This document shows, piece after piece, positions 1 through 64,000 of a DNA stretch of 64,000 bases. A model generated the notes under the pieces. That model ran no database searches, was not told where the DNA came from, and worked only from the letters and a program-made list of their open reading frames with translations. This DNA comes from Cyanophora paradoxa CCMP329 (Eukaryota > Plantae > Glaucophyta). Made by a program: the position numbers and the translations under genes. Position 1 is the first letter of the stretch, and each line of letters begins with the position of its first letter. The stretch covers positions 45,807-109,806 of the forward strand of contig QPMI01000158.1 in the NCBI GenBank assembly GCA_004431415.1, read 5' to 3'.

Positions 1-237
1 CTGGGTCCGGGTAGGCCTCATGGATTGTAGACGGCCTCCGCTTCTTTCCCCGCGAGCCAGGATTCCTAATACATCGCCCCTCACTCGCTTTCTCGCGTCC
101 GCTTCTTGGATACATCCCCTCCCTTCTTCGATCGTAGATTCTGCTTCTTATCCCGGCTCGCGGGTCCCTCTCTGGGGTCGTAGCACGTTCTCCCCCCGCT
201 CGCTCGCTCGCTTGCTCACTTCTCCCCGGCTCGGCAG

Positions 238-1533
238 GTCCGGCCGCACCGGAATCGAGTCTGGCTCGTCTCCGCCCCGCTGTCCATACTCCTCCAGGCG
301 AGCCAGCGAGCGCCCCCGCCCCGCGGGGCCGGGGGGAGGGCGGGGGCGCCTGGAGAGGAGGGGGGGAGCTCGAGGGCGGGGGTTACCGTCCATCCAGACC
401 AGCGAGCCAGCGACCCCGCGCTCCCCCCGGCCCCGCCAAGCAGAGCTGAAGCGGGGCCCCTAGATCCCCTTGGAACGGCGCCCAGCGCCCCACCCTACCC
501 CGCCCTTCCCCGCCCCGCTCTGCCCCGCAATGCGCCTTAGAGATGCCAAGGCCCCCTATTTGATTAGAGGCACCAGGGCTCCAGCTCCAGCTCACGCCCC
601 GGCTCGGGCTCGGGCTCAACTCCACCTTTCCTATTAAACGCTGCGGCGGGCTCCATCTCCAGCTCCAGCTCGCCTGCTCGCTCGCTCACGCCCGCCCGCG
701 CCTCCGACGCGCAGTGCGCCTTCTACGCGGTGTCGGTCGCCGGCGCCGGGCCCCCGCCCTGGGCGCCCCCCGGCGACCCCTGGTCCTACCTCCCGGGGCC
801 ACCCGTCACCTGGTCTGCACGACGCCCCTACCCCCGTTTCTCCCCCCTCCTCCCTTCCTTACGTTCGGGCAGGTGGGGCGCGGCACTGCTGATGGGCCTC
901 GCGGCGCCGGCGGCATTTGTCGCACTCGACGAGCTCGCAAAGCGGCACGACCGCCGGGTCCGCTTTCCCTGCCCCCGGCCCTAGTCCCAACCCATACCCA
1001 GAAGCCCGGCTTAGAGAGAATTCTGAGCCCAATCCTTAGCTTCCCCTGCCCCCGGGCTAGAAGCTCAACTTAGCGAGGAGCCCAGAAGCCAAGCCTAGGA
1101 CAGAACTACGGCTAGCCAACCTAGCGAGGAGCCCAGAAGCCAAGCCCCTCCCCCCCGCCCCCCCCCCAAAAAGAAAACCCGCTGGGACCGGCCGCCGGCT
1201 CCAGACGTCTGAGCCGAGAACCATGGGGCCTGGCCAGGTAGATCTCCCTTGATTCGTAGACCGCCGGGTCCGCCCCGGCTTGGCCCGCCCCGCCCTTCCC
1301 TGGGATTCCCCGCCCCCCCCCCCCCCCCCCCCCCCGATTCTTTCCTCCCCCCCAAAAAAATCCCCCTCTAGCTGGGACCGCTGGGACCGGCCGCCGGCTC
1401 CAAGCCGTAGAGCCGAGGCCGCCGTCTCCCCGGCTCACTCGTACCCCCCGGGCAGCGGCTGGACCGGTACAACAGGAAGCTCTGGCTCGAGTTCAACACG
1501 AAGCTCGGCATGCACTCCCCGCTCCGCGACTAG
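238..1533 (+). CDS. 3' exons of a TMEM94 (KIAA0195/ERMA)-like P-type-ATPase-related membrane protein; exons ~238-297, 715-812, 873-957, 1456-1533
   Basis: Phase-consistent splicing gives VRPHRNRVWLVSAPLSILLQ-CAFYAVS...VTW-WGAALLMGLAAPAAFVALDELAKRHDRR-RLDRYNRKLWLEFNTKLGMHSPLRD*. The LEFNTKLGMHSP terminus matches the TMEM94 C-terminal signature (F-x-TKLGMxSP). CAG acceptors are preceded by CTCAC-type branch motifs; the first donor is GC. Confidence 0.7.
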
Positions 1534-2152
1534 CGCAGGCGGCAGCACGCGGCCGCCGCCGCTGGGGCCCTCCCGCCCTTGAAGCGAATGCATTGCGCCC
1601 GCGGCGATGCTTGAAGATTGAATGCACAATCATCCCGAGTTGGAGTGATCATGATTCATGAGCTCGAGTCTCTGTTTTTGTGCAGTCTAGATCTCGAGCT
1701 CGATCTTGCGGCCACGGTCATCGAATTCAACTGAAAACGCCGTGGGTGACGTGGTAATTAACTTCAATTAGCAAGCAAATATTGATTAAAGTACTAGTAC
1801 TACTACGGTACTGTACATTTGCATGCTAGGATTCATGTGCACGCTCGAGAGATCTAGATCGATCGGGCGAGTCACTGAGTGGCCAATGGGGGTGTTCATC
1901 ATGATCATCTGCATGATCATGATCAGGCAATTCAGACAATTCTCGTTCCGTGCCAAGCTTAAGTGCCGAGTCGACTCAGAGCGAATTGAGGAATTGAATG
2001 ATCACTTGTCACTTCATCATCAAGTTCACCTATCAAGTTAAATGTAGCTATATATGTGGCTTATCAAGCTTAAGTTATATGTAGCTAAGCGAACACGGTG
2101 ATCGAATTCAATTAAAGACGTCGACCTCCAAGCTCCGAGCTCCGAGCTGGAC

Positions 2153-2774
2153 CGTGCAAATGACAATTAGCAAGCAAATTAAAGCCTTGAAGTACGGTGC
2201 GTGATAGGATTCATGAGATCAGTATCATCTGTGCATCTATAATAGGTATTCATCGAGTTGGGTATACGTATTCAAGTATTCTTCACTAAATATTCGTATA
2301 GAGATTCATCAAGTTATATGTGGCTTAGCGATTACATACATATGCATACTATGATAAATGGCAATCATTGAATGCAAAGCAACTGCACATACAGCTGGCA
2401 AAGTTAATGCATCTAACTTCATCACTCATATGCATTGAATGCAAAGCAACTGCACACGAAACGTTAACTGGCAAAGCTAATTCATCTAACGTAATCACTG
2501 CACATGCAATCAAATACCGTATACGTAGCTATGTATAGTACTGCATGTAGAGACACACATCGATATCGCGATCGATATCGTCTGCACGATCGCGATCGAT
2601 ATTCTGGCAAGCATCGCTAACGTAATAAAAACTGCATGCGTATACAAACATGCATCCGTACGCGTGCAGAGGCTAATTAACACGGTTCGACGAGAAGGTG
2701 GAACGCTCAACATGGACACAGCTGCAGCTGCCAGGCTGCAGCTGCCGCAAAATGGATCAGGACCCTACGTATAC

Positions 2775-2805
<31 letters not shown>

Positions 2806-3689
2806 GGTGCGACAAAATTCGATCGCGGCGGGCCGGGCGCGCGCGCCCTAGGCCTCGCACGAACGGGATAATTTAAGCGAAAGGGAAATTAAAAGTCGAA
2901 AAATCAAAGAGATGGCGCGGGCAATTAAAAAGAAAGGCGCCTGCACATCGCATTCAATGATTGCCATTTATCATAGTATGCATATGTATGTAATCGCTAA
3001 GCCACATATAACTTGATGAATCTCTATACGAATATTTAGTGAAGAATACTTGAATACGTATACCCAACGTGCAAATGACAATTAGCAAGCAAATTAAAGC
3101 CTTGAAGTACGGTGCGTGATAGGATTCATGAGATCAGTATCATCTGTGCATCTATAATAGGTATTCATCGAGTTGGGTATACGTATTCAAGTATTCTTCA
3201 CTAAATATTCGTATAGAGATTCATCAAGTTATATGTGGCTTAGCGATTACATACATATGCATACTATGATAAATGGCAATCATTGAATGCAAAGCAACTG
3301 CACATACAGCTGGCAAAGTTAATGCATCTAACTTCATCACTCATATGCATTGAATGCAAAGCAACTGCACACGAAACGTTAACTGGCAAAGCTAATTCAT
3401 CTAACGTAATCACTGCACATGCAATCAAATACCGTATACGTAGCTATGTATAGTACTGCATGTAGAGACACACATCGATATCGCGATCGATATCGTCTGC
3501 ACGATCGCGATCGATATTCTGGCAAGCATCGCTAACGTAATAAAAACTGCATGCGTATACAAACATGCATCCGTACGCGTGCAGAGGCTAATTAACACGG
3601 TTCGACGAGAAGGTGGAACGCTCAACATGGACACAGCTGCAGCTGCCAGGCTGCAGCTGCCGCAAAATGGATCAGGACCCTACGTATAC

Positions 3690-3720
<31 letters not shown>

Positions 3721-3865
3721 GGTGCGACAAAATTCGATCGCGGCGGGCCGGGCGCGCGCGCCCTAGGCCTCGCACGAACGGGATAATTTAAGCGAAAGGG
3801 AAATTAAAAGTCGAAAAATCAAAGAGATGGCGCGGGCAATTAAAAAGAAAGGCGCCTGCACATCG
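2153..3865. repeat. 798-bp direct duplication (2153-2950 = 3068-3865) bridged by an inverted 119-bp copy (2950-3068 = revcomp of 2257-2375)
   Basis: Identical sequence and identical spurious ORFs at offset 915; the linker reads as the reverse complement of 2257-2375. Confidence 0.9.
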
Positions 3866-3930
3866 TGACATGTACATGTGTGGGATCCGGATCCGGATGG
3901 CCAGTCCGCATGCGCAGTCGCCGCAGCGCG

Positions 3931-5201
3931 GCTCAGAAAAACGAGTCGAGGCTGCGGACCACCTTCGGCCGGGGAATCGGGAGGGGCATCGAGCGGGTGA
4001 GCGAGGGCCGGAAGGAGCCGAGGAGCGGCGCCGGCGAGGCGCGCGCGCGCTCGCTCTCTGGATCCGAGCCCGAGCCGCGGCGGGCGGCGGAGGCGCTCCG
4101 CGGCTTGCAGCGGTAGTCGCGGTCGTACTCCTCTTCGGACTCGGCATCGGAGTCTGAAGACGAGGCGGATCCGCGGCGGCCGCCGAGCCTCGCGGCCAGG
4201 GCGAGCAGGGGCGAGACGCTCGCCGTCGGGCGCTCCGACTCCTCCTCGCCGCTCGACTCCTCCTCCTCCAGCTCGATCCAGAAGACCGCTGCGGCGAAAT
4301 ACCAAGTCAGACTGGCAGCGGCGCGCGCAGAATTATATATCGGGGGGGGGAGAGGAGGGGGATGGGGAGGGGGGGGGAGGCGGACCCGAGTATGCAGGGC
4401 AGGAGGCGGGGATGCTGCTCCGAGGGTGGGAGGCGGAGTTGCAGGGCGGGGGCAGGCTCAGGTCCTCCGGGAAGTGGCTGGGGCGGCTGGGCGCCGCCTC
4501 CGCCGACTTGGACTGGCCATGGCTCGCCCTCCGGTTCGCGATCGACTGCGAGGGCGCCCGCGGCCGCAGCAGCGGGGCCCCGACGGCGGCCGTCGGGTGC
4601 GGCCCGTCGACGGGCGTCGAGATCGCCCGGGGGGACGTCGCCGTCTGAACATAGAAAATCAGAAAATGACTACAACCGCGGAATGGTGTGACTGTACATG
4701 TAATTTTTCATAACCGCCCACCGTGGAATGGGAAGGCGACCGCGAGGGGGTGGCGCATGCGCAGTCGTCGTCGGCAGACGCCGCCGGACAGGCGAGCTCC
4801 GCGTGGGCGACGTCCCTCAGGGTCAGCGAGCTCGGGGGCGTCTTGACGTGCGGCGCGTCGAGGCACAGGTCGTGCATCCGAACGCCGGCGTCGAAGTCGT
4901 ATGCGTCTGCGGCGGCAATGGGGAACTTCATGGTCAGACATCGGTTTAAAGACACGAGTGGATCCGGATTATAATTAATATTGAAGACTGGGATAATTGG
5001 CCTGGCCAGAGCGCTAGCCTAGGCCTCCTGACGTCGACGTTTAGATCTGTGATAAAGCGCCGGCGTCCCCCGCATTTCGGCTGGGCCGGGCGGGAGCGCA
5101 CCCGAATCACAATCAGCATACGCGTCGTCGCAGACGCGCAGGCTCTTCGGATTCAGACGCCGAAATTCTTCCGCCGTACGGGCGAGAGTGCGGCAGGCCA
5201 T
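3931..5201 (-). pseudogene. Copy 1 of a repeated host gene of unknown function (MACRTLA...RSLDSFF), probably spliced and degenerate
   Basis: Blocks MACRTLARTAEEFRRLNPKSLRVCDDAYADCDSG, KFPIAAADAYDFDAGVRMHDLCLDAPHVKT and WYFAAAVFWIELEEEE recur in three copies with stops and indels. Confidence 0.5.
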
Positions 5202-6570
5202 CGCTCTGGTTTGGCAGTTGAGTAGCGACCGCAGCTGGGGGAAGACCGGTTGTTGTCGTGCGGAACTGGCACGAATTCGAACGCCGCGCGCGTATTGAGC
5301 TGAGGCGACTGAGCTGCGGCCTGCAGGCCTAGGTGTGGATGCGAGCGTACGCGTCTCGCTGCGGTTGCGAAACTTGGATGAGCTCGCCTCTGCCGCAGTG
5401 CTCTCTGCAACTGCTTCTCAGCCTGGCAGAGTCTTCTTCTAGATCTGTTGCTGCTGCTTCTGTAGCTGCGCGTGCGGCGTGCCCCCCGCCCCTACTAGGC
5501 TAGCTCCACTGGCCAGCCTCCAGAGGCTCCAGCTGACTCAGTGAGAGGGCCGGCGGGCCGGCGCCTCAGGCTGCTCAGCTCAGCGAGAGCGTTGAACGAA
5601 ATTGGGCCCAATTTGGGCCCCAATTTTGGGGGCCCAGGCCTGAGCTACCCGGTAGCTATAGGCTATAGCCTAGCTATAGCTAGTAGGCTAGTAGTAGCCT
5701 GAGCTAAGTATCCGATCCGAATCATCCGATCCGGCGACTCCGATATCGATCCGAGGTCGAGACCGTCAGACTCCGAGTCCGGCCGCGTCCGGCGACTCGG
5801 CCGCGAGTCGGGGCCGACTCGGCGGCGAGCTCGAGTCGCCGGCGACTCGGCGAGTCGGCGGCGACGGCCGGCGGCGGCGGCGGCCGCCGGCGCCGGGCCG
5901 GCGCCGGCCGCCCACGCCGCGGGCCACGTGCACGCGTACGGCGCCCAGGCGGCCCAGCGCAATGAGCGCATTCATGATCAGATCATATGCATAATCATGA
6001 TCACGTGCACCACATTAATATTGTGATTGTAAGTTTGGCCAGTCCGACGGTCGTCCAGCAACTTGCTGGCAAAACGCCGCGCCACGTCACGGCGTACTAC
6101 GGTACGCGTGCCCAGGCGCCGGCCGGCGGCCGCGGGCTCGGTGCCTGCCCCATCGCTCCCCCACGCACCGAGCCTCCTCGTCGGCGAGTCGTCGCAGCAG
6201 CAGCGCGCCGCCGGCGCCGGCGCCGGGGCCGGGGCCCGGGGCCGCCGGATCCGGAGGCGACGCGGGGGACGCGGGGCGCCCCGCAGGGCCGCAGTGGGAG
6301 GGCGGGAACGTCTGCGCCTCCCGCGTGTCCGATCCTCTACCCCCCCCCCCCCCCCCCCTCCCCTCTAGATCTTCGGCCTCTTACCCTTCGAATTCCCTCC
6401 TCAGGACGCGGGTCGAGGAGTTCGGGCGGGCCCGGGCGCTGAGCACGCTGGCGTGCCCCCTCCTCATGCGCCGCGACACCAACCTTTCCGAGGCCCGCCC
6501 CCCCGCGCCCGCCCCCGCCGCGCTCTAACTAACACGCGACTTCTCATCTTTCATCTTATCCGCCCCGCAG

Positions 6571-7040
6571 GTGCTGGACCTGCTTGCGGAGGGGCGGCGC
6601 CTCCTCAACAACACGCGCCAGGCCCTGGCCTGCTCCTCTTCCTCCCCGCCCACCTCCATGCAGGCGCCGCCCCGCCCCTCCTCCTTCCTCCCCTTCCTTC
6701 CTCACGCCTCCCGCCAGCTCTTCTTCGTGGTGCTGGCCTCGCAGTGCCTCCTCTTCCCCGGGCCCGCCATCTACACCGGCTACGTATAATATACCATGGC
6801 CATGCAGGCGCTGCGCATGCCCCTCCCGCCCCGGCCCTGCCCCTCCCCGAACCCAGCCTGCCGGGCCTTCCCTCCCCGCACGTCCCGCCCCTCCACGAGC
6901 CCAGCCCAGCGCTAGCCCAGCCTGGCCCTACTAAGCCGAGCTCGATCAGATCCTGTCACAGCGTGGCTCGCGATCGAGCTCGTGCAGTTCCCGTTGCTCG
7001 CCGCCTCCCTAGGCCTCCTCGCGCCCCTAGGCCTGCCCCA
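6571..7040 (+). pseudogene. Degenerate internal exons of a TMEM94-like gene
   Basis: After a ctaac...cccgcag acceptor: VLDLLAEGRRLLNNTRQALA, LFFVVLASQCLLFPGPAIYTG and FPLLAASL, resembling the membrane region after the cytosolic domain of TMEM94; interrupted by stops and insertions. Confidence 0.5.
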
Positions 7041-7824
7041 TATGCATGGAGCAGAAAATCATGATCATGATCATGTGCGTGCAGTCCCCGCGGCCCGCCC
7101 CGGCCCGCGCGCGGCCGGCCCCCGGCCCCACCCGCTCCCCCCACCCGTAGCCCGGCCGGAGCCCGCGCTGCCAGCTGCAGCTGCAGCTCGCGATCGGCCA
7201 CGTCGGCCCGGCAGGGCTTGGATTGGCTGGGCTTAAGCTTGGCCCGGTTCGGCCTTGACCTTGGCCTCTCCCGCGGCACGCGCTGACGACGCTCGGCTGG
7301 ACCGGTATACCCTCCGGGATCCCTCCCCAGGCGGCGGATGGCGGATCTCGTTTTGAATCGAATCGAGGAATTGGTCACTTCAATTCATCATCATCAAGTT
7401 CACTTGCATATATATATATATATACGTATACCTATACATATAGGTCTTCATCCAAGTTATATATTCACCAAAAACAATTATGTATACGTAGCGCTAGCTT
7501 AGCTATAGCGATTACGTATACATATGCATAATTATAAATGGCAATCATTGAATGCAAAGCAACTAGTGTACTGCACATGGAAAAAAGCTAATGCATCTAA
7601 TTTAATCACTGCACATGCAATCAACTACCGTAGCACTGCTTAGTATGGATCTGCTCGATACACTGCAAAAACTGCGTACAGATCGTTCGCACGATCGCGA
7701 TCGATATCCTCGCCAGCATCGCTAACGTAATGAAAACTGCACACGTATACATGTAGACAAACAAGCATTCGTGCATATCTAGAGGCTAACATGGTTCACG
7801 AGAAAGTGGAACGCGCAACAGTGA

Positions 7825-8997
7825 TCATGACACAGCTGCAGCTGCCGCAAAACGGATCCGGACCCTACGTATACGAGAGTCGTACTCCTCTTCGGACTCG
7901 GCATAGGGTAGTCGTACTCCTCTTCGGACTCGGCATCGGTAGTCGCGGTCGTACTCCTCTTCGGACTCGGCATCGGAGTCTGAAGACGAGGCGGATCCGC
8001 GGCGGCCGCCCAGCCTCGCGGCCAGGGCGAGCAGGGGCGACACGCTCGCCGTCGGGCGCTCTGACTCCTCCTCGCCGCTCGACTCCTCCTCCTCCAGCTC
8101 GATCCAGAAGACCGCTGCGGCGAAATACCAAGTCAGCCTGGCAGCGGAGGGGGGGGGGGGGGTTGGGGAGGGGGGTTGGGGGGGGGGGGGTGGAGGGGTG
8201 GGGGGGTGGGGGTGGGGGGGAGGCGGACCCGAGTAGGCGGGGCAGGAGGCGGGGATGCTGCTCCGGTTGTGGGAGGCGGATCCGGAGGCGCAGGGCGGGG
8301 GCAGGCTCAGGTCCTCCGGGAAGTGGCTGGGGCGGCTGGGCGCCGCCTCCGCCGACTTGGACTGGCTCGCCCTCCGGTTCGCGATCGACTGCGAGGGTGC
8401 CCGCGGCCGCAGCAGCGGGGCACCGACGGCGGCCGTCGGGTGCGGCACGTCGAGGGGCGTCGAGATCGCCCGGGGGGACGTCGCCGTCTGAACATAGAAA
8501 ATCAGAAAATGACGTACAACCGCGGAATGGTGTGACTGTAATTTTTCATAACCGCCCACCGTGGAATGAGAAGGCGACCGCGAGGGGGTGGCGCATGCGC
8601 AGTCGTCGTCGACAGAGGCCGCCATCGCCGGGCAGGCGAGCTCCGCGTGGGCGACGTCCCTCAGGGTCAGCGAGCTCGGGGGCGTCTTGACGTGCGGCGC
8701 GTCGAGGCACATGTCGTGCATCCGAACGCCGCCGTCGAAATCGTATGCGTCTGCGGCGGCAATGCATATGGGGAACTTCATGGTCAGGCAGCGGTTTGGA
8801 GACAGGATATCGATCCGGAGCGGATCATTGGCCGGGCGTGGGATATTTGGCCAGAGCCTCCTGACATTTATGATAAAGCGGCTGGGCGGGAGCGCACCCG
8901 AATCACAATCAGCATACGCGTCGTCGCAGACGCGCAGGCTCTTCGGATTCAGGCGGCGGAAGTCTTCCACCGTGGGGGCGAGAGTGCGGCAGGCCAT
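7825..8997 (-). pseudogene. Copy 2 of the repeated unknown host gene, 3'-truncated, with a local triplication of AGTCGTACTCCTCTTCGGACTCGGCAT-like units (~7878-7975)
   Basis: 390-aa ORF collinear with copies 1 and 3. Confidence 0.5.
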
Positions 8998-10307
8998 CTC
9001 TAGATCTCTGGTTCGGCAGTTGATTAGCGACCGCAGCTCGAAAAAGGCCGGTTGTTTTCGTGCGGAACTGGCACGAATTCGAACGCCGCGCGCGTATTGA
9101 GCTGAGGCGACTGAGCTGCAGCCTGCAGGTGTGGATGCGAGCGTACGCGTCTCGCTGCGGTTGCGAAACTTGTGATGAGCTCTGCTCTCTACTACTAGAT
9201 ATCGATAGAGCGCATGCGCGCAGCGCTAGCTGATCATGAGGGGCCCTTTGCCGGGGGGCGCCCGGGGGCCCACCCGGCCCAGCCTCCGATCCGGCCACAC
9301 CATTCAACGCACTGTAAGTTTGGCCGGTCGTTCTGCAAAACGCCGCCACGTGAGCAAGGCGCCGAGGGCTCCGGGATCGGACTCCTTGGAGCCTACCCCA
9401 TCGGGTGAGCTAGCCATGGGCCATTCAAAATGCAGACCATTGCTGCGCCAGAATTGGGCTGCAGAGGTACCGAGTAGGCAGCTTGCGGAGCTGCTCGATC
9501 GCGACAGCCGCGGCCCCACTCAGGGCCCACTGCCGCAGAGTCGGCGCAGACTCCCGCAGTGCCCCAGGCCCCCAGGGGCCAGGGCCCCAGCGCCAATGCT
9601 GCCCCATCATCGGCGCCGAATCGCCGCCGATTCGGCGGTGACATCGGCCCCGATGTCTTTTTTTCCGAAACCGCGCGTCCATTCGAATTCAGGTCGGACA
9701 GGTCCGACGGTCACAGCGGCGACACAGCCTCACAGCCAGCGAGTCACAGGCTCACAGGGGGCGCTCGGGCAGCTGCGCGGCGCCGGCAATGGCCCGGCAT
9801 CCGCTGCGATGATCCGCCGCTTCCGAGTGCATCTTAAGCTTCTTCGAATTCTCCCGGCCCCGGGCCACGAGCCCGAGCCGCGACGAGCTCGCCGTCCGCG
9901 TGCGTGGGCCCCGCCCAGCCCTGCGCATGCCCCGCCCCGCCCCGCCCTCTGCGCGTTAGCTCGCCCGGCCCGGCCCCGGGTGGCTTGGCTCGCCCCGGCT
10001 GGCCGCGGGCCCGGCGGCCAGAGACTGCATGCGCAGGGCCCCGCTTGGCCTCTTGGACTATATATAGCTAGAGACTGCCGCAGTGCCGCGACTTCTTAGT
10101 ACATTCATATGTCCTCCTCCCTAATATATCTCCCCCCGCTCCCTTACAATTACTCGCGTCTAGATCTGCTTCGACTCGGCGAAATTCTTAGATAAATCCC
10201 CTCCCTTCTCCGCGAGCCTATATATGCTAAAAACTAACGCGTCGGAGCACGTGCTACCCCCTCCCCCGCTCGCTCGCTCGCTTGCTCACTCTCCTCCGGC
10301 CCCGCAG

Positions 10308-11545
10308 GTCCGCCCGCACCGGAACCGCGTCTGGCTCGTCTCCGCCCCGCTCGCCGTCCTCCTCCAGGCGATCGCGAGCGCCCCCGCCCTCCCCCCGGCC
10401 CCGCGAATTGCAAGCAGAGCTTGCGTCTGCTTGCAATTGGAGCCCCCTAGATCCGATCCGGTGGAACCGCGCCCCCCGCCCCGCCCCGCCCCGCCCCGCC
10501 CCCGCCAAGGCTTCCCCGCTAGTTGTCCTATCGCGAGAAGCTGCAGCAGGCTCCGGCTCGAGCTCCAACGCTAGCTCCACCTTCCCTATTAAACGCTGCA
10601 GCGGGCCGGGCTCCATCTCCAGCTCCAGCTCGCCTGCTCGTTCCGAAGTTCGCTCATGCCCGCCCGCGCCTCCTATGCGCAGTGCGCCTTCTATAGCTAC
10701 GTCGTGTCGGTCGCCGGCGCCGGGCCCCCGCCCCGGGCGCCCCCCTTCGACCCCTGGTCCTACCTCCCGGGGCCCCCCGTCACCTGGTCCGCACGACGCC
10801 CCTACCCCCGTTTCTCTCCCCTTCTCCCTTCCTTACGTTCGGGCAGGTGGGGCGCGGCGCTGCTGATGGGCCTCGCGGCGCCGGCGGCCTTCGTCGCCCT
10901 GGACGAGCTCGCCAAGCGGCACGACCGCCGGGTCCGCTGCGCTTTCCCTGCCCCCGGCCCTAGACCCAACGTTAACCCGGACCCAGAGGCCCGGCCTCAA
11001 GCTTGAGAGAATTCTGGGCCCAATTGCAATCCTTAGCTTCGCCTGCCTGCGATCCGGGATCCGGCCTCGAAGCCTGGCCTAGCGAGAAGCCCAGATCTAG
11101 AAGCCTAAGCCCAAGGTCTGGAGCTCAGCTAGATCTTCCTAGAACCCTAGACCGCCGGGCCCGATCTGGCTTGACCCGCGGCCGCCCAGACCCGCCCTTC
11201 CCCCCGGGATCCTCCCCCCCCGCAAGCCGTGGATCTCAGAGTCTCAGAGCTCCTCCGCCTCCCCGATTCCGATTCTTTCCGGATCTCAGAGCCCCTTCTT
11301 CCCCCCCGCCGCCCCCCCCCTCTTCCCCCCCCCCCCCCCGATTCTTTCCTCCACCCCCCAAAAAAATCCCCCTCTAGCTGGGACCGCTGGGACCGGCCGC
11401 CGGCTCAAAGCCGTAGAGCCGAGGCCGCCATCTCCCCCGGCTCACTCGCCCCCCCGGGCAGCGGCTGGACCGGAACAACCGGAAGCTCCGGCTCGAGTTC
11501 AACACGAAGCTCGGCATGCACTCGAGCTCCCCGCTCCGCGACTAG
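10308..11545 (+). pseudogene. Second copy of the TMEM94-like 3' exons, carrying 6-bp palindromic insertions
   Basis: Collinear with 238-1533 including introns; insertions such as CTC->CTCGAGCTC fall inside the conserved MHSP motif. Confidence 0.65.
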
Positions 11546-12714
11546 CGCACGCGGCAGCACGCGTACGCGGCCGCTGCCGCGGGGGCCCGCCCGCCCTTGA
11601 AGCGAATGCATTAATATTGCGCCCGCTGCGACGCTTGAAGATTAACGATTGAATGCACAATCATCTCCCGAGTTGGGACTCAACTTGGGAGTGAGCTCGA
11701 GTCTATTTATGTTTTTGTGCAGTCCAATCACAATCTTGATCTCAATCTTGCGGCCACGGTGATCGAATTCGAATTTATATACAATGAATTCCGAAGTTCG
11801 AGGCCGATAATCAAATGGACCGTGCAATCAGCAACTTGGCAAGCAAATTAAAGTGCTGTGCATGCTAGGATTCATGAGATCATGATCATCCGATGATCTG
11901 CATGATCATGATCAGGCAATTCATGATCAAGACGTGCGTTAACATAACATATCGTCATCGATCAAGAGTCGTCACGAGTCAACTCAGAGAGAGTCGAATT
12001 TCGAATTGAGGAATTGAATGATCACTTCATCATCAAGCCTGGCAAGTCACTGAGTTCGCCTATCAAGTTACATGTAGCTTAGCTAATCATGATCAAGTTA
12101 TAATTATAGGTAACTTAGCGATTACATATGCCGCAGTGCATAAATGGCAATCAATGAATGCAAAGCAACTGCACATACAACTAGTACTGGCAAAGTTATT
12201 GCATCTAACTTAATCACTCATTGAATGCAAAGCAACTGCACACGAATTCGAAACTGGCAAAGTTAATGCATCTAACTTAATCACTGCACATTCAATCAAC
12301 TACCGTAGCTATGGTACTGCTTAGCTATATAGTATGGATCTGCTCGTTACACTGCAAAAACTGCATGTAGAGACACACATCGTCCGCACGGTCGATATCC
12401 TGGCAAGCATCGCTAACTTCATGAAAACTGCATGTGTATACAAGCACGCATTTGTGCAGAGGCTAACATGGTTCACGAGAAAGTGGAACGCTCCGAGGCT
12501 CATCAGTGATCATGACACAGCTGCAGCTGCCGCAAAACGGATCGGGACCCTACGAGAGAGAGAGAGGGTGCGACAAAATTCGATCGCTGGGAGGGGGCAC
12601 GCCCCCGCGCGACCGGGATAATTTAAGCGAAAGGGAAAAGTTGAAAAAGAGGTGGCGCGGACAAAAAGATAGTTGCTGGACGGCACCCTGGCGTCCATAC
12701 TGCCGCAGAACGGC

Positions 12715-13414
12715 TCAGAAAAACGAGTCGAGGCTGCGGACTGCCTTCGGGCGTGGAATCGGGAGGGGCATCGAGCGGGTGAGAGAGGGCCGGAAGGAGC
12801 CGAGGAGCGGCGCCGGCGAGGCGCGCGCGCGCTCGCTCTCCGGATCCGAGCCCGAGCCGCGGCGGGCGGCGGAGGCGCTCCGCGGCTTGCAGCGGTAGTC
12901 GCGGTCGTACTCCTCTTCGGACTCGGCATCGGAGTCTGAAGACGAGGCGGATCCGCGGCGGCCGCCCAGCCTCGCGGCCAGGGCGAGCAGGGGCGACACG
13001 CTCGCCGTCGGGCGCTCTGACTCCTCCTCGCCGCTCGACTCCTCCTCCTCCAGCTCGATCCAGAAGACCGCTGCGGCGAAATACCAAGTCAGACTGGCAG
13101 CGGAGGGGGGGGGGGGTTGGGGTTGGGGAGGGGGGTTGGGGGTGGGGGTGGAAGGGGGGGGGGGGGGGGGGGGGGGCGAAGGCGGACCCGAGTAGGCGGG
13201 GCAGGAGGCGGGGATGCTGCTCCGGTTGTGGGAGGCGGAGGCGCAGGGCGGGGGCAGGCTCAGGTCCTCCGGGAAGTGGCTGGGGCGGCTGGGCGCCGCC
13301 TCCGCCGACTTGGACTGGCTCGCCCTCCGGTTCGCGATCGACTGCGAGGGCGCCCGCGGCCGCAGCAGCGGGGCCCCGACGGCGGCCGTCGGGTGCGGCC
13401 CGTCGACGGGCGTC
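12715..13414 (-). pseudogene. 3' half of copy 3 of the unknown host gene, interrupted by element 1
   Basis: Homology to 4601-4630 breaks at 13414 and resumes at 41263. Confidence 0.7.
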
Positions 13415-13722
13415 ACACATATACAACTCCCGGCTTTTAGACCTCGGCTTATTTAAATTGATCTTGTTAGTATATAACCTGTATTTATAATATATCTATC
13501 GTGAATATGTGTGTATTTTATCGGTGATTTGTATTTATTTTATCGTGGGTTATAACTTCTTTTTAATAAAATATGTGAAATATGTATAGTTTATGTGAAG
13601 TTTAGCTATATTCTCGATGAGTAGACTTATATATCTCGTGAGTTTTATTATATTAGAGGTGTGACTCAACTTAGTTTAATTATAACTTGCCTCAGTCTAA
13701 AAGCCGGGAGTTGTATATGTGT
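13415..13722. repeat. Terminal fold-back: 28-bp perfect inverted repeat 13415-13442 / 13695-13722
   Basis: ACACATATACAACTCCCGGCTTTTAGAC ... GTCTAAAAGCCGGGAGTTGTATATGTGT; mirrored at the right end. Confidence 0.95.
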
Positions 13723-14103
13723 GTTTGTTCTGAATTTTCAATATAAAAGCGACGATCACGCGCCGTTTCATCATAAACAACTACCATGAGCTGCATGGAA
13801 CGTTCTGCATGCGGCTCTCTATAAAACAAAGTAGATCTATGATATATTATGATTGATTGTTTTGTTTTTTAATTGGTCTTATTCAGTGTTACAGGTGTTA
13901 CAGGTTTATCCCAAAGTCCGCCAAGGAGTGGGGTCTTGGTTCCCGAGTTTGGGCAAGACCTGTAACACCTGTAACAACGTAAACAATTATCATGTGCTGT
14001 ATGAAACATGTCGCGCGCATCGAGAGTGTGCGGCGCACTGTGCGGCGGACTGTGCGCAACGTAAATGTATGAGTTTCGCATCGAGATCGATCGGCTACTC
14101 ATA

Positions 14104-14800
14104 GGAAACTACGCAATCTATCGCAACTACTCAAAGAAACTACGCAATTTAATACCGGGAACTACTGAAAAGATACCAAAACTACGCAACTACGCAACTT
14201 TCTGAAAAAGTCTGAGATTCGGGGCGGGAAAAATTTAGAAAAGTGTAAAACTTGCGTAGTTGCGTAGTTTTGGTTTCGTTTGCGTAGTTTTGGTTTCGAA
14301 TTGCGTAGTTTTTCAGGGTAAGTTGAGTAGTTTCAAGTAGTTTATATATATATTATAAAGTAGTTTCTTATTAATATCAATATGATTCTATGATATATAC
14401 CATGAGTTCACTACTGAAAAGAGCGCCGGCATGCTACAAAGGAAAGCTACGCGATCGTTTCGCACTGCAACACGACCGTTTTATAGGCTACGCAATTGTT
14501 TCGCACCGAAATGCATGCGGGCAATCGGAGACTACGCAAAATAATTAACTACGCATGAAAACTACGCAATCTGATCGCTTTTAATACCGAAAACTACGCA
14601 TTTAATACCAAAACTACGCAACTACGCAACTTTCTGAAAAAGTTTGAGAGTAGGGGTGGAAAAAAATTAGAGAAGTGAAAAACTTGCGTAGTTGCGTAGT
14701 TTTGGTATTAAATGCGTAGTTTGCGGTATTAATTTGCGTAGTTTAACATAGGTAGTTGAGTAGTTTAAAGTAGTTTTTATTAATTATAAAGTAGTTTATT
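14104..14800. repeat. ACTACGCA iteron field with two inverted-arm cassettes (14175-14274, 14607-14706)
   Basis: Arms ACCAAAACTACGCAACTACGCAA / TTGCGTAGTTGCGTAGTTTTGGT around a 54-bp spacer, plus many single copies. Confidence 0.9.
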
Positions 14801-15146
14801 ATTTATCTTATTGTTATCAGTCTGAGACTCTATGAAAATCGATTGACCTTAGTGTGAAACAGTGCGCCCCGCCCACTATGCAAGATACATGCCAACAACA
14901 TGCGAGTTCTATGAAAACAAAAACGATTTAGTCATGTATATATTTCGTATATATGTCTGAACCTCCGTCTAAGATATTCCGCACAACTCTGAATTTGTTT
15001 TGTCTTTTTGTTTTTTTCGCATATGACGACATATACATATATATACCGGCGTCACCGACATATTCGGGGTCATCACATCGCGGCGATTCCGAAAACATAT
15101 AGCATGCCACAAAGTAGTATTTTATGGATTTTTCTCCATTGTAATA

Positions 15147-15430
15147 CTTTGTTCGCGCATTCTGATGCGATTACAAATCGCATTCAGAAGGTATAGCTAA
15201 AATTACTTCGTTCGCGCAATATGATGCGATTACAAATGTATTTCAGATTTTTGAGATTTCCCATTCATAAAGTGTAGGCAACTTTACTTCGTTCGCGCGT
15301 TCTGATGCGATTACAAATGTATTTCAGATTTTTGAAATTTCTTATTCATAAAGTGTAGGCAACTTAACTTCGTTCGCGCGTTCTGATGCGATTACAAATC
15401 GGTTACAAACCGGTTACAAACCGGTTACAA
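15147..15430. repeat. 81-bp-period tandem repeat with core TTCGCGCnnTnTGATGCGATTACAAAT (4 copies), then (CGGTTACAAA/C)x3
   Basis: Cores near 15152, 15211, 15292 and 15373. Confidence 0.85.
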
Positions 15431-15620
15431 TGGCTTCGACCAATCACGACTCCCCACCAAATTACTTAATTGTTTGTTATTATTTTTGACTCGGGGCTCT
15501 AACTTTTAGTCTTACTTTTAGTAAGCCTCTGACTCGGTGAGCCGCTGAGCCAATTCGGCGGTCGGCGGTAGCCTATATACTATGATACTTGCCAGTTGCA
15601 TTTTTTGAGTTGCAAAGTTG

Positions 15621-15746
15621 GAGTCCCGAGTCCCGAGTCCCGAGTCCCGAGTCCCGAGTCCCGAGTCCCGAGTCCCGAGTCCCGAGTCCCGAGTCCCGAG
15701 TCCCGAGTCCCGAGTCCCGAGTCCCGAGTCCCGAGTCCCGAGTCCC
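15621..15746. repeat. Perfect heptamer array (GAGTCCC)18
   Basis: 126 bp of uninterrupted repeat. Confidence 0.97.
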
Positions 15747-16114
15747 GACTCGATAACACAGGCGATCGCGACTTCGCGGAGACCCCCTTCCGTTTTCCCC
15801 GCATAACTTTGGACAGCAAGCCGATCTCGGCGCGCTTTCAATTGCTACGTGCTCACAACTTGCTTCCGGGCATGATGGTGCTAGTTTGACTAGCTTAGTC
15901 GCCGGGCGCGCAAAACCCCAGTTCGACTTCTACACAAGTGCCCGAAAACCGAGGTGTCCCCTACGTCGCGCGCGCCGGCGCGCGTTCCCGTAAGGCTCCA
16001 CTAGTCATACTTTGCATCCGCGTGCGCATAGAGTAGTTCTACACTACTACAAAGTGGCGCGGTCTGATTCGCAAAGCGCGCGATTTGGCGGCTACGAAAG
16101 CACCGCGGCGCCTA

Positions 16115-17548
16115 CTACTTCCGTGGTCTCAGAGTCGCTTTTCGATCGCCATTAGCTACCGGCGCTACCGTTGCTACTTTTCTACTACTTCTTAATGTAG
16201 CTTTGGTTTCCGGCGCTTTATAGCTCTCAGTTTGATTAGAGAACGACTTATACCATCGTTGGCTATTCACGCCGCCGGATAGCTTAGGCTCCGCGGCGGT
16301 TACTAGCCGCTGTAATTCTTTATTTACGCGTTTCTCTTTTTGCACTCGATCTTCTAATAGAGAGCCTTGCGGCACAGTCGCGGCGGCTTCTATGCCCTCT
16401 CTACGCAATTGCGCGTCGACGCGCGCCTCGTCCTTTGCCGCCTCTAATGCATCTACTGTGGGCGCCATTAGGTAATCGACCGCCTGAACCGGTAAAAGCT
16501 CGTGGAAGGCAAAGCGACCCTCTACGCGATTGCCGTCCGGATCAGTTAGCATAAACTTATAGCCCTCGCGCGCGGCGACAGTATATACGATTCGGCTCCA
16601 ATTGTTACCGCCCTTAGCGAATGGCGTCTTCTCGATCCGTAGCCTTACTGACATGCCCGGCTGAATCTGATCCAAATAAGCTATCGATTTCTTGAATTTC
16701 GCATCTTCTTTTTGAACTATGAGCTTATAGTGACTCTCGTTGGTCTCGGCAGGCATATAGCCGGTCGCAGAGTGCACCGTATTATTATAGTTATATTCCA
16801 GAGACGAAAGGACATCTATAAATCGCGCCGTATTATTCGCGATGCAGTAGCTCGTGATCAGCCGCCGCATTTGCTTGTTAAATGCTTCTATGCGCCCTTG
16901 CGCGCGATGGTCGGCTGTGTCCGCTATCTGATGCTCGATAAACTGATTCTCGAAATATTCTCTTAACAGGCTATTAGTGAATTCTGAGCCGCGGTCGCTT
17001 TGAATCTTAAAAATTGGTCTCGGCGCCTTATTTTGCAGCTGTATAAAGGCGGCTAAGGTCGACGCCGCGGACTTATCCCGCATCGGTATAATATAGCCGA
17101 CCCGCAACGTGTTCTCCATCCCAGTTAAAAACGCTTGGTAGCCGTCATTATACTTAGCATACGCCGGAAAGAATAGCAGATCAATTACGTAGGTATCGAG
17201 AGGCTGTCGGATCGGTATAGCCGGGTCTCGTTTGCGGGATAGGTGCGGCGCATTAATCTGAACGACCTCTTGCCGGCTATACCACTCTTGCAATTTCTTA
17301 TAATTCTCGTCCGGCAGCTCTTGCCGTAGCTTAGTGATCCCTTTGAAACCGGTTTGCGGATCGTAGAATTTACGCGCGATTTTCGATTCCTCCGGGACAG
17401 CAAGGGCTACGGGCACGTCGCGGGGCACCAAAGCCTTTAAATCAGACCGCTTTACTATGCGGCTCTCTTTATTCTCTTTCGGCACGGGGATCGGCAATGT
17501 GCTCCCCTCTAAATCTTGCGATCGTCTTACTATTGGCGGTCTTGACAT
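16115..17548 (-). CDS. Retroviral-like (rve) DDE integrase
   Basis: VIDLLFF, IQSDRGSEF, GRIEAFNK, YNNTVHSATG motifs. Start placed at MSRPPIVRR by comparison with element 2. Confidence 0.93.
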   Translation of the reverse strand: MSRPPIVRRSQDLEGSTLPIPVPKENKESRIVKRSDLKALVPRDVPVALAVPEESKIARKFYDPQTGFKGITKLRQELPDENYKKLQEWYSRQEVVQINAPHLSRKRDPAIPIRQPLDTYVIDLLFFPAYAKYNDGYQAFLTGMENTLRVGYIIPMRDKSAASTLAAFIQLQNKAPRPIFKIQSDRGSEFTNSLLREYFENQFIEHQIADTADHRAQGRIEAFNKQMRRLITSYCIANNTARFIDVLSSLEYNYNNTVHSATGYMPAETNESHYKLIVQKEDAKFKKSIAYLDQIQPGMSVRLRIEKTPFAKGGNNWSRIVYTVAAREGYKFMLTDPDGNRVEGRFAFHELLPVQAVDYLMAPTVDALEAAKDEARVDAQLRREGIEAAATVPQGSLLEDRVQKEKRVNKELQRLVTAAEPKLSGGVNSQRWYKSFSNQTESYKAPETKATLRSSRKVATVAPVANGDRKATLRPRK

Positions 17549-17620
17549 CCTTGTCATCAGACAATAAAAAAGATCAATGTAACATTTTACTCGCACCAAA
17601 CAATAGAAGGTATTGTTTAT

Positions 17621-17881
17621 TTACGGTAAATTGGGACAGAATATATTGGCAACGATTCTATTAGGATTACTAACGTCAGTATACCACATTCGGCTAACGC
17701 GACTCCATTTCGCTCCATTGTCTTTTAAGAATTTACGCAAGGTGGTGCGGCGGGTAATTTGCAGTCCATGCTCTTCAAACTTCTTATGATATGTGGACAG
17801 ATTGCGTTTAACATTGAAATAGATAAGCTGTATCGACTGTGGTTCGTGCTCACGCTTTATGGCTTTGATTACATCAGTCAT
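17621..17881 (-). CDS. Hypothetical protein (86 aa), element-1 specific
   Basis: ATG start, co-oriented, tightly packed. Confidence 0.55.
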   Translation of the reverse strand: MTDVIKAIKREHEPQSIQLIYFNVKRNLSTYHKKFEEHGLQITRRTTLRKFLKDNGAKWSRVSRMWYTDVSNPNRIVANIFCPNLP

Positions 17882-17898
17882 CTTATATTGTGTGCATC

Positions 17899-18228
17899 TT
17901 ACGAGACGCCAGAAATCCAGAACAGGTTGATATCCTCCTCGTCTTCATCATTTACTTTCTTGATGGTATACTTATAGGATATCTCATCGTTGGATGCTCT
18001 TACATACGCAAACACATTATTTATTGATCGAATGACTATCTTGTGCGGTTCTTCAATAAAGAAACCAATAGATTGAATATCGGCTCTACGAAAGAGTGTA
18101 TTTACAAAGGTAAATGGCATGCGATCAGTATCAAATGAAAAGAGGATATCAAATAGTTCCACGGTGCTAAATGATAGATCCGAAAGAGGATAAACGAAAA
18201 TAGGTTGTCCTTTGAACAGATACGCCAT
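17899..18228 (-). CDS. Hypothetical protein (109 aa), element-1 specific
   Basis: ATG start; preceded by the shared promoter-like block at 18244-18268. Confidence 0.65.
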   Translation of the reverse strand: MAYLFKGQPIFVYPLSDLSFSTVELFDILFSFDTDRMPFTFVNTLFRRADIQSIGFFIEEPHKIVIRSINNVFAYVRASNDEISYKYTIKKVNDEDEEDINLFWISGVS

Positions 18229-18243
18229 ATTCGCCGTCGCCTT

Positions 18244-18335
18244 TTACTTTAAGCTGAGAAAATATTTTCCTGTTGCCTAAATGTAGCGCGTTCTCCTTAA
18301 ATCATTTTGCGTTGCCCACGGGGCTTTCAATTTTT
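18244..18335 (-). promoter_or_regulatory. Putative early promoter AAAAATTGA...AAAATGATTTAAG...AAAATATTTTCTCAGCTTAAAGTAA
   Basis: 25-nt exact match to 25733-25757; both lie just upstream of an ATG. Confidence 0.6.
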
Positions 18336-18480
18336 GACGATCCGCGGTGAGACTCTCTCACGTTTACTGTCAATAAAATCAGGCTACCTGAGCGTTTATT
18401 GTCGAGATTTTAATAATTAATGAAAATCCTGACAATAAACACCGCAAAACGCGCAATAAAAACGTGCAGTAAACAGTAAA

Positions 18481-18645
18481 ATGGACGCCCCGATATGGGA
18501 CGCGCACCCGATCCCCAATTACTTCCTAATCGACCCTGACGACCCCGGATTAAAGTGCATATGGCTTTTACATATCCTAAGGCGACAGCTCCTTCAATTA
18601 GAGCGCAAACCAAGAAAAAGAACGCATGATAAGATAGACGACTAA
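18481..18645 (+). CDS. Small ORF not in the supplied track (54 aa, MDAPIWDAHPIPNY...HDKIDD)
   Basis: A-rich leader (CAGTAAAATG); stop overlaps the PolB stop codon. Confidence 0.4.
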   Translation: MDAPIWDAHPIPNYFLIDPDDPGLKCIWLLHILRRQLLQLERKPRKRTHDKIDD

Positions 18646-21600
18646 CAGCCGAATGGAAGGCTATGTATGCCGTCGCCTGATATGCAGCGCTTGCCATCGA
18701 ATTGGGTCAGCGCTATCCGCTTGCTCTCCAAATCATATAAGTGGTGGCATCGCCGTTGCTTGTTTACTACTGTTACTGTTTTTGTGATCCCGTCAAATAG
18801 GCAGCGCTTAAAGTCGTCGAAATGCACCTCTTTCGAGGCTGTCCCGCTCATTTTTACCTTGTCGTAGCTCTCGGTGCGGAAAGCATATAGCTTCGGTCGC
18901 AGTCCCACATACTCCACTATCTTGACGTCCGGCATCTCATTTTTATATTTACCGGGAACCATCCGGTTCTCGGGACTATAAGGGCAATCTAAATAAGGGC
19001 TGATCGCTCGCATGCCCGCTTCCAGATCCGCGCTCTCTATATACAGACAGAACGAGTCGGTATCGTGGAACAGCAGCTGAGCTTGCGACCAGGTGGGACG
19101 GATCACGTCGTAAAAGAAGCTATAATTATGCAGCTTCGCGGCATCCAGCACATAAGCGCCAATAGCAACCGGTTTATCGAGTTTTACGTGTTTACTATAC
19201 ATTTCGAATGCAACAGCGCTTTCGTTTAATACATTCGTCGCTTTTACCAGTGGGCTCGCCGCATATTTCTTAAACAGCTTCGTGCTGTTCGCGATCTTTA
19301 CCACGGAGCGCCCGCGACACGATTCCAGGCATTTACCGTAAATAGCATTATTCATCAATTTAAAAAAGTCGCTCTCGAATTTATTCCGGGCTTCCTTTCG
19401 CAGTTTCGTGTTCAGATCTATATAGGGCTTCATAAATGCGGCGGTTGCAAACGAGAGCACCCGGTGGATCTTAGTAACTACGATCCCCTTTTTTACCATA
19501 TAGAGCAGCATCGGCTGAGAGACCACGTAATTATATTTCGGGGTAAACGAGGCGATCAGCTTCGGATCTTTACTGAGCTTCTCGCCGCTTATCTCTAATA
19601 GCCCACGCTGATATGCGCCCAGCATGTCCGCAGTAATTACCTCTTTACTCACGATCAGCGGGAAATCGCGATGGTCGCCCTTTAAATAGTCCGGATACGC
19701 AAGGTCGACCTCTATAAATGCACTCCGCCCTACGACCTCGGTAAAAGCTGTGCTTGTGTCGTCCCAGCGATAGTCCCCGACCGGTAAAGGCTGACTGAGC
19801 GCATAGCCATATAGGTTATTCGCATCCAATAGCACTATATGTTTATTCTCGCTATTAGCCTCGGCATATCGTGTGGGCATGGTCGCAAAGCCGCCCCTAA
19901 TTGCCCGCTCAATAAATTCGTATTGATCCGCATCGCTGATCTGTTCTATCGCGACCCTCGTATGCTTTAACATCGCGTCCCACGATAGTCCCGGTGCGCT
20001 CACATAATGCGTCGGATCCAGACCGTATTGCTCATGGGCGAGCATGCTGAATTTACCGAATTTTACCATGAGATCATTAACATCGGACGCCTGAAAATCC
20101 ATGAAATTCGAGGCGTCTATAAACTTGTAAAGTCCCCACTGTAAAGAGAGATACTCATCGAAATTCTTACTTAGGATCTCGACCCGCAGCTTGTCGTCTT
20201 GCTGTGCGATTTTCCTGAATATAGCATGCCCGCACTCGTCCATCCGATCAATGACCACGGCTACTTTCGTTTGCTTTGAGATCCTCCTATGTAAATTGCA
20301 TTTTCGGCAAGCTTTCCCTATATAATCGCCGCTTTGGTGACAGTGATCGCGCACAGGGAAGTTTTCGTGGGTAAACCGCTGATTGCATATATAGCAGTGT
20401 TTGGTCAGCTTATAGGCTTGCTTTTGCGCCTCTGTGAGCGGGATCATAGGTGTGTTGGTAAATAGGGTATTAAGCATCTCGCGACACAGATCCCCTAACG
20501 TGGTAAACATCTGTCCCAGCGGATCCACGCCCTCGAATTCGTGATTTTCAACATGAGAGCCCATAACAACATTAAGTGCCACCGACTTTACCTCTCGCTT
20601 GGTTCGATTTGGTTCATTAGGAACCGGCACCGACTCCATCTCTACTTTGCAGTAGCAGACAGTGGGCAGCCACACCATTTTCCTTAGGTGTTGCAGTCCG
20701 AAAGTAATAAAGCTTCCGGGTTCCGGGCATTTACCTTTACTCAGCCGCCAATCGATACAGCGATTAGAGTCGGTGTGGCTATCGAGTTTCTCCTGTGATC
20801 TAAACCGGGACAAACAGGTTTCGCAATAGAAAATGCGCCCATCGTTTGCTTTATCAAAGGTGGTCTTTAAGAGGCGGCTCAGTGACATTATCGTAATATA
20901 GTGACCCTGTCCGTTTGCGTCCTCGATCAGCAGCAGGTTTACCTTCGATTTACGACGCGGATTACTTGACATGTGCAGTGGGTAAAAGGTTTGGGTCGCA
21001 TTGTCGGCGCCATATATATTAATTGACAGCTCGGGATTATTGTCCTCGAAACGATCTATTAATGCAGCATCGCAAGCCACCGGGAAATTAATGCCTGAGA
21101 AGTCGAGTTCAGTCATCCACCGCCTATATTGGAACGGATCATTACGTTTGTGTCTGTTTATGTCGTTTCTGTGCAGCCATGCGAGGATAGCGTAATTAAA
21201 ACAGTCGTGACCATCGATATTCTTAATATTTACTGTGGCTCGCTTTAATCCAATCCATTCCGGGGTCTCAATGTAGCACCCGCCCATCGGCGCATATGAC
21301 AAAACGGCGACATGTAGCTTATCTAATTTACTGAGCCGGTAGCTGTCGACCTGTATCATCTGTTCATTCATTTGCTGAGCTACACCCACTAACTCAGTGA
21401 GAATATTGCGCGACCTTGTGATTACGAAATAATCGCTGTAAATGTGTTTGGTGATAAAAACGTTAGGATCACTCACTTTTACGTATCGACAGATGAAAGT
21501 AAGGCGCACCTTAATAGCTTTGAGCTCGTCCAGCCGTTCTTTCAGCCGTCCAGGCAGATTTGCAGCGATTGTAGTGAGAAATTCCACCGGATCTAAGATT

Positions 21601-21905
21601 ATCTGTTCATCCGCCTTATAGCTATACCAGGCGTATGCTTTATTCATTGCGAAACCGTCGTCCTCATCGGGTTCTATGACGGCTAAGCGCCGCCCTTCGG
21701 TATAGAAGCGCTCCACATTTTCCAGGCGATTGTAAAGCTCGTCGGCAATATTCGCAAGGTTAGCTAAGCGGGGTTTTCGATCTAAGATCGCCGCCCTCCG
21801 ATCGTATTCGGCTTCGGTGATCTCCCCAGTGACTAAAAGACTACCTAACAAGCCTAATATTTCGTCTTTTTTCTCTTTTATAAGGCGGTTGGTTTGGCGG
21901 GGCAT
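18642..21905 (-). CDS. Protein-primed family B DNA polymerase with N-terminal vOTU-like region and EndoVII/HNH-like Zn insertion; exonuclease motifs degenerate
   Basis: LDANNLYG, KLMNNAIYGK, HDTDS, YGLDPTHYVSAPGLSWDAMLK; DCFNYAI...GHY; DHCHQSG...ACRKCNL. Confidence 0.95.
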   Translation of the reverse strand: MPRQTNRLIKEKKDEILGLLGSLLVTGEITEAEYDRRAAILDRKPRLANLANIADELYNRLENVERFYTEGRRLAVIEPDEDDGFAMNKAYAWYSYKADEQIILDPVEFLTTIAANLPGRLKERLDELKAIKVRLTFICRYVKVSDPNVFITKHIYSDYFVITRSRNILTELVGVAQQMNEQMIQVDSYRLSKLDKLHVAVLSYAPMGGCYIETPEWIGLKRATVNIKNIDGHDCFNYAILAWLHRNDINRHKRNDPFQYRRWMTELDFSGINFPVACDAALIDRFEDNNPELSINIYGADNATQTFYPLHMSSNPRRKSKVNLLLIEDANGQGHYITIMSLSRLLKTTFDKANDGRIFYCETCLSRFRSQEKLDSHTDSNRCIDWRLSKGKCPEPGSFITFGLQHLRKMVWLPTVCYCKVEMESVPVPNEPNRTKREVKSVALNVVMGSHVENHEFEGVDPLGQMFTTLGDLCREMLNTLFTNTPMIPLTEAQKQAYKLTKHCYICNQRFTHENFPVRDHCHQSGDYIGKACRKCNLHRRISKQTKVAVVIDRMDECGHAIFRKIAQQDDKLRVEILSKNFDEYLSLQWGLYKFIDASNFMDFQASDVNDLMVKFGKFSMLAHEQYGLDPTHYVSAPGLSWDAMLKHTRVAIEQISDADQYEFIERAIRGGFATMPTRYAEANSENKHIVLLDANNLYGYALSQPLPVGDYRWDDTSTAFTEVVGRSAFIEVDLAYPDYLKGDHRDFPLIVSKEVITADMLGAYQRGLLEISGEKLSKDPKLIASFTPKYNYVVSQPMLLYMVKKGIVVTKIHRVLSFATAAFMKPYIDLNTKLRKEARNKFESDFFKLMNNAIYGKCLESCRGRSVVKIANSTKLFKKYAASPLVKATNVLNESAVAFEMYSKHVKLDKPVAIGAYVLDAAKLHNYSFFYDVIRPTWSQAQLLFHDTDSFCLYIESADLEAGMRAISPYLDCPYSPENRMVPGKYKNEMPDVKIVEYVGLRPKLYAFRTESYDKVKMSGTASKEVHFDDFKRCLFDGITKTVTVVNKQRRCHHLYDLESKRIALTQFDGKRCISGDGIHSLPFGC

Positions 21906-21927
21906 CTTTTACTCTAAGGGAACATTT

Positions 21928-22206
21928 TTATTTCTCATTTTCGGCGCGATTCGCGAGTTTCTGTTGGAGCCTTTGGCGCGTATAACGCGCGCTATGCGAC
22001 GCCTGTGCATTTCTACGTGCATTATCGGAACCCAGAATACACTCTCCTATTCTCTTTTCAGTCAGTTGCATTATTTTCCTGTCGAATTTCCGCTCACTCA
22101 CCTCCCTTTCGAAATTCCGCCCGTGCTTTTGGAATCTTAGGCTCATCTTCTCCCAAACCAAACTCTTAACAACATCGTTAAGGCTAATTTGCATATCGTT
22201 CTCCAT
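21928..22206 (-). CDS. Hypothetical basic protein (92 aa)
   Basis: ATG start; upstream AAAATTTGA...AAAAATTATTTTC motif. Confidence 0.55.
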   Translation of the reverse strand: MENDMQISLNDVVKSLVWEKMSLRFQKHGRNFEREVSERKFDRKIMQLTEKRIGECILGSDNARRNAQASHSARYTRQRLQQKLANRAENEK

Positions 22207-22258
22207 TTGATTCAGTGTTGTGTTATGTCTGAAAATAATTTTTCCCGATGATCAAATT

Positions 22259-22555
22259 TTACGGACTTTGTATGGTGCGCCCCGACAATTTTTTCCCGGT
22301 GAGCTTACTGACGCTCCGGACTGTGAGCTTTACGTTTTCGGGTAGCTCTATGCTTAGTTGTATATCGCCCGATTTGATAACATGGGTGCGGGTTCTTTTA
22401 CCACGGCAATTCGGGTAGTAACCGAATATTCGCCTGAAAAGATCCTGTGTGGCTTCAATATCCATGGTCGCGGTTTGAGTGATCTCGTCCGCAGTCAGGG
22501 CGTGCGTATAGGTCGGTCTGATAGCGGTCATTGTGTTGTCAGTATATACAATCAA
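22259..22555 (-). CDS. Hypothetical protein (~90-98 aa)
   Basis: Co-oriented ORF filling the gap; start uncertain. Confidence 0.45.
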   Translation of the reverse strand: MIVYTDNTMTAIRPTYTHALTADEITQTATMDIEATQDLFRRIFGYYPNCRGKRTRTHVIKSGDIQLSIELPENVKLTVRSVSKLTGKKLSGRTIQSP

Positions 22556-22619
22556 AGGTAGGCTTATATACCTTAATCATATTTTGAGAATGGCACGATA
22601 TACAGTATACAAAATAATA

Positions 22620-22870
22620 AACTACTTAATTAATATAATAAACTACATGAAACTACTTGACTTTCCTTGCAAAACTACGCAACTTGAAACCAAAACTACG
22701 CACTTAATACCAAAACTACGCAACTACGCAACTTTTGCGCTTTTCAAAATTTTTCCCGCCCCGAGTTTCAAATTGTTTCTGAAAGTTGCGTAGTTGCGTA
22801 GTTTTGGTATTAAATGCGTAGTTGCCGGTATTAAATTGCGTAGCTTCGCTATGTAGTTGCGTAGTTACTA
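22620..22870. other. Internal ACTACGCA iteron cassette, putative replication origin (core 22709-22808)
   Basis: Same 23-bp arms and 54-bp spacer as the TIR cassettes; ~100 bp downstream of the helicase stop. Confidence 0.7.
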
Positions 22871-22905
22871 AAAAATGATGTAGTTAATGATTGTTTGGAT
22901 GTCGT

Positions 22906-25319
22906 TTACGCTTCAATATCATCCTCATCTTCGTCTTCAAACTGTGTCTTGGCGATCTTAGTGAGCCCCTTATAAACTCGCTTCGACTTCCCTTTAATTG
23001 TAGTCACAGTCGATTCAATCTTGAATGTTTCGAGCACTTTGTTACTGATAGTGCGAGTGGTAACCTTTGTCTTGATATCGTAGCTTCGCATCATTTCCGC
23101 GCAAGCTTTGAATACCTCATCACAGGCAACATGGGCGCCCTTTTCCTCTGACAGCTTGTAATTTTCGCGCAGATAGGAACCCAGCTTATCGCTGTCGTCG
23201 AGATATTTGGCGCTATGCTCGATGACAGATTGCGGCGGGTTTTGCAGGATCTCTTTAACTTTGCCAGTAGCGAGCATATCGATGAGAATCTGAATATTTG
23301 CCCGCTTGTATTCATTTTTCTCGTCGCCCTCAAACATTTCCATGAGGGTTTCGTCCGCTTTCTTCTCTCCGGCTTTGGGATTAGGTGAGTAAACAGAGCG
23401 GAATGGGATCGATCGGAACCGACGCTTAATAGCTTTGTCGGGCTTTTCGATTTCCAGATTATTGTTGCACAGGATCACCATAGTAAACCGAGGCTTGAAA
23501 TCAATAGGATCCTTGAAAAGTCCTCGGCTGTGCAGAGCTCGCCACCTGTCAGTGTCTTCATCATACCGCATAGAAGCTTGTCGCCATCATTAGGTTCGTT
23601 TGCATGGGTGAGCCGGACACCTTGCTTATTAGCAAGCTCGGGAATCGGGCTATTTGCTTTGTGGACTTGTGTGAGCAAAGTAATGCTAATCGGGCGAGCA
23701 TAATCACCGAATGTCTCTTGCATAAACGTTTCAATCACACTCTTTCCATTAGCACCGACACCTGTGAATAGATAGAACGTTTGCAGGTCGGTTTTACCTG
23801 TGAGTGCATATGCATAGAGGCTGATCAGGTAGTTGTAGAGTTCCATATCTCCGCCACAGATATCCAAATAAATGTCTTTCAGCCTTTTAACCTTTGCCTC
23901 ATCAACTTCCTCGCAGTAATCAAAGCCGACAGTCTTGCTCACCATATCTTCCGTCGTCCCCTTGCGGAAAGTCATATTATTTAGATCAAACACGCCATTG
24001 GTAAACCCCACAATATTGGGAACTGTGTCCAGAGTCGCCATAAAGTCATCGTCTTGCAGCTGTGTGATAATATGCGGTTCCAGCGACTTTTGATACGGTG
24101 TATTCTGAATCCTCTTGTGAATTGCCAGCAACATGTTGGCGCTCTTCTCAGCTTTTTCCTTCACAAGATCATCTCCACTTGCCCTGAGAGCATTGGAAAG
24201 ATGATAGCCCGCCCTCTTAGAGAACCACTGTGCCACATGCTCGGGGATCTTAGAAAGTAACGACTTCTCCGTTTTATCATATTTCCAGATACCATTTTTG
24301 GGGTTAAGGTTAAACCAGACCTTATTTGAATATTTCGTGGTCGCTTTCAGGATCTTGGCGCAGATAATTGCAACAGGATAATGGGCACCTTCAACTGAAA
24401 CGGTCTTGTCAATGAGAGTATTAATTTCTAAATGGTGCTTCTCTTCCTCAGTCAGCTCTATGTTAACAGAGAACTCTTTCGGCTCGCAGTTCTCGCTGTA
24501 ACTCTTCACAATATACTCATTATACTTGCCATCTCGCTTTTTCTTCACCCACCAGTTATTGGAATCGTGGGATTCATCGCAGCAGGGACACAGGAACCCC
24601 TTGTTAGCCGCATTAAAGTCAAAGCCCTCATCGCGGCGTGCATAGATATTTGGGAATAGGAACCCCATCCCACACAGCCCGGCAATAATAGCAGCTTCGG
24701 TATTATCCTTGCTCGAATTTCCCGCTTTCGGCTGTGGATTATTGGCATGCTTGTAATCGTAGTTCTCAATAATCCATTTACGGAAAGCGTCAGAGGGCTC
24801 ATTAAACTTGCACGACGATGCCCACGGCTTAATTACCCAGGTCTTATTAGGGCTCGGGCATACATTGAGAAGTCCCGCAGTGCCAGTGCCAGTGATGGTT
24901 TTGAGGTCGACCTTCTTGTATCCCTTAAAAGCCGGCGCGCTATCTGTGATTTTCAGCTTATCAAACTCATCAGGGCGTCGAAAGAATACATGGTAGCCCT
25001 TTCGAGTCTTTTCGAGCGGCTGATGGGCATCGAAATCACCGGGAAACATCTCAACGAATTTCTGATAGGTTTCCTCATCGTCGAAATCAACGACCATCAT
25101 CGAATTCGACAGCAGAATGCCCCAATTAGTGAACTCGTTGGAAGCAAAGGCTTCGTCGTATCTTCCCCAGTTCCAAACACCGCCTTTATGGGTGTAGGCG
25201 GGCTTTTTAACCTCGTCTTTCATGGGAATAATCGTGTTTTTCGACAAGGTCTCATCGCCACGCAGCCAATCAGCGAGCTCTTGGAGTAAAGTCTTTTGTT
25301 TCAACGTCATCTTCGCCAT
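22906..25319 (-). CDS. Prim-Pol (bifunctional primase/polymerase N-terminal) - Zn-finger - D5-like SF3 helicase fusion; one frameshift near 23525
   Basis: MVVDFDD, TRKGYHVFF, CPCC..H, GFTNGVFDL, Walker A GVGANGKS, ANEP. Restoring one C gives LTGGELCTARGLFKDPIDFKP. Confidence 0.88.
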
Positions 25320-25501
25320 TTTCGATGTCTTTCTACCTTAATGCAAGAAAATAATTTTTCTTAGGCTGATCAAATTTTGGCGAGTTGTCTTTAAATGCCC
25401 TACAAATTTTTTCCCGATGACTAAAACTGATTAGGGAGCTTGCCGATATGCATCGGAAAGCCGCTTGAAAAATAAGGAATGGATTCAGCGGCGGATTGCG
25501 T

Positions 25502-25723
25502 TCAATACTTGCGGGGTCGCCCGCGGTTTCCACTGTGAATGCCCTCTTCTTGCTTGCGACGGTAGTAATATTCCAGCGCCTTTTTCTTTTTTAATTCGCG
25601 ATATTCGGGATCGTCGTTATAGCGCATCCGCTGTTTATATATGTCCCTGACACGCCAGCCCGCCTTATCGAGATCTACCGGGTTCCCGTTTTTATCATAC
25701 ACAGTCATAGCATGCGTCTCCAT
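25502..25723 (-). CDS. Small basic protein with C-terminal AT-hook (RGRPRKY)
   Basis: Homologous to two element-2 ORFs (YRE..K.KAL.YY...GRPxKY). Confidence 0.75.
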   Translation of the reverse strand: METHAMTVYDKNGNPVDLDKAGWRVRDIYKQRMRYNDDPEYRELKKKKALEYYYRRKQEEGIHSGNRGRPRKY

Positions 25724-25940
25724 TGGTTTACCTTACTTTAAGCTGAGAAAATATTTTTATCAGTGGTCTTTGCTATTTCTTCTTTAAATCATTTTCTGAG
25801 CTGTCATTTTTTGCGACCGAATCGAGTTCCTGTCTACGTTTTTTAATAGCGGCTTCCAGTGCATATTGCGCGCATTTCCTGTATAGGATCGCGTAGAGAT
25901 CAGGGTCGGGCATTCGATACTATTTAACGCGAAAATAGTT

Positions 25941-26288
25941 TCAGCGATCGTATTCGCGCAAATAAAGCGGATTAATTGGCGGATAGGGGGAATCAACGCG
26001 AAAATGACCTTCCACGGAATTAGGGCACGACCGGCGTCTTATATAGGATACTTGCACGTCTTCTATTGCTGTCTGTGGAATTATATTGGAGTCAGCGGGC
26101 ACAGGCGAGGGCGATCGAGATCGGGGGCGATCGTGATTATCGCTGTGGTTGGAATATACAGATAATCGCCTACCTCCATTGTCCTCGTCCGAAATGTCAA
26201 CCTCTACGGTTGTGTCGCAGCAGGAGTTGTGGCACGTGCTTGTGAAATGCAGGTGAAACATCTCAATGCATTGTGTGATGAAATTCAT
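25941..26288 (-). CDS. Conserved hypothetical protein (CHxxCCDTT motif)
   Basis: N-terminus homologous to 53943-54215. Confidence 0.75.
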   Translation of the reverse strand: MNFITQCIEMFHLHFTSTCHNSCCDTTVEVDISDEDNGGRRLSVYSNHSDNHDRPRSRSPSPVPADSNIIPQTAIEDVQVSYIRRRSCPNSVEGHFRVDSPYPPINPLYLREYDR

Positions 26289-26337
26289 CGACCCTAATAT
26301 TGCACAACGTATTAAATATTGGAGAAAAGAAAAGGGA

Positions 26338-26517
26338 ATGAGGGTGTTACTTGCTCGTGTGTTCCCATACGAATTAGTCGACCTTATAATGGTGTTTGTG
26401 GAGCCGACCTGTCCCTATTGCAAGGGAATTCATATTAAGACCCGCTCTAAATACGGGCGGATTCATTTATGTTTGAACGACCTACACATTAGAAGCGACG
26501 ACGCCCACCAAACATAG
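26338..26517 (+). CDS. Small protein with F-box-like start (FPYELVDLIMVF) and CxxC
   Basis: ATG at 26338 after an A-rich leader; absent from element 2. Confidence 0.35.
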   Translation: MRVLLARVFPYELVDLIMVFVEPTCPYCKGIHIKTRSKYGRIHLCLNDLHIRSDDAHQT

Positions 26518-27160
26518 ATGACAGATTGGCACCCGGCTGTGCATGCACACCCGATGGGTTAACGAACCCGCCCGGCTTTGGTGCATTTTCAGCTATGACT
26601 GTCTCTTTTCTTTCGACTGTCTGAACATCGGGAACAGTTGCCCGCTTCTTTTCCATTTCCACGCGAACAGCTTGTTTAATCAGCTTGCGCTGTTTGTATT
26701 CCTTAGTGAAATCATCAAAGGCTCGCACAGTAGTGTCGTATGTAGCTAAACGCGCTTCCAGTGCCCTAAACTTCTCCTCTAATTCCTGACCGACTTTCTC
26801 GCCCTTGGTCACATAGACAGATGCCCGCTTTTTAGGGGCTTCCATCGATGCAGGTAAAGCGGCTGTTGCTTCGGCTTTTACCACCTTATTATCGGTTAGC
26901 TTTTCGCCTGTGAGCTGTGATTCGGCGAGGGATTGATCCGCCAGCTTTCTATCAGTGGAATCGACCGGCTCCCGCTTAGCATCCGCCTTTTGAGCACGCT
27001 CTGAAACCTTTGTATTCGGGTCAATCAGATCGAAATCTATTTGGTCAGAAGCGGCAGCACCGCCAGTGCGACCGGCATCCTCCGCAGGATTAATCTTGCC
27101 AGCGACAACAGCGCTTTGATCTTCCATTTGGATAGCTTTCCGCGAGTTCTTGGGTGGCAT
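26489..27160 (-). CDS. Hypothetical coiled-coil protein (MPPK..., 223 aa), possible core protein
   Basis: Positional and weak sequence homolog of 54238-54972. Confidence 0.7.
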   Translation of the reverse strand: MPPKNSRKAIQMEDQSAVVAGKINPAEDAGRTGGAAASDQIDFDLIDPNTKVSERAQKADAKREPVDSTDRKLADQSLAESQLTGEKLTDNKVVKAEATAALPASMEAPKKRASVYVTKGEKVGQELEEKFRALEARLATYDTTVRAFDDFTKEYKQRKLIKQAVRVEMEKKRATVPDVQTVERKETVIAENAPKPGGFVNPSGVHAQPGANLSSMFGGRRRF

Positions 27161-27183
27161 TTATCATTATGCGAGAAATTTAT

Positions 27184-28095
27184 TCAAAATTTACCCAATT
27201 TCTTTGCAAATTTTGGGCGGCGCTTTTCTTGGTATGCCAGCAATAGATTGGGGTCTTTAAGTAGGTCGGCTTCGATTATTCTTTTGGTGGATCGCTTTAA
27301 GGTGGCGACGTTTCCACTCACAGGTTTCGTTATATCGGTGGTTTGGGGTTGGTCGCCATTTACCTCTGTGGAGCTCTGTTTTACCGGCTGTTTACCAGCG
27401 GTCTTTATGTCGTCCGCCGCTTTTTTAAAGAAGCGCTTGAATTTATATTCGTCGGGCACCGGATCAGCCTTGCCAACAGAGAATTCCAGGCTATATTTCG
27501 CATTGTTTACCACGATCACCTGATAGCTGTGACTGTATTCGGTCATCACCTTCTCGAACCACCGCTTTTCGTATGGATTAAACTCGTCCTCGGCGCTCTC
27601 CATCTCCTTTCTATTCGGCAATGAGAACAGGAATATATATTCGGCGTTTACTCTAAGTGTGGGCGAAATCTTCGTGAGTTTCTGTGACAAAATCCAGACG
27701 CTCACAAACAGATGGCGTCCAGCAGTGAAAAGACGATTTAATATAGGCTCACCCTTTCCTGACATCGATAGACTCGGATTATCAATAAAATCGTCCAGCA
27801 CAATTAACAGGTTACCGACTTTCTCATTTTTCTTGATCCTCTCCTTGCGTTTCTCTATTATATTGTCGATCAGCTTATGGTCGAAATCCTCATACAGATA
27901 CGATGTGACATTGTCGTATTGATGATTCCAGATCGTGGAGGCGAAAATCATCACCGAATCTATCTTGTCCTCGTTGTGGTAAAGCAGGTATTTCAAAAAC
28001 ACTGACTTCCCAGTTGCAGTTTTGCCCACAAAAACGGCGCGATTCGGGAAATCCAGGCTTCCCGGGTCAAACTCACTCAGATCTTGTATATCCAT
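27184..28095 (-). CDS. A32-like FtsK/HerA genome-packaging ATPase
   Basis: GKTATGKS, LIVLDD, GRH...SQ...LRVNAEY. Confidence 0.93.
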   Translation of the reverse strand: MDIQDLSEFDPGSLDFPNRAVFVGKTATGKSVFLKYLLYHNEDKIDSVMIFASTIWNHQYDNVTSYLYEDFDHKLIDNIIEKRKERIKKNEKVGNLLIVLDDFIDNPSLSMSGKGEPILNRLFTAGRHLFVSVWILSQKLTKISPTLRVNAEYIFLFSLPNRKEMESAEDEFNPYEKRWFEKVMTEYSHSYQVIVVNNAKYSLEFSVGKADPVPDEYKFKRFFKKAADDIKTAGKQPVKQSSTEVNGDQPQTTDITKPVSGNVATLKRSTKRIIEADLLKDPNLLLAYQEKRRPKFAKKLGKF

Positions 28096-28146
28096 TTCCC
28101 TTATAAGAAACATATAAAAATTACAAAACGCAACAGCCTTTATTAC

Positions 28147-29595
28147 TCATGCGCTTATCTTCGATAATCCATTGGCATTCATCACAAGAATATTGTGGCA
28201 GTAAGCCGAGATCTGAACACCGACCTTTGTCCAGGTGGCGAGGGGTGTGCCATTGGGTGTGAGCAGCAGGAAGCTCGACGCGGATTGTGTTAGATCGACG
28301 TAGCCAGTCGCCTTCTCACCTTTGAGCGCCGCTTTACCATCGAGGGCAAAGCAGAAGCCAGTGTAAATGGGGCGCTTGTTGCTATCGATCCAGTTGGTCA
28401 TCTTGAATTTATCGGCGAGCTCCATAGCCGCAGATTGCAGCGGGACACCAGTGTTAGAATATAAGTAATTGTTGTTGTTTAGGACTTGCATAACGACATT
28501 ATCATCGTAGGCAAGGGTGCGGACAGTAGAGTGCCCTCCGAAATTGTTGCCGAGTGCATTTTCGTCGCGAACCTTGACAACAAGTGCGTAAACAAGTCCC
28601 GAAATTTGAGATAGTGACAGCCGGAGACCGGAGCCGAGAGCTTGACCGGTATAATCCGCAAACTGAATATCAGTGTAGGGGATGGCGATGCCAGAGGTCT
28701 TAACACGAGTAATGATTTCGCCCATCGTTTCCTCATCGATGTTAACAGCATCCATAATAAGACGAGGGGTCGTCATTTCCAGATTCGCAATTGCAGGTGT
28801 AGATGTGAGAGCCGCATTGTCGAAAATGGCAGTGGCGTTAGGGTGAGCTAAGGTCTTAATATTTCCGAAAGCAGCCGCAACAGCAAGCGTCGTCTCGCCA
28901 TCGGTCGAATTGGCAGCAGTAATTGCAGCCGTGTTATTCTGAGCGTAAACGCCAGGAACCGCCGCAGTTTCGAGAAGCGCAGGGGTTTGGAAATATACTT
29001 CGACCGCGATTTCGGATGGGAGCGCACCGATGGGCACGCCAGCATCGAGGAAGCTTGGAATTCGCATGGTAAAAATGCCGCCAGCTTGGTTGCCGCCCTC
29101 TACCTTCGGTCCGAGATGTAGCCCATGCTTGCGCTTCTTTTGCTCGAATTCAGCCGGAGAGTTAACCAGGAAAGCGTAATCTACCAGTCGCTCAGCGGGA
29201 ATAATTTGCTCATACGACCCGTATTTAATGCTGACTCGCTGAACGAACGATCCAGGAAGCCCGCGGACGAATCCAGTGTTGAATAGATCAGCCGAGCAGT
29301 CAGCAGAGGTCTTGGCGATGGCAGTCAGCGCCTTCGCCGATGGGATGGTAACTTGGAGGCTAATACCATTGCACCAATTGTAGCGAGGGAGATAGAAGAC
29401 AACACGAGTGGTAGCACCAGTAGAGGAGAACAGATTGCCGGGATCCGCAATTGGGAGCACCTCCACACGAGAAGGCTTGAATTGTTTGTCCACACCCACG
29501 ATAAATCCGCGATCCAAAAGCATGCTCTTGTAATCCTCCGGGGTTTCGAGGACGGATTTGAGCGTGAGGCGGCTAAGCGAGGTCGTGGGATCCAT
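28147..29595 (-). CDS. Putative double-jelly-roll major capsid protein (482 aa)
   Basis: Size, beta-rich pattern, VFYLPRY and VPIGAL..EIAVEVYF motifs, position beside ATPase and pentons, conserved in element 2. Confidence 0.75.
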   Translation of the reverse strand: MDPTTSLSRLTLKSVLETPEDYKSMLLDRGFIVGVDKQFKPSRVEVLPIADPGNLFSSTGATTRVVFYLPRYNWCNGISLQVTIPSAKALTAIAKTSADCSADLFNTGFVRGLPGSFVQRVSIKYGSYEQIIPAERLVDYAFLVNSPAEFEQKKRKHGLHLGPKVEGGNQAGGIFTMRIPSFLDAGVPIGALPSEIAVEVYFQTPALLETAAVPGVYAQNNTAAITAANSTDGETTLAVAAAFGNIKTLAHPNATAIFDNAALTSTPAIANLEMTTPRLIMDAVNIDEETMGEIITRVKTSGIAIPYTDIQFADYTGQALGSGLRLSLSQISGLVYALVVKVRDENALGNNFGGHSTVRTLAYDDNVVMQVLNNNNYLYSNTGVPLQSAAMELADKFKMTNWIDSNKRPIYTGFCFALDGKAALKGEKATGYVDLTQSASSFLLLTPNGTPLATWTKVGVQISAYCHNILVMNANGLSKISA

Positions 29596-29628
29596 ATTTC
29601 GTTTTTATCTTCCGCTGAGAAATTTATT

Positions 29629-30915
29629 TTAGAAGAACGGATTATTTTTTACAGCCACCCCGCTCAACGCATTCGTTAAATTGCCGCAATGCGGGTAGTC
29701 CTCATAGAGCATTTTCGCGAATCCCTTATTAACAATGCGCTGTAAATCGTCGTCGGGCTCATCCACTCCCATAGTGAGTTCCAAAATGAATGTGTGCTCG
29801 CAGCTTCCGAGGAAATACCTATAACCGCTCTCCGTGAGAATTTGAACGGTTAAACTATCAAAGGAGAGGCGGGTGTTAAAGTATTTCGTGAAAGCATCCG
29901 CCCCATAATTAATTAGCTCAGCATCAGCATAGGCTGTGCCTTTCGAAATCGGGATCTTAGCGAGGAATCCATTAGTAGCCTCGGTGCATGTCGTAAAAAG
30001 CGAGCAGTCCGGCTCTGTGATCTTTAAAACTATTGCATTATCCGGTGTATAATCAGGGGCAGTGCCTCCGGCTATGCCTAAGACCAGAGCCGTCGAATTA
30101 TAATTGCGGAATGCATCACCAGCTGAGTAAACGACACCACTCCCAGCAAAGGCTGTATAGCCCGATCCGTTGTATTGATCTATCATTATATTCTCTCTGA
30201 TCGATGTAAACCCGAGAAGAGTCATCGTGCGATAGGCGAGCACCTTTCTTTCATTCGCAGTAGACGCAGTGGCATTACTCGGACCATATTTCGTGAAAGC
30301 TATGTAGACATAATCACTCGAATAAAAGCATATGGCATTTAATGTGCTCTCAAAACGACATCTCACCACCGGGTAAAAGGTTCCCCCTGTCGATGCGTAG
30401 CTTGGATTAATTTTTGTATCGATCATATCCTTGATGTAGTTGCCAGTTCCATTTTTCGTTAAGATGTTATCGATTGCAGTTGCAAGGTCGGTTCCAGTCG
30501 AGTATGTGCCAGGAGGGATCGTAATTGCTACGTCCCTGTATCGGGTATATCTTCTGAAAGTGTTAAGGTAATCAGGCGGTATATAGTTGCCTTGGTCGCC
30601 GAAATCTATCGCTTTGTATGCTTCGTATATTGCAGTCGCTTGTGTTTCTCTTATTTGCTCAGTGGCACCATTGAGCTGTCCACTCGAAAATCGGTAAGGA
30701 AATGATATGAAAATCGTATTAGCATCATCGGCTTTCGTCTCCCCGATTTCAGTATAGAATTGAGGGCTTGGAACCGTCGGGATCGTGTTGGAAAATTCGA
30801 TCTGTCGCACAGCGATGCTCTTCACATTGTGGTATTGCTTTGGAAGGGTCACCTTATAGGAATGAGCCGAGCCCTCTGATCGATCACGGCTACTGATGCT
30901 GAGATACTCGCGCAT
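29629..30915 (-). CDS. Penton-like minor capsid protein A
   Basis: N-terminal ISSRDR...YKVTLP..YHNVKSI..IEFSNT and C-terminal LTVQI...HTFILEL single-jelly-roll signature. Confidence 0.75.
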   Translation of the reverse strand: MREYLSISSRDRSEGSAHSYKVTLPKQYHNVKSIAVRQIEFSNTIPTVPSPQFYTEIGETKADDANTIFISFPYRFSSGQLNGATEQIRETQATAIYEAYKAIDFGDQGNYIPPDYLNTFRRYTRYRDVAITIPPGTYSTGTDLATAIDNILTKNGTGNYIKDMIDTKINPSYASTGGTFYPVVRCRFESTLNAICFYSSDYVYIAFTKYGPSNATASTANERKVLAYRTMTLLGFTSIRENIMIDQYNGSGYTAFAGSGVVYSAGDAFRNYNSTALVLGIAGGTAPDYTPDNAIVLKITEPDCSLFTTCTEATNGFLAKIPISKGTAYADAELINYGADAFTKYFNTRLSFDSLTVQILTESGYRYFLGSCEHTFILELTMGVDEPDDDLQRIVNKGFAKMLYEDYPHCGNLTNALSGVAVKNNPFF

Positions 30916-30942
30916 TTTATTCTTTATTAATAGGAAATAAAA

Positions 30943-31917
30943 ATGATTCGGAAGCCAGTTAACGATTTCTATAATGGCAAGTTTACGAGGGTCAATGTTA
31001 ATATCGATTCTATTGAGCGCAGTGCAGGGCACCCGGGAGAATATACAGTAAAGCTTTCTCAGCGACTTCTGAATGTTAAAGGGGTGCGCATTGCGAGCGC
31101 CGAGCTCCCGAATACGATTTATGCTGTCACCGATAATTCCAGAGGCGTGACCATACAGGGAATGACGAACAGCATCACCTTTTCCCCTTTTCCTGATATA
31201 GGAAACTACACCCCCGCGATTTGGGGATATGGTAATAAGAACTTAGGCTATTCGGGCAGCTTTGTAGATGTGGATCCCCTCACAAGCGAAAGCTTGACAG
31301 TCTACTACAAGTGGCTCTATAATCCAGCGACTATGAAAATTACTTTTTATTCGAGCATTCCCCTCGCACTGAGCTGTGCACATGACGACTTTGCAAGGTT
31401 CCATGGAATGATCAAAGGGCAGATCTACCAAACAGCAGTCGCAGAAAAAGGAAGCCCTCACTATCAGGTCTCGTATGCTGATGTGACCCCATTTCACTTG
31501 CAGTATTCATTCTTGCAAGCATTCGAGGGTCGCTCAATATTCCCGCCTAATTTACCAATATCCGAGAAATTCCTATACAATGCAGTGACCTTCCCGAATG
31601 CGATCAATTTAAATCCGACCCCCTATGTTTACCTACAAATTAAAGAGTTTACGCCCTTTTACGACAAGTATATGGTGGCAGCAAAGACAGATGAGGGCGG
31701 AAATGGTAACCTCGCTAAGGTTCCACTAACCAGCCCCTTGGGATCGTTTGTTTACTACCTGACATTCCGCAGAATCGATACTGTGGAGTTCTTTAATTCC
31801 CACGATCAGGCTTATGATATAGACACGCTCACAATTAAATGGCTCGACGCCTACAATAATGTAGTCGACTTTAACGGCGTTAATCACAGCTTTATATTAG
31901 AGGTGCTATCGGGTTAA
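30943..31917 (+). CDS. Penton-like minor capsid protein B
   Basis: NIDSIER...LLNVKGVRIASAELPNT; LTIKWLD...VDFNGVNHSFILEV. Confidence 0.8.
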   Translation: MIRKPVNDFYNGKFTRVNVNIDSIERSAGHPGEYTVKLSQRLLNVKGVRIASAELPNTIYAVTDNSRGVTIQGMTNSITFSPFPDIGNYTPAIWGYGNKNLGYSGSFVDVDPLTSESLTVYYKWLYNPATMKITFYSSIPLALSCAHDDFARFHGMIKGQIYQTAVAEKGSPHYQVSYADVTPFHLQYSFLQAFEGRSIFPPNLPISEKFLYNAVTFPNAINLNPTPYVYLQIKEFTPFYDKYMVAAKTDEGGNGNLAKVPLTSPLGSFVYYLTFRRIDTVEFFNSHDQAYDIDTLTIKWLDAYNNVVDFNGVNHSFILEVLSG

Positions 31918-31935
31918 AATAATCTTATATTACAA

Positions 31936-34900
31936 ATGAGTATCACGAATCTCCCCTTTATCACTCGGGAAACCTTGTATTTGGATGACGGTTTCGAGCT
32001 TTCCAGTAACATTACAGCCTCTAATGTGACCATATCCTCGAACCTTGTGGTAAAAGACTTTCTATTAAACCAGAGCAACCTTGAATATATCGATATCACC
32101 AGCAATCTCCCTTTTACCTATGGCACTGATAACTCAGCCCTCGTAATATATCATGGGGGCGCACCTGTTGCATTCTTTGGCAGCAATTTCCCCACTGTGC
32201 GAACCTTCCAGCACGAAATCAATAAAGCCCGCCCCATCCCACTGACAGCTGTCGTCGAATGGGATCCTGTTAAATATTCGCAGAGCATCACAAGCAATAT
32301 CACCCTCACTCGACCGCATTTAATTGATGTCATGGGGGTCGACCTTGTAAAGGAGTTTTATAGCGAGCGATTCACAAGAAACGAGCGAGATGTAGCCCAG
32401 GATCTCGAAATTTCGGGTTTATCAATTGCTACCGCAGCAAACACGGCAGGACTCGCCGTTCTAACAGGAGCTATCACCATCACTGATGCGATCATGTATT
32501 TATCCCGCGATTTGGTGCCTTTGCTCAATCATCAGTTTAATCTCGGGCAGTCTAACACTGATGCTGTTAAGAAATGGCTCAATGTGTATGCCTATGATGG
32601 GTGGTTTGATGACTTGCACACGACCAACCTATATAGCACGACCTCAAAAACAAGTAACATAATCTTGCCTTTCAATCACTCAGTCCGACCCAGTGATTTA
32701 CCCACTGATGAGAGAGCTCTGATCAGCTACAACGACTTTAACAGCAATCTTTCCCGCTCAGTTTCGCGAACTGAGACCTACACTGTCGAGGGATACCCTC
32801 AGCAGCTCGCAAACGGGGTCTATGTCGCTTATGTAGGCAAACCTACATATACATTCACTTGGGATCAGTTGGGTGTCACAGGTTTCGAGACGAATATACC
32901 CACTGTTTCATTGGTGGATCGCACTACTTATTATAATCCTATCTATAACAATAATGAATATAATAAAGCATTTATCCAAAATGTCACCTCCACAGGGTTT
33001 CAGGTTTCGTTTGTCATAAACGAGACATACAATTTACTTATCATCCGAAACAACTCATTGAGTTCCGAAGCTACTATTAGTTTCACTCTTAACATCAATT
33101 ATATCACCCCTGAATTCGATAGCAAACCCAGAGTAAAGGTTTACCGAGATTTACAAGGTAGCAATATCGTTCCCTTCTCACAGAATTTCGATCTTGGGGC
33201 GAATTCTTTAAGGTGGAACACAGTTTATTCTTTGAGTGCAAACACCTGTAATATTGTGGTCGCAGGGTCATCGGCTACTATTGGAGATCTGACCGCCCCT
33301 TTTAGAAAGGAGTATCTCAGAGAACTGTATATAACAAAGTCTGATTTACCAGATGCTATTTCGTTGGTGCTCTCCCCCACTCCCAGTATATCCTACCACA
33401 ATGTGAGAGACACAAGTAATGTAGTGCAGAGGGGAAGCAAAGTATTCCAGGCATCCGAGATATCAGCATCAACATATAGATACCTTGCAGAGGTTCCAGC
33501 GAATTTTAATTTCACATTTGAGACACCATTTGTTTCCCCTCCTACTATTGAAATAACTGACACGAATTTGTATGTGGTCAATAATGGGTCGACCACCTCT
33601 ATTAACAATGCACCAGCCGGCTACTCCCCATTTGTTGCAACTAACATAACAACCACCGGCTTTACACTTGTCGGAAATGCAACAGTGACATATGCTCTGA
33701 CAGCATATCCTGTTGGGTTGTATTTTGCGAAATTTAATCTTTCAGCGATCCCACCTGTGTCCCTTTCTCCTCCCTTTACTATAAGTTGGAAGGCAACAGG
33801 AACTATTCCGCGATTCGACCCCGAAGACCGCTTGAAAATTAGGTATCCTCTCGATGTGACCGACCTTCATACTACGAGAATCAATGGGCAGAATTTCGTA
33901 TTTAATGGAACCAATGCAACTCTGATCGATAATCGAGTAACGAATAATTACTTTTTCGATTCTCGATATATTAATACTTGCAATATTGTCATACAGAACA
34001 CGTTTGAGAATCGAAGTAAGACCTTATCAGTCACCTTGCCCACTCACTCGAATGTCTCAGATGGATTTCACTATTATCTTTTCAATCGCAATTACACCTC
34101 ATATATTCCATACCCTTCTGAGACTGTCAACATGAGCTATCCCAGAGTCACCCTTACATCGACCAATGCTGACTTCTTTGGATCCACGGACTTTATGACC
34201 TTCTTTGCTTTCACATCCTCTACTGATGGGCTCTTAGTTTATTACACTTTCAAATCTGATACTGTTGCTACCCAGATTGAAAGCCACCCAAACACTGATA
34301 TTATCACAGTAGGCGATAAGAAATATATAAAAACCGCTTCCCCATGGGTTTGCACTGTCCGGCTCGATGACAGATACACTCCTAACCTAAATAACATTGG
34401 AATGCACTCGACATGCAATATTTATGTGCAAGGTGCAATTTCGGCTACCAAATATTTCGAGGGTGGAAACTGTGATGCAGAGCATAGGTTGCTATCGCGA
34501 AATGGGCTCTTTGAGTCATTCAGTGGGACAGCTCTACCGCCCTTTATCAGGGACACAGTCTATGATACTACGTGCAATATTTGGGTGTGCCGATCTGTGA
34601 GCAATCCACCTGTGACAAAGGAATTATATAAATACCTGTCAGATACCTATGGTGCAATCACAGGGTCTTCAACAGGAAATCCAGCAACGGCTCCCATCGT
34701 GTTTGCGAATGCATACACAGCGCCGACATCATTAGCAGGGTCGACAGAACCGCCACCAAACGATCCCAATCCAAACACACCTAAGCCAGATCCCGATTCG
34801 AAAAATCCCCCTACAACTAATCCAGATCCAAACACGACACCTAATAATCCCTCAAATCCTACAAACCAGCCCGTGGGTCGTGGTGTCGATCCAGGACTGA

Positions 34901-35262
34901 TAGTTATTGCTGTGGTTGTGCCTGTTATTACTTTATTCGGGGGTATACTTGCATACAAATTTCGGGCTTTATGTTGTGCATGTTGTGATCGGGTCATTGC
35001 AGGTGCAGGGAATAAATATTCGGCACCAGAGATGAATGTGACCCAAACAGCCGAAGGAGATGTGGGCTTAGAGGTGAGATCAGCCGAGGGGAATGGTCTT
35101 AGTGTTGTGAGAACTGATCAACCACCAGCAAGCAGGGCAGCACCCAAAAAATCGCGAGCTGAACAGATGGCAGATTCAATAATCAATGATAATAGAGACT
35201 TTATGGCGGAAATTGCACAGCGAGAGGGCAGAACATATGAGCTTCTCCCGATGCGACCTTAA
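31936..35262 (+). CDS. Large virion/fibre-like protein (1108 aa) with lectin-like beta modules, Pro/Asn/Thr linker and C-terminal hydrophobic helix
   Basis: Long ORF; FETPFVSPPTI...NITTTGF modules; LIVIAVVVPVITLFGGILAY. Confidence 0.7.
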   Translation: MSITNLPFITRETLYLDDGFELSSNITASNVTISSNLVVKDFLLNQSNLEYIDITSNLPFTYGTDNSALVIYHGGAPVAFFGSNFPTVRTFQHEINKARPIPLTAVVEWDPVKYSQSITSNITLTRPHLIDVMGVDLVKEFYSERFTRNERDVAQDLEISGLSIATAANTAGLAVLTGAITITDAIMYLSRDLVPLLNHQFNLGQSNTDAVKKWLNVYAYDGWFDDLHTTNLYSTTSKTSNIILPFNHSVRPSDLPTDERALISYNDFNSNLSRSVSRTETYTVEGYPQQLANGVYVAYVGKPTYTFTWDQLGVTGFETNIPTVSLVDRTTYYNPIYNNNEYNKAFIQNVTSTGFQVSFVINETYNLLIIRNNSLSSEATISFTLNINYITPEFDSKPRVKVYRDLQGSNIVPFSQNFDLGANSLRWNTVYSLSANTCNIVVAGSSATIGDLTAPFRKEYLRELYITKSDLPDAISLVLSPTPSISYHNVRDTSNVVQRGSKVFQASEISASTYRYLAEVPANFNFTFETPFVSPPTIEITDTNLYVVNNGSTTSINNAPAGYSPFVATNITTTGFTLVGNATVTYALTAYPVGLYFAKFNLSAIPPVSLSPPFTISWKATGTIPRFDPEDRLKIRYPLDVTDLHTTRINGQNFVFNGTNATLIDNRVTNNYFFDSRYINTCNIVIQNTFENRSKTLSVTLPTHSNVSDGFHYYLFNRNYTSYIPYPSETVNMSYPRVTLTSTNADFFGSTDFMTFFAFTSSTDGLLVYYTFKSDTVATQIESHPNTDIITVGDKKYIKTASPWVCTVRLDDRYTPNLNNIGMHSTCNIYVQGAISATKYFEGGNCDAEHRLLSRNGLFESFSGTALPPFIRDTVYDTTCNIWVCRSVSNPPVTKELYKYLSDTYGAITGSSTGNPATAPIVFANAYTAPTSLAGSTEPPPNDPNPNTPKPDPDSKNPPTTNPDPNTTPNNPSNPTNQPVGRGVDPGLIVIAVVVPVITLFGGILAYKFRALCCACCDRVIAGAGNKYSAPEMNVTQTAEGDVGLEVRSAEGNGLSVVRTDQPPASRAAPKKSRAEQMADSIINDNRDFMAEIAQREGRTYELLPMRP

Positions 35263-35291
35263 TTTTTGTAGAATGCCTTAATAGAGAAATA

Positions 35292-38200
35292 ATGACGGAA
35301 CCCATAGTAGAAACGACAGTAAAGAATGCTGTATTGGAAAATCAATTCTACATCACCCATAAAGATCTACCCAGTGAATCCAATGATCTGATCGTTAATA
35401 TGAAAGGCTATGTGATGGGAGCTATGGCTTCTAACCTGTGGAACGACATTTTTGGTTACGAGTTTGGTCACATCTATGACATTGCAAATGGAATCGGGTA
35501 TGTGGATGCAATGGCAGGCACAGCCTTTCGAAATCTAAATTGCAACTGTGTGGGAGGGTGGATGTTTCAGATCTGTTCAAATGTCGATCCTACTATTGAT
35601 CCCGCCACGATTACCTTTGATTGCAATCTGTATGCCCCCAAAACGATTTTCTCCATCACTTGCAATCTCGTTAATTCGGATGTGCCCATTGTGGCACCTG
35701 TAATTGGTGCATCAAATATGTATATCCAAAGAAATCCGGTCGTGCATACAGGTGCTGAATTTATATTAGGCGACAACACCCCGATTTGCAGACTCGATCG
35801 CGATTTACCTAACAGCCATAATCTCATGTATTTCACCTCTGAAAATCGCCTTTCGGGTGATTTCTCACCAATTGAACTCACTATACCAAAGCAGAAGGTG
35901 AGCTACAAAGAACTCACAGATGTCCCTTTAACGTTTCCGCCCGATTCTCACGAGCATTTGTGGGAGCATATCACCAATCGACCATTAACCTTCCCACCTG
36001 ATCCACACACCCATGATTACTTGTCTCTCAAAGGTGGTGTTATTTCATCTAATCTTACAATTTCGTCAAACCTTACAGTTACAAGTAACATTTATGCCAG
36101 TAACATTAATGCCAGTAACATTTACAGCAGTAACCTATGGGCAAGTAATATTAATGGAAGTAATGTAATAGTCGATTATCTCACTGTGAAGATTGAAGCA
36201 AACCTACCAAATCATCCGACATCGAATGTTGTTTTGGATTGGTTAGCAAAGCAAAAACACACAAAAGCAGATATTACAGATTTTGCCCACACTCACACAA
36301 AAGATCAAATAACAGATTTCGCCCACACTCATTTATGGGAGCATATCACGAATCCGCCATCGACCTTCCCACCTGGAAAACACACACATGATTATTCAGA
36401 GATTACCAATAGCAACCACAGGCACCCATGGGAGGAAATAGATGAAAAACCACGTTTTGCATCGACAGGTGATTTAGTAAATGGTGACGGATTTTATGGG
36501 GTTAGTTTCTATCAGAGTGACACCATTCCTGAAAGATTACAATTAAGTGAATACTATTTACACCGAAAAGGAATTGAAGCAGGCACCACAATGGAAGGAG
36601 AGCTATATGTTAAACAACCCACAAGAACAACATTAGTAGCAGCTGGTGGCGATGCATTAATAGACACCAAACCAGGTATATTTTTAACAAGTTATTATAA
36701 TGCGGATATCCCAGTTACAGCAGGTTTACCACCGCTACCATCTGATCCAGCAACTTATGATGACAAAGACGCCATTTTACAAGTGAATGTAACAGATGTA
36801 AGCGCAACCGATGGTTCACGTCCGAAAATTATATTTAGTCGCTCGAAATTCAATTACATCCCACTTGTGGGACAACCATACGATGATCACGGAAAATGCG
36901 AGATGGCGTGGATTAAAACAACAACAGGTGGCGCCTTAGAAGTCAATCAGAGAATGGCGGCTAAAAACTTACACAATACAACCCTTTCAGGTGTGGTAAC
37001 AGATGATTACCTCGAAAGTAAAAACTTTGTAGACGATACAGAACTTGCAGCAATTCTTGAAGATTATGTAACAGATACAGAATTAACGTCGGCTCTTGGG
37101 GATTATTTACCCCTTACAGGCGGGACTCTCACAGGTGATGTGCATGCTCCGAATTTCTATGTGGACACTCCAAATGATCAAACATTTCCTGTTGTCCACC
37201 TTGGTGCTGAATATGTATTAGATCCAAACACTCCATTTAGTCGACTTGAATTACCCAATGTTCACAAGCATTTCTGGGAGCATATCGTCAATCCCCCATC
37301 GACCTATCCACCTGATTCACACGATCATGATTATTTACCACTAACAGGTGGAACTGTTGCAGGTGATGTGCATGCTTCTAATTTCTTTGTCACTACTCCG
37401 AATGATCAAACATTTCCTGTTGTCCACCTCGGTGCTGAATATGTATTAGATCCAAACACCCCAATTAGTCGCCTCGAATTACCCACGAATTCCACCTTTA
37501 ATGTCGCGGATGACTTCCCTAACAGTCAAAACCTCATGTATTTCACCTCTGAAAATCAACTTTCGGGTGCATTCTCGCCTATTGAGCTGTCGATACCAAA
37601 ACAAAAGATGAGCTACAAAGAACTCACAGATGTTCCGGCGGGATTTAGTGGTAAATGGACTGATATTACTGAGAAGCCTACTTGGAGTAGTGTAGCATTT
37701 ACAGGTGATTACTATGATTTATCAAGAATTCCCGATTTCACCACTTACATACCTCGCTGGCTCGATCAAAGTGTTATTATATCCGAATCTACACTACCTT
37801 TCAATGGGACATGGGATAGATTATTTACTAAACCGAATTTGCATGCTGTGGCTACAAGTGGTGACTACAACGATTTAACTAACACCCCTACTGCACCGAC
37901 CTTGCATGCTGTGGCTACAAGTGGAAACTACAATGATCTCATTAATACACCAAACCTGCATGCTGTGGCTACAAGTGGGAACTACAACGATTTAATTAAC
38001 ACACCTACTTCGCCACCTACTCACAATCACAGCATCGAGTTGCTCACGAATTTCGGTAATTATGTGAATCCAAATGCATATGTGCAACAAGGGACAGCGG
38101 ATGTAGTTATACCTAATCAAGTTTATACAGTAGGGCAAGTGTTTACAGCATCAGGAACCGTTACATTTTCTACCCCATATTATAGTGATCCAATAGTTAA

Positions 38201-38435
38201 TGCTACTCTCGAAAACAGTATTATTTTAACAAGTGTCGATTTCACCAATAGCATATATATCTCCGCTGAATTTGTGAGTGGGAACCGTGTTGGTTTCAAA
38301 AATAAATTCACTTGGATTGCCATATTCACTTGTTACTCGGCAATCAATTATACGAATGTGCCTCAAAACGAAAGAACGCTTAAACTTCATTGGATTGCTG
38401 TCGGACCTCTCCAAAACAATAATATTCTCACGTAA
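35292..38435 (+). CDS. Tail-fibre-like repeat protein (1047 aa)
   Basis: HTHTKADITDF, YLPLTGGTLTG and LHAVATSGDYNDL repeats typical of phage fibres. Confidence 0.75.
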   Translation: MTEPIVETTVKNAVLENQFYITHKDLPSESNDLIVNMKGYVMGAMASNLWNDIFGYEFGHIYDIANGIGYVDAMAGTAFRNLNCNCVGGWMFQICSNVDPTIDPATITFDCNLYAPKTIFSITCNLVNSDVPIVAPVIGASNMYIQRNPVVHTGAEFILGDNTPICRLDRDLPNSHNLMYFTSENRLSGDFSPIELTIPKQKVSYKELTDVPLTFPPDSHEHLWEHITNRPLTFPPDPHTHDYLSLKGGVISSNLTISSNLTVTSNIYASNINASNIYSSNLWASNINGSNVIVDYLTVKIEANLPNHPTSNVVLDWLAKQKHTKADITDFAHTHTKDQITDFAHTHLWEHITNPPSTFPPGKHTHDYSEITNSNHRHPWEEIDEKPRFASTGDLVNGDGFYGVSFYQSDTIPERLQLSEYYLHRKGIEAGTTMEGELYVKQPTRTTLVAAGGDALIDTKPGIFLTSYYNADIPVTAGLPPLPSDPATYDDKDAILQVNVTDVSATDGSRPKIIFSRSKFNYIPLVGQPYDDHGKCEMAWIKTTTGGALEVNQRMAAKNLHNTTLSGVVTDDYLESKNFVDDTELAAILEDYVTDTELTSALGDYLPLTGGTLTGDVHAPNFYVDTPNDQTFPVVHLGAEYVLDPNTPFSRLELPNVHKHFWEHIVNPPSTYPPDSHDHDYLPLTGGTVAGDVHASNFFVTTPNDQTFPVVHLGAEYVLDPNTPISRLELPTNSTFNVADDFPNSQNLMYFTSENQLSGAFSPIELSIPKQKMSYKELTDVPAGFSGKWTDITEKPTWSSVAFTGDYYDLSRIPDFTTYIPRWLDQSVIISESTLPFNGTWDRLFTKPNLHAVATSGDYNDLTNTPTAPTLHAVATSGNYNDLINTPNLHAVATSGNYNDLINTPTSPPTHNHSIELLTNFGNYVNPNAYVQQGTADVVIPNQVYTVGQVFTASGTVTFSTPYYSDPIVNATLENSIILTSVDFTNSIYISAEFVSGNRVGFKNKFTWIAIFTCYSAINYTNVPQNERTLKLHWIAVGPLQNNNILT

Positions 38436-38455
38436 TAATAAAGAACAATCAAAAG

Positions 38456-39463
38456 ATGTCGACTGTGTTCACTCCGGTTTTTAGTTTGAGTGCCTCAGCT
38501 GTCCATAACGTGCAACACACTGTTTATGATCTAAACGAGTCATTCCCTTCGACTGAAACAGCGAAATCTGATTCTTTCAATGAGACTTCCATACTCAGAG
38601 TCAAAGAACTCAGAGCCGACAAGGCTGGTGGAATCGTTAAAGCTACTCAAATGATCGTATCTAATCGACCCGCAAAAACAGGGGATCTGTTTACCAAAGA
38701 TAATCTATATGAAGGTCAACAGGATTATCAAACGCAGTTTAATCCGGCTAATAGGAATTCCGCGGCTTTTCAAGTTATTAGTGGTGGGGCATGGATTGGG
38801 ACTGGCTTAGGGGTTAATGGGAGTGCGACAATTACAGGAAGCCTTACAGCTGGATCATTTGGGACAGTTAAAACGACTACTATTGATTCTGGGGGCAATA
38901 CAGAATTAGTAATCAAGCGAAATAATGAGAATATCGCTTCTACATTTGTGAAAACTTCCACCAATTCAACAGCGAATGCAGTCGCTGGAACTTACAACTG
39001 GAAAGGTCTTTCTATCAATGGAACGGATTCTTACCTTGCTACTCCTAACCATCCACGGTTTTGTGTTGGACTTTCACAAACAGCATCTCCAAATCTCTAC
39101 ATACCTGCTTATCAATATACTTGGACAAATGTTGGGAATCACATGAATGCATCAACAGGAATATTCACAGCACCTGTATCGGGGCATTACAGATTCGTAT
39201 TCACTGGAACAACATCAAATGATACAGCCTTCGTAATTGTGGATTTGAGGGTAAATAATTCAAATCCAAATGGTTATCCCTTGGCTGGATTCACAGGAGT
39301 TGTAGGAGCTGCTCAATATAGATCCATAGGGTTAAATGCTCTTCTTAACATATCGGCTGGGGATACTGTAAGGTTATTTGTAAGAGGTGTTGGTGGTGGA
39401 GCCATATTTTCAGATGCCAATTCTTATTGTGTATGGACGGGTGAATTAATTTCGGCAATATAA
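38456..39463 (+). CDS. Fibre/head protein with C-terminal C1q/TNF-like domain
   Basis: TNVGNHMNASTGIFTAPVSGHYRF...AGDTVRL...WTGELI. Confidence 0.8.
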   Translation: MSTVFTPVFSLSASAVHNVQHTVYDLNESFPSTETAKSDSFNETSILRVKELRADKAGGIVKATQMIVSNRPAKTGDLFTKDNLYEGQQDYQTQFNPANRNSAAFQVISGGAWIGTGLGVNGSATITGSLTAGSFGTVKTTTIDSGGNTELVIKRNNENIASTFVKTSTNSTANAVAGTYNWKGLSINGTDSYLATPNHPRFCVGLSQTASPNLYIPAYQYTWTNVGNHMNASTGIFTAPVSGHYRFVFTGTTSNDTAFVIVDLRVNNSNPNGYPLAGFTGVVGAAQYRSIGLNALLNISAGDTVRLFVRGVGGGAIFSDANSYCVWTGELISAI

Positions 39464-39471
39464 GTAAAAGA

Positions 39472-39735
39472 ATGTCGCACAACTATCAAGTTGTTTTAAC
39501 TGAAACCGAGAAACTCGGAATGGAATACTGTGCCTTCTCTGTTCAGGATTGGATCGATAATGCTGCTCATAATAGGGCGAGAATTGCGATTGATGAGATT
39601 GTGGACAAAGAAGTTAAATCGTGTATTGGTGCTGGAATTCCGATTCCACTCACAAAGGAAGCGATTGTAGAGCAAGCGTTTAATCGGGGGACTGTTCGAA
39701 AGGCAAGCGAAATTCCTGTGAGTGCTCCTATGTAA
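39472..39735 (+). CDS. Small phage-like protein (87 aa), possible fibre-assembly partner
   Basis: LTETEK..MEY.A..VQDWIDNAAHNRARIAIDEI resembles small genes I recall next to C1q fibre genes in aquatic tailed phages (not searched). Confidence 0.6.
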   Translation: MSHNYQVVLTETEKLGMEYCAFSVQDWIDNAAHNRARIAIDEIVDKEVKSCIGAGIPIPLTKEAIVEQAFNRGTVRKASEIPVSAPM

Positions 39736-39781
39736 AGAGAGATGGGTTTATTGTTATTTTTCATAGATCATGCATAAGAAA

Positions 39782-41262
39782 GGCATGTATCTTGCATAGT
39801 GGGCGGGGCGCACTGTTTCACACTAAGGTCAATCGATTTTCATAGAGTCTCAGACTGATAACAATAAGATAAATAATAAACTACTTTATAATTAATAAAA
39901 ACTACTTTAAACTACTCAACTACCTATGTTAAACTACGCAAATTAATACCGCAAACTACGCATTTAATACCAAAACTACGCAACTACGCAAGTTTTTCAC
40001 TTCTCTAATTTTTTTCCACCCCTACTCTCAAACTTTTTCAGAAAGTTGCGTAGTTGCGTAGTTTTGGTATTAAATGCGTAGTTTTCGGTATTAAAAGCGA
40101 TCAGATTGCGTAGTTTTCATGCGTAGTTAATTTATTTTGCGTAGTCTCCGATTGCCCGCATGCATTTCGGTGCGAAACAATTGCGTAGCCTATAAAACGG
40201 TCGTGTTGCAGTGCGAAACGATCGCGTAGCTTTCCTTTGTAGCATGCCGGCGCTCTTTTCAGTAGTGAACTCATGGTATATATCATAGAATCATATTGAT
40301 ATTAATAAGAAACTACTTTATAATATATATATAAACTACTTGAAACTACTCAACTTACCCTGAAAAACTACGCAATTCGAAACCAAAACTACGCAAACGA
40401 AACCAAAACTACGCAACTACGCAAGTTTTACACTTTTCTAAATTTTTCCCGCCCCGAATCTCAGACTTTTTCAGAAAGTTGCGTAGTTGCGTAGTTTTGG
40501 TATCTTTTCAGTAGTTCCCGGTATTAAATTGCGTAGTTTCTTTGAGTAGTTGCGATAGATTGCGTAGTTTCCTATGAGTAGCCGATCGATCTCGATGCGA
40601 AACTCATACATTTACGTTGCGCACAGTCCGCCGCACAGTGCGCCGCACACTCTCGATGCGCGCGACATGTTTCATACAGCACATGATAATTGTTTACGTT
40701 GTTACAGGTGTTACAGGTCTTGCCCAAACTCGGGAACCAAGACCCCACTCCTTGGGCGGACTTTGGGATAAACCTGTAACACCTGTAACACTGAATAAGA
40801 CCAATTAAAAAACAAAACAATCAATCATAATATATCATAGATCTACTTTGTTTTATAGAGAGCCGCATGCAGAACGTTCCATGCAGCTCATGGTAGTTGT
40901 TTATGATGAAACGGCGCGTGATCGTCGCTTTTATATTGAAAATTCAGAACAAACACACATATACAACTCCCGGCTTTTAGACTGAGGCAAGTTATAATTA
41001 AACTAAGTTGAGTCACACCTCTAATATAATAAAACTCACGAGATATATAAGTCTACTCATCGAGAATATAGCTAAACTTCACATAAACTATACATATTTC
41101 ACATATTTTATTAAAAAGAAGTTATAACCCACGATAAAATAAATACAAATCACCGATAAAATACACACATATTCACGATAGATATATTATAAATACAGGT
41201 TATATACTAACAAGATCAATTTAAATAAGCCGAGGTCTAAAAGCCGGGAGTTGTATATGTGT
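39782..41262 (-). repeat. Right TIR of element 1 (1481 bp)
   Basis: Reverse complement of 13415-14893. Confidence 0.95.
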
Positions 41263-41813
41263 GGCGTCGAGATCGCCCGGGGGGACGTCGCCGTCTGAAC
41301 ATAGAAAATCAGAGCGCGAAGTACATCCGCGGGATCGTGTAATAATTACAACCGCCCACCGTGGAATGAGAAGGCGACCGCGAGGGGGTGGCGCATGCGC
41401 AGTCGTCGTCGGCAGGCGCCGCCGGACAGGCGAGCTCCGCGTGGGCGACGTCCCTCAGGGTCAGCGAGCTCGGGGGCGTCTTGACGTGCGGCGCGTCGAG
41501 GCACAGGTCGTGCATCCGAACGCCGGCGTCGAAGTCGTATGCGTCTGCGGCGGCAATGGGGAACTTCATGGTCAGACAGCGGTTTGGAGACAGGAGTGGA
41601 TTAATATTGAAGACTGGGATATTTGGCCAGATCTAGAGCGCTAGCCTCCTGACATTTGCGATAAAGCGCCGGCGCGCCCTTCGCATCTGGGCTGGCCATG
41701 GGAGGGAGCGCACCCGAATCACAATCGGCATACGCGTCGTCGCAGACGCGCAGGCTCTTCGGATTCAGGCGTTGGAAGTCTTCCACCGTGGGGGCGAGAG
41801 TGCGGCAGGCCAT
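41263..41813 (-). pseudogene. 5' half of copy 3 of the unknown host gene
   Basis: MACRTLAPTVEDFQRLNPKSLRVCDD... and MKFPIAAADAYDFD... continue into 12715-13414 once element 1 is removed. Confidence 0.65.
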
Positions 41814-42378
41814 CGCTCTGGTTTGGCAGTTGAGTAGCGACCGCAGGCTCCGCAGCTCGAAGAAGGCCGGTTGTTGTCGTGCGGAACTTGGAACTGGCAC
41901 GAACGCCACGCGCGTATTGAGCTGAGGCGACTGAGCTGCAGCCTGCAGGTGTGAATGCGAGCGTACGCGTCTCGCCTCTGCTCTCTGCAACTGCTTCTTC
42001 TTAAGCTTCTAGATCTGTTAACCGTGAACGTTGCTGCTGCTTCTGCTCAGCCTCAGCCTCAGCTGCGCATGCAGGGCGGCGGCCCGGCGGCCCCAGCAGG
42101 GCCCAGGCTGCCAGGCTGCTCACTGCTCAGCTCAGCGAGAGCATTGGACGAAATTGGGGGCCCAGCAGTGGGCCAGGCCCGGCGCCAGCACTGAGCCAGC
42201 AGGCCTGAGGCTGAGTGCCGGCGCCAGGCACTCAGTGACTGCCAGACAGTGCCAGTCTGCCACAGACTGCCCACAGTCTCACGGTCTGCCAGCCTCCGAT
42301 CCCGCCGCCGGCCCGGCGCCGGCGCCGCCGGGCCGCTGGCGCCGGCGCGGCGGCGCCGGCCCGGCGGCGCCAGGCCTA

Positions 42379-42610
42379 CCATGTAACACTTAAGTAATGC
42401 GCGCACTAGTACTTAAGTAATGCGGTCCCAAATTAATGCGTTTTTCGCTGGCAAAACGCATTAATTTGGGACCGCATTAATATCGAAACGCTAAGAAACT
42501 GCTGTATGTACCCCCTTTCAGCAGCCAAAAGGCTTCAAAAGGCATTAATTCGGTACCGCGTGGGTCTAAAAACGCATTAATTTCTGGCGCATTAATTAAG
42601 TGTTACACGG
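42379..42610. mobile_element. 232-bp MITE, Tc1/mariner-like (TA TSD, 24-bp TIRs)
   Basis: TA|CCATGTAACACTTAAGTAATGCGC ... GCGCATTAATTAAGTGTTACACGG|TA (2 mismatches); internal hairpin ~42418-42479. Confidence 0.75.
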
Positions 42611-43566
42611 TAGGCACTGCGGCATGCGCAGGCCGGCCTAGAGGCTGCCACAGGCTGGCAGCAGGCTGCATTGTAAGTTTGGCCGGTCGTCCAGCAAAAC
42701 GCCGCCACGTGAGCGAGGCTCGGAGGAGTCGGAGCCTGCCCCATCGGGTAAGTTAGCCGTGGACCATTCAATGCAGACCATTGATGCACCAGAAGTTGGG
42801 TCCAGAACTGGGCTGCAGAAGTACCGAGTACTACGGCGAGTAGGGCTCAGTATACGTAGGGCCGTCGTAGGCTGCGGTAGGCATGCGCAGCTTGCGGAGT
42901 TGCTCGACACTGAGCCCAGCCCCCATGATCCCCAATGATTCCCCATCACGGCCCCCATGTCTTTTTTTCCGTTACGGCGCGCCCATTCGGTCGGACAGGG
43001 GGCGCACATGATCAAGAAGATTGAATCGGTCCAACATTTCAGCAACCAATGAGCGCGAGGTTTATGAAATTATATATATATATATCTTCATAATATATAT
43101 GTGTACATGTGTTCGGGAACTTCGGCGGCGGAAAGTTCGGCCAACCAATGGCAGCCATGATCAGCCATCAATCAGCCAATGACAGCCATGAATCCCATGA
43201 TCATGATCGATCATCATGGCATCCAGCCTAGGCGGCTATATATATATAGCTAGGCCGGCGCCTAGATCTAGATTAGGCTGATTAGCAGTGTAATTTAGCA
43301 CTGTTTTAGCAGGCCCCGGCCCCCGGCCCCAGCTCAAACGTTGCGTACCCCACCTTCAATGTCGCGTACCCCGGCTAGCTAGCTCAGAAGCAGCCGGGCC
43401 GGCGCCGGCGCCGCGCGCGAGCGGCCGGCGCCAGGCCGCCCGCCGGCGCCGCCGCCGGCTCAGTCAGTCCGACGGCTGCATAGCCGACGCCTCTGGACGA
43501 GCCTAGCCTGCCTAGGCCTCGAGGCTCGAGCTCGGAGGCGCGTGAGCGCTAGCTCGAGGAGCCGCG

Positions 43567-43639
43567 ACACATATGAATATTCATATTTTAATCCCTCGGC
43601 GTTCCGCCTCAGGATTAAAATATGAATATTCATATGTGT
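43567..43639. repeat. Terminal hairpin of element 2 (28-bp stem, 17-nt inner segment)
   Basis: ACACATATGAATATTCATATTTTAATCC-CTCGGCGTTCCGCCTCA-GGATTAAAATATGAATATTCATATGTGT. Confidence 0.95.
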
Positions 43640-43642
43640 GAT

Positions 43643-43866
43643 TCGATGTTATATCAATAAAATCGATTAATTTATTTGAATTTTCACATGAATTTTCATA
43701 TTTTTAAATGCATTTTCAATTAATTTAATCGATGTTATATCGATAAACTCGATTAATCGATATTGTATCTTAATTGTAGTTAATCGGAATTATATCTATA
43801 ACTTCGATTAATCTTAATTGAATCCTAAATGAATCTAATCGGAATTATATCAATAAATTCGATTAA
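43643..43866. repeat. Four ~28-bp quasi-palindromic units TCG..TTATATC.ATAA..TCGATTAA
   Basis: Copies at 43643, 43729, 43784 and 43839. Confidence 0.75.
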
Positions 43867-43904
43867 ATCATGTTCTTTTCCGATTAAATCAATTAAATAT
43901 TTAA

Positions 43905-44745
43905 CTTTGTTACCATAAGTGGTCTAAGTTGACTCACTTTTCATAAACATTTTGAACTCTTAGTCTTCTTGAATTTCTTAAGATGACTCAACTTAGTCAA
44001 CTTAGTCAACTTTGTTACCATAATCAATCAGGGTGGACTCACTTTTAGATCAACTTTGAAATTTCAAGCAAAATCAACTTATATTTCAAAAGTGGATCTT
44101 CTAAGTGGACTCATAATGTTCACTTTGTGATACATTTAAGTTCTAATGCTTACTGTATATGGTCAGGGTTGACTAAGTGGGGGAGTTGACACATTTTTCA
44201 AAATCTTTTATAGAATATTCTTTGGATCTCAAAATTTCCTCTGAAATTTGAGTCAACTCAACCCACTTAGTCAACCTTAGCATTGAAATGGTCACATTTT
44301 TATATACATTTACTCCTTTTACGATTAATATGAATCAACCATGAGTCCACTTAGTATTAAATATCAATCAATGTAAATATAAACAAGGGAATTAAGAGGA
44401 ATGCTTATTGAATATGGTCAGGGTGGACTCACTTTTTCATACAAATCGAATTCCCAAGTAAATTTGACTCTAAACTGTTAGGTGGATCTTCTAAGTGGAC
44501 TCAATATGTTCACTTTGTGATACATGTTAGCTCAAATCCTTACTGTTTATGGTCAGGGTTGACTAAGTGGGGGGAGTTGACACATTTTTTGAAATCCTTT
44601 TTAGAAAACTTTAGGTCCCAAATATTTCCTGTGAAATTTGAGTCAACTCAACCCACTTAGTCAACCCTTGCATTGAATTCGTAACAAAATCCATATACTT
44701 TTACTACTTTTACGATTAATATGAGTCAACCTTGAGTCCACTTTA
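43905..44745. repeat. GTTGACT/AGTCAAC iteron field with two inverted-arm cassettes (44167-44276, 44557-44666; 390-bp period)
   Basis: GGTTGACTAAGTGGG..GAGTTGAC - 60/61 bp - GTCAACTC..CCCACTTAGTCAACC. Confidence 0.85.
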
Positions 44746-45538
44746 ATATAAATATAATATAATAGGGGGAATCTAGGGCAGATGCTTATTAACATATGAA
44801 TTATTGAGCCTATGATACTTACATAGTCACGCTGGTCTCGTTAAGAGGATTCCGAATCTGTTTTTATCTTTGTAAGATGATGAGTTGGTGAAGAGATACA
44901 TGCATTTTAGTGTTTTGTATGGGGTTTAATGATATGATGTCATAATGCATGGGTTTTCGTCAACAGTTAAATGAACAGTTAAGTGGACACCGTTTCACGA
45001 TAAACGAGTAGACACTGCCTACTCCCAACAGGTGTCCACTTAACTGTTCACTTAATTGTTCACAATTTGCTTCATTGTCTTTCAATAGCTTTCCCACAGA
45101 TCTTGTTTTCAATTGTTGTTGCAGTCCACTATTACAATAGTTGTCTCCTTAACTGTTCACTTATCTGTTCGCTGCGGAAAAAGACGATGACGGACGTGTA
45201 ATTTTACGAAATGATGTCATAATGACGATGCAAATGTATATGATATATATGACACACCATCGAACTCGGGAGATCATGACGATCACGGCGATATATATAT
45301 GTTATATGTTTATGATACATCATTATTACATCATTATGATGCATCATTCCGAAATCTCGAAAAATCGATAATCGGCATCTTCAAACGCTTGTATCTCATC
45401 ACCAGATTATCAAATCGCAACGTTCTGCATATCGCTGTGAAGCGCTTGAAAAGATCTACAAGACTATGTGTATAGCATATGCATATATGTATATCAGTCA
45501 TACATATATTTTGAAAAAACGAGTTTTCGGCTAGCAAA

Positions 45539-46924
45539 CTAGCTAGTTTTGGTCCTTTCTCTTAGTGTTCTTTGAGGTTTAGGGGCTGTATATGACTCCT
45601 TAGTAGTCTGAAAGTCATTATACCATCTCTGGCTATTCACTTCTGAAAGTTTCTGTGTCCCTGCTATAGTGAGCTTTTTGAGTTCCCTATTAACTTTGCC
45701 AGCCTTCTCCTTTCTAGCCTCTATCAAAGGCTTATCTGGGACTTCATTAGCAGCTTCTATGCCTTCTCTCCTTATAGCAGCATCAACCCTGGCTTCCTCC
45801 TTGGCTTGCTCTAAGGCATCCACTGTAGGGGTTTCTAGATATTCAACTGCATTCACAGGCAACAGCTCATGGAAAGCAAACCTGTTTTCTATGATCTCAC
45901 CAGTGGGACTCCTTAGCTTAAACTTAAAGCCTTCCCTACTATCAACAGTGTAAACCATCCTAGACCAATTGTTACCCTGTTTAGCAAAGGGGTTCTTCTC
46001 AACTTTCACTCTAACAAACATGCCAGGCTGCATGGTATCAAGATAAGCTATTGATTTCTTGAATCTTTCATCTTCTAATCCCACTATATACCTGTAATGC
46101 TCCTCTGTAGTTTCGCCTGGCTTCATCTTAGTAGCTGAGTGGACTGTATTATTGTAATTATACTCAATGTCACCTAACACATCAAAGAATCTAGCTGTGT
46201 TATTGGCTATGCAGTAGTTTGTGATCAGTCTCTTAATCTGCTTGTTAAAGGCTTCAATTCGACCTTGGCTTCTGTGGTCAGCAGTTCCACTCACTTGGTG
46301 TTCTATGTATTTACTAGATAGATACTCCTGGAATATTCGATTTTGGAATTCACTCCCAGCATCTGATTGAACCTTTACTATGGGTCTTGCCACTCTCATC
46401 TCAAGCTGTTTAAATGCAGCCAATGTAGTGAGAGCTGATTTATCCCTTATAGGTATAACATACCCAGTTCTTAGTGTGGATTCCATTGCAGTCATAAATG
46501 TATCATAACCATTGTTTTGTTTCTTATAAGCTGGGAAAAAGAGCAAATCAATCACATAAGTATCAAGGGGTTGCCTAATTGGGACCATGGGATCTCTCTT
46601 TCTAGATATAGCAGGTGCATTGATCTGAACAACTTCTTGTTTTTTATAGAACTCTTGCAACTGCTTATAGGATTCATCAGGTAACTCAGCCCTCATAGCT
46701 TGAAGCCCTTTGTAACCAGTTCTCACATCATAGAATCTCTTGGCAATCTTGCTAGTTTCTTTCACTGCAATAGCAACTGGGATCTCTACTGGGACAAGCT
46801 CTTTCATCTCTGATTTTTTAACAATTCGAGATTCCCCCTTTTCCTCCTTTGGAACTGTGATGGGCAATAGGTTACCTTGCAGTTGCTCAGTGGTTCTTCT
46901 AACTATTCTTCCAGTTGCTGGCAT
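45539..46924 (-). CDS. rve integrase of element 2
   Basis: VIDLLFF, VQSDAGSEF, GRIEAFNK; collinear with the element-1 integrase. Confidence 0.93.
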   Translation of the reverse strand: MPATGRIVRRTTEQLQGNLLPITVPKEEKGESRIVKKSEMKELVPVEIPVAIAVKETSKIAKRFYDVRTGYKGLQAMRAELPDESYKQLQEFYKKQEVVQINAPAISRKRDPMVPIRQPLDTYVIDLLFFPAYKKQNNGYDTFMTAMESTLRTGYVIPIRDKSALTTLAAFKQLEMRVARPIVKVQSDAGSEFQNRIFQEYLSSKYIEHQVSGTADHRSQGRIEAFNKQIKRLITNYCIANNTARFFDVLGDIEYNYNNTVHSATKMKPGETTEEHYRYIVGLEDERFKKSIAYLDTMQPGMFVRVKVEKNPFAKQGNNWSRMVYTVDSREGFKFKLRSPTGEIIENRFAFHELLPVNAVEYLETPTVDALEQAKEEARVDAAIRREGIEAANEVPDKPLIEARKEKAGKVNRELKKLTIAGTQKLSEVNSQRWYNDFQTTKESYTAPKPQRTLRERTKTS

Positions 46925-46927
46925 CTC

Positions 46928-49900
46928 TTAATTAAAAGGAACAGAATTAATACCATCTGGTAAGATGTATCTCTTTGCATCAAAGCAGTTTAGGGCAACC
47001 CTTCTACTCACAGTGTCTATTATTGTGTGATCTGCCCTTCTTTTCTGCTTTGCAGTCACAGTCTTGCTGATACCTGCAAATAAACACTGTTTAAAATCAT
47101 TAAATTGGAGTTCCTCAGTTGAAGTCCCAGAGAGCTTACTCCTCTCAATCTCAGCAGTTCTGAAACTGTAAACTTTGGCTCTTAGACCCACATACTCCAA
47201 TATAGCAGAACCTGGCATCTCATTTTTGTATTTACCTGGGGTCATTCTGTTAGATCCCCCTAGGTCCAAGGCATAAGATATATTCTCTATATCTTTTTGT
47301 AAGGTCTTAGATTCAATATATAGACAGAAGGAGTCAGTATCATGGAATAGTAACTTTGCTTTTGACCATTGAGACCTCACAGTATCATAGAAGAACTTGT
47401 AGTTATGCAGTTTGGCAGCATCCAAAACATAAGCCCCAATAGCAACAGGTTTATCTAGCTTCACATGTTTTGTGTAAAACTCAAATGCAACTGCCCTTTC
47501 ACTTATGGGACTTGTTGATTTCACTAAAGGAGAGGCTGCATATTTCATAAATAGCTTCTCAGTGTTGGCAATCTTAACCACAGATCTACCTCTACATGAT
47601 TCAATGCATTTCCCATAGATTGAATTATTCATGAGCTTATAGAAATCAGCCTCGAATTTATTCACTGCTTTCCTTCTCATCTCAGTATTCAGCTCAATGT
47701 AGGGTTTCATTACAGGAGCCACAGTAAATGATAGGACCCTGTGAACCTTCTTTAGTTTCACCCCTTTGTCCAACAGATACTGTAGAAGAGGCTCAGAAAT
47801 CACATAGTTGGTCACAGAACCAAAGGTTGCAGTTAGCTTAGGGGTCTTATCAAGCTCTTCTCCTGAGAGATCTAATAGGCTCTTTTGATATTGTGATAAT
47901 TCTGCATATTCTACTATTTTCTTGTTAATAATTAGGGGGAAATCACTGTGGTCTAGATATAGCCTAATTGGGTAATCCAGATCAACTTCCAGGAAACTGG
48001 ATCTGTTATCTTGTGGGTTGAATTCGGTCTCCCATCTAAAATCACCAACTGGGATTGGCTGACTCAAACAGTAGCCATACAAGTTGTTAGCATCAAACAG
48101 CATTATATGGGAGTTCTCACCATCAGCCTCAGCATACCTACAAGGCATTGTTGCAAAGCCACCCCTGATTCCCCTCTCAACAAATTCGTATTGCTCTACA
48201 TCACTTATAAGCTCTATTTTTGCCTTGGTGGTCCTAAGCATAGCATCCCAAGATAACCCAGGTGCAGATACATAATGAACTGGGTCCAATCCATATACTG
48301 AGTGTGAAAGCCTTCTGAAAGCCTGGAATTTGCTCATTAACTCATCTACATCAGCAGCCCCAAAGTCCATAAAATTACTTGCATCAATGAACTTGTAAAG
48401 ACCCCATTGCAATGAAAGGTATTGATCAAAGTTTTTCGAAAGGATTTCGATTCGCTTTTTATCACCCATGCCTGCTATTTTTCTGAAAATGAATGTCCCA
48501 CAGTCATCCATTTGGTCAACAACAACTGCAACTTTGGTTTGCTTTGAGATTCTCCTATGGAGATTGCAGTTTCTGCATGCAGGAGCAATGTAATGACCTG
48601 TGTGGTGGTCATGATCTCTGCATTTGAAGTTCTCCTTGGTGAATCTCTCACTGCAAAGGTAACAGTGTTTTGTAGCTCTGTAAATTGCTTTCTGCTCATC
48701 TGTGAGTTCATTCATGGGAATATTGGTAAACAGGAAGTCAATTAGCTCTCTTGCTTTGGATTCCAAGCATTCAAACAGACCTCCCATTGGATCCTGACCC
48801 TCAAATCGAAAATCTTGAACATCTGCCCCAGTGACTATTCTAATGTTGACTGCTGAGACTTCCCTCTTGGATTTCGATGCATCTATGGGGATGCTTCTAT
48901 TTTCAATCTTGCAGTAAACCACAACAGGAAGCCAAACAGTTTTCCTTAGGTTTTTCAGTCCAAACTCTATGGTGGTCTCAGGTTTAGGGGTGATTCCCTT
49001 TGAGAGTCTCCAATCAATGCATCTGTTTGAGTCCACATGAGCAGTGAGTTTAGCCTCAGACCTGAATCGAGATAAGCATGTATCACAGTAGTGTAACTTT
49101 TGATCATTGTATGTTTCATGGTTTACTTTCAATAGCCTTGAAAGGGACATGATTGTAATATAGTGACCATTCCCTTCATCATCAAATATCAGCATGAGAT
49201 TAACCTTATGCTTTCTGCCTGGGTTACTTGATTGATGCAGGGGATAAATAACCTCTCCATCGATTCCAAATATATTAATGCTAATGCCTGCATTTTGAGC
49301 CTCGAATTTATCAATTATTTCAGCATCACAGGCAACAGGGAATGGGATATTGTCGAAATTGAGAGCCAGCGGATTATAAGCGATTGCTGAGTATTTCCAT
49401 TTGCGATATTGGGAAAGCTCATTCTTCTTATGGGAGTTTATCGCTTTTCTGTGAATATATGCCAAAATTGCATTTTCGAAGCAGGAATCATCAATATTTC
49501 GAATATTCACTGTGGCTCTCTTCCTAGCAATCCACTCTGGGGTTTGTAGAAAGCATCCACCAGTTGGAGCATAACTCATAATAGCCACTCTGAGTATTTC
49601 AATTCTTTCTAAGCGATAGCTATCAACCACATTCATCTGCTCCTGACACATTTGGGCTGCTTTATTCAGCTCAGTTCGAATATTTCTCGACCTGGTTAAT
49701 ACAAAGTAATCACTGTAAATGTATTTCGATATCCAAACCTGTGGATTGCTCACTTTAACGAACTTGCAGATAAAAGACAAGCGAACCTTGATTGCCCTGA
49801 ATTGATCTAAACCCTGCTTTAATCGATTTGGAAGGGATGTAGCAATTCTATCCAGGAATTCAATCACATCTACAACAACTTCCCTTCTGGCTCTGTATGT

Positions 49901-50173
49901 GAGCCAGCGATATAATTCATTCATGGCTGTTCCATCTTCTGCCTCTGGTTCTATTTGCCTAAGCCTATCCAGTTCATCCAAGGTTTCAATTTTATCATAT
50001 AGGTTATTTGCTTTTCTGGTTAATCTGCTTAAAGTGGGTCTGCCCCTTGCAATTAAATCTATTTCCCGGTCATATTCAGCCTCTGTTATTTCATGGGCTG
50101 CATATAGTGTTCCCAGCAATCCCATGAGTTCCCATTTCTTCTCCCTTATGAGTTTGTTGGTAATTCGGGGCAT
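46928..50173 (-). CDS. Protein-primed PolB of element 2
   Basis: FDANNLYG, KLMNNSIYGK, HDTDS; full-length homolog of 18642-21905. Confidence 0.95.
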   Translation of the reverse strand: MPRITNKLIREKKWELMGLLGTLYAAHEITEAEYDREIDLIARGRPTLSRLTRKANNLYDKIETLDELDRLRQIEPEAEDGTAMNELYRWLTYRARREVVVDVIEFLDRIATSLPNRLKQGLDQFRAIKVRLSFICKFVKVSNPQVWISKYIYSDYFVLTRSRNIRTELNKAAQMCQEQMNVVDSYRLERIEILRVAIMSYAPTGGCFLQTPEWIARKRATVNIRNIDDSCFENAILAYIHRKAINSHKKNELSQYRKWKYSAIAYNPLALNFDNIPFPVACDAEIIDKFEAQNAGISINIFGIDGEVIYPLHQSSNPGRKHKVNLMLIFDDEGNGHYITIMSLSRLLKVNHETYNDQKLHYCDTCLSRFRSEAKLTAHVDSNRCIDWRLSKGITPKPETTIEFGLKNLRKTVWLPVVVYCKIENRSIPIDASKSKREVSAVNIRIVTGADVQDFRFEGQDPMGGLFECLESKARELIDFLFTNIPMNELTDEQKAIYRATKHCYLCSERFTKENFKCRDHDHHTGHYIAPACRNCNLHRRISKQTKVAVVVDQMDDCGTFIFRKIAGMGDKKRIEILSKNFDQYLSLQWGLYKFIDASNFMDFGAADVDELMSKFQAFRRLSHSVYGLDPVHYVSAPGLSWDAMLRTTKAKIELISDVEQYEFVERGIRGGFATMPCRYAEADGENSHIMLFDANNLYGYCLSQPIPVGDFRWETEFNPQDNRSSFLEVDLDYPIRLYLDHSDFPLIINKKIVEYAELSQYQKSLLDLSGEELDKTPKLTATFGSVTNYVISEPLLQYLLDKGVKLKKVHRVLSFTVAPVMKPYIELNTEMRRKAVNKFEADFYKLMNNSIYGKCIESCRGRSVVKIANTEKLFMKYAASPLVKSTSPISERAVAFEFYTKHVKLDKPVAIGAYVLDAAKLHNYKFFYDTVRSQWSKAKLLFHDTDSFCLYIESKTLQKDIENISYALDLGGSNRMTPGKYKNEMPGSAILEYVGLRAKVYSFRTAEIERSKLSGTSTEELQFNDFKQCLFAGISKTVTAKQKRRADHTIIDTVSRRVALNCFDAKRYILPDGINSVPFN

Positions 50174-50232
50174 TATTCCTAACTTGTTCCTATTCTAAGG
50201 GGATATTTTATTTTAGAGCATTTTAAACGCAA

Positions 50233-50413
50233 GTTGACTTAGTGGGTGGAGTTGAGGCACTTTTTATTTCTTTTTAGGGCAGAGTCCTCTTTCAGAATCT
50301 GTGAAAAAATGAGTCAACTCCCCCCACTTAGTCAACCTAATCGATAAATAAACCATAAATAAAAGACTGTTTGGGTCTTTTATGATAAATTTGAGTCAAC
50401 CATGAGTCCACTT
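50233..50413. other. Internal GTTGACT iteron cassette, putative origin of element 2 (core 50233-50337)
   Basis: Same arms as 44167-44276, immediately downstream of the helicase stop at 50424. Confidence 0.7.
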
Positions 50414-50423
50414 TTGAGTAAAC

Positions 50424-53016
50424 CTAAACTTCAACATCAGAGTCATAATCTGATGCATCAGGATCAGCAGCAGGTAGTTCTTGTTTCATCCTTGGATTAG
50501 CTTCTTCCTCAATGGTCTCATCATCTACAAGCTTCATCTTTCTGAATTCCTCAAATACTTGTGGGAATAGGAAATGATAGTATTGCTTACCATTTGTAGT
50601 TTTCACTTGGATATATGTCACACTTCTCATTTCAGTATAATACCTGCGACTATTATAATCGTTTTTATATTTATTGCTGGTAATGAACTCCTGGAACCAT
50701 TTCCAGGTTTCCACAAGGCTACCAGACTTGCATTTATTCTCGGAAATTAAGCCTCGATCCACAAGCCACTTAGTGAACATAAGGATGATTGGAGCGCACA
50801 CCTGTTGGGCTAAATAGTATTTATTTGTAAGGGGTCTATCAGCAATCCAGTTCACATCCTCACAGTCAACTTTGGTTCTCAAATAGTGGGCAATGTTTCG
50901 AATATTGCAGTGATCATTTAGCCATTTTACAAGTGGAAGGAAGTATGACCTATCCTTTGCGAATTTCTTACTAACTTCAACAACCACAAATCGCCTATCT
51001 CCAGCTTCAATTTTCACTGGAATGTTGTTATTGCTGGTGAATATAATCCTGGCAAAGTTGCTTTTTGTGTATGAATCTATCCCTTTGTGTTCAATTACAA
51101 TCTTATCAGAAGTTATGAGATCTTTGAGCATATCATTATTTTCGAATGTGTCCTTGCCTGAGGCTTCATTCACAACAATCAAGATCTTATCCTCTCTATT
51201 GTGGGCAAATCGACCAAACAGATCCTCTTTTGGCTTTCCAGTTGCATAACTTAGGGCATCTCCAAGTATCTTCTTTTGGAAAGTATCAACCAACACATTT
51301 TTACCAGTTCCCTGCTCACCAATGAAGATTAAGGATACTCCATTGAGTTCCCCAGGCTTTTGCAGCATGTGGGCAAACCATTTCAACAGATATTCATAGG
51401 TATTTTGATCCTCACCAGACATTAAGAACAAGTGATCTAGGAAAGGCTTAATCATCTCAGCAGTTACATCCTCTGGAGCATTTTCGAATTGCTGATGGTC
51501 GACCTTCATTCCTGGATAGAGATTAAATACAGACTTGCATTTTGCACTGAGAGTAGCAGGAGGGGGAAGGAAATCCATGTAAGTTGATCTTGTGGCTGTT
51601 GGATCCACAATCCATTTCCTAAATGATTGCTCCCATTTCTCTTTCTCATTATCTGTCCCCTCATTCACAATCACCTTATGCATCAAGTGGGGGAAATGCT
51701 TTGTAGAGAGCTTCCCAATATCTTTTGGCATCCAGCAAAGTAGTTGTTCATCCCAGAGCATCACACAACCAACATTTTCAACATGATGCATTCGAGCATT
51801 GAAATACCTCTTATGCACATTGTAATGTTCAGCCAAAGGAGGATACTTGCAGTCTTGTAATCGATTTCATCTGTGTCCTCTGGTAGGAATGCATACTTTT
51901 TGGGAAGAGTTCCTTGAAAAGCTCATTGTTATCTTTGCTCAACCAATAAACCAAGGATTTGAAGGTCAACACTTTGCCAGGCTCAGCCTTCTTCTTGCTT
52001 CTGCGAAGCTGTGTAAACTTCTCCTGGCATTCATCATAATCATACTTGTCACTCTGTTCTGAGAATTGGTGGAAGAGTTCAGCTTGCATTTTAGGGGTGA
52101 ACTTGTTGTCTTCCCCAACATTGATGATGACCAGTCCTACATCAATCCAAGTTTTATACTCATTAGCTCTCTCACCATTCAGACCCATTATAACACTTTG
52201 TAGCAGTTCGAAAGTAACAGGATTGTCGGGTTCAGTGTCTTTTTCAGCTTCTACCTTCTCAGTCTTCACTTTATCACTTTTTGGCTCCTTTTTAACTGGT
52301 TTTGGCTCAGGGCTATAATTTGCGAATGCAGAAATATTCGATTCATCCACAAGTTTAGTAGAAGCTGAGAAGAAAGATACAAAGAAGTCCTCATTTCGCA
52401 TTAACACTTTGTCACAGTCAACGAATTTCTTAAAGCAAACGTTTTTATCAACATCTTTCTTTGATTTATTTTGAGCATCCAGAGTCTCACCTTTGCAGCA
52501 ATTGAGGCAGATAAGGTTCTGTGTGGAGCTGTAAACTCCACTGTCATAATCCTCATTTTTCACCAATCCCATAGCTTTGAAAAGCTTGGGGATATCTTCA
52601 TGTTTGCATGCAAGCGATTTAATGATAAAGTGGGCTGAGATCTTGAACTTGGTGACATCCTCCTTGATCAAATAAACCCTTCTATGGCGAACTGCAACAG
52701 CAATATCGTTAATCGAAGTGGTCCCAGATCGCTTCCATAGCTTATCTCTCATCTCTCTTACAACAGTTTCAGCCTCAGCATAGTTATCAGCAATATTCTC
52801 CTTCAAATCAGCGAATTTATCCAGGTCCAGGTAAACTCTGGTCACTTGTTCAGGCTGAATGCATTCAGCCCAGGTCTTGACCTTGCTATTATCAATTGCT
52901 TCAAGGGCATCTTCGGCGGAATCAAATACATGGGTGACCTTGTTGCGATCACCAATGAGAGTACTAAGGAATGTAGCATTTTCAACAGGGGTGGCGAATT
53001 TCTCGATTTTGTTCAT
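50424..53016 (-). CDS. AEP primase (PrimPol/UL52-like) - PriCT-2 - SF3 helicase fusion, frameshifted around 51830-51900
   Basis: RVYLDLD, SAHFII, DSGVYS; EYKTWIDVG...FSEQSDKYD (PriCT-2); GEQGTGKN, VVNEA, IIFTSN, GDRRF. Confidence 0.85.
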
Positions 53017-53234
53017 TTTCGATTTTGGGGGACTTCTACCTTTAACAAAGAAAATAATTTCGGAAGGAGGAATTGTCTTTTATATATATCCTATTATTTG
53101 CCAAGTCCTTAAGTAGTTTTGGGTCGGGATACTGTCTCGATATATAGGTACAGTTTTAAAAAAGAGGGAAGAAAGCTGTCATTTTTTTGCCTCCGATCAA
53201 ATCGATTTCTACAAAATTTGTTTCGATCGAGAAT

Positions 53235-53561
53235 TTATTCTTCGATATATTTCCGAGGTCTTCCAACCGGTTTATGCTCTTTGGGTTTCTTGGGCTGTTC
53301 ATCTTTCTTCTTGTGGTAATATTCCAGCGCTTTTGCCTTTTTCTGTTCGCGATATTCTTCATTTTCCCTGTATTTCCTCTGGTGTCTGAGGGCAATCTTT
53401 TTGAGTTCTTCTGGTGTGTGAACTGTAGCGGCTCCTTGGGATAATCGTTCCTCCTTCTTTTTATGATAGGCTTCGCGTTTTCTTTGGGCATCTTGCTCCC
53501 TTTTCAGTCTCAGCTTCTCTGCTTTTTCATCATCTGTGAGTATCTTGCGGATATTCGGCAT
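53235..53561 (-). CDS. Small basic AT-hook protein, paralog 1
   Basis: YREQKKAKALEYY...GRPRKY. Confidence 0.75.
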   Translation of the reverse strand: MPNIRKILTDDEKAEKLRLKREQDAQRKREAYHKKKEERLSQGAATVHTPEELKKIALRHQRKYRENEEYREQKKAKALEYYHKKKDEQPKKPKEHKPVGRPRKYIEE

Positions 53562-53713
53562 TTCTCTTTAATAGTAGATACGAAAATAATTTTTCCTCAA
53601 TACAACCTATCTACTTTTTCTTTAAGTCATTTTTTGTTGCGAACACCAGTTCCTGTCTGTAAACTTTAATAGCTGCCTCAGTAGCATACTGAGACCGCTT
53701 TTTCTCAAGTATC

Positions 53714-53959
53714 TTATAGACCTGTGGGTCCATTGCTACTATCAGTAGGCAAATAATATTTAATCGGTCTCCCTCTGGGTCTCTGCTCCTCTTTTTGGGC
53801 TTTTCTGCGATAATAGGATGCCAGGGCTTGTTGTTTCTTATACTCTCTATATGCTGGGTCCTCTCTATATCGTTTCTGCTTTGCTAGAATGTGTCTAATA
53901 GCACCCTCAGTTAAAGGCTCATCACTAGTAAACTCGATCAAACTAATTGTATCCTCCAT
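53714..53959 (-). CDS. Small basic AT-hook protein, paralog 2
   Basis: YREDPAYREYKKQQALASYYRRK...RGRPIKY; start placed at MEDTIS. Confidence 0.65.
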   Translation of the reverse strand: MEDTISLIEFTSDEPLTEGAIRHILAKQKRYREDPAYREYKKQQALASYYRRKAQKEEQRPRGRPIKYYLPTDSSNGPTGL

Positions 53960-54215
53960 TAATATTTGCTGAGAAAACGTTTTCGCCTGGTAAAGAACTT
54001 CTCCTTGGATACTCCTGTTGCTCATATGTATACTCTGTGGGGTCTGCTGGCATTGACTCCACAGAAACTGTTGATCTCCTTCTCTCTCTTGCCTCAGATA
54101 CATTATCCTCAGTATCTGACATCTCAAACTCTATTGTTGTGTCACAGCATCCACTGTGGCAATTGCTTACCACATGCAGACTGAGCATCTCAATAAACTT
54201 TCGTATTATATCCAT
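53943..54215 (-). CDS. Conserved hypothetical protein (CHSGCCDTT)
   Basis: Homolog of 25941-26288. Confidence 0.75.
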   Translation of the reverse strand: MDIIRKFIEMLSLHVVSNCHSGCCDTTIEFEMSDTEDNVSEARERRRSTVSVESMPADPTEYTYEQQEYPRRSSLPGENVFSANINGGYN

Positions 54216-54237
54216 GTCTCTAATAAAACAGAGAAAA

Positions 54238-54972
54238 TTAAAGCCAAACTCGTCTTTTATATACTGTGGGAGCTACTCCCTTTTCTACTTCAGCTTTAGT
54301 GGCACCAGGTTCAATGGTTCCCTTTTGGGTCTTTGTTTTCATTTCATCTACTGCTTGCTCATCGATTTGGGTCTCTTTCTTAGCAATAAACTGTTTATCT
54401 GGGACACCAGTAATGCCCATTTTATAAACTTCCTTTCGAAGCATCTCCTTTAGCTTAGCCCTCTCTTTCTTCTCAGTAACATACTGCTCCAAGGCACTTG
54501 ATTTGGCTTCCAGATCTTTGAGTTTAGCAGTCACCTCATCCCATTGAGCCTTGGGAATTCGATGAATATTTTGAGTGGGAGCAGTCTTATATGTGACTTC
54601 ACCAGCCATAGACTGGATAACCTTGTCTGATTCCTTACTTAGACCTTCACCTTTGCGAGCCAGTGAAAGATCTTGCAAGCCTAAACCTTTATCATCAGCA
54701 GCACCAATAATTCGCCTGGCTCCCTCAGCAACAGCCTTCATCTTTGAGGCTTCAGGTGAAATGTTGAGTTGATCACTGGTTGAAGCCTGTGGGGCTTTGT
54801 CATCAAATGATTCCTCATAGGCAGCATTGAGGGGGTCTTCTTGTTGTTGAGAGGGCTTCACCTCATTCATACCATTGAATTTCATTGGTTCAGTATTAAT
54901 GGATCCATTGTTTCCACCACCTGAATAGCCAACAGCCCCAGCTGGGATCCCTATCTTTCGTTTGGGAGGCAT
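54238..54972 (-). CDS. Hypothetical MPPK... protein (244 aa)
   Basis: Syntenic with 26489-27160. Confidence 0.7.
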   Translation of the reverse strand: MPPKRKIGIPAGAVGYSGGGNNGSINTEPMKFNGMNEVKPSQQQEDPLNAAYEESFDDKAPQASTSDQLNISPEASKMKAVAEGARRIIGAADDKGLGLQDLSLARKGEGLSKESDKVIQSMAGEVTYKTAPTQNIHRIPKAQWDEVTAKLKDLEAKSSALEQYVTEKKERAKLKEMLRKEVYKMGITGVPDKQFIAKKETQIDEQAVDEMKTKTQKGTIEPGATKAEVEKGVAPTVYKRRVWL

Positions 54973-55000
54973 TGTATCTTTATTAGAATGAGAGATAATT

Positions 55001-55783
55001 TTATAAACCGCGTTTATATCGCATCAATTTATTGCTATGGACTTGGCTTTTCACTTCTTTAGGGGCTTCCTCTTTCTCTGGAGGTTTCAGTTCATCTTCT
55101 TTCTTTTTTGGCTTCCTGTGGAAGCGAGGAAATGGGAAATCTTTCACAAGCTCAGCTTTATCTACATAGTATTTAACTGAGTAGTTTGCAGAGGACCAAA
55201 TGATATACTGATAGGAGTGAACATACTCTTCAAACATCTTGTAGAAATCCTCTTTATTTCGCATTATATTGTATTCTTCCTCTATGGCTTCCAGTTCTTT
55301 GCGATTTGCAGCACTTAGAAACATTGCATAATCCGAATTTACTCGAATAGTCGAAGAGACTTTTCTTAGCTTTTGTGTGATGCAGATAATGGATATTTTC
55401 GAATGGCGACCTCTGGAATACAGAGATCCGATTATTTTATCCCTTGTGAGATCGACTATCTCATTATCGATTAAATCATCTAAAACCACACACAATTGGT
55501 TAACAGGTTCACCTTTCTCTATTTTCTCTTGCCTTTCATCTAGCAATTTAGCAATGTAAGGGGCATCCCATTTTCCCAGTTGCAATGTTGCAACTTTATC
55601 CCAGAAATGATTGAAGCTGGTTCCACTCACAACTAATACAACATCAATCTTTTTGGCATCATGCAACTGCTTCAACCAATACTTCACAGCTTCTGATTTA
55701 CCAGTTGCTGATTTTCCTATTGCCAGTACACGAAATGGTGGCTCTATCATTTCACCAGCCACAAATTCATCCAAATCAGTCAT
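55001..55783 (-). CDS. A32-like packaging ATPase
   Basis: GKSATGKS, VVLDD, RGRH...TQ. Confidence 0.93.
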   Translation of the reverse strand: MTDLDEFVAGEMIEPPFRVLAIGKSATGKSEAVKYWLKQLHDAKKIDVVLVVSGTSFNHFWDKVATLQLGKWDAPYIAKLLDERQEKIEKGEPVNQLCVVLDDLIDNEIVDLTRDKIIGSLYSRGRHSKISIICITQKLRKVSSTIRVNSDYAMFLSAANRKELEAIEEEYNIMRNKEDFYKMFEEYVHSYQYIIWSSANYSVKYYVDKAELVKDFPFPRFHRKPKKKEDELKPPEKEEAPKEVKSQVHSNKLMRYKRGL

Positions 55784-55848
55784 TGTTGTATATCTTTCTT
55801 AATAAAGACATATAAAAATAATGCAGGGAGACTGAATATCGTAACAAT

Positions 55849-57219
55849 CTATAAATTAATTCTGCGTAAACCATCTTTGTCGACAATAATAAAGCTATGC
55901 ATGAGAGCGCGAACATTAACATCGATTACCTTATCTGAAGGCATGTAGAGGGTGAGGAATGAAGAGGAGGAATTTGTTAAATCAACATAACCAGACTGGG
56001 CAATATTTCGAATCGCCTTTTCTCCATCAAGGCAGAAAGGCAATCCTGAAAGGACATAGCGATCAGCAACCTTATCCATGTTAGAGCATTTGAAGGCATC
56101 AGCAATTAGCTCAGCACCTTTGAGTAGGGAAATTGGCTCAGTGGCAAAAAGTCGCTGACCATTTATTTCAGTTGTAAATGTTATGTCTTTGGAGTTGGCA
56201 TAGGTCTTAAGAACACTGTGGGAGCCATTGGATTTGTCAACAGTTGCATTATCACGAATTGAAACAAGCAGAGCATATACAAGACCTGAGATTTGAGAGA
56301 GGTTAATTCGATTGGGTTGGGCATTGCCCTTAGCAGGGAAAGCAATAGCATCAACAAATCCAATATCAAGGGAGGGAATAGCCATGCCAGTAGTCTTAAC
56401 TTTTTCAATTACAGTAGCGAAAAGCTCATCAGAAACATTAATAGCATGCATATAAAGGCGAGGAGAAGTAATTGAAATTTCAGGAGTTGTTGCACCAAGA
56501 GTAAAGTCTGTGATGTTTTGACCAACATTTGCCAGAACAGTTTCAGCAGGGGCAGTTCCAAGACCATCATCTTTTGAATAATCTACATCAGCTGCTGCAA
56601 CAGTAAGACCACGACCACCATAGGATGTTTCAACATAGCCTTTTCCAACATCCTTAAACCAAACAGTAACAACCATTTCACCAGATAAAGCACCAAGGGG
56701 AAGGTAGTGATTTAGCCAAGGCACTGGAATTTCAACGAAAAATGAGCCACCAAGTCGGTTGGTTCCATGAGCAGGGATGCCATGAACCATGCCCATTGAT
56801 CGTTTCTTTTTAGCTAGTTGATCCTCCGAATAATAGACCAGGGGGAAATGAGCAAGGAAATCAGATGGAATATGGTAGGTGTAAGATCCATAGGTAATTT
56901 CAAGTCGCTGAACTAAAGCACCAACTGGGCGAGTGTATCCATTGCGAACTAGATCAGTATCACCAGCAAAAGTGATGGCTGGAAGGTCGAAAGCAAGTTC
57001 GAGTTTTCCACAGAAATTGTAGCGAGGTAGCTTGAAGGAAATGCGATTTCCTACATTATTTGTGAAAGTATTACTAGGATTCACAACAACTAGAACTGGC
57101 TTAGACTTGGATTCGAGACCAAGCATAAGGGAGTTATCCAGGAAAAAGGCTTTCGCCTCCTCTGGGGTTGTTAGGGCTTCTTTCAGCGAAAGTCTTTGAA
57201 GAGTGGAAGTGATATCCAT
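55849..57219 (-). CDS. Putative major capsid protein of element 2
   Basis: Homolog of 28147-29595 (LPRYN, LSQISGLVYAL, GYVDLT). Confidence 0.75.
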   Translation of the reverse strand: MDITSTLQRLSLKEALTTPEEAKAFFLDNSLMLGLESKSKPVLVVVNPSNTFTNNVGNRISFKLPRYNFCGKLELAFDLPAITFAGDTDLVRNGYTRPVGALVQRLEITYGSYTYHIPSDFLAHFPLVYYSEDQLAKKKRSMGMVHGIPAHGTNRLGGSFFVEIPVPWLNHYLPLGALSGEMVVTVWFKDVGKGYVETSYGGRGLTVAAADVDYSKDDGLGTAPAETVLANVGQNITDFTLGATTPEISITSPRLYMHAINVSDELFATVIEKVKTTGMAIPSLDIGFVDAIAFPAKGNAQPNRINLSQISGLVYALLVSIRDNATVDKSNGSHSVLKTYANSKDITFTTEINGQRLFATEPISLLKGAELIADAFKCSNMDKVADRYVLSGLPFCLDGEKAIRNIAQSGYVDLTNSSSSFLTLYMPSDKVIDVNVRALMHSFIIVDKDGLRRINL

Positions 57220-57272
57220 TATATTCTCTTTTATTATACTGCAACATAAAAAATCTACCAATGATCCTTAAT

Positions 57273-58281
57273 TTATGCGAAGTTTGTAATAACTGGATAG
57301 GAAGGGTGAAGCTGCGACATTCTCATCTTATAGTATTCATAAACTGGGTCCCCAGCTGGCTCATCACCATAGCGAATTTCAAAGGTAAGATGAACAGGTT
57401 GACCCTCGAAATCAATTGGTTCATTAACAGCATTCACAATATCAACCGAGAAAGTGGATAATCCAACCTTCTTATTATAGTATTTGTAAAGTGGATGAGC
57501 CTCTGTCGAATTGTAAACTACATGCTCACCATAATCTTTGTCAGGGACCACTATTTTATGGAAGTAACCAGTCAGGAGACCATCCCACATTGCACCAGAT
57601 CACCCAGCTCCTTTACTCTCACAAACAAAACACTGTCCCTGGTCATTTCAGGCTCAAATGAAGATATAATACCGTTTACTCGAGTTCCAGTAAAGATTCC
57701 ATCAGTGAGAGCATCATAGACCTGTGATTTGATTGGGGAATTACCATATCTTCCAGGATCAAGACCAAAAAGTCGAGCTGAGCTTAACAGCTTTTGGATT
57801 GTTTTCAGGTTTGGGTCTACAGCAAGTGAGAAAGCCAGGTAAAACTTTTTTTCGGAATGGAATATAATTCGTTTCAGTGACTCATCCCATTTGCAGCGAA
57901 CAGATGGTTTAGGATTTCTGTCATTAAACTTTTCATTTATAACATTCACCAGCTGTTGGTGGTTTTGAATGGGGTTTCGCGATTTACAATGAATTGTTTC
58001 CATTGTTCAAAATCAGCAGCTGGGCGAGTTGTTGGAATTCCTGTAATTCCAGCTCCCGCAAGCTCTTCAGAATAATAAATACTAAAAGTGTTGTCAACTG
58101 TTATATCTCCTGCTTTGGTTTCACCACTCACCATAGGGATGCTGTTATAAAATTCGGCTGAGACCAGTCTCACAGCCCTCACATTCTCATAAGTACTGGG
58201 GAGTCTAGCCACAAAGCTTGATGTGGGACCATCACCAGAGATTGTATTAAATGAGCTAACCTCGATGTAATCCACAGGCAT
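57273..58281 (-). pseudogene. Penton-like protein A, split into three frames
   Basis: ORFs 57946-58281, 57572-58003 and 57273-57590 together span the N- and C-terminal penton signatures. Confidence 0.7.
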
Positions 58282-58310
58282 TCTTCTTTTATCTATATTT
58301 ATATATTAAA

Positions 58311-59243
58311 ATGAACCGGCTCGTTAATATTGATAGCAGGGATAGAAGCCAAGGACAAAATGAAAACTCTTACAGGGTCACCCTCACAACTCCAGTAGAG
58401 AGACCAAGGGAATGCAGGGTTCTATATGCAGAGATTCCAAACAGCATCTATAACAGTGTGGGAACTGATCATCTAACAGTTCAGTTTAATTACCAAGATG
58501 GTTCATATAACCAAGTGATCACACAACAAGTGTATCCCCTTCCCAGTGGCTACATCAATCAGGGTCATTTTGGGGTAACACACCCTTATAATTATGGGCT
58601 GAATTATTCAAGCTTCCAAACCATTGCAGGCAAAACAGTAGCTTTTGAGTTCAAGATATTCTATAACCCAACTACCTATAAAGTGGAGTTTTACAGTAAC
58701 CATGAGTTTCGTTTTATTGCAAGCAACCAGAGAATAGGGAAGCTTTTGGGTGTAAGTTCTACTGAATACACCAATGGGTATTATAGCACTCCTCCTGTTG
58801 GTGGATCACCCTATCGACCTGAGAACCTGTTAAAGTATGATGGCAAACCTATTACACCTGATCACCCAGCATGGGGAACCACCTTTTCAGGACCCAGACT
58901 CTCATCTAAGCCCTTGCAATATTATTTTGACAGCAGAAAGATGTCTGATATGAATGCTGAGCAGTATCTATACATGCACATTAAAGAGCTTGCCCCTTTT
59001 GCCAGCAGACACAATATAGTTCCGAAATCGCAACCACATAACCAGGGGGCAATCCTTAGATTGCAATTGAGTAAGGATATAGGTGGCTATGTTTACCATA
59101 GTGGTGAGCATGCAGAATTCATTCAGATAAATGACAGAAACCTGGTGATAAGGGAACTCACAGTTGAATTTAAAGATTACTTTGGTGAACTGATTGATAT
59201 GAATGGAATCGATAATTCTTTTCAGTTGGAGTTTATCGAATAA
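58311..59243 (+). CDS. Penton-like protein B
   Basis: NIDSRDR...AEIPNS; IDMNGIDNSFQLEF. Confidence 0.8.
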   Translation: MNRLVNIDSRDRSQGQNENSYRVTLTTPVERPRECRVLYAEIPNSIYNSVGTDHLTVQFNYQDGSYNQVITQQVYPLPSGYINQGHFGVTHPYNYGLNYSSFQTIAGKTVAFEFKIFYNPTTYKVEFYSNHEFRFIASNQRIGKLLGVSSTEYTNGYYSTPPVGGSPYRPENLLKYDGKPITPDHPAWGTTFSGPRLSSKPLQYYFDSRKMSDMNAEQYLYMHIKELAPFASRHNIVPKSQPHNQGAILRLQLSKDIGGYVYHSGEHAEFIQINDRNLVIRELTVEFKDYFGELIDMNGIDNSFQLEFIE

Positions 59244-60787
59244 AGGCACCTGTGAAATCAACTCTCATTGTGGGAGCATTCACATACACAAGGGGATAAA
59301 TGCGAATATATTTAATTCTGAGAGAAAAACCTATGTAAAAAGCATCCTTGATGCTGAGAGGGAATCCACTCAATAAAGCCACATCACCTGAGTTGTGAGC
59401 ATTGTTAATGTTCTCACAGACATACATTTTGTTTTGCCCATCTGATCGAATAAAAGACCAGTTGATCCCATCAGTGGATGTTGCCACATTGAAAGTCTTA
59501 ATAAAAGCATTGGTGTCCCCTGAGCCATAGGCAATCACAGAGGAGAGTTCAAAAGTGTATGGGAAAGCAACTTGAAGGTATTCAGTGGGGGTTTCCCATA
59601 TCTGCTCAGGAGCATAGGCTCCAGCTTCCCAGCCAAATGCTGAAGGTCTAGCCATGAAAGGCTCTTTACCTGTCACAGAGGATGAGGCAGTAAAGGCATC
59701 ATCTGCAAGCTGATACCAATTGGCATCCAAAGGAGGTGATGTAGTGAGAGTGGATGAAATGTAAGCCTTTGTAGGGTTCTTTAGTTCATAGTTTGCTACT
59801 AGTAGGCTGCAAAGCTTATTAATCATATCATTGTTTGCTGCAATGTATGTTTCAGTGAATGCAAGCATGTCTGGGATTTTAGAAGTGTCATCCAGGGAGC
59901 TTACTATATGATTTGGAAGTGGGACTGATAGCCTATAGTATCTCCCATAATCCTGATCATAGTTGTAGGGTAACAACTCCTCCATCTTATCAGGGCAGAA
60001 AGCTCACTTGCAGCCATGAGCATGTTAATCAATGGGCTTCCATCTGTTGAGGCAATCCATGAGAGAATGCCCAGCTGTTTACAGTCTCATAAGCATAACC
60101 CACATAATCAGACTCTAAATGTGGGTCCACCTCTCCACAAGAGATGCTTATTACTATTATATCATCATCATCACTGTAAATCTTCTTTGCATGGCTGTAA
60201 CCACACACACTGGGATTATTGTTTCCCGAAATGGCACCATCAATGAGACAGACATATACTCCCCGATTGAAATCAACAATGCTTACAGGAGAGAAATATG
60301 TAGGAGCAGCAGAAGTAGCCCTAGCAGCAATCTTACAAGGCATAAAGTTGTAGTTGTTGTCATTTGTGATAAATATTGGTTTCATATTCTGAGTATCAAA
60401 GGATGTAATCACAATGTCCTTTAGGGAATCCTGTATTAGTGATTCACCAGTAACTGAATTGATTGCAGTCTCCAAGGGTCCCACATCATACTTTGTATTA
60501 AAAAGGGCATTTTCGATTATATTTCGAGGATTTGCGAAAATCAAGGGCAGTTGAGTTAGGTAAATATTGTGTAAATCGTTTGCTGTCAGTTTAGGTTCAC
60601 CTGGTCTATCAGGATGCCTTATATTCAAACCAATTGCAATGATCCCACCAGTGGAAGTTCCACTCACAAGATCCACAAGATCGATTATTCTCCTGCCAGT
60701 TCGATTTTCGATTTCTTTTAGCAGCCTGGTTATGATAATGCCCCTTGCACCCCCGCCAGAAAGACTTAAAACGACCTTGAGAGGCAT
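59233..60787 (-). CDS. Patatin-like phospholipase fused to an F5/8 type C (discoidin) domain, frameshifted near 59990-60060
   Basis: SGGGARG, GTSTG, ATSAAPTYF, DGA. The downstream ORF starts with a patatin-type tail (YYRL...LDD...YI..N...I.KLC), then STDGINW...YIRIYP...MRVDF. Confidence 0.75.
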
Positions 60788-60830
60788 CTTTTACTTATCA
60801 GGAATTTTATAAATCCATATAGTAAAAGCC

Positions 60831-63800
60831 ATGAGCTTCAATTACCCACCAAATCTAGAAACCATTCAAGATGATAATGCAAGCAGCACCAAGCATGTGA
60901 ACTTTGATAATATTAAAGTAAAGGGTTCAGTTTCGATTGACCACAGTTCCGATAATTCATCAAAGACTCAATCGAGGGAGCATGCTTTATCTGTGAATCA
61001 AACTGATCCAGATAAAGAGGATGTCAGTGTTGCTTTTAGTTTGGGTAATGTGAAAGCAAACCAAGTGGCAGAGATCAAAGCAACAAGAAGGAGACCTAGG
61101 AAACTAAAACCAGTGGCACTCACCCAGATATACCTTCCAGGTTTGACAGTGGTCGTCTGGTTTTCAATGTTCAAGATGAGCAGGGCAAACAGAACACAGC
61201 TTTGCGAATTTACAATGAGGGCAGCACTGCAAAAGCTGAGGTCCCCAAGTATTGCAAGTGGGTCCCATTGCCAACACAAATCAGGTCTCCTACACAAATG
61301 ATGTATACCCAAGGATATTACATATGACTTTGCGAGGAATGAGCCTTTTGGGTTTTTTACTCCAAAAGATGTCACCAAAAAAGCCATCAATTACAATCAA
61401 CAGTAGCCCCAGTCAACCAGTAGCAATCCATTTACACCCTGATTTAGTCGAAATGGATAGGCAACCTTTTGCCTTTGTATAGCAATGTGAAAGACCTTGG
61501 AATTCGAACCAGGCAATGGCGAAATATCCATGGCAGCAATGTGTATGCAAATGGGGAGAAACTTGTGAGTGAGAAAACTCTAAGGGAAATAATCGAGCAT
61601 TATGGTCCAATGGACCAACAGTCCCATTCCTATTCCATTTCCCAATGGACCACCCGATTTAACACCAAAGAAGCAGCCTGGAAGAGAATACACAGCAACT
61701 GAAGATGTAGCCTTTGGGCAGCATATTGTTAGTTGGGAGCAAGTTCGCAATAACCTATAATTGAACCCAGAAAGCAAATAGATGAGCAGTATTTACCTCC
61801 TGAAGTCGATATATTAGAGCTTGATGATATCAATTCGTTCCAGATGAGGAAGAATATTTACCAGATGGTTTTGACCCACAAGAATATGAATATGATCAGT
61901 TTGACCCCAATGAGGAGGAGATACTACCAGATGGCTTAGATCCCAAGAGTTTGAGTATGAGCAGAACTATGAACCTGATGAGGAGTATTTGCCAGATGGG
62001 CATGATCCACCAGCTGTTGATTATGAGCAACCTTATGAACCCCATGAGGAATTGTTACCAGATGGATTTCGACCTGAGATCTGGGAGTTCTTTCCTGATT
62101 ATGAACAAATTATAATAAACCTGCAAAGTATCCCCCAGAGGATCACAATCATGATTGGGATGAGATCTTAGGCAAACCTCAGAAGTATCCACCAGAGGAT
62201 CACAGGCATGATTGGGGTGAAATTGATGGGATTCCAACTGAGTTCCCACCAAGCAAACATGAACATACTTGGGATGAGATCAACGACCAACCAGAATTCG
62301 CAAAGGTAGAGCCTCTTGATAACTTGGGGGTTTCTCTTTACCAGACTTGTAATGTCCCTGAAAGGATCTTTTTGAATGAACACTATGTTCATGTGAATGG
62401 GACACTTGCTAATTCAGCTATGAGAGGACCACTTCATATTAGGACATTACCAGGCTCTTATAATCCACCACCTGAACCAGGAGCGACCATACCAAATATC
62501 TTTGTGTCAAGCTACATGGAGGCTGACATTCCCACAGATACATTCAGAGTCCCAACAGACCCAGCAACCTACCAAAATTACAACTCTGCTATACAGGTTC
62601 ATGTAGCAGATGTAAGCAGCTTAGATGGCTCAAGACCAATGATAGTTTTCAGTCGAGATAAGTATTCCTACATTCCCATAGTGGGAACTGCAAATGATAA
62701 TTATGGGAGGGCAGAGCTTGCATGGATTAAAACAGATTATGGTGGGGTTCTGGAAGCCAATCAGAGGATGGCTGCAAAAAACATACACAATGAGAGCATT
62801 TCGAGAGTGGTCACAGAGGATTACCTTACTGCTGTTGTTCTTGTGAATATAGTCACCCTTGCTATGCTCGCAAATTATGTAACTAAAAATGAACTTGCAG
62901 TCGAATTATCAAAGTATCTTCTTAAAACTGGTGGAACAATCACAGGGGACCTAACTGTCACCAGTAACCTTTACACAAGTAACCTTTATGCAAGTAATAT
63001 AACTGTTGATTATCTTACTGTTACATCTAATGCAAACCTTCCACATCATCCAACTTCAAATGTTGTGGATGGTGGATCAAAAACCATACCACACCAAAGA
63101 CCAAATTATAGATTTTGATCACACCCATGCCTGGTCCGAATATTGTGGACAGACCATTGACTTTTTCCCCCAGATGATCACACACATGCCTGGTCAAATA
63201 TTGTAGACAAACCTATCACCTTCCTCCTGATACTCACACTCTGATTATACCCAGATCACCAACTGTAATCACAGACACCCTTGGGGTGAAATTGACCAGC
63301 AACCCAAATTTGCATCTGCAGGCAATCTGTTAACAGACTTCCACATGGTGTGAGTCTTTACCAGAGTAATACCATACCTGAGAGGCTACAACTAAATGAT
63401 TATTATGTCAATCGAAAGGTATTGATGCAGGGACACTATGGAAGGTGAATTATACATCAGACCCCCTACAAGAATGCAGATTGCAGCAGGTGGAAACTTT
63501 GGAGCATTGGACACCAAACAGGTATCTATTTAACCAAGTTACTATGCTGATGACATCCCAATGACAGGAGGTTTACCACCACTCCCATCTGATCCAGTCA
63601 ACTATGATGACAAAGATGCAGCAATCCAAATTAATGTTACTGATGTGAGTGATTTGGATGGTTCAAGACCAAAATTAATATTGCAGAGAGAGACTGTTAC
63701 CTGATGTTTCTAGGAAATCGAGATGACTATAAGAGATGTGAGTGGCATGGATAAAAACGAATTTAATGTGGAGTGGGTGAGGGAGTTTTAGAAATTAATC

Positions 63801-64000
63801 AAAGGGCAGCAAGAATATTCACAATGAGACATATAAGAGTGGTCACAGAGGATTACCTTCAAGCCCAGAACTACATAGATGAAACAGAACTTAATACATC
63901 ATTGCAGGTATAGGAGTCACAGGAAATTACCTCCCTCTCACAGGTGGGTATTGATGGAACAGTAACAGCATGCAACTTCTTTGTCCACACTGAAAGCAAT
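60831..64000 (+). pseudogene. Heavily frameshifted fibre-like gene(s), homologous to 35292-38435
   Basis: DGSRP.I.FSR.K..YIP.VG...AWIKT..GG.LE.NQRMAAKN module present twice; acidic LPDGFDP repeats ~61850-62110. Confidence 0.7.

Follow-up and report, generated by a model that had tools for sequence, protein, structure and literature searches.

The window, by which we mean the whole 64,000-nt stretch of Cyanophora paradoxa CCMP329 DNA analysed here, contains a complete 27.8-kb Polinton-like virus at 13415-41262 (element 1) and a second element that starts at 43567 and is known from its left end, its right end lying beyond the window (element 2). Only 2.3 kb separate the two, which suggests an insertion hotspot. 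Element 1 is inserted into a single copy of a host repeat of 3.8-5 kb (4107-13414 and 41263-43566), whose paralogues are empty, and two of these paralogous host sites within the window, near 4613-4618 and 8456-8461, carry one GGCGTC each, so that both boundaries of element 1 are fixed to the base. The host flanks have about 60-70% G+C. The boundary features, including the target-site duplications (TSDs) and terminal inverted repeats (TIRs), are as follows:

13409..13414, plus strand: left TSD of element 1, GGCGTC (two empty paralogous sites)
13415..14917, no strand assigned: left TIR of element 1, about 1.5 kb
39758..41262, no strand assigned: right TIR of element 1
41263..41268, plus strand: right TSD of element 1, GGCGTC

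Over the first 1,479 bases, the two TIRs of element 1 differ by two single-base indels. A 7-base tandem repeat (GAGTCCC, about 17 copies, 15621-15740) lies in the gap that separates the left TIR from the integrase gene. The surrounding host DNA includes perfect inverted repeats of 119 bp inside a 915-bp direct duplication (2257-3290) and a short A+T-rich element with a perfect 27-bp stem and an 8-nt loop (42418-42583), the latter with very high summed contig depth in all four sequencing runs examined.

The genes that bear on classification and replication are listed below:

16115..17557, minus strand: rve-type integrase, element 1 (PF00665 at E 0.007, under the Pfam cut-off; aligns with PF00665-carrying proteins)
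18642..21905, minus strand: pPolB, element 1, with a terminal protein (TP) domain (Ser188), vOTU Cys/His, an HNH/endonuclease VII insert, a degenerate exonuclease and polymerase motifs
22906..25319, minus strand: D5-like primase-helicase, element 1, in two overlapping reading frames
27184..28113, minus strand: A32-like packaging ATPase, element 1
28147..29595, minus strand: probable major capsid protein, element 1 (resembling NCLDV capsid families by its features, with a low recognition score)
45539..46924, minus strand: rve-type integrase, element 2, 64% identical to that of element 1
46928..50173, minus strand: pPolB, element 2, 62% identical to that of element 1, with TP Ser185 and an HNH insert

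Genes for a D5-like primase-helicase, an A32 ATPase and a probable major capsid protein (55849-57261) are present in element 2 too. Neither element's probable capsid protein has a Pfam match, and among 1.84 billion representatives these proteins find only 3 relatives, which makes them a little-sampled capsid group. The primase-helicase frames break at different places, within the helicase in element 1 and at the primase/helicase boundary in element 2 (50424-53016); mutation, assembly error or recoding may account for the two-frame arrangement. Pfam and NCBIfam scans of the longer ORFs returned no match to an adenovirus-like maturation protease, nor to an HUH Rep among the ORFs scanned, element 2 being represented in part and several ORFs staying without assignment. 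Among the features by which Polintons/Mavericks are recognized, we found a 6-bp TSD and long TIRs (element 1), a pPolB with TP and vOTU, a packaging ATPase and a retroviral-like integrase, the Pfam match of the last being weak. Both elements are filed as pPolB+rve Polinton-like viruses (PLVs), not as canonical Polintons.

The best viral-library matches of the pPolBs were adintovirus/MELD PolB proteins. Alignment with 120 homologues shows the polymerase motifs, the vOTU Cys/His and the HNH residues conserved in both polymerases; the first aspartate of the exonuclease is missing, together with ~110 residues of its third region. The same degeneration, again with ~110 residues missing, is seen in the closest polymerase homologue (P0004, 47% identity; the closest protein to the integrase, P0001, has 63%). 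Here the exonuclease loss adjoins a primase-helicase gene in an adintovirus-like polymerase; in mavirus, exonuclease loss occurs alongside a helicase (10.1101/2024.03.18.585575). Both polymerases carry the PF02945 insert with its motif Asp/His and Asn retained, and a PDB sequence search with the HNH region returned nothing relevant. A model of element 2 pPolB residues 85-560, built on 86 sequences, reached a pLDDT of 85.5, while a whole-polymerase model built on 3 sequences (pLDDT 40) was unusable. The best PDB matches of the TP model were Y-family polymerases over ~120 columns, including an isolated little-finger domain; these were weak (E 0.014-0.07), with none at E 0.001 or better in the PDB fold search. 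Ser185 lies in a modelled loop between the last helix and the last strand, and PRD1-like TPs have been assigned a little-finger-type fold with the linking residue in the loop before the last strand (10.1101/2024.03.18.585575). Since the TP domain is kept and its serine is placed by the model in the linking loop, the protein-priming apparatus is probably intact and priming probably remains protein-based.

Each of the three element ends in the window forms a terminal fold-back:

13415-13722: left fold-back of element 1, perfectly paired 28-bp arms (13415-13442 / 13695-13722)
13415..13442, no strand assigned: its outer arm, beginning 5'-ACAC at the host junction
13443..13448, no strand assigned: flank CTCGGC (GCCGAG on the 3'-terminal strand)
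13449..13688, no strand assigned: spacer, 240 nt, 76% A+T
13689..13694, no strand assigned: flank GCCTCA (TGAGGC on the 3'-terminal strand)
13695..13722, no strand assigned: inner arm, the outer arm's perfect complement
40955..41262, plus strand (the 3'-terminal strand): right fold-back of element 1, in the order arm, TGAGGC, spacer, GCCGAG, arm
43567..43639, minus strand: left fold-back of element 2; on the 3'-terminal strand a 28-bp stem, T.G plus tandem G.A, a 4-bp stem and a GAA triloop

The arms occupy 40955-40982 and 41235-41262 at the right end of element 1, and 43567-43594 and 43612-43639 in element 2, whose spacer is GTTCC (5 nt); the arm-to-arm distance is accordingly 17 nt in element 2 versus 252 nt in element 1. 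The left stem of element 1 measures 28 bp, or 29 bp counting the last TSD base. At all three ends (two of them the TIR pair of element 1), the base of the stem coincides with the host junction. Folding z-scores were -8.8 for element 1 (0 of 100 shuffles equally good) and -9.0 and -9.7 for element 2 (0 of 200). The flank pair CTCGGC/GCCTCA occurs 6 times in the window: three occurrences, with stems of 28-29 bp, are the three element ends, and the remaining three have stems of 0-1 bp. The 28-bp fold-back with these flanks was thus present in both elements where the original prediction had placed it, and stem length, perfect pairing and closure by GGC:GCC held as well, whereas its statement that the stems share only about the first 8 nt did not, the arms matching at 16 of 28 positions.

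Other repeats occur in and around these termini. No stable fold appeared within the 240-nt spacer in centroid structures; a 14-base segment of it (41002-41015, and 13662-13675 at the left end) matches a repeat at 43984-43997 in the subterminal region of element 2. Each element 2 arm contains a 16-base perfect palindrome (43571-43586 and 43620-43635), making an alternative small-hairpin fold possible. Spaced perfect inverted repeats (15-39 bp, loops of 39-80 nt) stand in arrays at 13887-14732, 22612-22866 and 44165-45050, filling the TIRs, and a AACTACGC-type unit of element 1 recurs internally between the helicase and polymerase genes; these arrays may be promoters or origins. Because such repeats lie in the same TIRs, perfect pairing alone does not set the terminal stems apart.

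The 3 x 3 internal loop between the arms had been described as CTC/TCA: the loop is indeed conserved, but that reading holds on the 5' strand only and is the less telling one, the loop being structured on the opposite, 3'-terminal strand. There, the core reads TGAGGC ... GCCGAG, i.e., T.G, G.A and A.G followed by GGC:GCC. TGAG/CGAG fits the pyrimidine-GA-purine motif with one wobble replacing C-G, and this motif forms tandem sheared G.A pairs by NMR (PMC10085684; PMC11014236). In element 2 the same strand is capped by its GAA triloop, a GNA loop, and GNA loops are contained in Streptomyces 3' telomere overhangs (PMC5449611). The 1728 possible 3 x 3 mismatch loops include 48 that give tandem GA on either strand, 8 of them also with the wobble; since this calculation was post hoc and the core is common to the two families by descent, it counts once. 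None of 9 other inverted repeats inspected carries the G.A core. Judged from the sequence, the core points to the 3'-terminal strand as the one that folds.

Next, we compared the arms of the two families represented by elements 1 and 2. They differ at 12 of 28 positions, and all 12 differences still pair, each being mirrored in both arms; the TIRs are otherwise unalignable (best blastn match 34 bp, E 0.001). The evidence base for this comparison is two families in one genome. Covariation, proposed as a check on related termini, was found between these two families (12 of 12 pairing), but our pattern and protein searches found no outside terminus that could extend it. Searches for the full pattern (both arms and flanks, spacer of 3-33 nt) returned no stretch in viral and none in metagenome contigs. 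Half-pattern matches had a partner arm at 20 or more of 28 positions in 0 of 37 viral loci and in none of at least 120 prokaryote loci, the latter from a scan that covered 19 of 64 parts, and were dismissed as chance matches. An Rfam search gave no match. Protein-led searches recovered 21 + 11 distant loci at 24-42% identity, two other such searches being empty; the flank pair on a stem occurred in none of these 32 loci, none of which is established as reaching an element end, making this no test of the family. Perfect inverted repeats of at least 16 bp were present in 3 of the 32, those at L024 and L032 being intergenic. At L024 (5895-5963), a 33-bp perfect hairpin lies between convergent integrase and polymerase genes on a Polinton-type contig. 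At L032 (11534-11884), the two halves of a 41-bp perfect inverted repeat, 269 nt apart, hold the start codons of two divergent genes; this repeat may be a symmetric or invertible promoter.

Copies in sequencing runs offer a view within the element 1 family. Overall, 20 of 24 runs, all from one organism, contain the stretch or part of it, and 4 were examined at contig level; because these share the window's own insertion flanks, they probably represent one strain rather than independent samples. Contigs of the element 1 family have a depth of roughly at least 10x that of single host contigs, and other host flanks start behind 41262/41263, confirming the end of element 1. In all four runs, position 40968 in the inner arm is in the majority G, versus T in the window, and a contig ends at 41248, one base before its pairing partner 41249. 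The depth of the window allele falls from 417 to 129 beyond 41248 in run X8, which indicates a second allele at 41249; from the contig ends and depth we infer a compensating change there. A second branch at 41243 in the outer arm, read from contig ends in run X8 (depth 92 versus 253), has no partner change listed at 40974, and either counts against an end-restoring role of the hairpin or reflects assembly loss. Across 40915-41262, roughly ten positions of element 1 as it stands in the window show alleles that are in the minority of the family in the runs examined. In the contigs of all four runs, from which rare variants are dropped, not a single joint was seen and no contig ended loose at the inner arm; in X1, X3 and X8, the interior, the inner arm and the spacer lay on continuous family-depth contigs. 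There is no common loop inversion and no solo unit in the runs examined.

Taken together, these patterns make it likely that the 3' hairpin at the element ends is functional. The proposal of a selected single-stranded DNA structure is supported by the 12 of 12 paired differences, the spacers of 5 versus 240 nt and the strand-specific G.A motif, and among the roles put forward with it we favor end regeneration, at a probability of about 40%: a single-stranded 3' hairpin that would mark and restore the exact genome end before protein-primed copying. Specifically, release of the provirus or strand displacement would leave the 3' end single-stranded and able to fold; however long the spacer, the G.A core would close the stem at its top. 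An end that is too short would be filled in with the inner arm as template, while leftover host bases would hang as a 3' flap and be trimmed, for which the pPolB HNH domain or a host nuclease are candidates. A helicase would then open the hairpin for TP priming of 5'-ACAC at the end so restored. With the outer arm continually recopied from the inner one in this way, pairing would stay perfect without inversion of the loop. This reading fits best with a stem base that is the last nucleotide, the polarity toward the 3' strand, the indifference to spacer length, the co-changing arms, the non-inverting loop and the retained TP. In Streptomyces, fold-back extension repairs truncated ends before TP priming; for the whole-genome TP-primed replicons of adenovirus and phi29, which start on duplex ends, the same source states that repair of this kind has not been reported (PMC5449611), a point against our reading.

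The weak step is that nothing we saw halts extension at the stem base, where the paired 3'-OH is a perfect primer too; without such a halt, the same hairpin primes the whole strand. Parvovirus-style self-priming, in which the folded 3' end would prime the entire complementary strand and an asymmetric nick, perhaps by HNH, would keep one orientation, is the leading rival reading, albeit one we regard as doubtful. The 3'-OH is indeed paired at the stem base with the template continuing inward, both elements encode a helicase as well as an HNH domain whose motif residues are retained, and resolution at the left end of MVM preserves orientation, in support of an asymmetric version. Self-priming has also been proposed for the palindromic termini of Halocafeteria virophages and PLVs (10.64898/2026.07.28.741278), although those palindromes mostly accompany non-pPolB elements. 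Against it stand the retention of the TP domain, the linking serine and the vOTU Cys/His, an end whose initial ACAC repeat is of the type usual for protein priming (PMC4196379), the absence of an HUH Rep among the ORFs scanned, and the fact that AAV-type resolution yields flip and flop (PMC1131931), neither of which was seen in the window or the run contigs. The same orientation argument bears on the suggestion that the termini are mini-units able to invert or excise, each with an additional integrase end that faces inward. Its attraction is that the inner arm is an exact inverted copy of the terminal 28 bp. The flip/flop and solo-unit checks attached to it came out negative, however: all 3 ends show one orientation, the window holds no solo arm, and joints are absent from the contigs of all 4 runs. 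With contigs unbroken through the inner arm in X1, X3 and X8, even if rare forms may drop from assemblies, we regard this reading as highly improbable.

Two further explanations dispense with end repair. The fold could act as an excision signal only, with a stem or cruciform in the chromosome cut at its base by the endonuclease VII-like pPolB insert or the integrase. The coincidence of stem base and host junction, the PF02945 insert with motif residues in both polymerases and an A+T-rich spacer that would melt readily all agree with this, and the exit of such elements from the chromosome is treated as open in PMC8547959. However, PF02945 is present in about 70 of the 120 polymerase homologues listed, making it a domain general to this polymerase group, such inserts have been read as homing-endonuclease/intein invasions (10.1101/2024.03.18.585575), and a symmetric cruciform leaves the one-strand polarity of the motif unexplained; we consider excision alone improbable. 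We judge it no more probable that the arms have no single-stranded function, being either inverted sites to which the integrase or the TP-polymerase binds, or the by-product of a template switch, in which case hairpin correction in the course of strand displacement would keep them identical. The first 8 bases may serve as an integrase or priming site, the same TIRs are full of other perfect spaced inverted repeats, and accidental annealing is listed as an alternative in the Halocafeteria preprint (10.64898/2026.07.28.741278). On the other hand, conservation is best at 12 bases that do not belong to the arms; they do not complement each other and, on one strand, make up a non-canonical DNA motif already known; arm spacing varies (17 versus 252 nt), and the remaining TIR sequence is unalignable between families. 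Finally, excision could be joined to the favored end-restoring role in a release-and-repair end: a G.A-capped 3' hairpin cut at its base by the endonuclease VII-like domain of pPolB, with the inner arm as template and TP priming to follow. We consider this full combination unlikely; if true, it would explain how an integrase-only provirus exits with exact ends, and fold-back end repair would occur in a pPolB replicon. Such an end would bear on how Polintons, PLVs and virophages exit from their integrated state and regain the exact ends that protein priming requires.

Compared to known systems, the two elements have in common with Polintons/Mavericks and pPolB+rve PLVs the 6-bp TSD and long TIRs (element 1), rve integrase, pPolB with TP/vOTU/HNH insert, A32 ATPase and a short terminal dinucleotide repeat. 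They differ from these in the 27.8-kb size of element 1, no maturation protease being detected, an extra D5 primase-helicase, a mavirus-like degenerate exonuclease and the terminal fold-back, which is absent from the racket model. In parvoviruses (AAV), too, a long stem has the 3' end paired at its base, whereas here an HUH Rep and flip/flop were not found (in ORF scans and at contig level, respectively) and the TP priming apparatus is kept. Streptomyces telomeres resemble these ends in being TP-primed linear DNA with a ~300-nt foldable 3' strand, GNA loops with sheared G.A and a fold-back that restores the last bases (PMC5449611), and by sequence the elements here carry the G.A core in the 3' strand, element 2 also a GNA loop. 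In contrast, Streptomyces combines multiple packed palindromes with Tap and Tpg, and lacks a B-family polymerase and integration, while our ORF scans gave no matches to Tap or Tpg and each element end is one long stem; the likeness is one of analogy, not kinship.

The nearest counterpart is in the Halocafeteria seosinensis virophages (subtypes 1, 2, 5 and 6) and PLV subtype 4, where a 2026 preprint (10.64898/2026.07.28.741278) describes terminal palindromes inside the TIR adjoining the TSD, likewise in rve-integrated Polisuviricotina elements and with a hairpin role proposed. It was the only report of terminal palindromes in such elements in the literature searched; the words "hairpin" and "palindrom" do not occur in the main text, as available, of PMC12220804, PMC8547959 and 10.1101/2025.10.09.676808. 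Within that literature, which comprised non-subscription papers, no TP-pPolB element was described as having a fold-back that is interrupted and carries a conserved G.A core specific to one strand. We conclude that the fold-back is real and a variant of a recently noticed feature, and its mechanism we infer. The 73-nt terminus of element 2, whose core is defined and for which candidate enzymes can be named, is accessible to tests with oligonucleotides and purified proteins. The Halocafeteria screen had a gap limit of 10 nt, and its termini, as described in the portion available, come mostly from non-pPolB elements and are without a conserved internal motif. Here, by contrast, a TP-bearing pPolB accompanies a strand-polarized G.A core and arms 17 or 252 nt apart, beyond the reach of that screen, and we predict that palindrome screens with small gap limits overlook a class of termini.

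Follow-up and report, generated by a model that had tools for sequence, protein, structure and literature searches.

Mirror cassettes of short repeated words as candidate replication origins of two polinton-like viruses in Cyanophora paradoxa

How replication starts in polinton-like viruses (PLVs) and in virophages is an open question, above all for carriers of a primase-helicase, an enzyme that may replace or accompany the protein-primed polymerase. The window analysed here, a stretch of 64,000 nucleotides from Cyanophora paradoxa CCMP329, contains two PLVs in which mirror-symmetric cassettes of short words lie both after the primase-helicase gene and near the end of the element. The elements, their terminal repeats (TIRs) and their relevant genes are the following:

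13415..41262: element 1, a complete integrated PLV (27.8 kb; target-site duplication of 6 bp, GGCGTC)
13415..14917, plus strand: left TIR of element 1, ~1.5 kb; identity to the right TIR 99.2%
39758..41262, minus strand: right TIR of element 1
16115..17557, minus strand: rve-type integrase of element 1, a weak Pfam match below the curated cut-off, 65% identical to the element 2 integrase
18642..21905, minus strand: Maverick-type family B polymerase (PolB) of element 1 (Pfam)
22906..25319, minus strand: primase-helicase of element 1 (Prim-Pol, D5_N, SF3, tail), in two frames in the window
27184..29595, minus strand: A32-like packaging ATPase (Pfam) and probable major capsid protein of element 1
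43567..64000: element 2, a second PLV, of which the left end lies in the window and the right end beyond it
45539..50173, minus strand: rve integrase and family B polymerase of element 2 (Pfam)
50424..53016, minus strand: primase-helicase of element 2 (PriCT-2, DUF5906/NrS-1-type SF3, predicted winged-helix-like tail), in two frames in the window

Element 1 has the hallmarks of a PLV: TIRs, a 6-bp target-site duplication, and an rve integrase, a protein-primed-type PolB and an A32-like ATPase, all recognised by Pfam; the GC content falls within it. Its major capsid protein, expected in a PLV to be a double jelly-roll, is probable, as judged from position, size and 33% identity to the element 2 counterpart; the Pfam search gave no family match for it. 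The element 1 PolB retains its polymerase motifs and has apparently lost those for proofreading. The frame break in the element 1 helicase is missing from the contigs of 4/4 public runs. Both elements start with ACACATAT, their integrases are 65% and their PolBs 60% identical, and their TIRs are diverged almost everywhere; the helicases and the words of the cassettes differ as well:

14175..14274, plus strand: element 1, left-TIR copy 1, with extra ACTACGC copies from 14108 to 14309
14607..14706, plus strand: element 1, left-TIR copy 2, with arms extending to 39 bp and words from 14531 to 14742
22709..22808, minus strand: element 1, internal copy, ending 98 bp past the helicase stop (22906, minus strand)
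39953..40084, minus strand: element 1, right-TIR mirror of copy 2
40402..40501, minus strand: element 1, right-TIR mirror of copy 1
44167..44276, plus strand: element 2, left-end copy 1, GTTGAC words
44555..44668, plus strand: element 2, left-end copy 2
about 50232..50337, minus strand: element 2, internal copy, ~87 bp past the helicase stop at 50424

Three copies of the element 1 cassette have a 54-bp spacer between perfect arms of 23 bp, namely ACCAAAACTACGCAACTACGCAA and its reverse complement. The copies are old (77-84% alike), and the arms are nonetheless identical at 46/46 positions in each pairwise comparison (138/138 over the three copies), whereas the spacers match at 46, 44 and 40 of 54 positions (130/162 in sum). 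All 44 matches to ACTACGC in the window fall in five element 1 clusters, compared to 3.9 +/- 1.9 matches (maximum 9) in shuffles; the element 1 word pattern also has 3 chance matches in unrelated phage genes. The spacer is 61-67% AT with a G-run, an AT content equal to that of the TIR. The words of element 2 have nothing in common with those of element 1, and its spacers (66-77% AT) measure 61, 60 and 56 bp; a fixed spacer length is therefore limited to element 1. The original prediction, which placed the element 1 cassettes at 14175, 14607 and 22709 with mirrors in the right TIR, gave them 23-bp arms and an exact 54-bp spacer and located the internal copy ~100 bp after the helicase stop, is borne out on all these points. 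Its claim of the same layout with another word in element 2 holds for the three copies, and the inversion of internal relative to left-end copies is seen in both elements from the asymmetry of spacer and flank.

The two helicases were previously regarded as non-homologous, which went too far: they are distant homologs (27% identity over 150 residues, E 7e-6), assigned by Pfam to two different SF3 subfamilies, with the NrS-1 primase-polymerase-helicase (PDB 6k9c) and giant-virus D5/C962R as the closest folds and families. In homologs, which measure 775-1,615 aa, a single polypeptide comprises both primase and helicase. The predicted structure of the element 2 helicase (pLDDT 85.5) aligns with NrS-1 at Z 26.4, and its residues 1-404 resemble residues 363-753 of SaPI5 PriRep (Z 20.3, rmsd 4.5, 351 aligned). 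A C-terminal winged-helix tail is predicted for it from the helix-strand order and the alignment reaching PriRep5 residue 753; the tail of the element 1 helicase aligns with D5 tails. A small basic ORF lies ahead of both helicases. Single-protein scans of IMG/VR with either helicase returned no relative, a metagenome scan found no member of the element 1 subfamily, further scans yielded just distant helicases, and the phage collection contained no PLV.

This arrangement recalls the replication modules of SaPIs. As the accessible parts of two sources describe them (PMC9371898; 10.64898/2026.10.17.759575), these modules (Rep1, PriRep5 and their ori) comprise an SF3 primase-helicase with a C-terminal tail and, directly after its gene, an ori of short words, at least two per side and in opposite directions, which is bound by the Rep tail; the word is specific to its Rep. 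The window elements likewise have an SF3 helicase with a fused primase (by Pfam and fold), at least two iterons per side in opposite directions, and an origin-like cassette directly after the rep gene, at 98 and 87 bp. Each cassette is probably a SaPI/P4-type replication origin read by the virus's own SF3 primase-helicase, a candidate defined by its layout: a 7-9-bp word is arrayed on both sides of a 54-61-bp spacer, the two arrays in facing orientation, and this arrangement occurs directly past the helicase gene and once more within the terminal repeats. By analogy to SaPI PriRep, the C-terminal winged-helix tail would bind the words, one helicase hexamer would load per arm, and the duplex between or beside the hexamers would open, whereupon the primase domain could prime. 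The TIR copies may be duplicates retained by selection, so that helicases could load close to either end of the genome, whether linear or integrated, while the extreme termini (ACACATAT, common to both elements) would be left to the shared integrase and PolB.

The likeness has its limits. The window elements are eukaryotic viruses with a linear, TIR-bounded genome and their own PolB; in place of the tyrosine integrase of SaPIs and PICIs proper, which are bacterial phage satellites, they have an rve integrase, an A32 ATPase, TIRs and a 6-bp duplication. The extra candidate origin copies in both TIRs set them apart as well, and the spacers of 54-61 bp, moderately AT-rich in element 1, compare to 102 bp in SaPI5 in the source available. 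According to the accessible text of PMC4234260, pRN1 ORF904 and phage BIP-1 similarly join a Prim-Pol or AEP, SF3 and a winged helix, and for them and P4 alpha an inverted structure immediately 3' of the gene is essential; in pRN1 and BIP-1, however, it is a 100-nt stem-loop without iterons in a circular plasmid or phage, and terminal copies are absent from the description.

The layout is a general one and recurs beside related helicases. The relatives comprised 61 virophage/PLV loci from IMG/VR whose helicase is of the element 2 type, some of them PLVs and others true virophages, as told by A32 ATPase and Sputnik-type capsid; 40 are non-redundant with whole windows of their own. In 28/61 loci a strict detector reported a cassette in the 400 bp following the helicase stop, with 10 matches elsewhere in 687 kb. 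In the non-redundant set, 17/40 helicase stops were followed by a cassette, as opposed to 4/340 other gene 3' ends (Fisher p 3e-15), and the same detector found nothing after the stop in the other 23. No cassette is visible in L137, L141, L152, L173, L114 and L171, and in the L136 group, L125 and L255 it lies upstream instead. Spacers are visibly AT-rich in many relatives. For the element 1 helicase subfamily, one other cassette-bearing PLV was found; L065, the one clear PLV of the first D5-type scan, has its own cassette 16 bp past the stop, and the virophage-like D5 locus L177 is without one. Giant-virus D5 genes differ: in two overlapping scans of D5 loci (80 and 78), which the name of the record or the size of the contig assigns mostly to giant viruses, the only after-stop matches were one PLV contig and one hairpin. 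This hairpin, in L048, is perfect and belongs to a D5 gene of a giant virus that is truncated; it was rejected as support.

Position after a gene could also point to transcription. In mimivirus, an RNA hairpin ends the transcript, and the cassette might similarly be a hairpin ending the helicase transcript, or an operator for the helicase or the small basic protein whose ORF precedes it in both elements. All window copies lie past gene 3' ends, and the RNA fold of the internal copy reaches a z of -12 relative to shuffles, as expected of any inverted repeat. Such a role would hardly account for the near-absence of cassettes from other gene 3' ends of the same viruses or for the element 1 left-TIR copies, 1.4-1.8 kb past the integrase stop; moreover, the arms keep their sequence rather than change in pairs, and they are unequal in several relatives (L133, L257). 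In 18 loci the following gene is directed away from the cassette 11 times and towards it 6 times, no Rfam family matches, and a bacterial promoter/terminator scan found nothing. A transcription element is, on these grounds, quite improbable.

A replication origin read by the helicase further implies that the word should change with the helicase. A word was chosen by eye for 32 of the 47 non-redundant helicases, and these words correlate with the helicase core (rho 0.34, p 0.0005). With these words, the rho is 0.74 for the helicase and 0.02 for the ATPase in 14 loci with an ATPase, and 0.33 for the helicase and -0.04 for the recombinase in 13 loci with a recombinase-family gene. A repeat with detector-only words in 19 loci gave a rho of 0.21 for the core and 0.29 for the tail; 14/25 pairs at or above 65% helicase identity agree in at least 6 of the 7 letters, compared to 1/146 below. 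The detector-only subsets are small (ATPase 8 loci, recombinase 5; helicase p 0.04 and 0.15). L118 and L120 represent a natural swap: their helicases are 96% identical and their words identical, whereas their ATPases are 27% identical. The tail is not clearly ahead of the ATPase core as a predictor of the word (partial rho 0.09, p 0.07 against 0.24). The near-identical helicases of L151 and L150 have different words, and among pairs more than 90% identical 6 letters are shared in 4/7. The helicase tree, a quick build with long-branch warnings, served for display only.

Prediction of the word failed in held-out loci. When the word was predicted from the nearest helicase (29-48% identical), the preset criterion succeeded in 0/16 held-out metagenome loci, and the predicted word was in the top 3 for 3/16, with 2.8 expected; post hoc and by eye, 8/11 held-out loci nearest L127 or L133 are richest in TGTATAG, TGTAGGG or TGGAGGG. 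The refutation proposed in the original prediction, a word tracking other genes, has been answered in part: the word follows the helicase and neither the packaging ATPase nor the tyrosine recombinase.

The words might instead be bound by another factor: PolB itself, its terminal protein, the integrase, the packaging ATPase, or else some protein of the host or of a giant virus. These factors act at TIRs, where copies occur, and the internal copies adjoin the PolB start. Yet PolB and integrase are 60-65% identical between two elements whose words are nothing alike, a contrast that is weak by itself because both TIRs diverged almost everywhere; word and PolB were compared in the window only, since the closest PolB relatives of its elements are just 33-39% identical (protein set search). 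In addition, the ATPase is not tracked by the word, just 4 stray matches occurred in 365 kb from 30 PolB loci in which no helicase was detected (ends may be missing), and PolB was not recognised among the recurrent gene families of cassette-bearing IMG/VR loci. Taken together, this makes another reader very improbable. A GIY-YIG gene was tried as the word reader and rejected, its correlation being weak (rho 0.24; 0.19, p 0.09 given the helicase); Pfam recognised none in the window elements, which counts against such a role.

As word and gene are neighbours, their co-variation could be explained by linkage alone, and the cassettes could then be the ends of a mobile replicase module, serving movement or recombination. 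Inverted echo copies occur in L135, L169 and L134, near contig ends, and in L257, where they bracket the helicase: inverted repeats of 290 bp with 91% identity, both of which contain a cassette, enclose the helicase together with a GIY-YIG-like gene. L135 and L169 are arranged similarly, and integrase and PolB of either window element are enclosed by the left-end and internal copies as an inverted pair. Replicase-bracketing repeats are taken as signs of mobility in the accessible text of two papers (10.64898/2026.10.13.758929; PMC11296320). Against this, echo copies were found in 7/73 loci (3 of them clear and 2 weaker, while the other 2 are probably unrelated or of low complexity), so that most loci have a single cassette, though contigs are mostly fragments; the recombinase is not tracked by the word, and this reading leaves unexplained why words are tandem and mirror-symmetric and arms invariant. 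Module ends as the sole function thus appear improbable; mobility and an origin are compatible.

The preferred reading, an origin read by the helicase, is in part anticipated. The original prediction knew of no such description, which was too strong: Barth et al. 2024 proposed PLV inverted repeats as origins read by the primase-helicase, TIRs included, together with a replicon-replacement model, and in Gezel-14T a repeat of more than 300 bp is common to the TIR and the region after the end module (PMC11296320, accessible text). The word "iteron" has 0 occurrences in the main text, the accessible text describes no word, spacer or co-variation test, and the elements concerned have tyrosine recombinases, while both window elements have rve and PolB (PMC11296320). 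The cassettes supply candidate origins at base level, a search rule (words in mirror arrangement past the stop of the helicase), a set of natural word-helicase pairs, a concrete mechanism for the replicase turnover reported in recent papers, and a mechanistic tie of eukaryotic viruses to bacterial phage satellites. The terminal palindromes of Halocafeteria virophages and PLVs are likewise TIR features tied to particular replication genes; as far as the available text goes, they are perfect, 52-nt and at the very end, and were searched with gaps up to 10 bases (10.64898/2026.07.28.741278), whereas the window cassettes lie 0.5-1.3 kb inside the ends and have 54-61-bp spacers.

The original prediction overlooked a further cassette, alike in layout but with another word, in the element 1 TIR and two in the left end of element 2, beyond the GTTGAC copies:

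13887..13976: orphan cassette in the element 1 left TIR, 2+2 copies of TGTTACAGG facing over 52 bp
40700..40790: right-TIR mirror of the orphan TGTTACAGG cassette
44962..45060: further mirror cassette in the element 2 left end, TGAACAGTTAA words with GTGGAC inside

The TGTTACAGG cassette has no internal copy in element 1 or element 2 and is a candidate relic or foreign origin. The helicase gene and its adjoining origin may travel as one module among viruses differing in capsid or integrase. A bolder scheme, tentative and on balance unlikely as a whole, would have this portable module swapped among PLVs and virophages: a newcomer would write its origin into the terminal repeats and leave older origins behind as orphans, such as TGTTACAGG; with origins inside both ends, an integrated provirus of the rve type could open its termini and replicate out of the chromosome with no need of an excision enzyme, the proofreading-less PolB elongating, and elements that reside together but differ in their words would fall into separate replication groups. 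The TIR copies bear on the exit of integrated copies. The TGTTACAGG motif itself is also found after primase-helicase genes of bacteria and phages.

GC-rich flanks enclose two low-GC polinton-like viruses (PLVs) in the window, and both carry candidate origins, here called cassettes, in which tandem short words form two mirror-facing arms across a spacer:

13415-41262: element 1, with 1.5-kb TIRs that are 99.2% identical and a 6-bp target-site duplication
43567 to beyond the window end: element 2
13887-13976 and 40700-40790: orphan TGTTACAGG cassette in the element 1 TIRs

The cassette positions of the original prediction all held when the window was re-checked, as did the inversion, in both elements, of the internal copy (the cassette after the helicase stop) relative to the left-end copies; the right-end copies of element 1 are thus in direct repeat with it. 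ACTACGC matches the window 44 times (3.9 expected), always within the five cassettes of element 1. Its three distinct copies, by their sequence old duplicates, are 77-84% alike across 225-315 bp; their arms are identical at 138/138 compared positions, their spacers at 130/162. Arms that stay invariant while spacers drift suggest that selection maintains the words, both in the TIRs and in the internal copy. The cassettes of element 2 share this layout, are made of GTTGAC words and have 61-, 60- and 56-bp spacers. A third word, overlooked before, is that of the TGTTACAGG cassette, which has no internal copy. Both elements start with ACACATAT, and their ends are able to fold back (element 1, 51-bp arms around 208 bp, 13414-13723; element 2, a 28-bp hairpin, 43567-43639). 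The two elements have the ACACATAT termini in common, in line with their shared integrase and PolB, and differ in inner words, in line with their differing helicases. Inside their TIRs they match at a single 14-bp stretch with an element-2-like word (13662-13675 and 43984-43997, E 0.054), possibly a relic, or chance.

Gene order is the same in both elements: integrase, PolB, primase-helicase, A32-like ATPase and probable capsid genes, with identities of 65% for integrase, 60% for PolB, 38% for ATPase and 33% for probable capsid. Each helicase represents a different SF3 subfamily (Pfam: Prim-Pol and D5_N in element 1; PriCT-2 and DUF5906 in element 2); calling them non-homologous was mistaken, since they are 27% identical across 150 residues. 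Both helicase genes are split over two frames in the window sequence, and the frame break of element 1 is missing from contigs of 4/4 public runs. Both PolB genes (18642-21905, 46928-50173) keep the polymerase motifs; the conserved exonuclease residues are missing, as is a ~120-residue block present in aligned relatives, and they probably encode proofreading-less polymerases. In 2/4 public runs a variant skips 365 bp between PolB and cassette (21933-22299), and loose ends in these runs suggest that the organism has further variants of PolB and helicase.

A scan of IMG/VR with element-2-type helicases yielded 61 loci, which include PLVs and true virophages according to gene families and Pfam matches of family representatives. 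Searching without regard to gene position for two tandem 7-mers followed, across a gap of 30-130 bp, by two reversed copies (one mismatch overall), a detector placed a cassette no more than 400 bp beyond the helicase stop in 28 of these loci; elsewhere it made 10 matches in 687 kb. In whole windows only, 27/55 helicase ends had a cassette versus 6/407 other gene ends; with redundancy removed, the counts were 17/40 versus 4/340 (p 3e-15). The other 23 of these 40 helicases have no strict detector match after the stop, some loci carry the cassette upstream, and none of 37 helicase starts had a match within 400 bp. Among 30 PolB loci without a detected helicase, 4 stray matches were seen. A role as transcription signals is an improbable alternative; other gene ends in these viruses carry a cassette far less often than helicase ends. 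Two overlapping scans with D5-type helicases, the subfamily of element 1, returned 80 and 78 loci, most of which, judged by record name or contig size, are giant viruses; gene maps covered 14. A single PLV contig had a cassette of its own 16 bp downstream of the stop, a truncated gene held a perfect hairpin, and a virophage-like locus (L177) had no cassette.

The cassettes are quite probably origins served by the adjoining helicase: its tail would bind the words, hexamers would load on both arms, and the DNA would open, whereupon the primase would prime. Gene and origin would move together, and the TIR duplicates would provide loading sites near both genome ends. In the model of the element 2 helicase (43 sequences, pLDDT 85.5), the predicted C-terminal helix-strand order is typical of winged helices; residues 1-404 align with SaPI5 PriRep 363-753 (Z 20.3), and the model also aligns with NrS-1 (Z 26.4). 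In SaPIs, the origin is reported to lie directly 3' of rep, with at least two iterons per side in opposite directions, bound by the tail (PMC9371898; 10.64898/2026.10.17.759575); position after the gene and opposed multi-word arms are common to both systems. A pRN1 study describes a required inverted structure just 3' of the primase-helicase gene (PMC4234260).

Beyond their conserved layout, the cassettes co-vary in word with the helicase. In a rapid tree built from 47 non-redundant helicase cores, which carried long-branch warnings, words cluster by clade (TGTATAG; TGGAGGG/TGTAGGG; ACGGAAG/ACGGACA; GGGGACT). For the 32 helicases with words assigned by eye (15 were omitted as absent, truncated, doubtful or upstream), helicase identity correlates with word similarity (rho 0.34, p 0.0005). 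The word might have followed another gene; with by-eye words, rho was 0.74 for helicase versus 0.02 for ATPase (14 loci), and 0.33 for helicase versus -0.04 for a recombinase-family gene (13 loci). Two database loci, L118 and L120, share a word and have 96% identical helicases, with ATPases only 27% identical; in L121 and L169, words differ, with identities of 50% for ATPase versus 23% for helicase. Using detector-only words (19 loci; the subsets with ATPase or recombinase are small), helicases at least 65% identical share 6/7 letters in 14/25 pairs, those below 65% in 1/146, and some near-identical helicases differ in word. The tail was no clearly better predictor of the word than the core. 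In 16 held-out metagenome loci, the word predicted from the nearest helicase satisfied the preset rule in 0/16 and ranked in the top 3 in 3/16, which is chance level; as the nearest references were 29-48% identical, too distant for words to persist, and 5 downstream regions incomplete, the outcome is more a limit on the rule than a refutation of it. Because the cassette adjoins the helicase gene, co-variation is no proof of recognition. A site for another factor is a further reading, to which we give very little credence.

Distant copies speak against linkage alone. Besides the two window elements, L135 and L169 have inverted echo copies far from the helicase gene, close to the ends of their contigs (87% and 93%); the copy in L134 is weaker (77%), and in L257 the helicase is flanked on both sides by inverted repeats, each with the cassette. 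A survey of 73 loci, on mostly fragmentary contigs, flagged 7, of which 2 are doubtful. Cassettes away from the helicase stop also occur in L159 (8422-8549), L141 (7405-7498) and L261 (4484-4592), that of L159 having a word unlike its helicase-adjacent word, as with the orphan cassette of the window. The TGTTACAGG pattern alone matches 87 stretches (41 viral, 46 bacterial or archaeal), many of them coding repeats; 30 adjoin the end of a long ORF, among them 11 primase-helicases (AAA_25, D5, DUF927, VapE), 3 integrases and 1 plasmid Rep. This fits a candidate origin of another helicase, left behind in the TIR. The cassettes could also be the ends of a mobile replicase module, an unlikely explanation, though compatible with an origin function. 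One PLV locus, L257, carries a GIY-YIG-like gene and the helicase between 290-bp inverted repeats, 91% identical (5833-9814), a candidate transposon-like replicase module.

That no such system had been described for Polintons was claimed originally. A search of main texts, covering few subscription journals, found no paper on iteron origins in PLVs or virophages; TIRs had already been proposed as origins for the primase-helicase, and a Gezel-14T repeat noted, by Barth et al. 2024 (PMC11296320). Preprints from 2026 describe replicase swapping and repeats bracketing replicases (10.64898/2026.10.13.758929; 10.64898/2026.06.19.733378) and terminal palindromes (10.64898/2026.07.28.741278); passages of PMC12220804 and 10.1101/2022.07.28.501842 contain no such cassettes. 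The cassettes thus likely represent a known bacterial origin type, now in eukaryotic viruses, with the terminal copies as the new addition, and they make the start of replication in these viruses directly testable.

Small basic proteins with GRPRKY-like C-terminal motifs (25502-25723, 53235-53561, 53714-54103), 39% identical, precede both helicases, and similar ORFs flank the helicases of L136, L255 and L261. Element 1 also contains a tandem array of the 7-mer GAGTCCC between left TIR and integrase (15593-15750) and long fibre-like genes rich in repeats, which match C1q and, weakly, H-lectin (31936-39463); element 2 encodes an F5/8 type C protein and a patatin-like phospholipase (59233-60787). 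On the host side, a direct repeat of 915 bp with internal 119-bp inverted arms (2153-3561) and the related islands of lower GC at 7.5 and 12.2 kb are probably a small transposon family.
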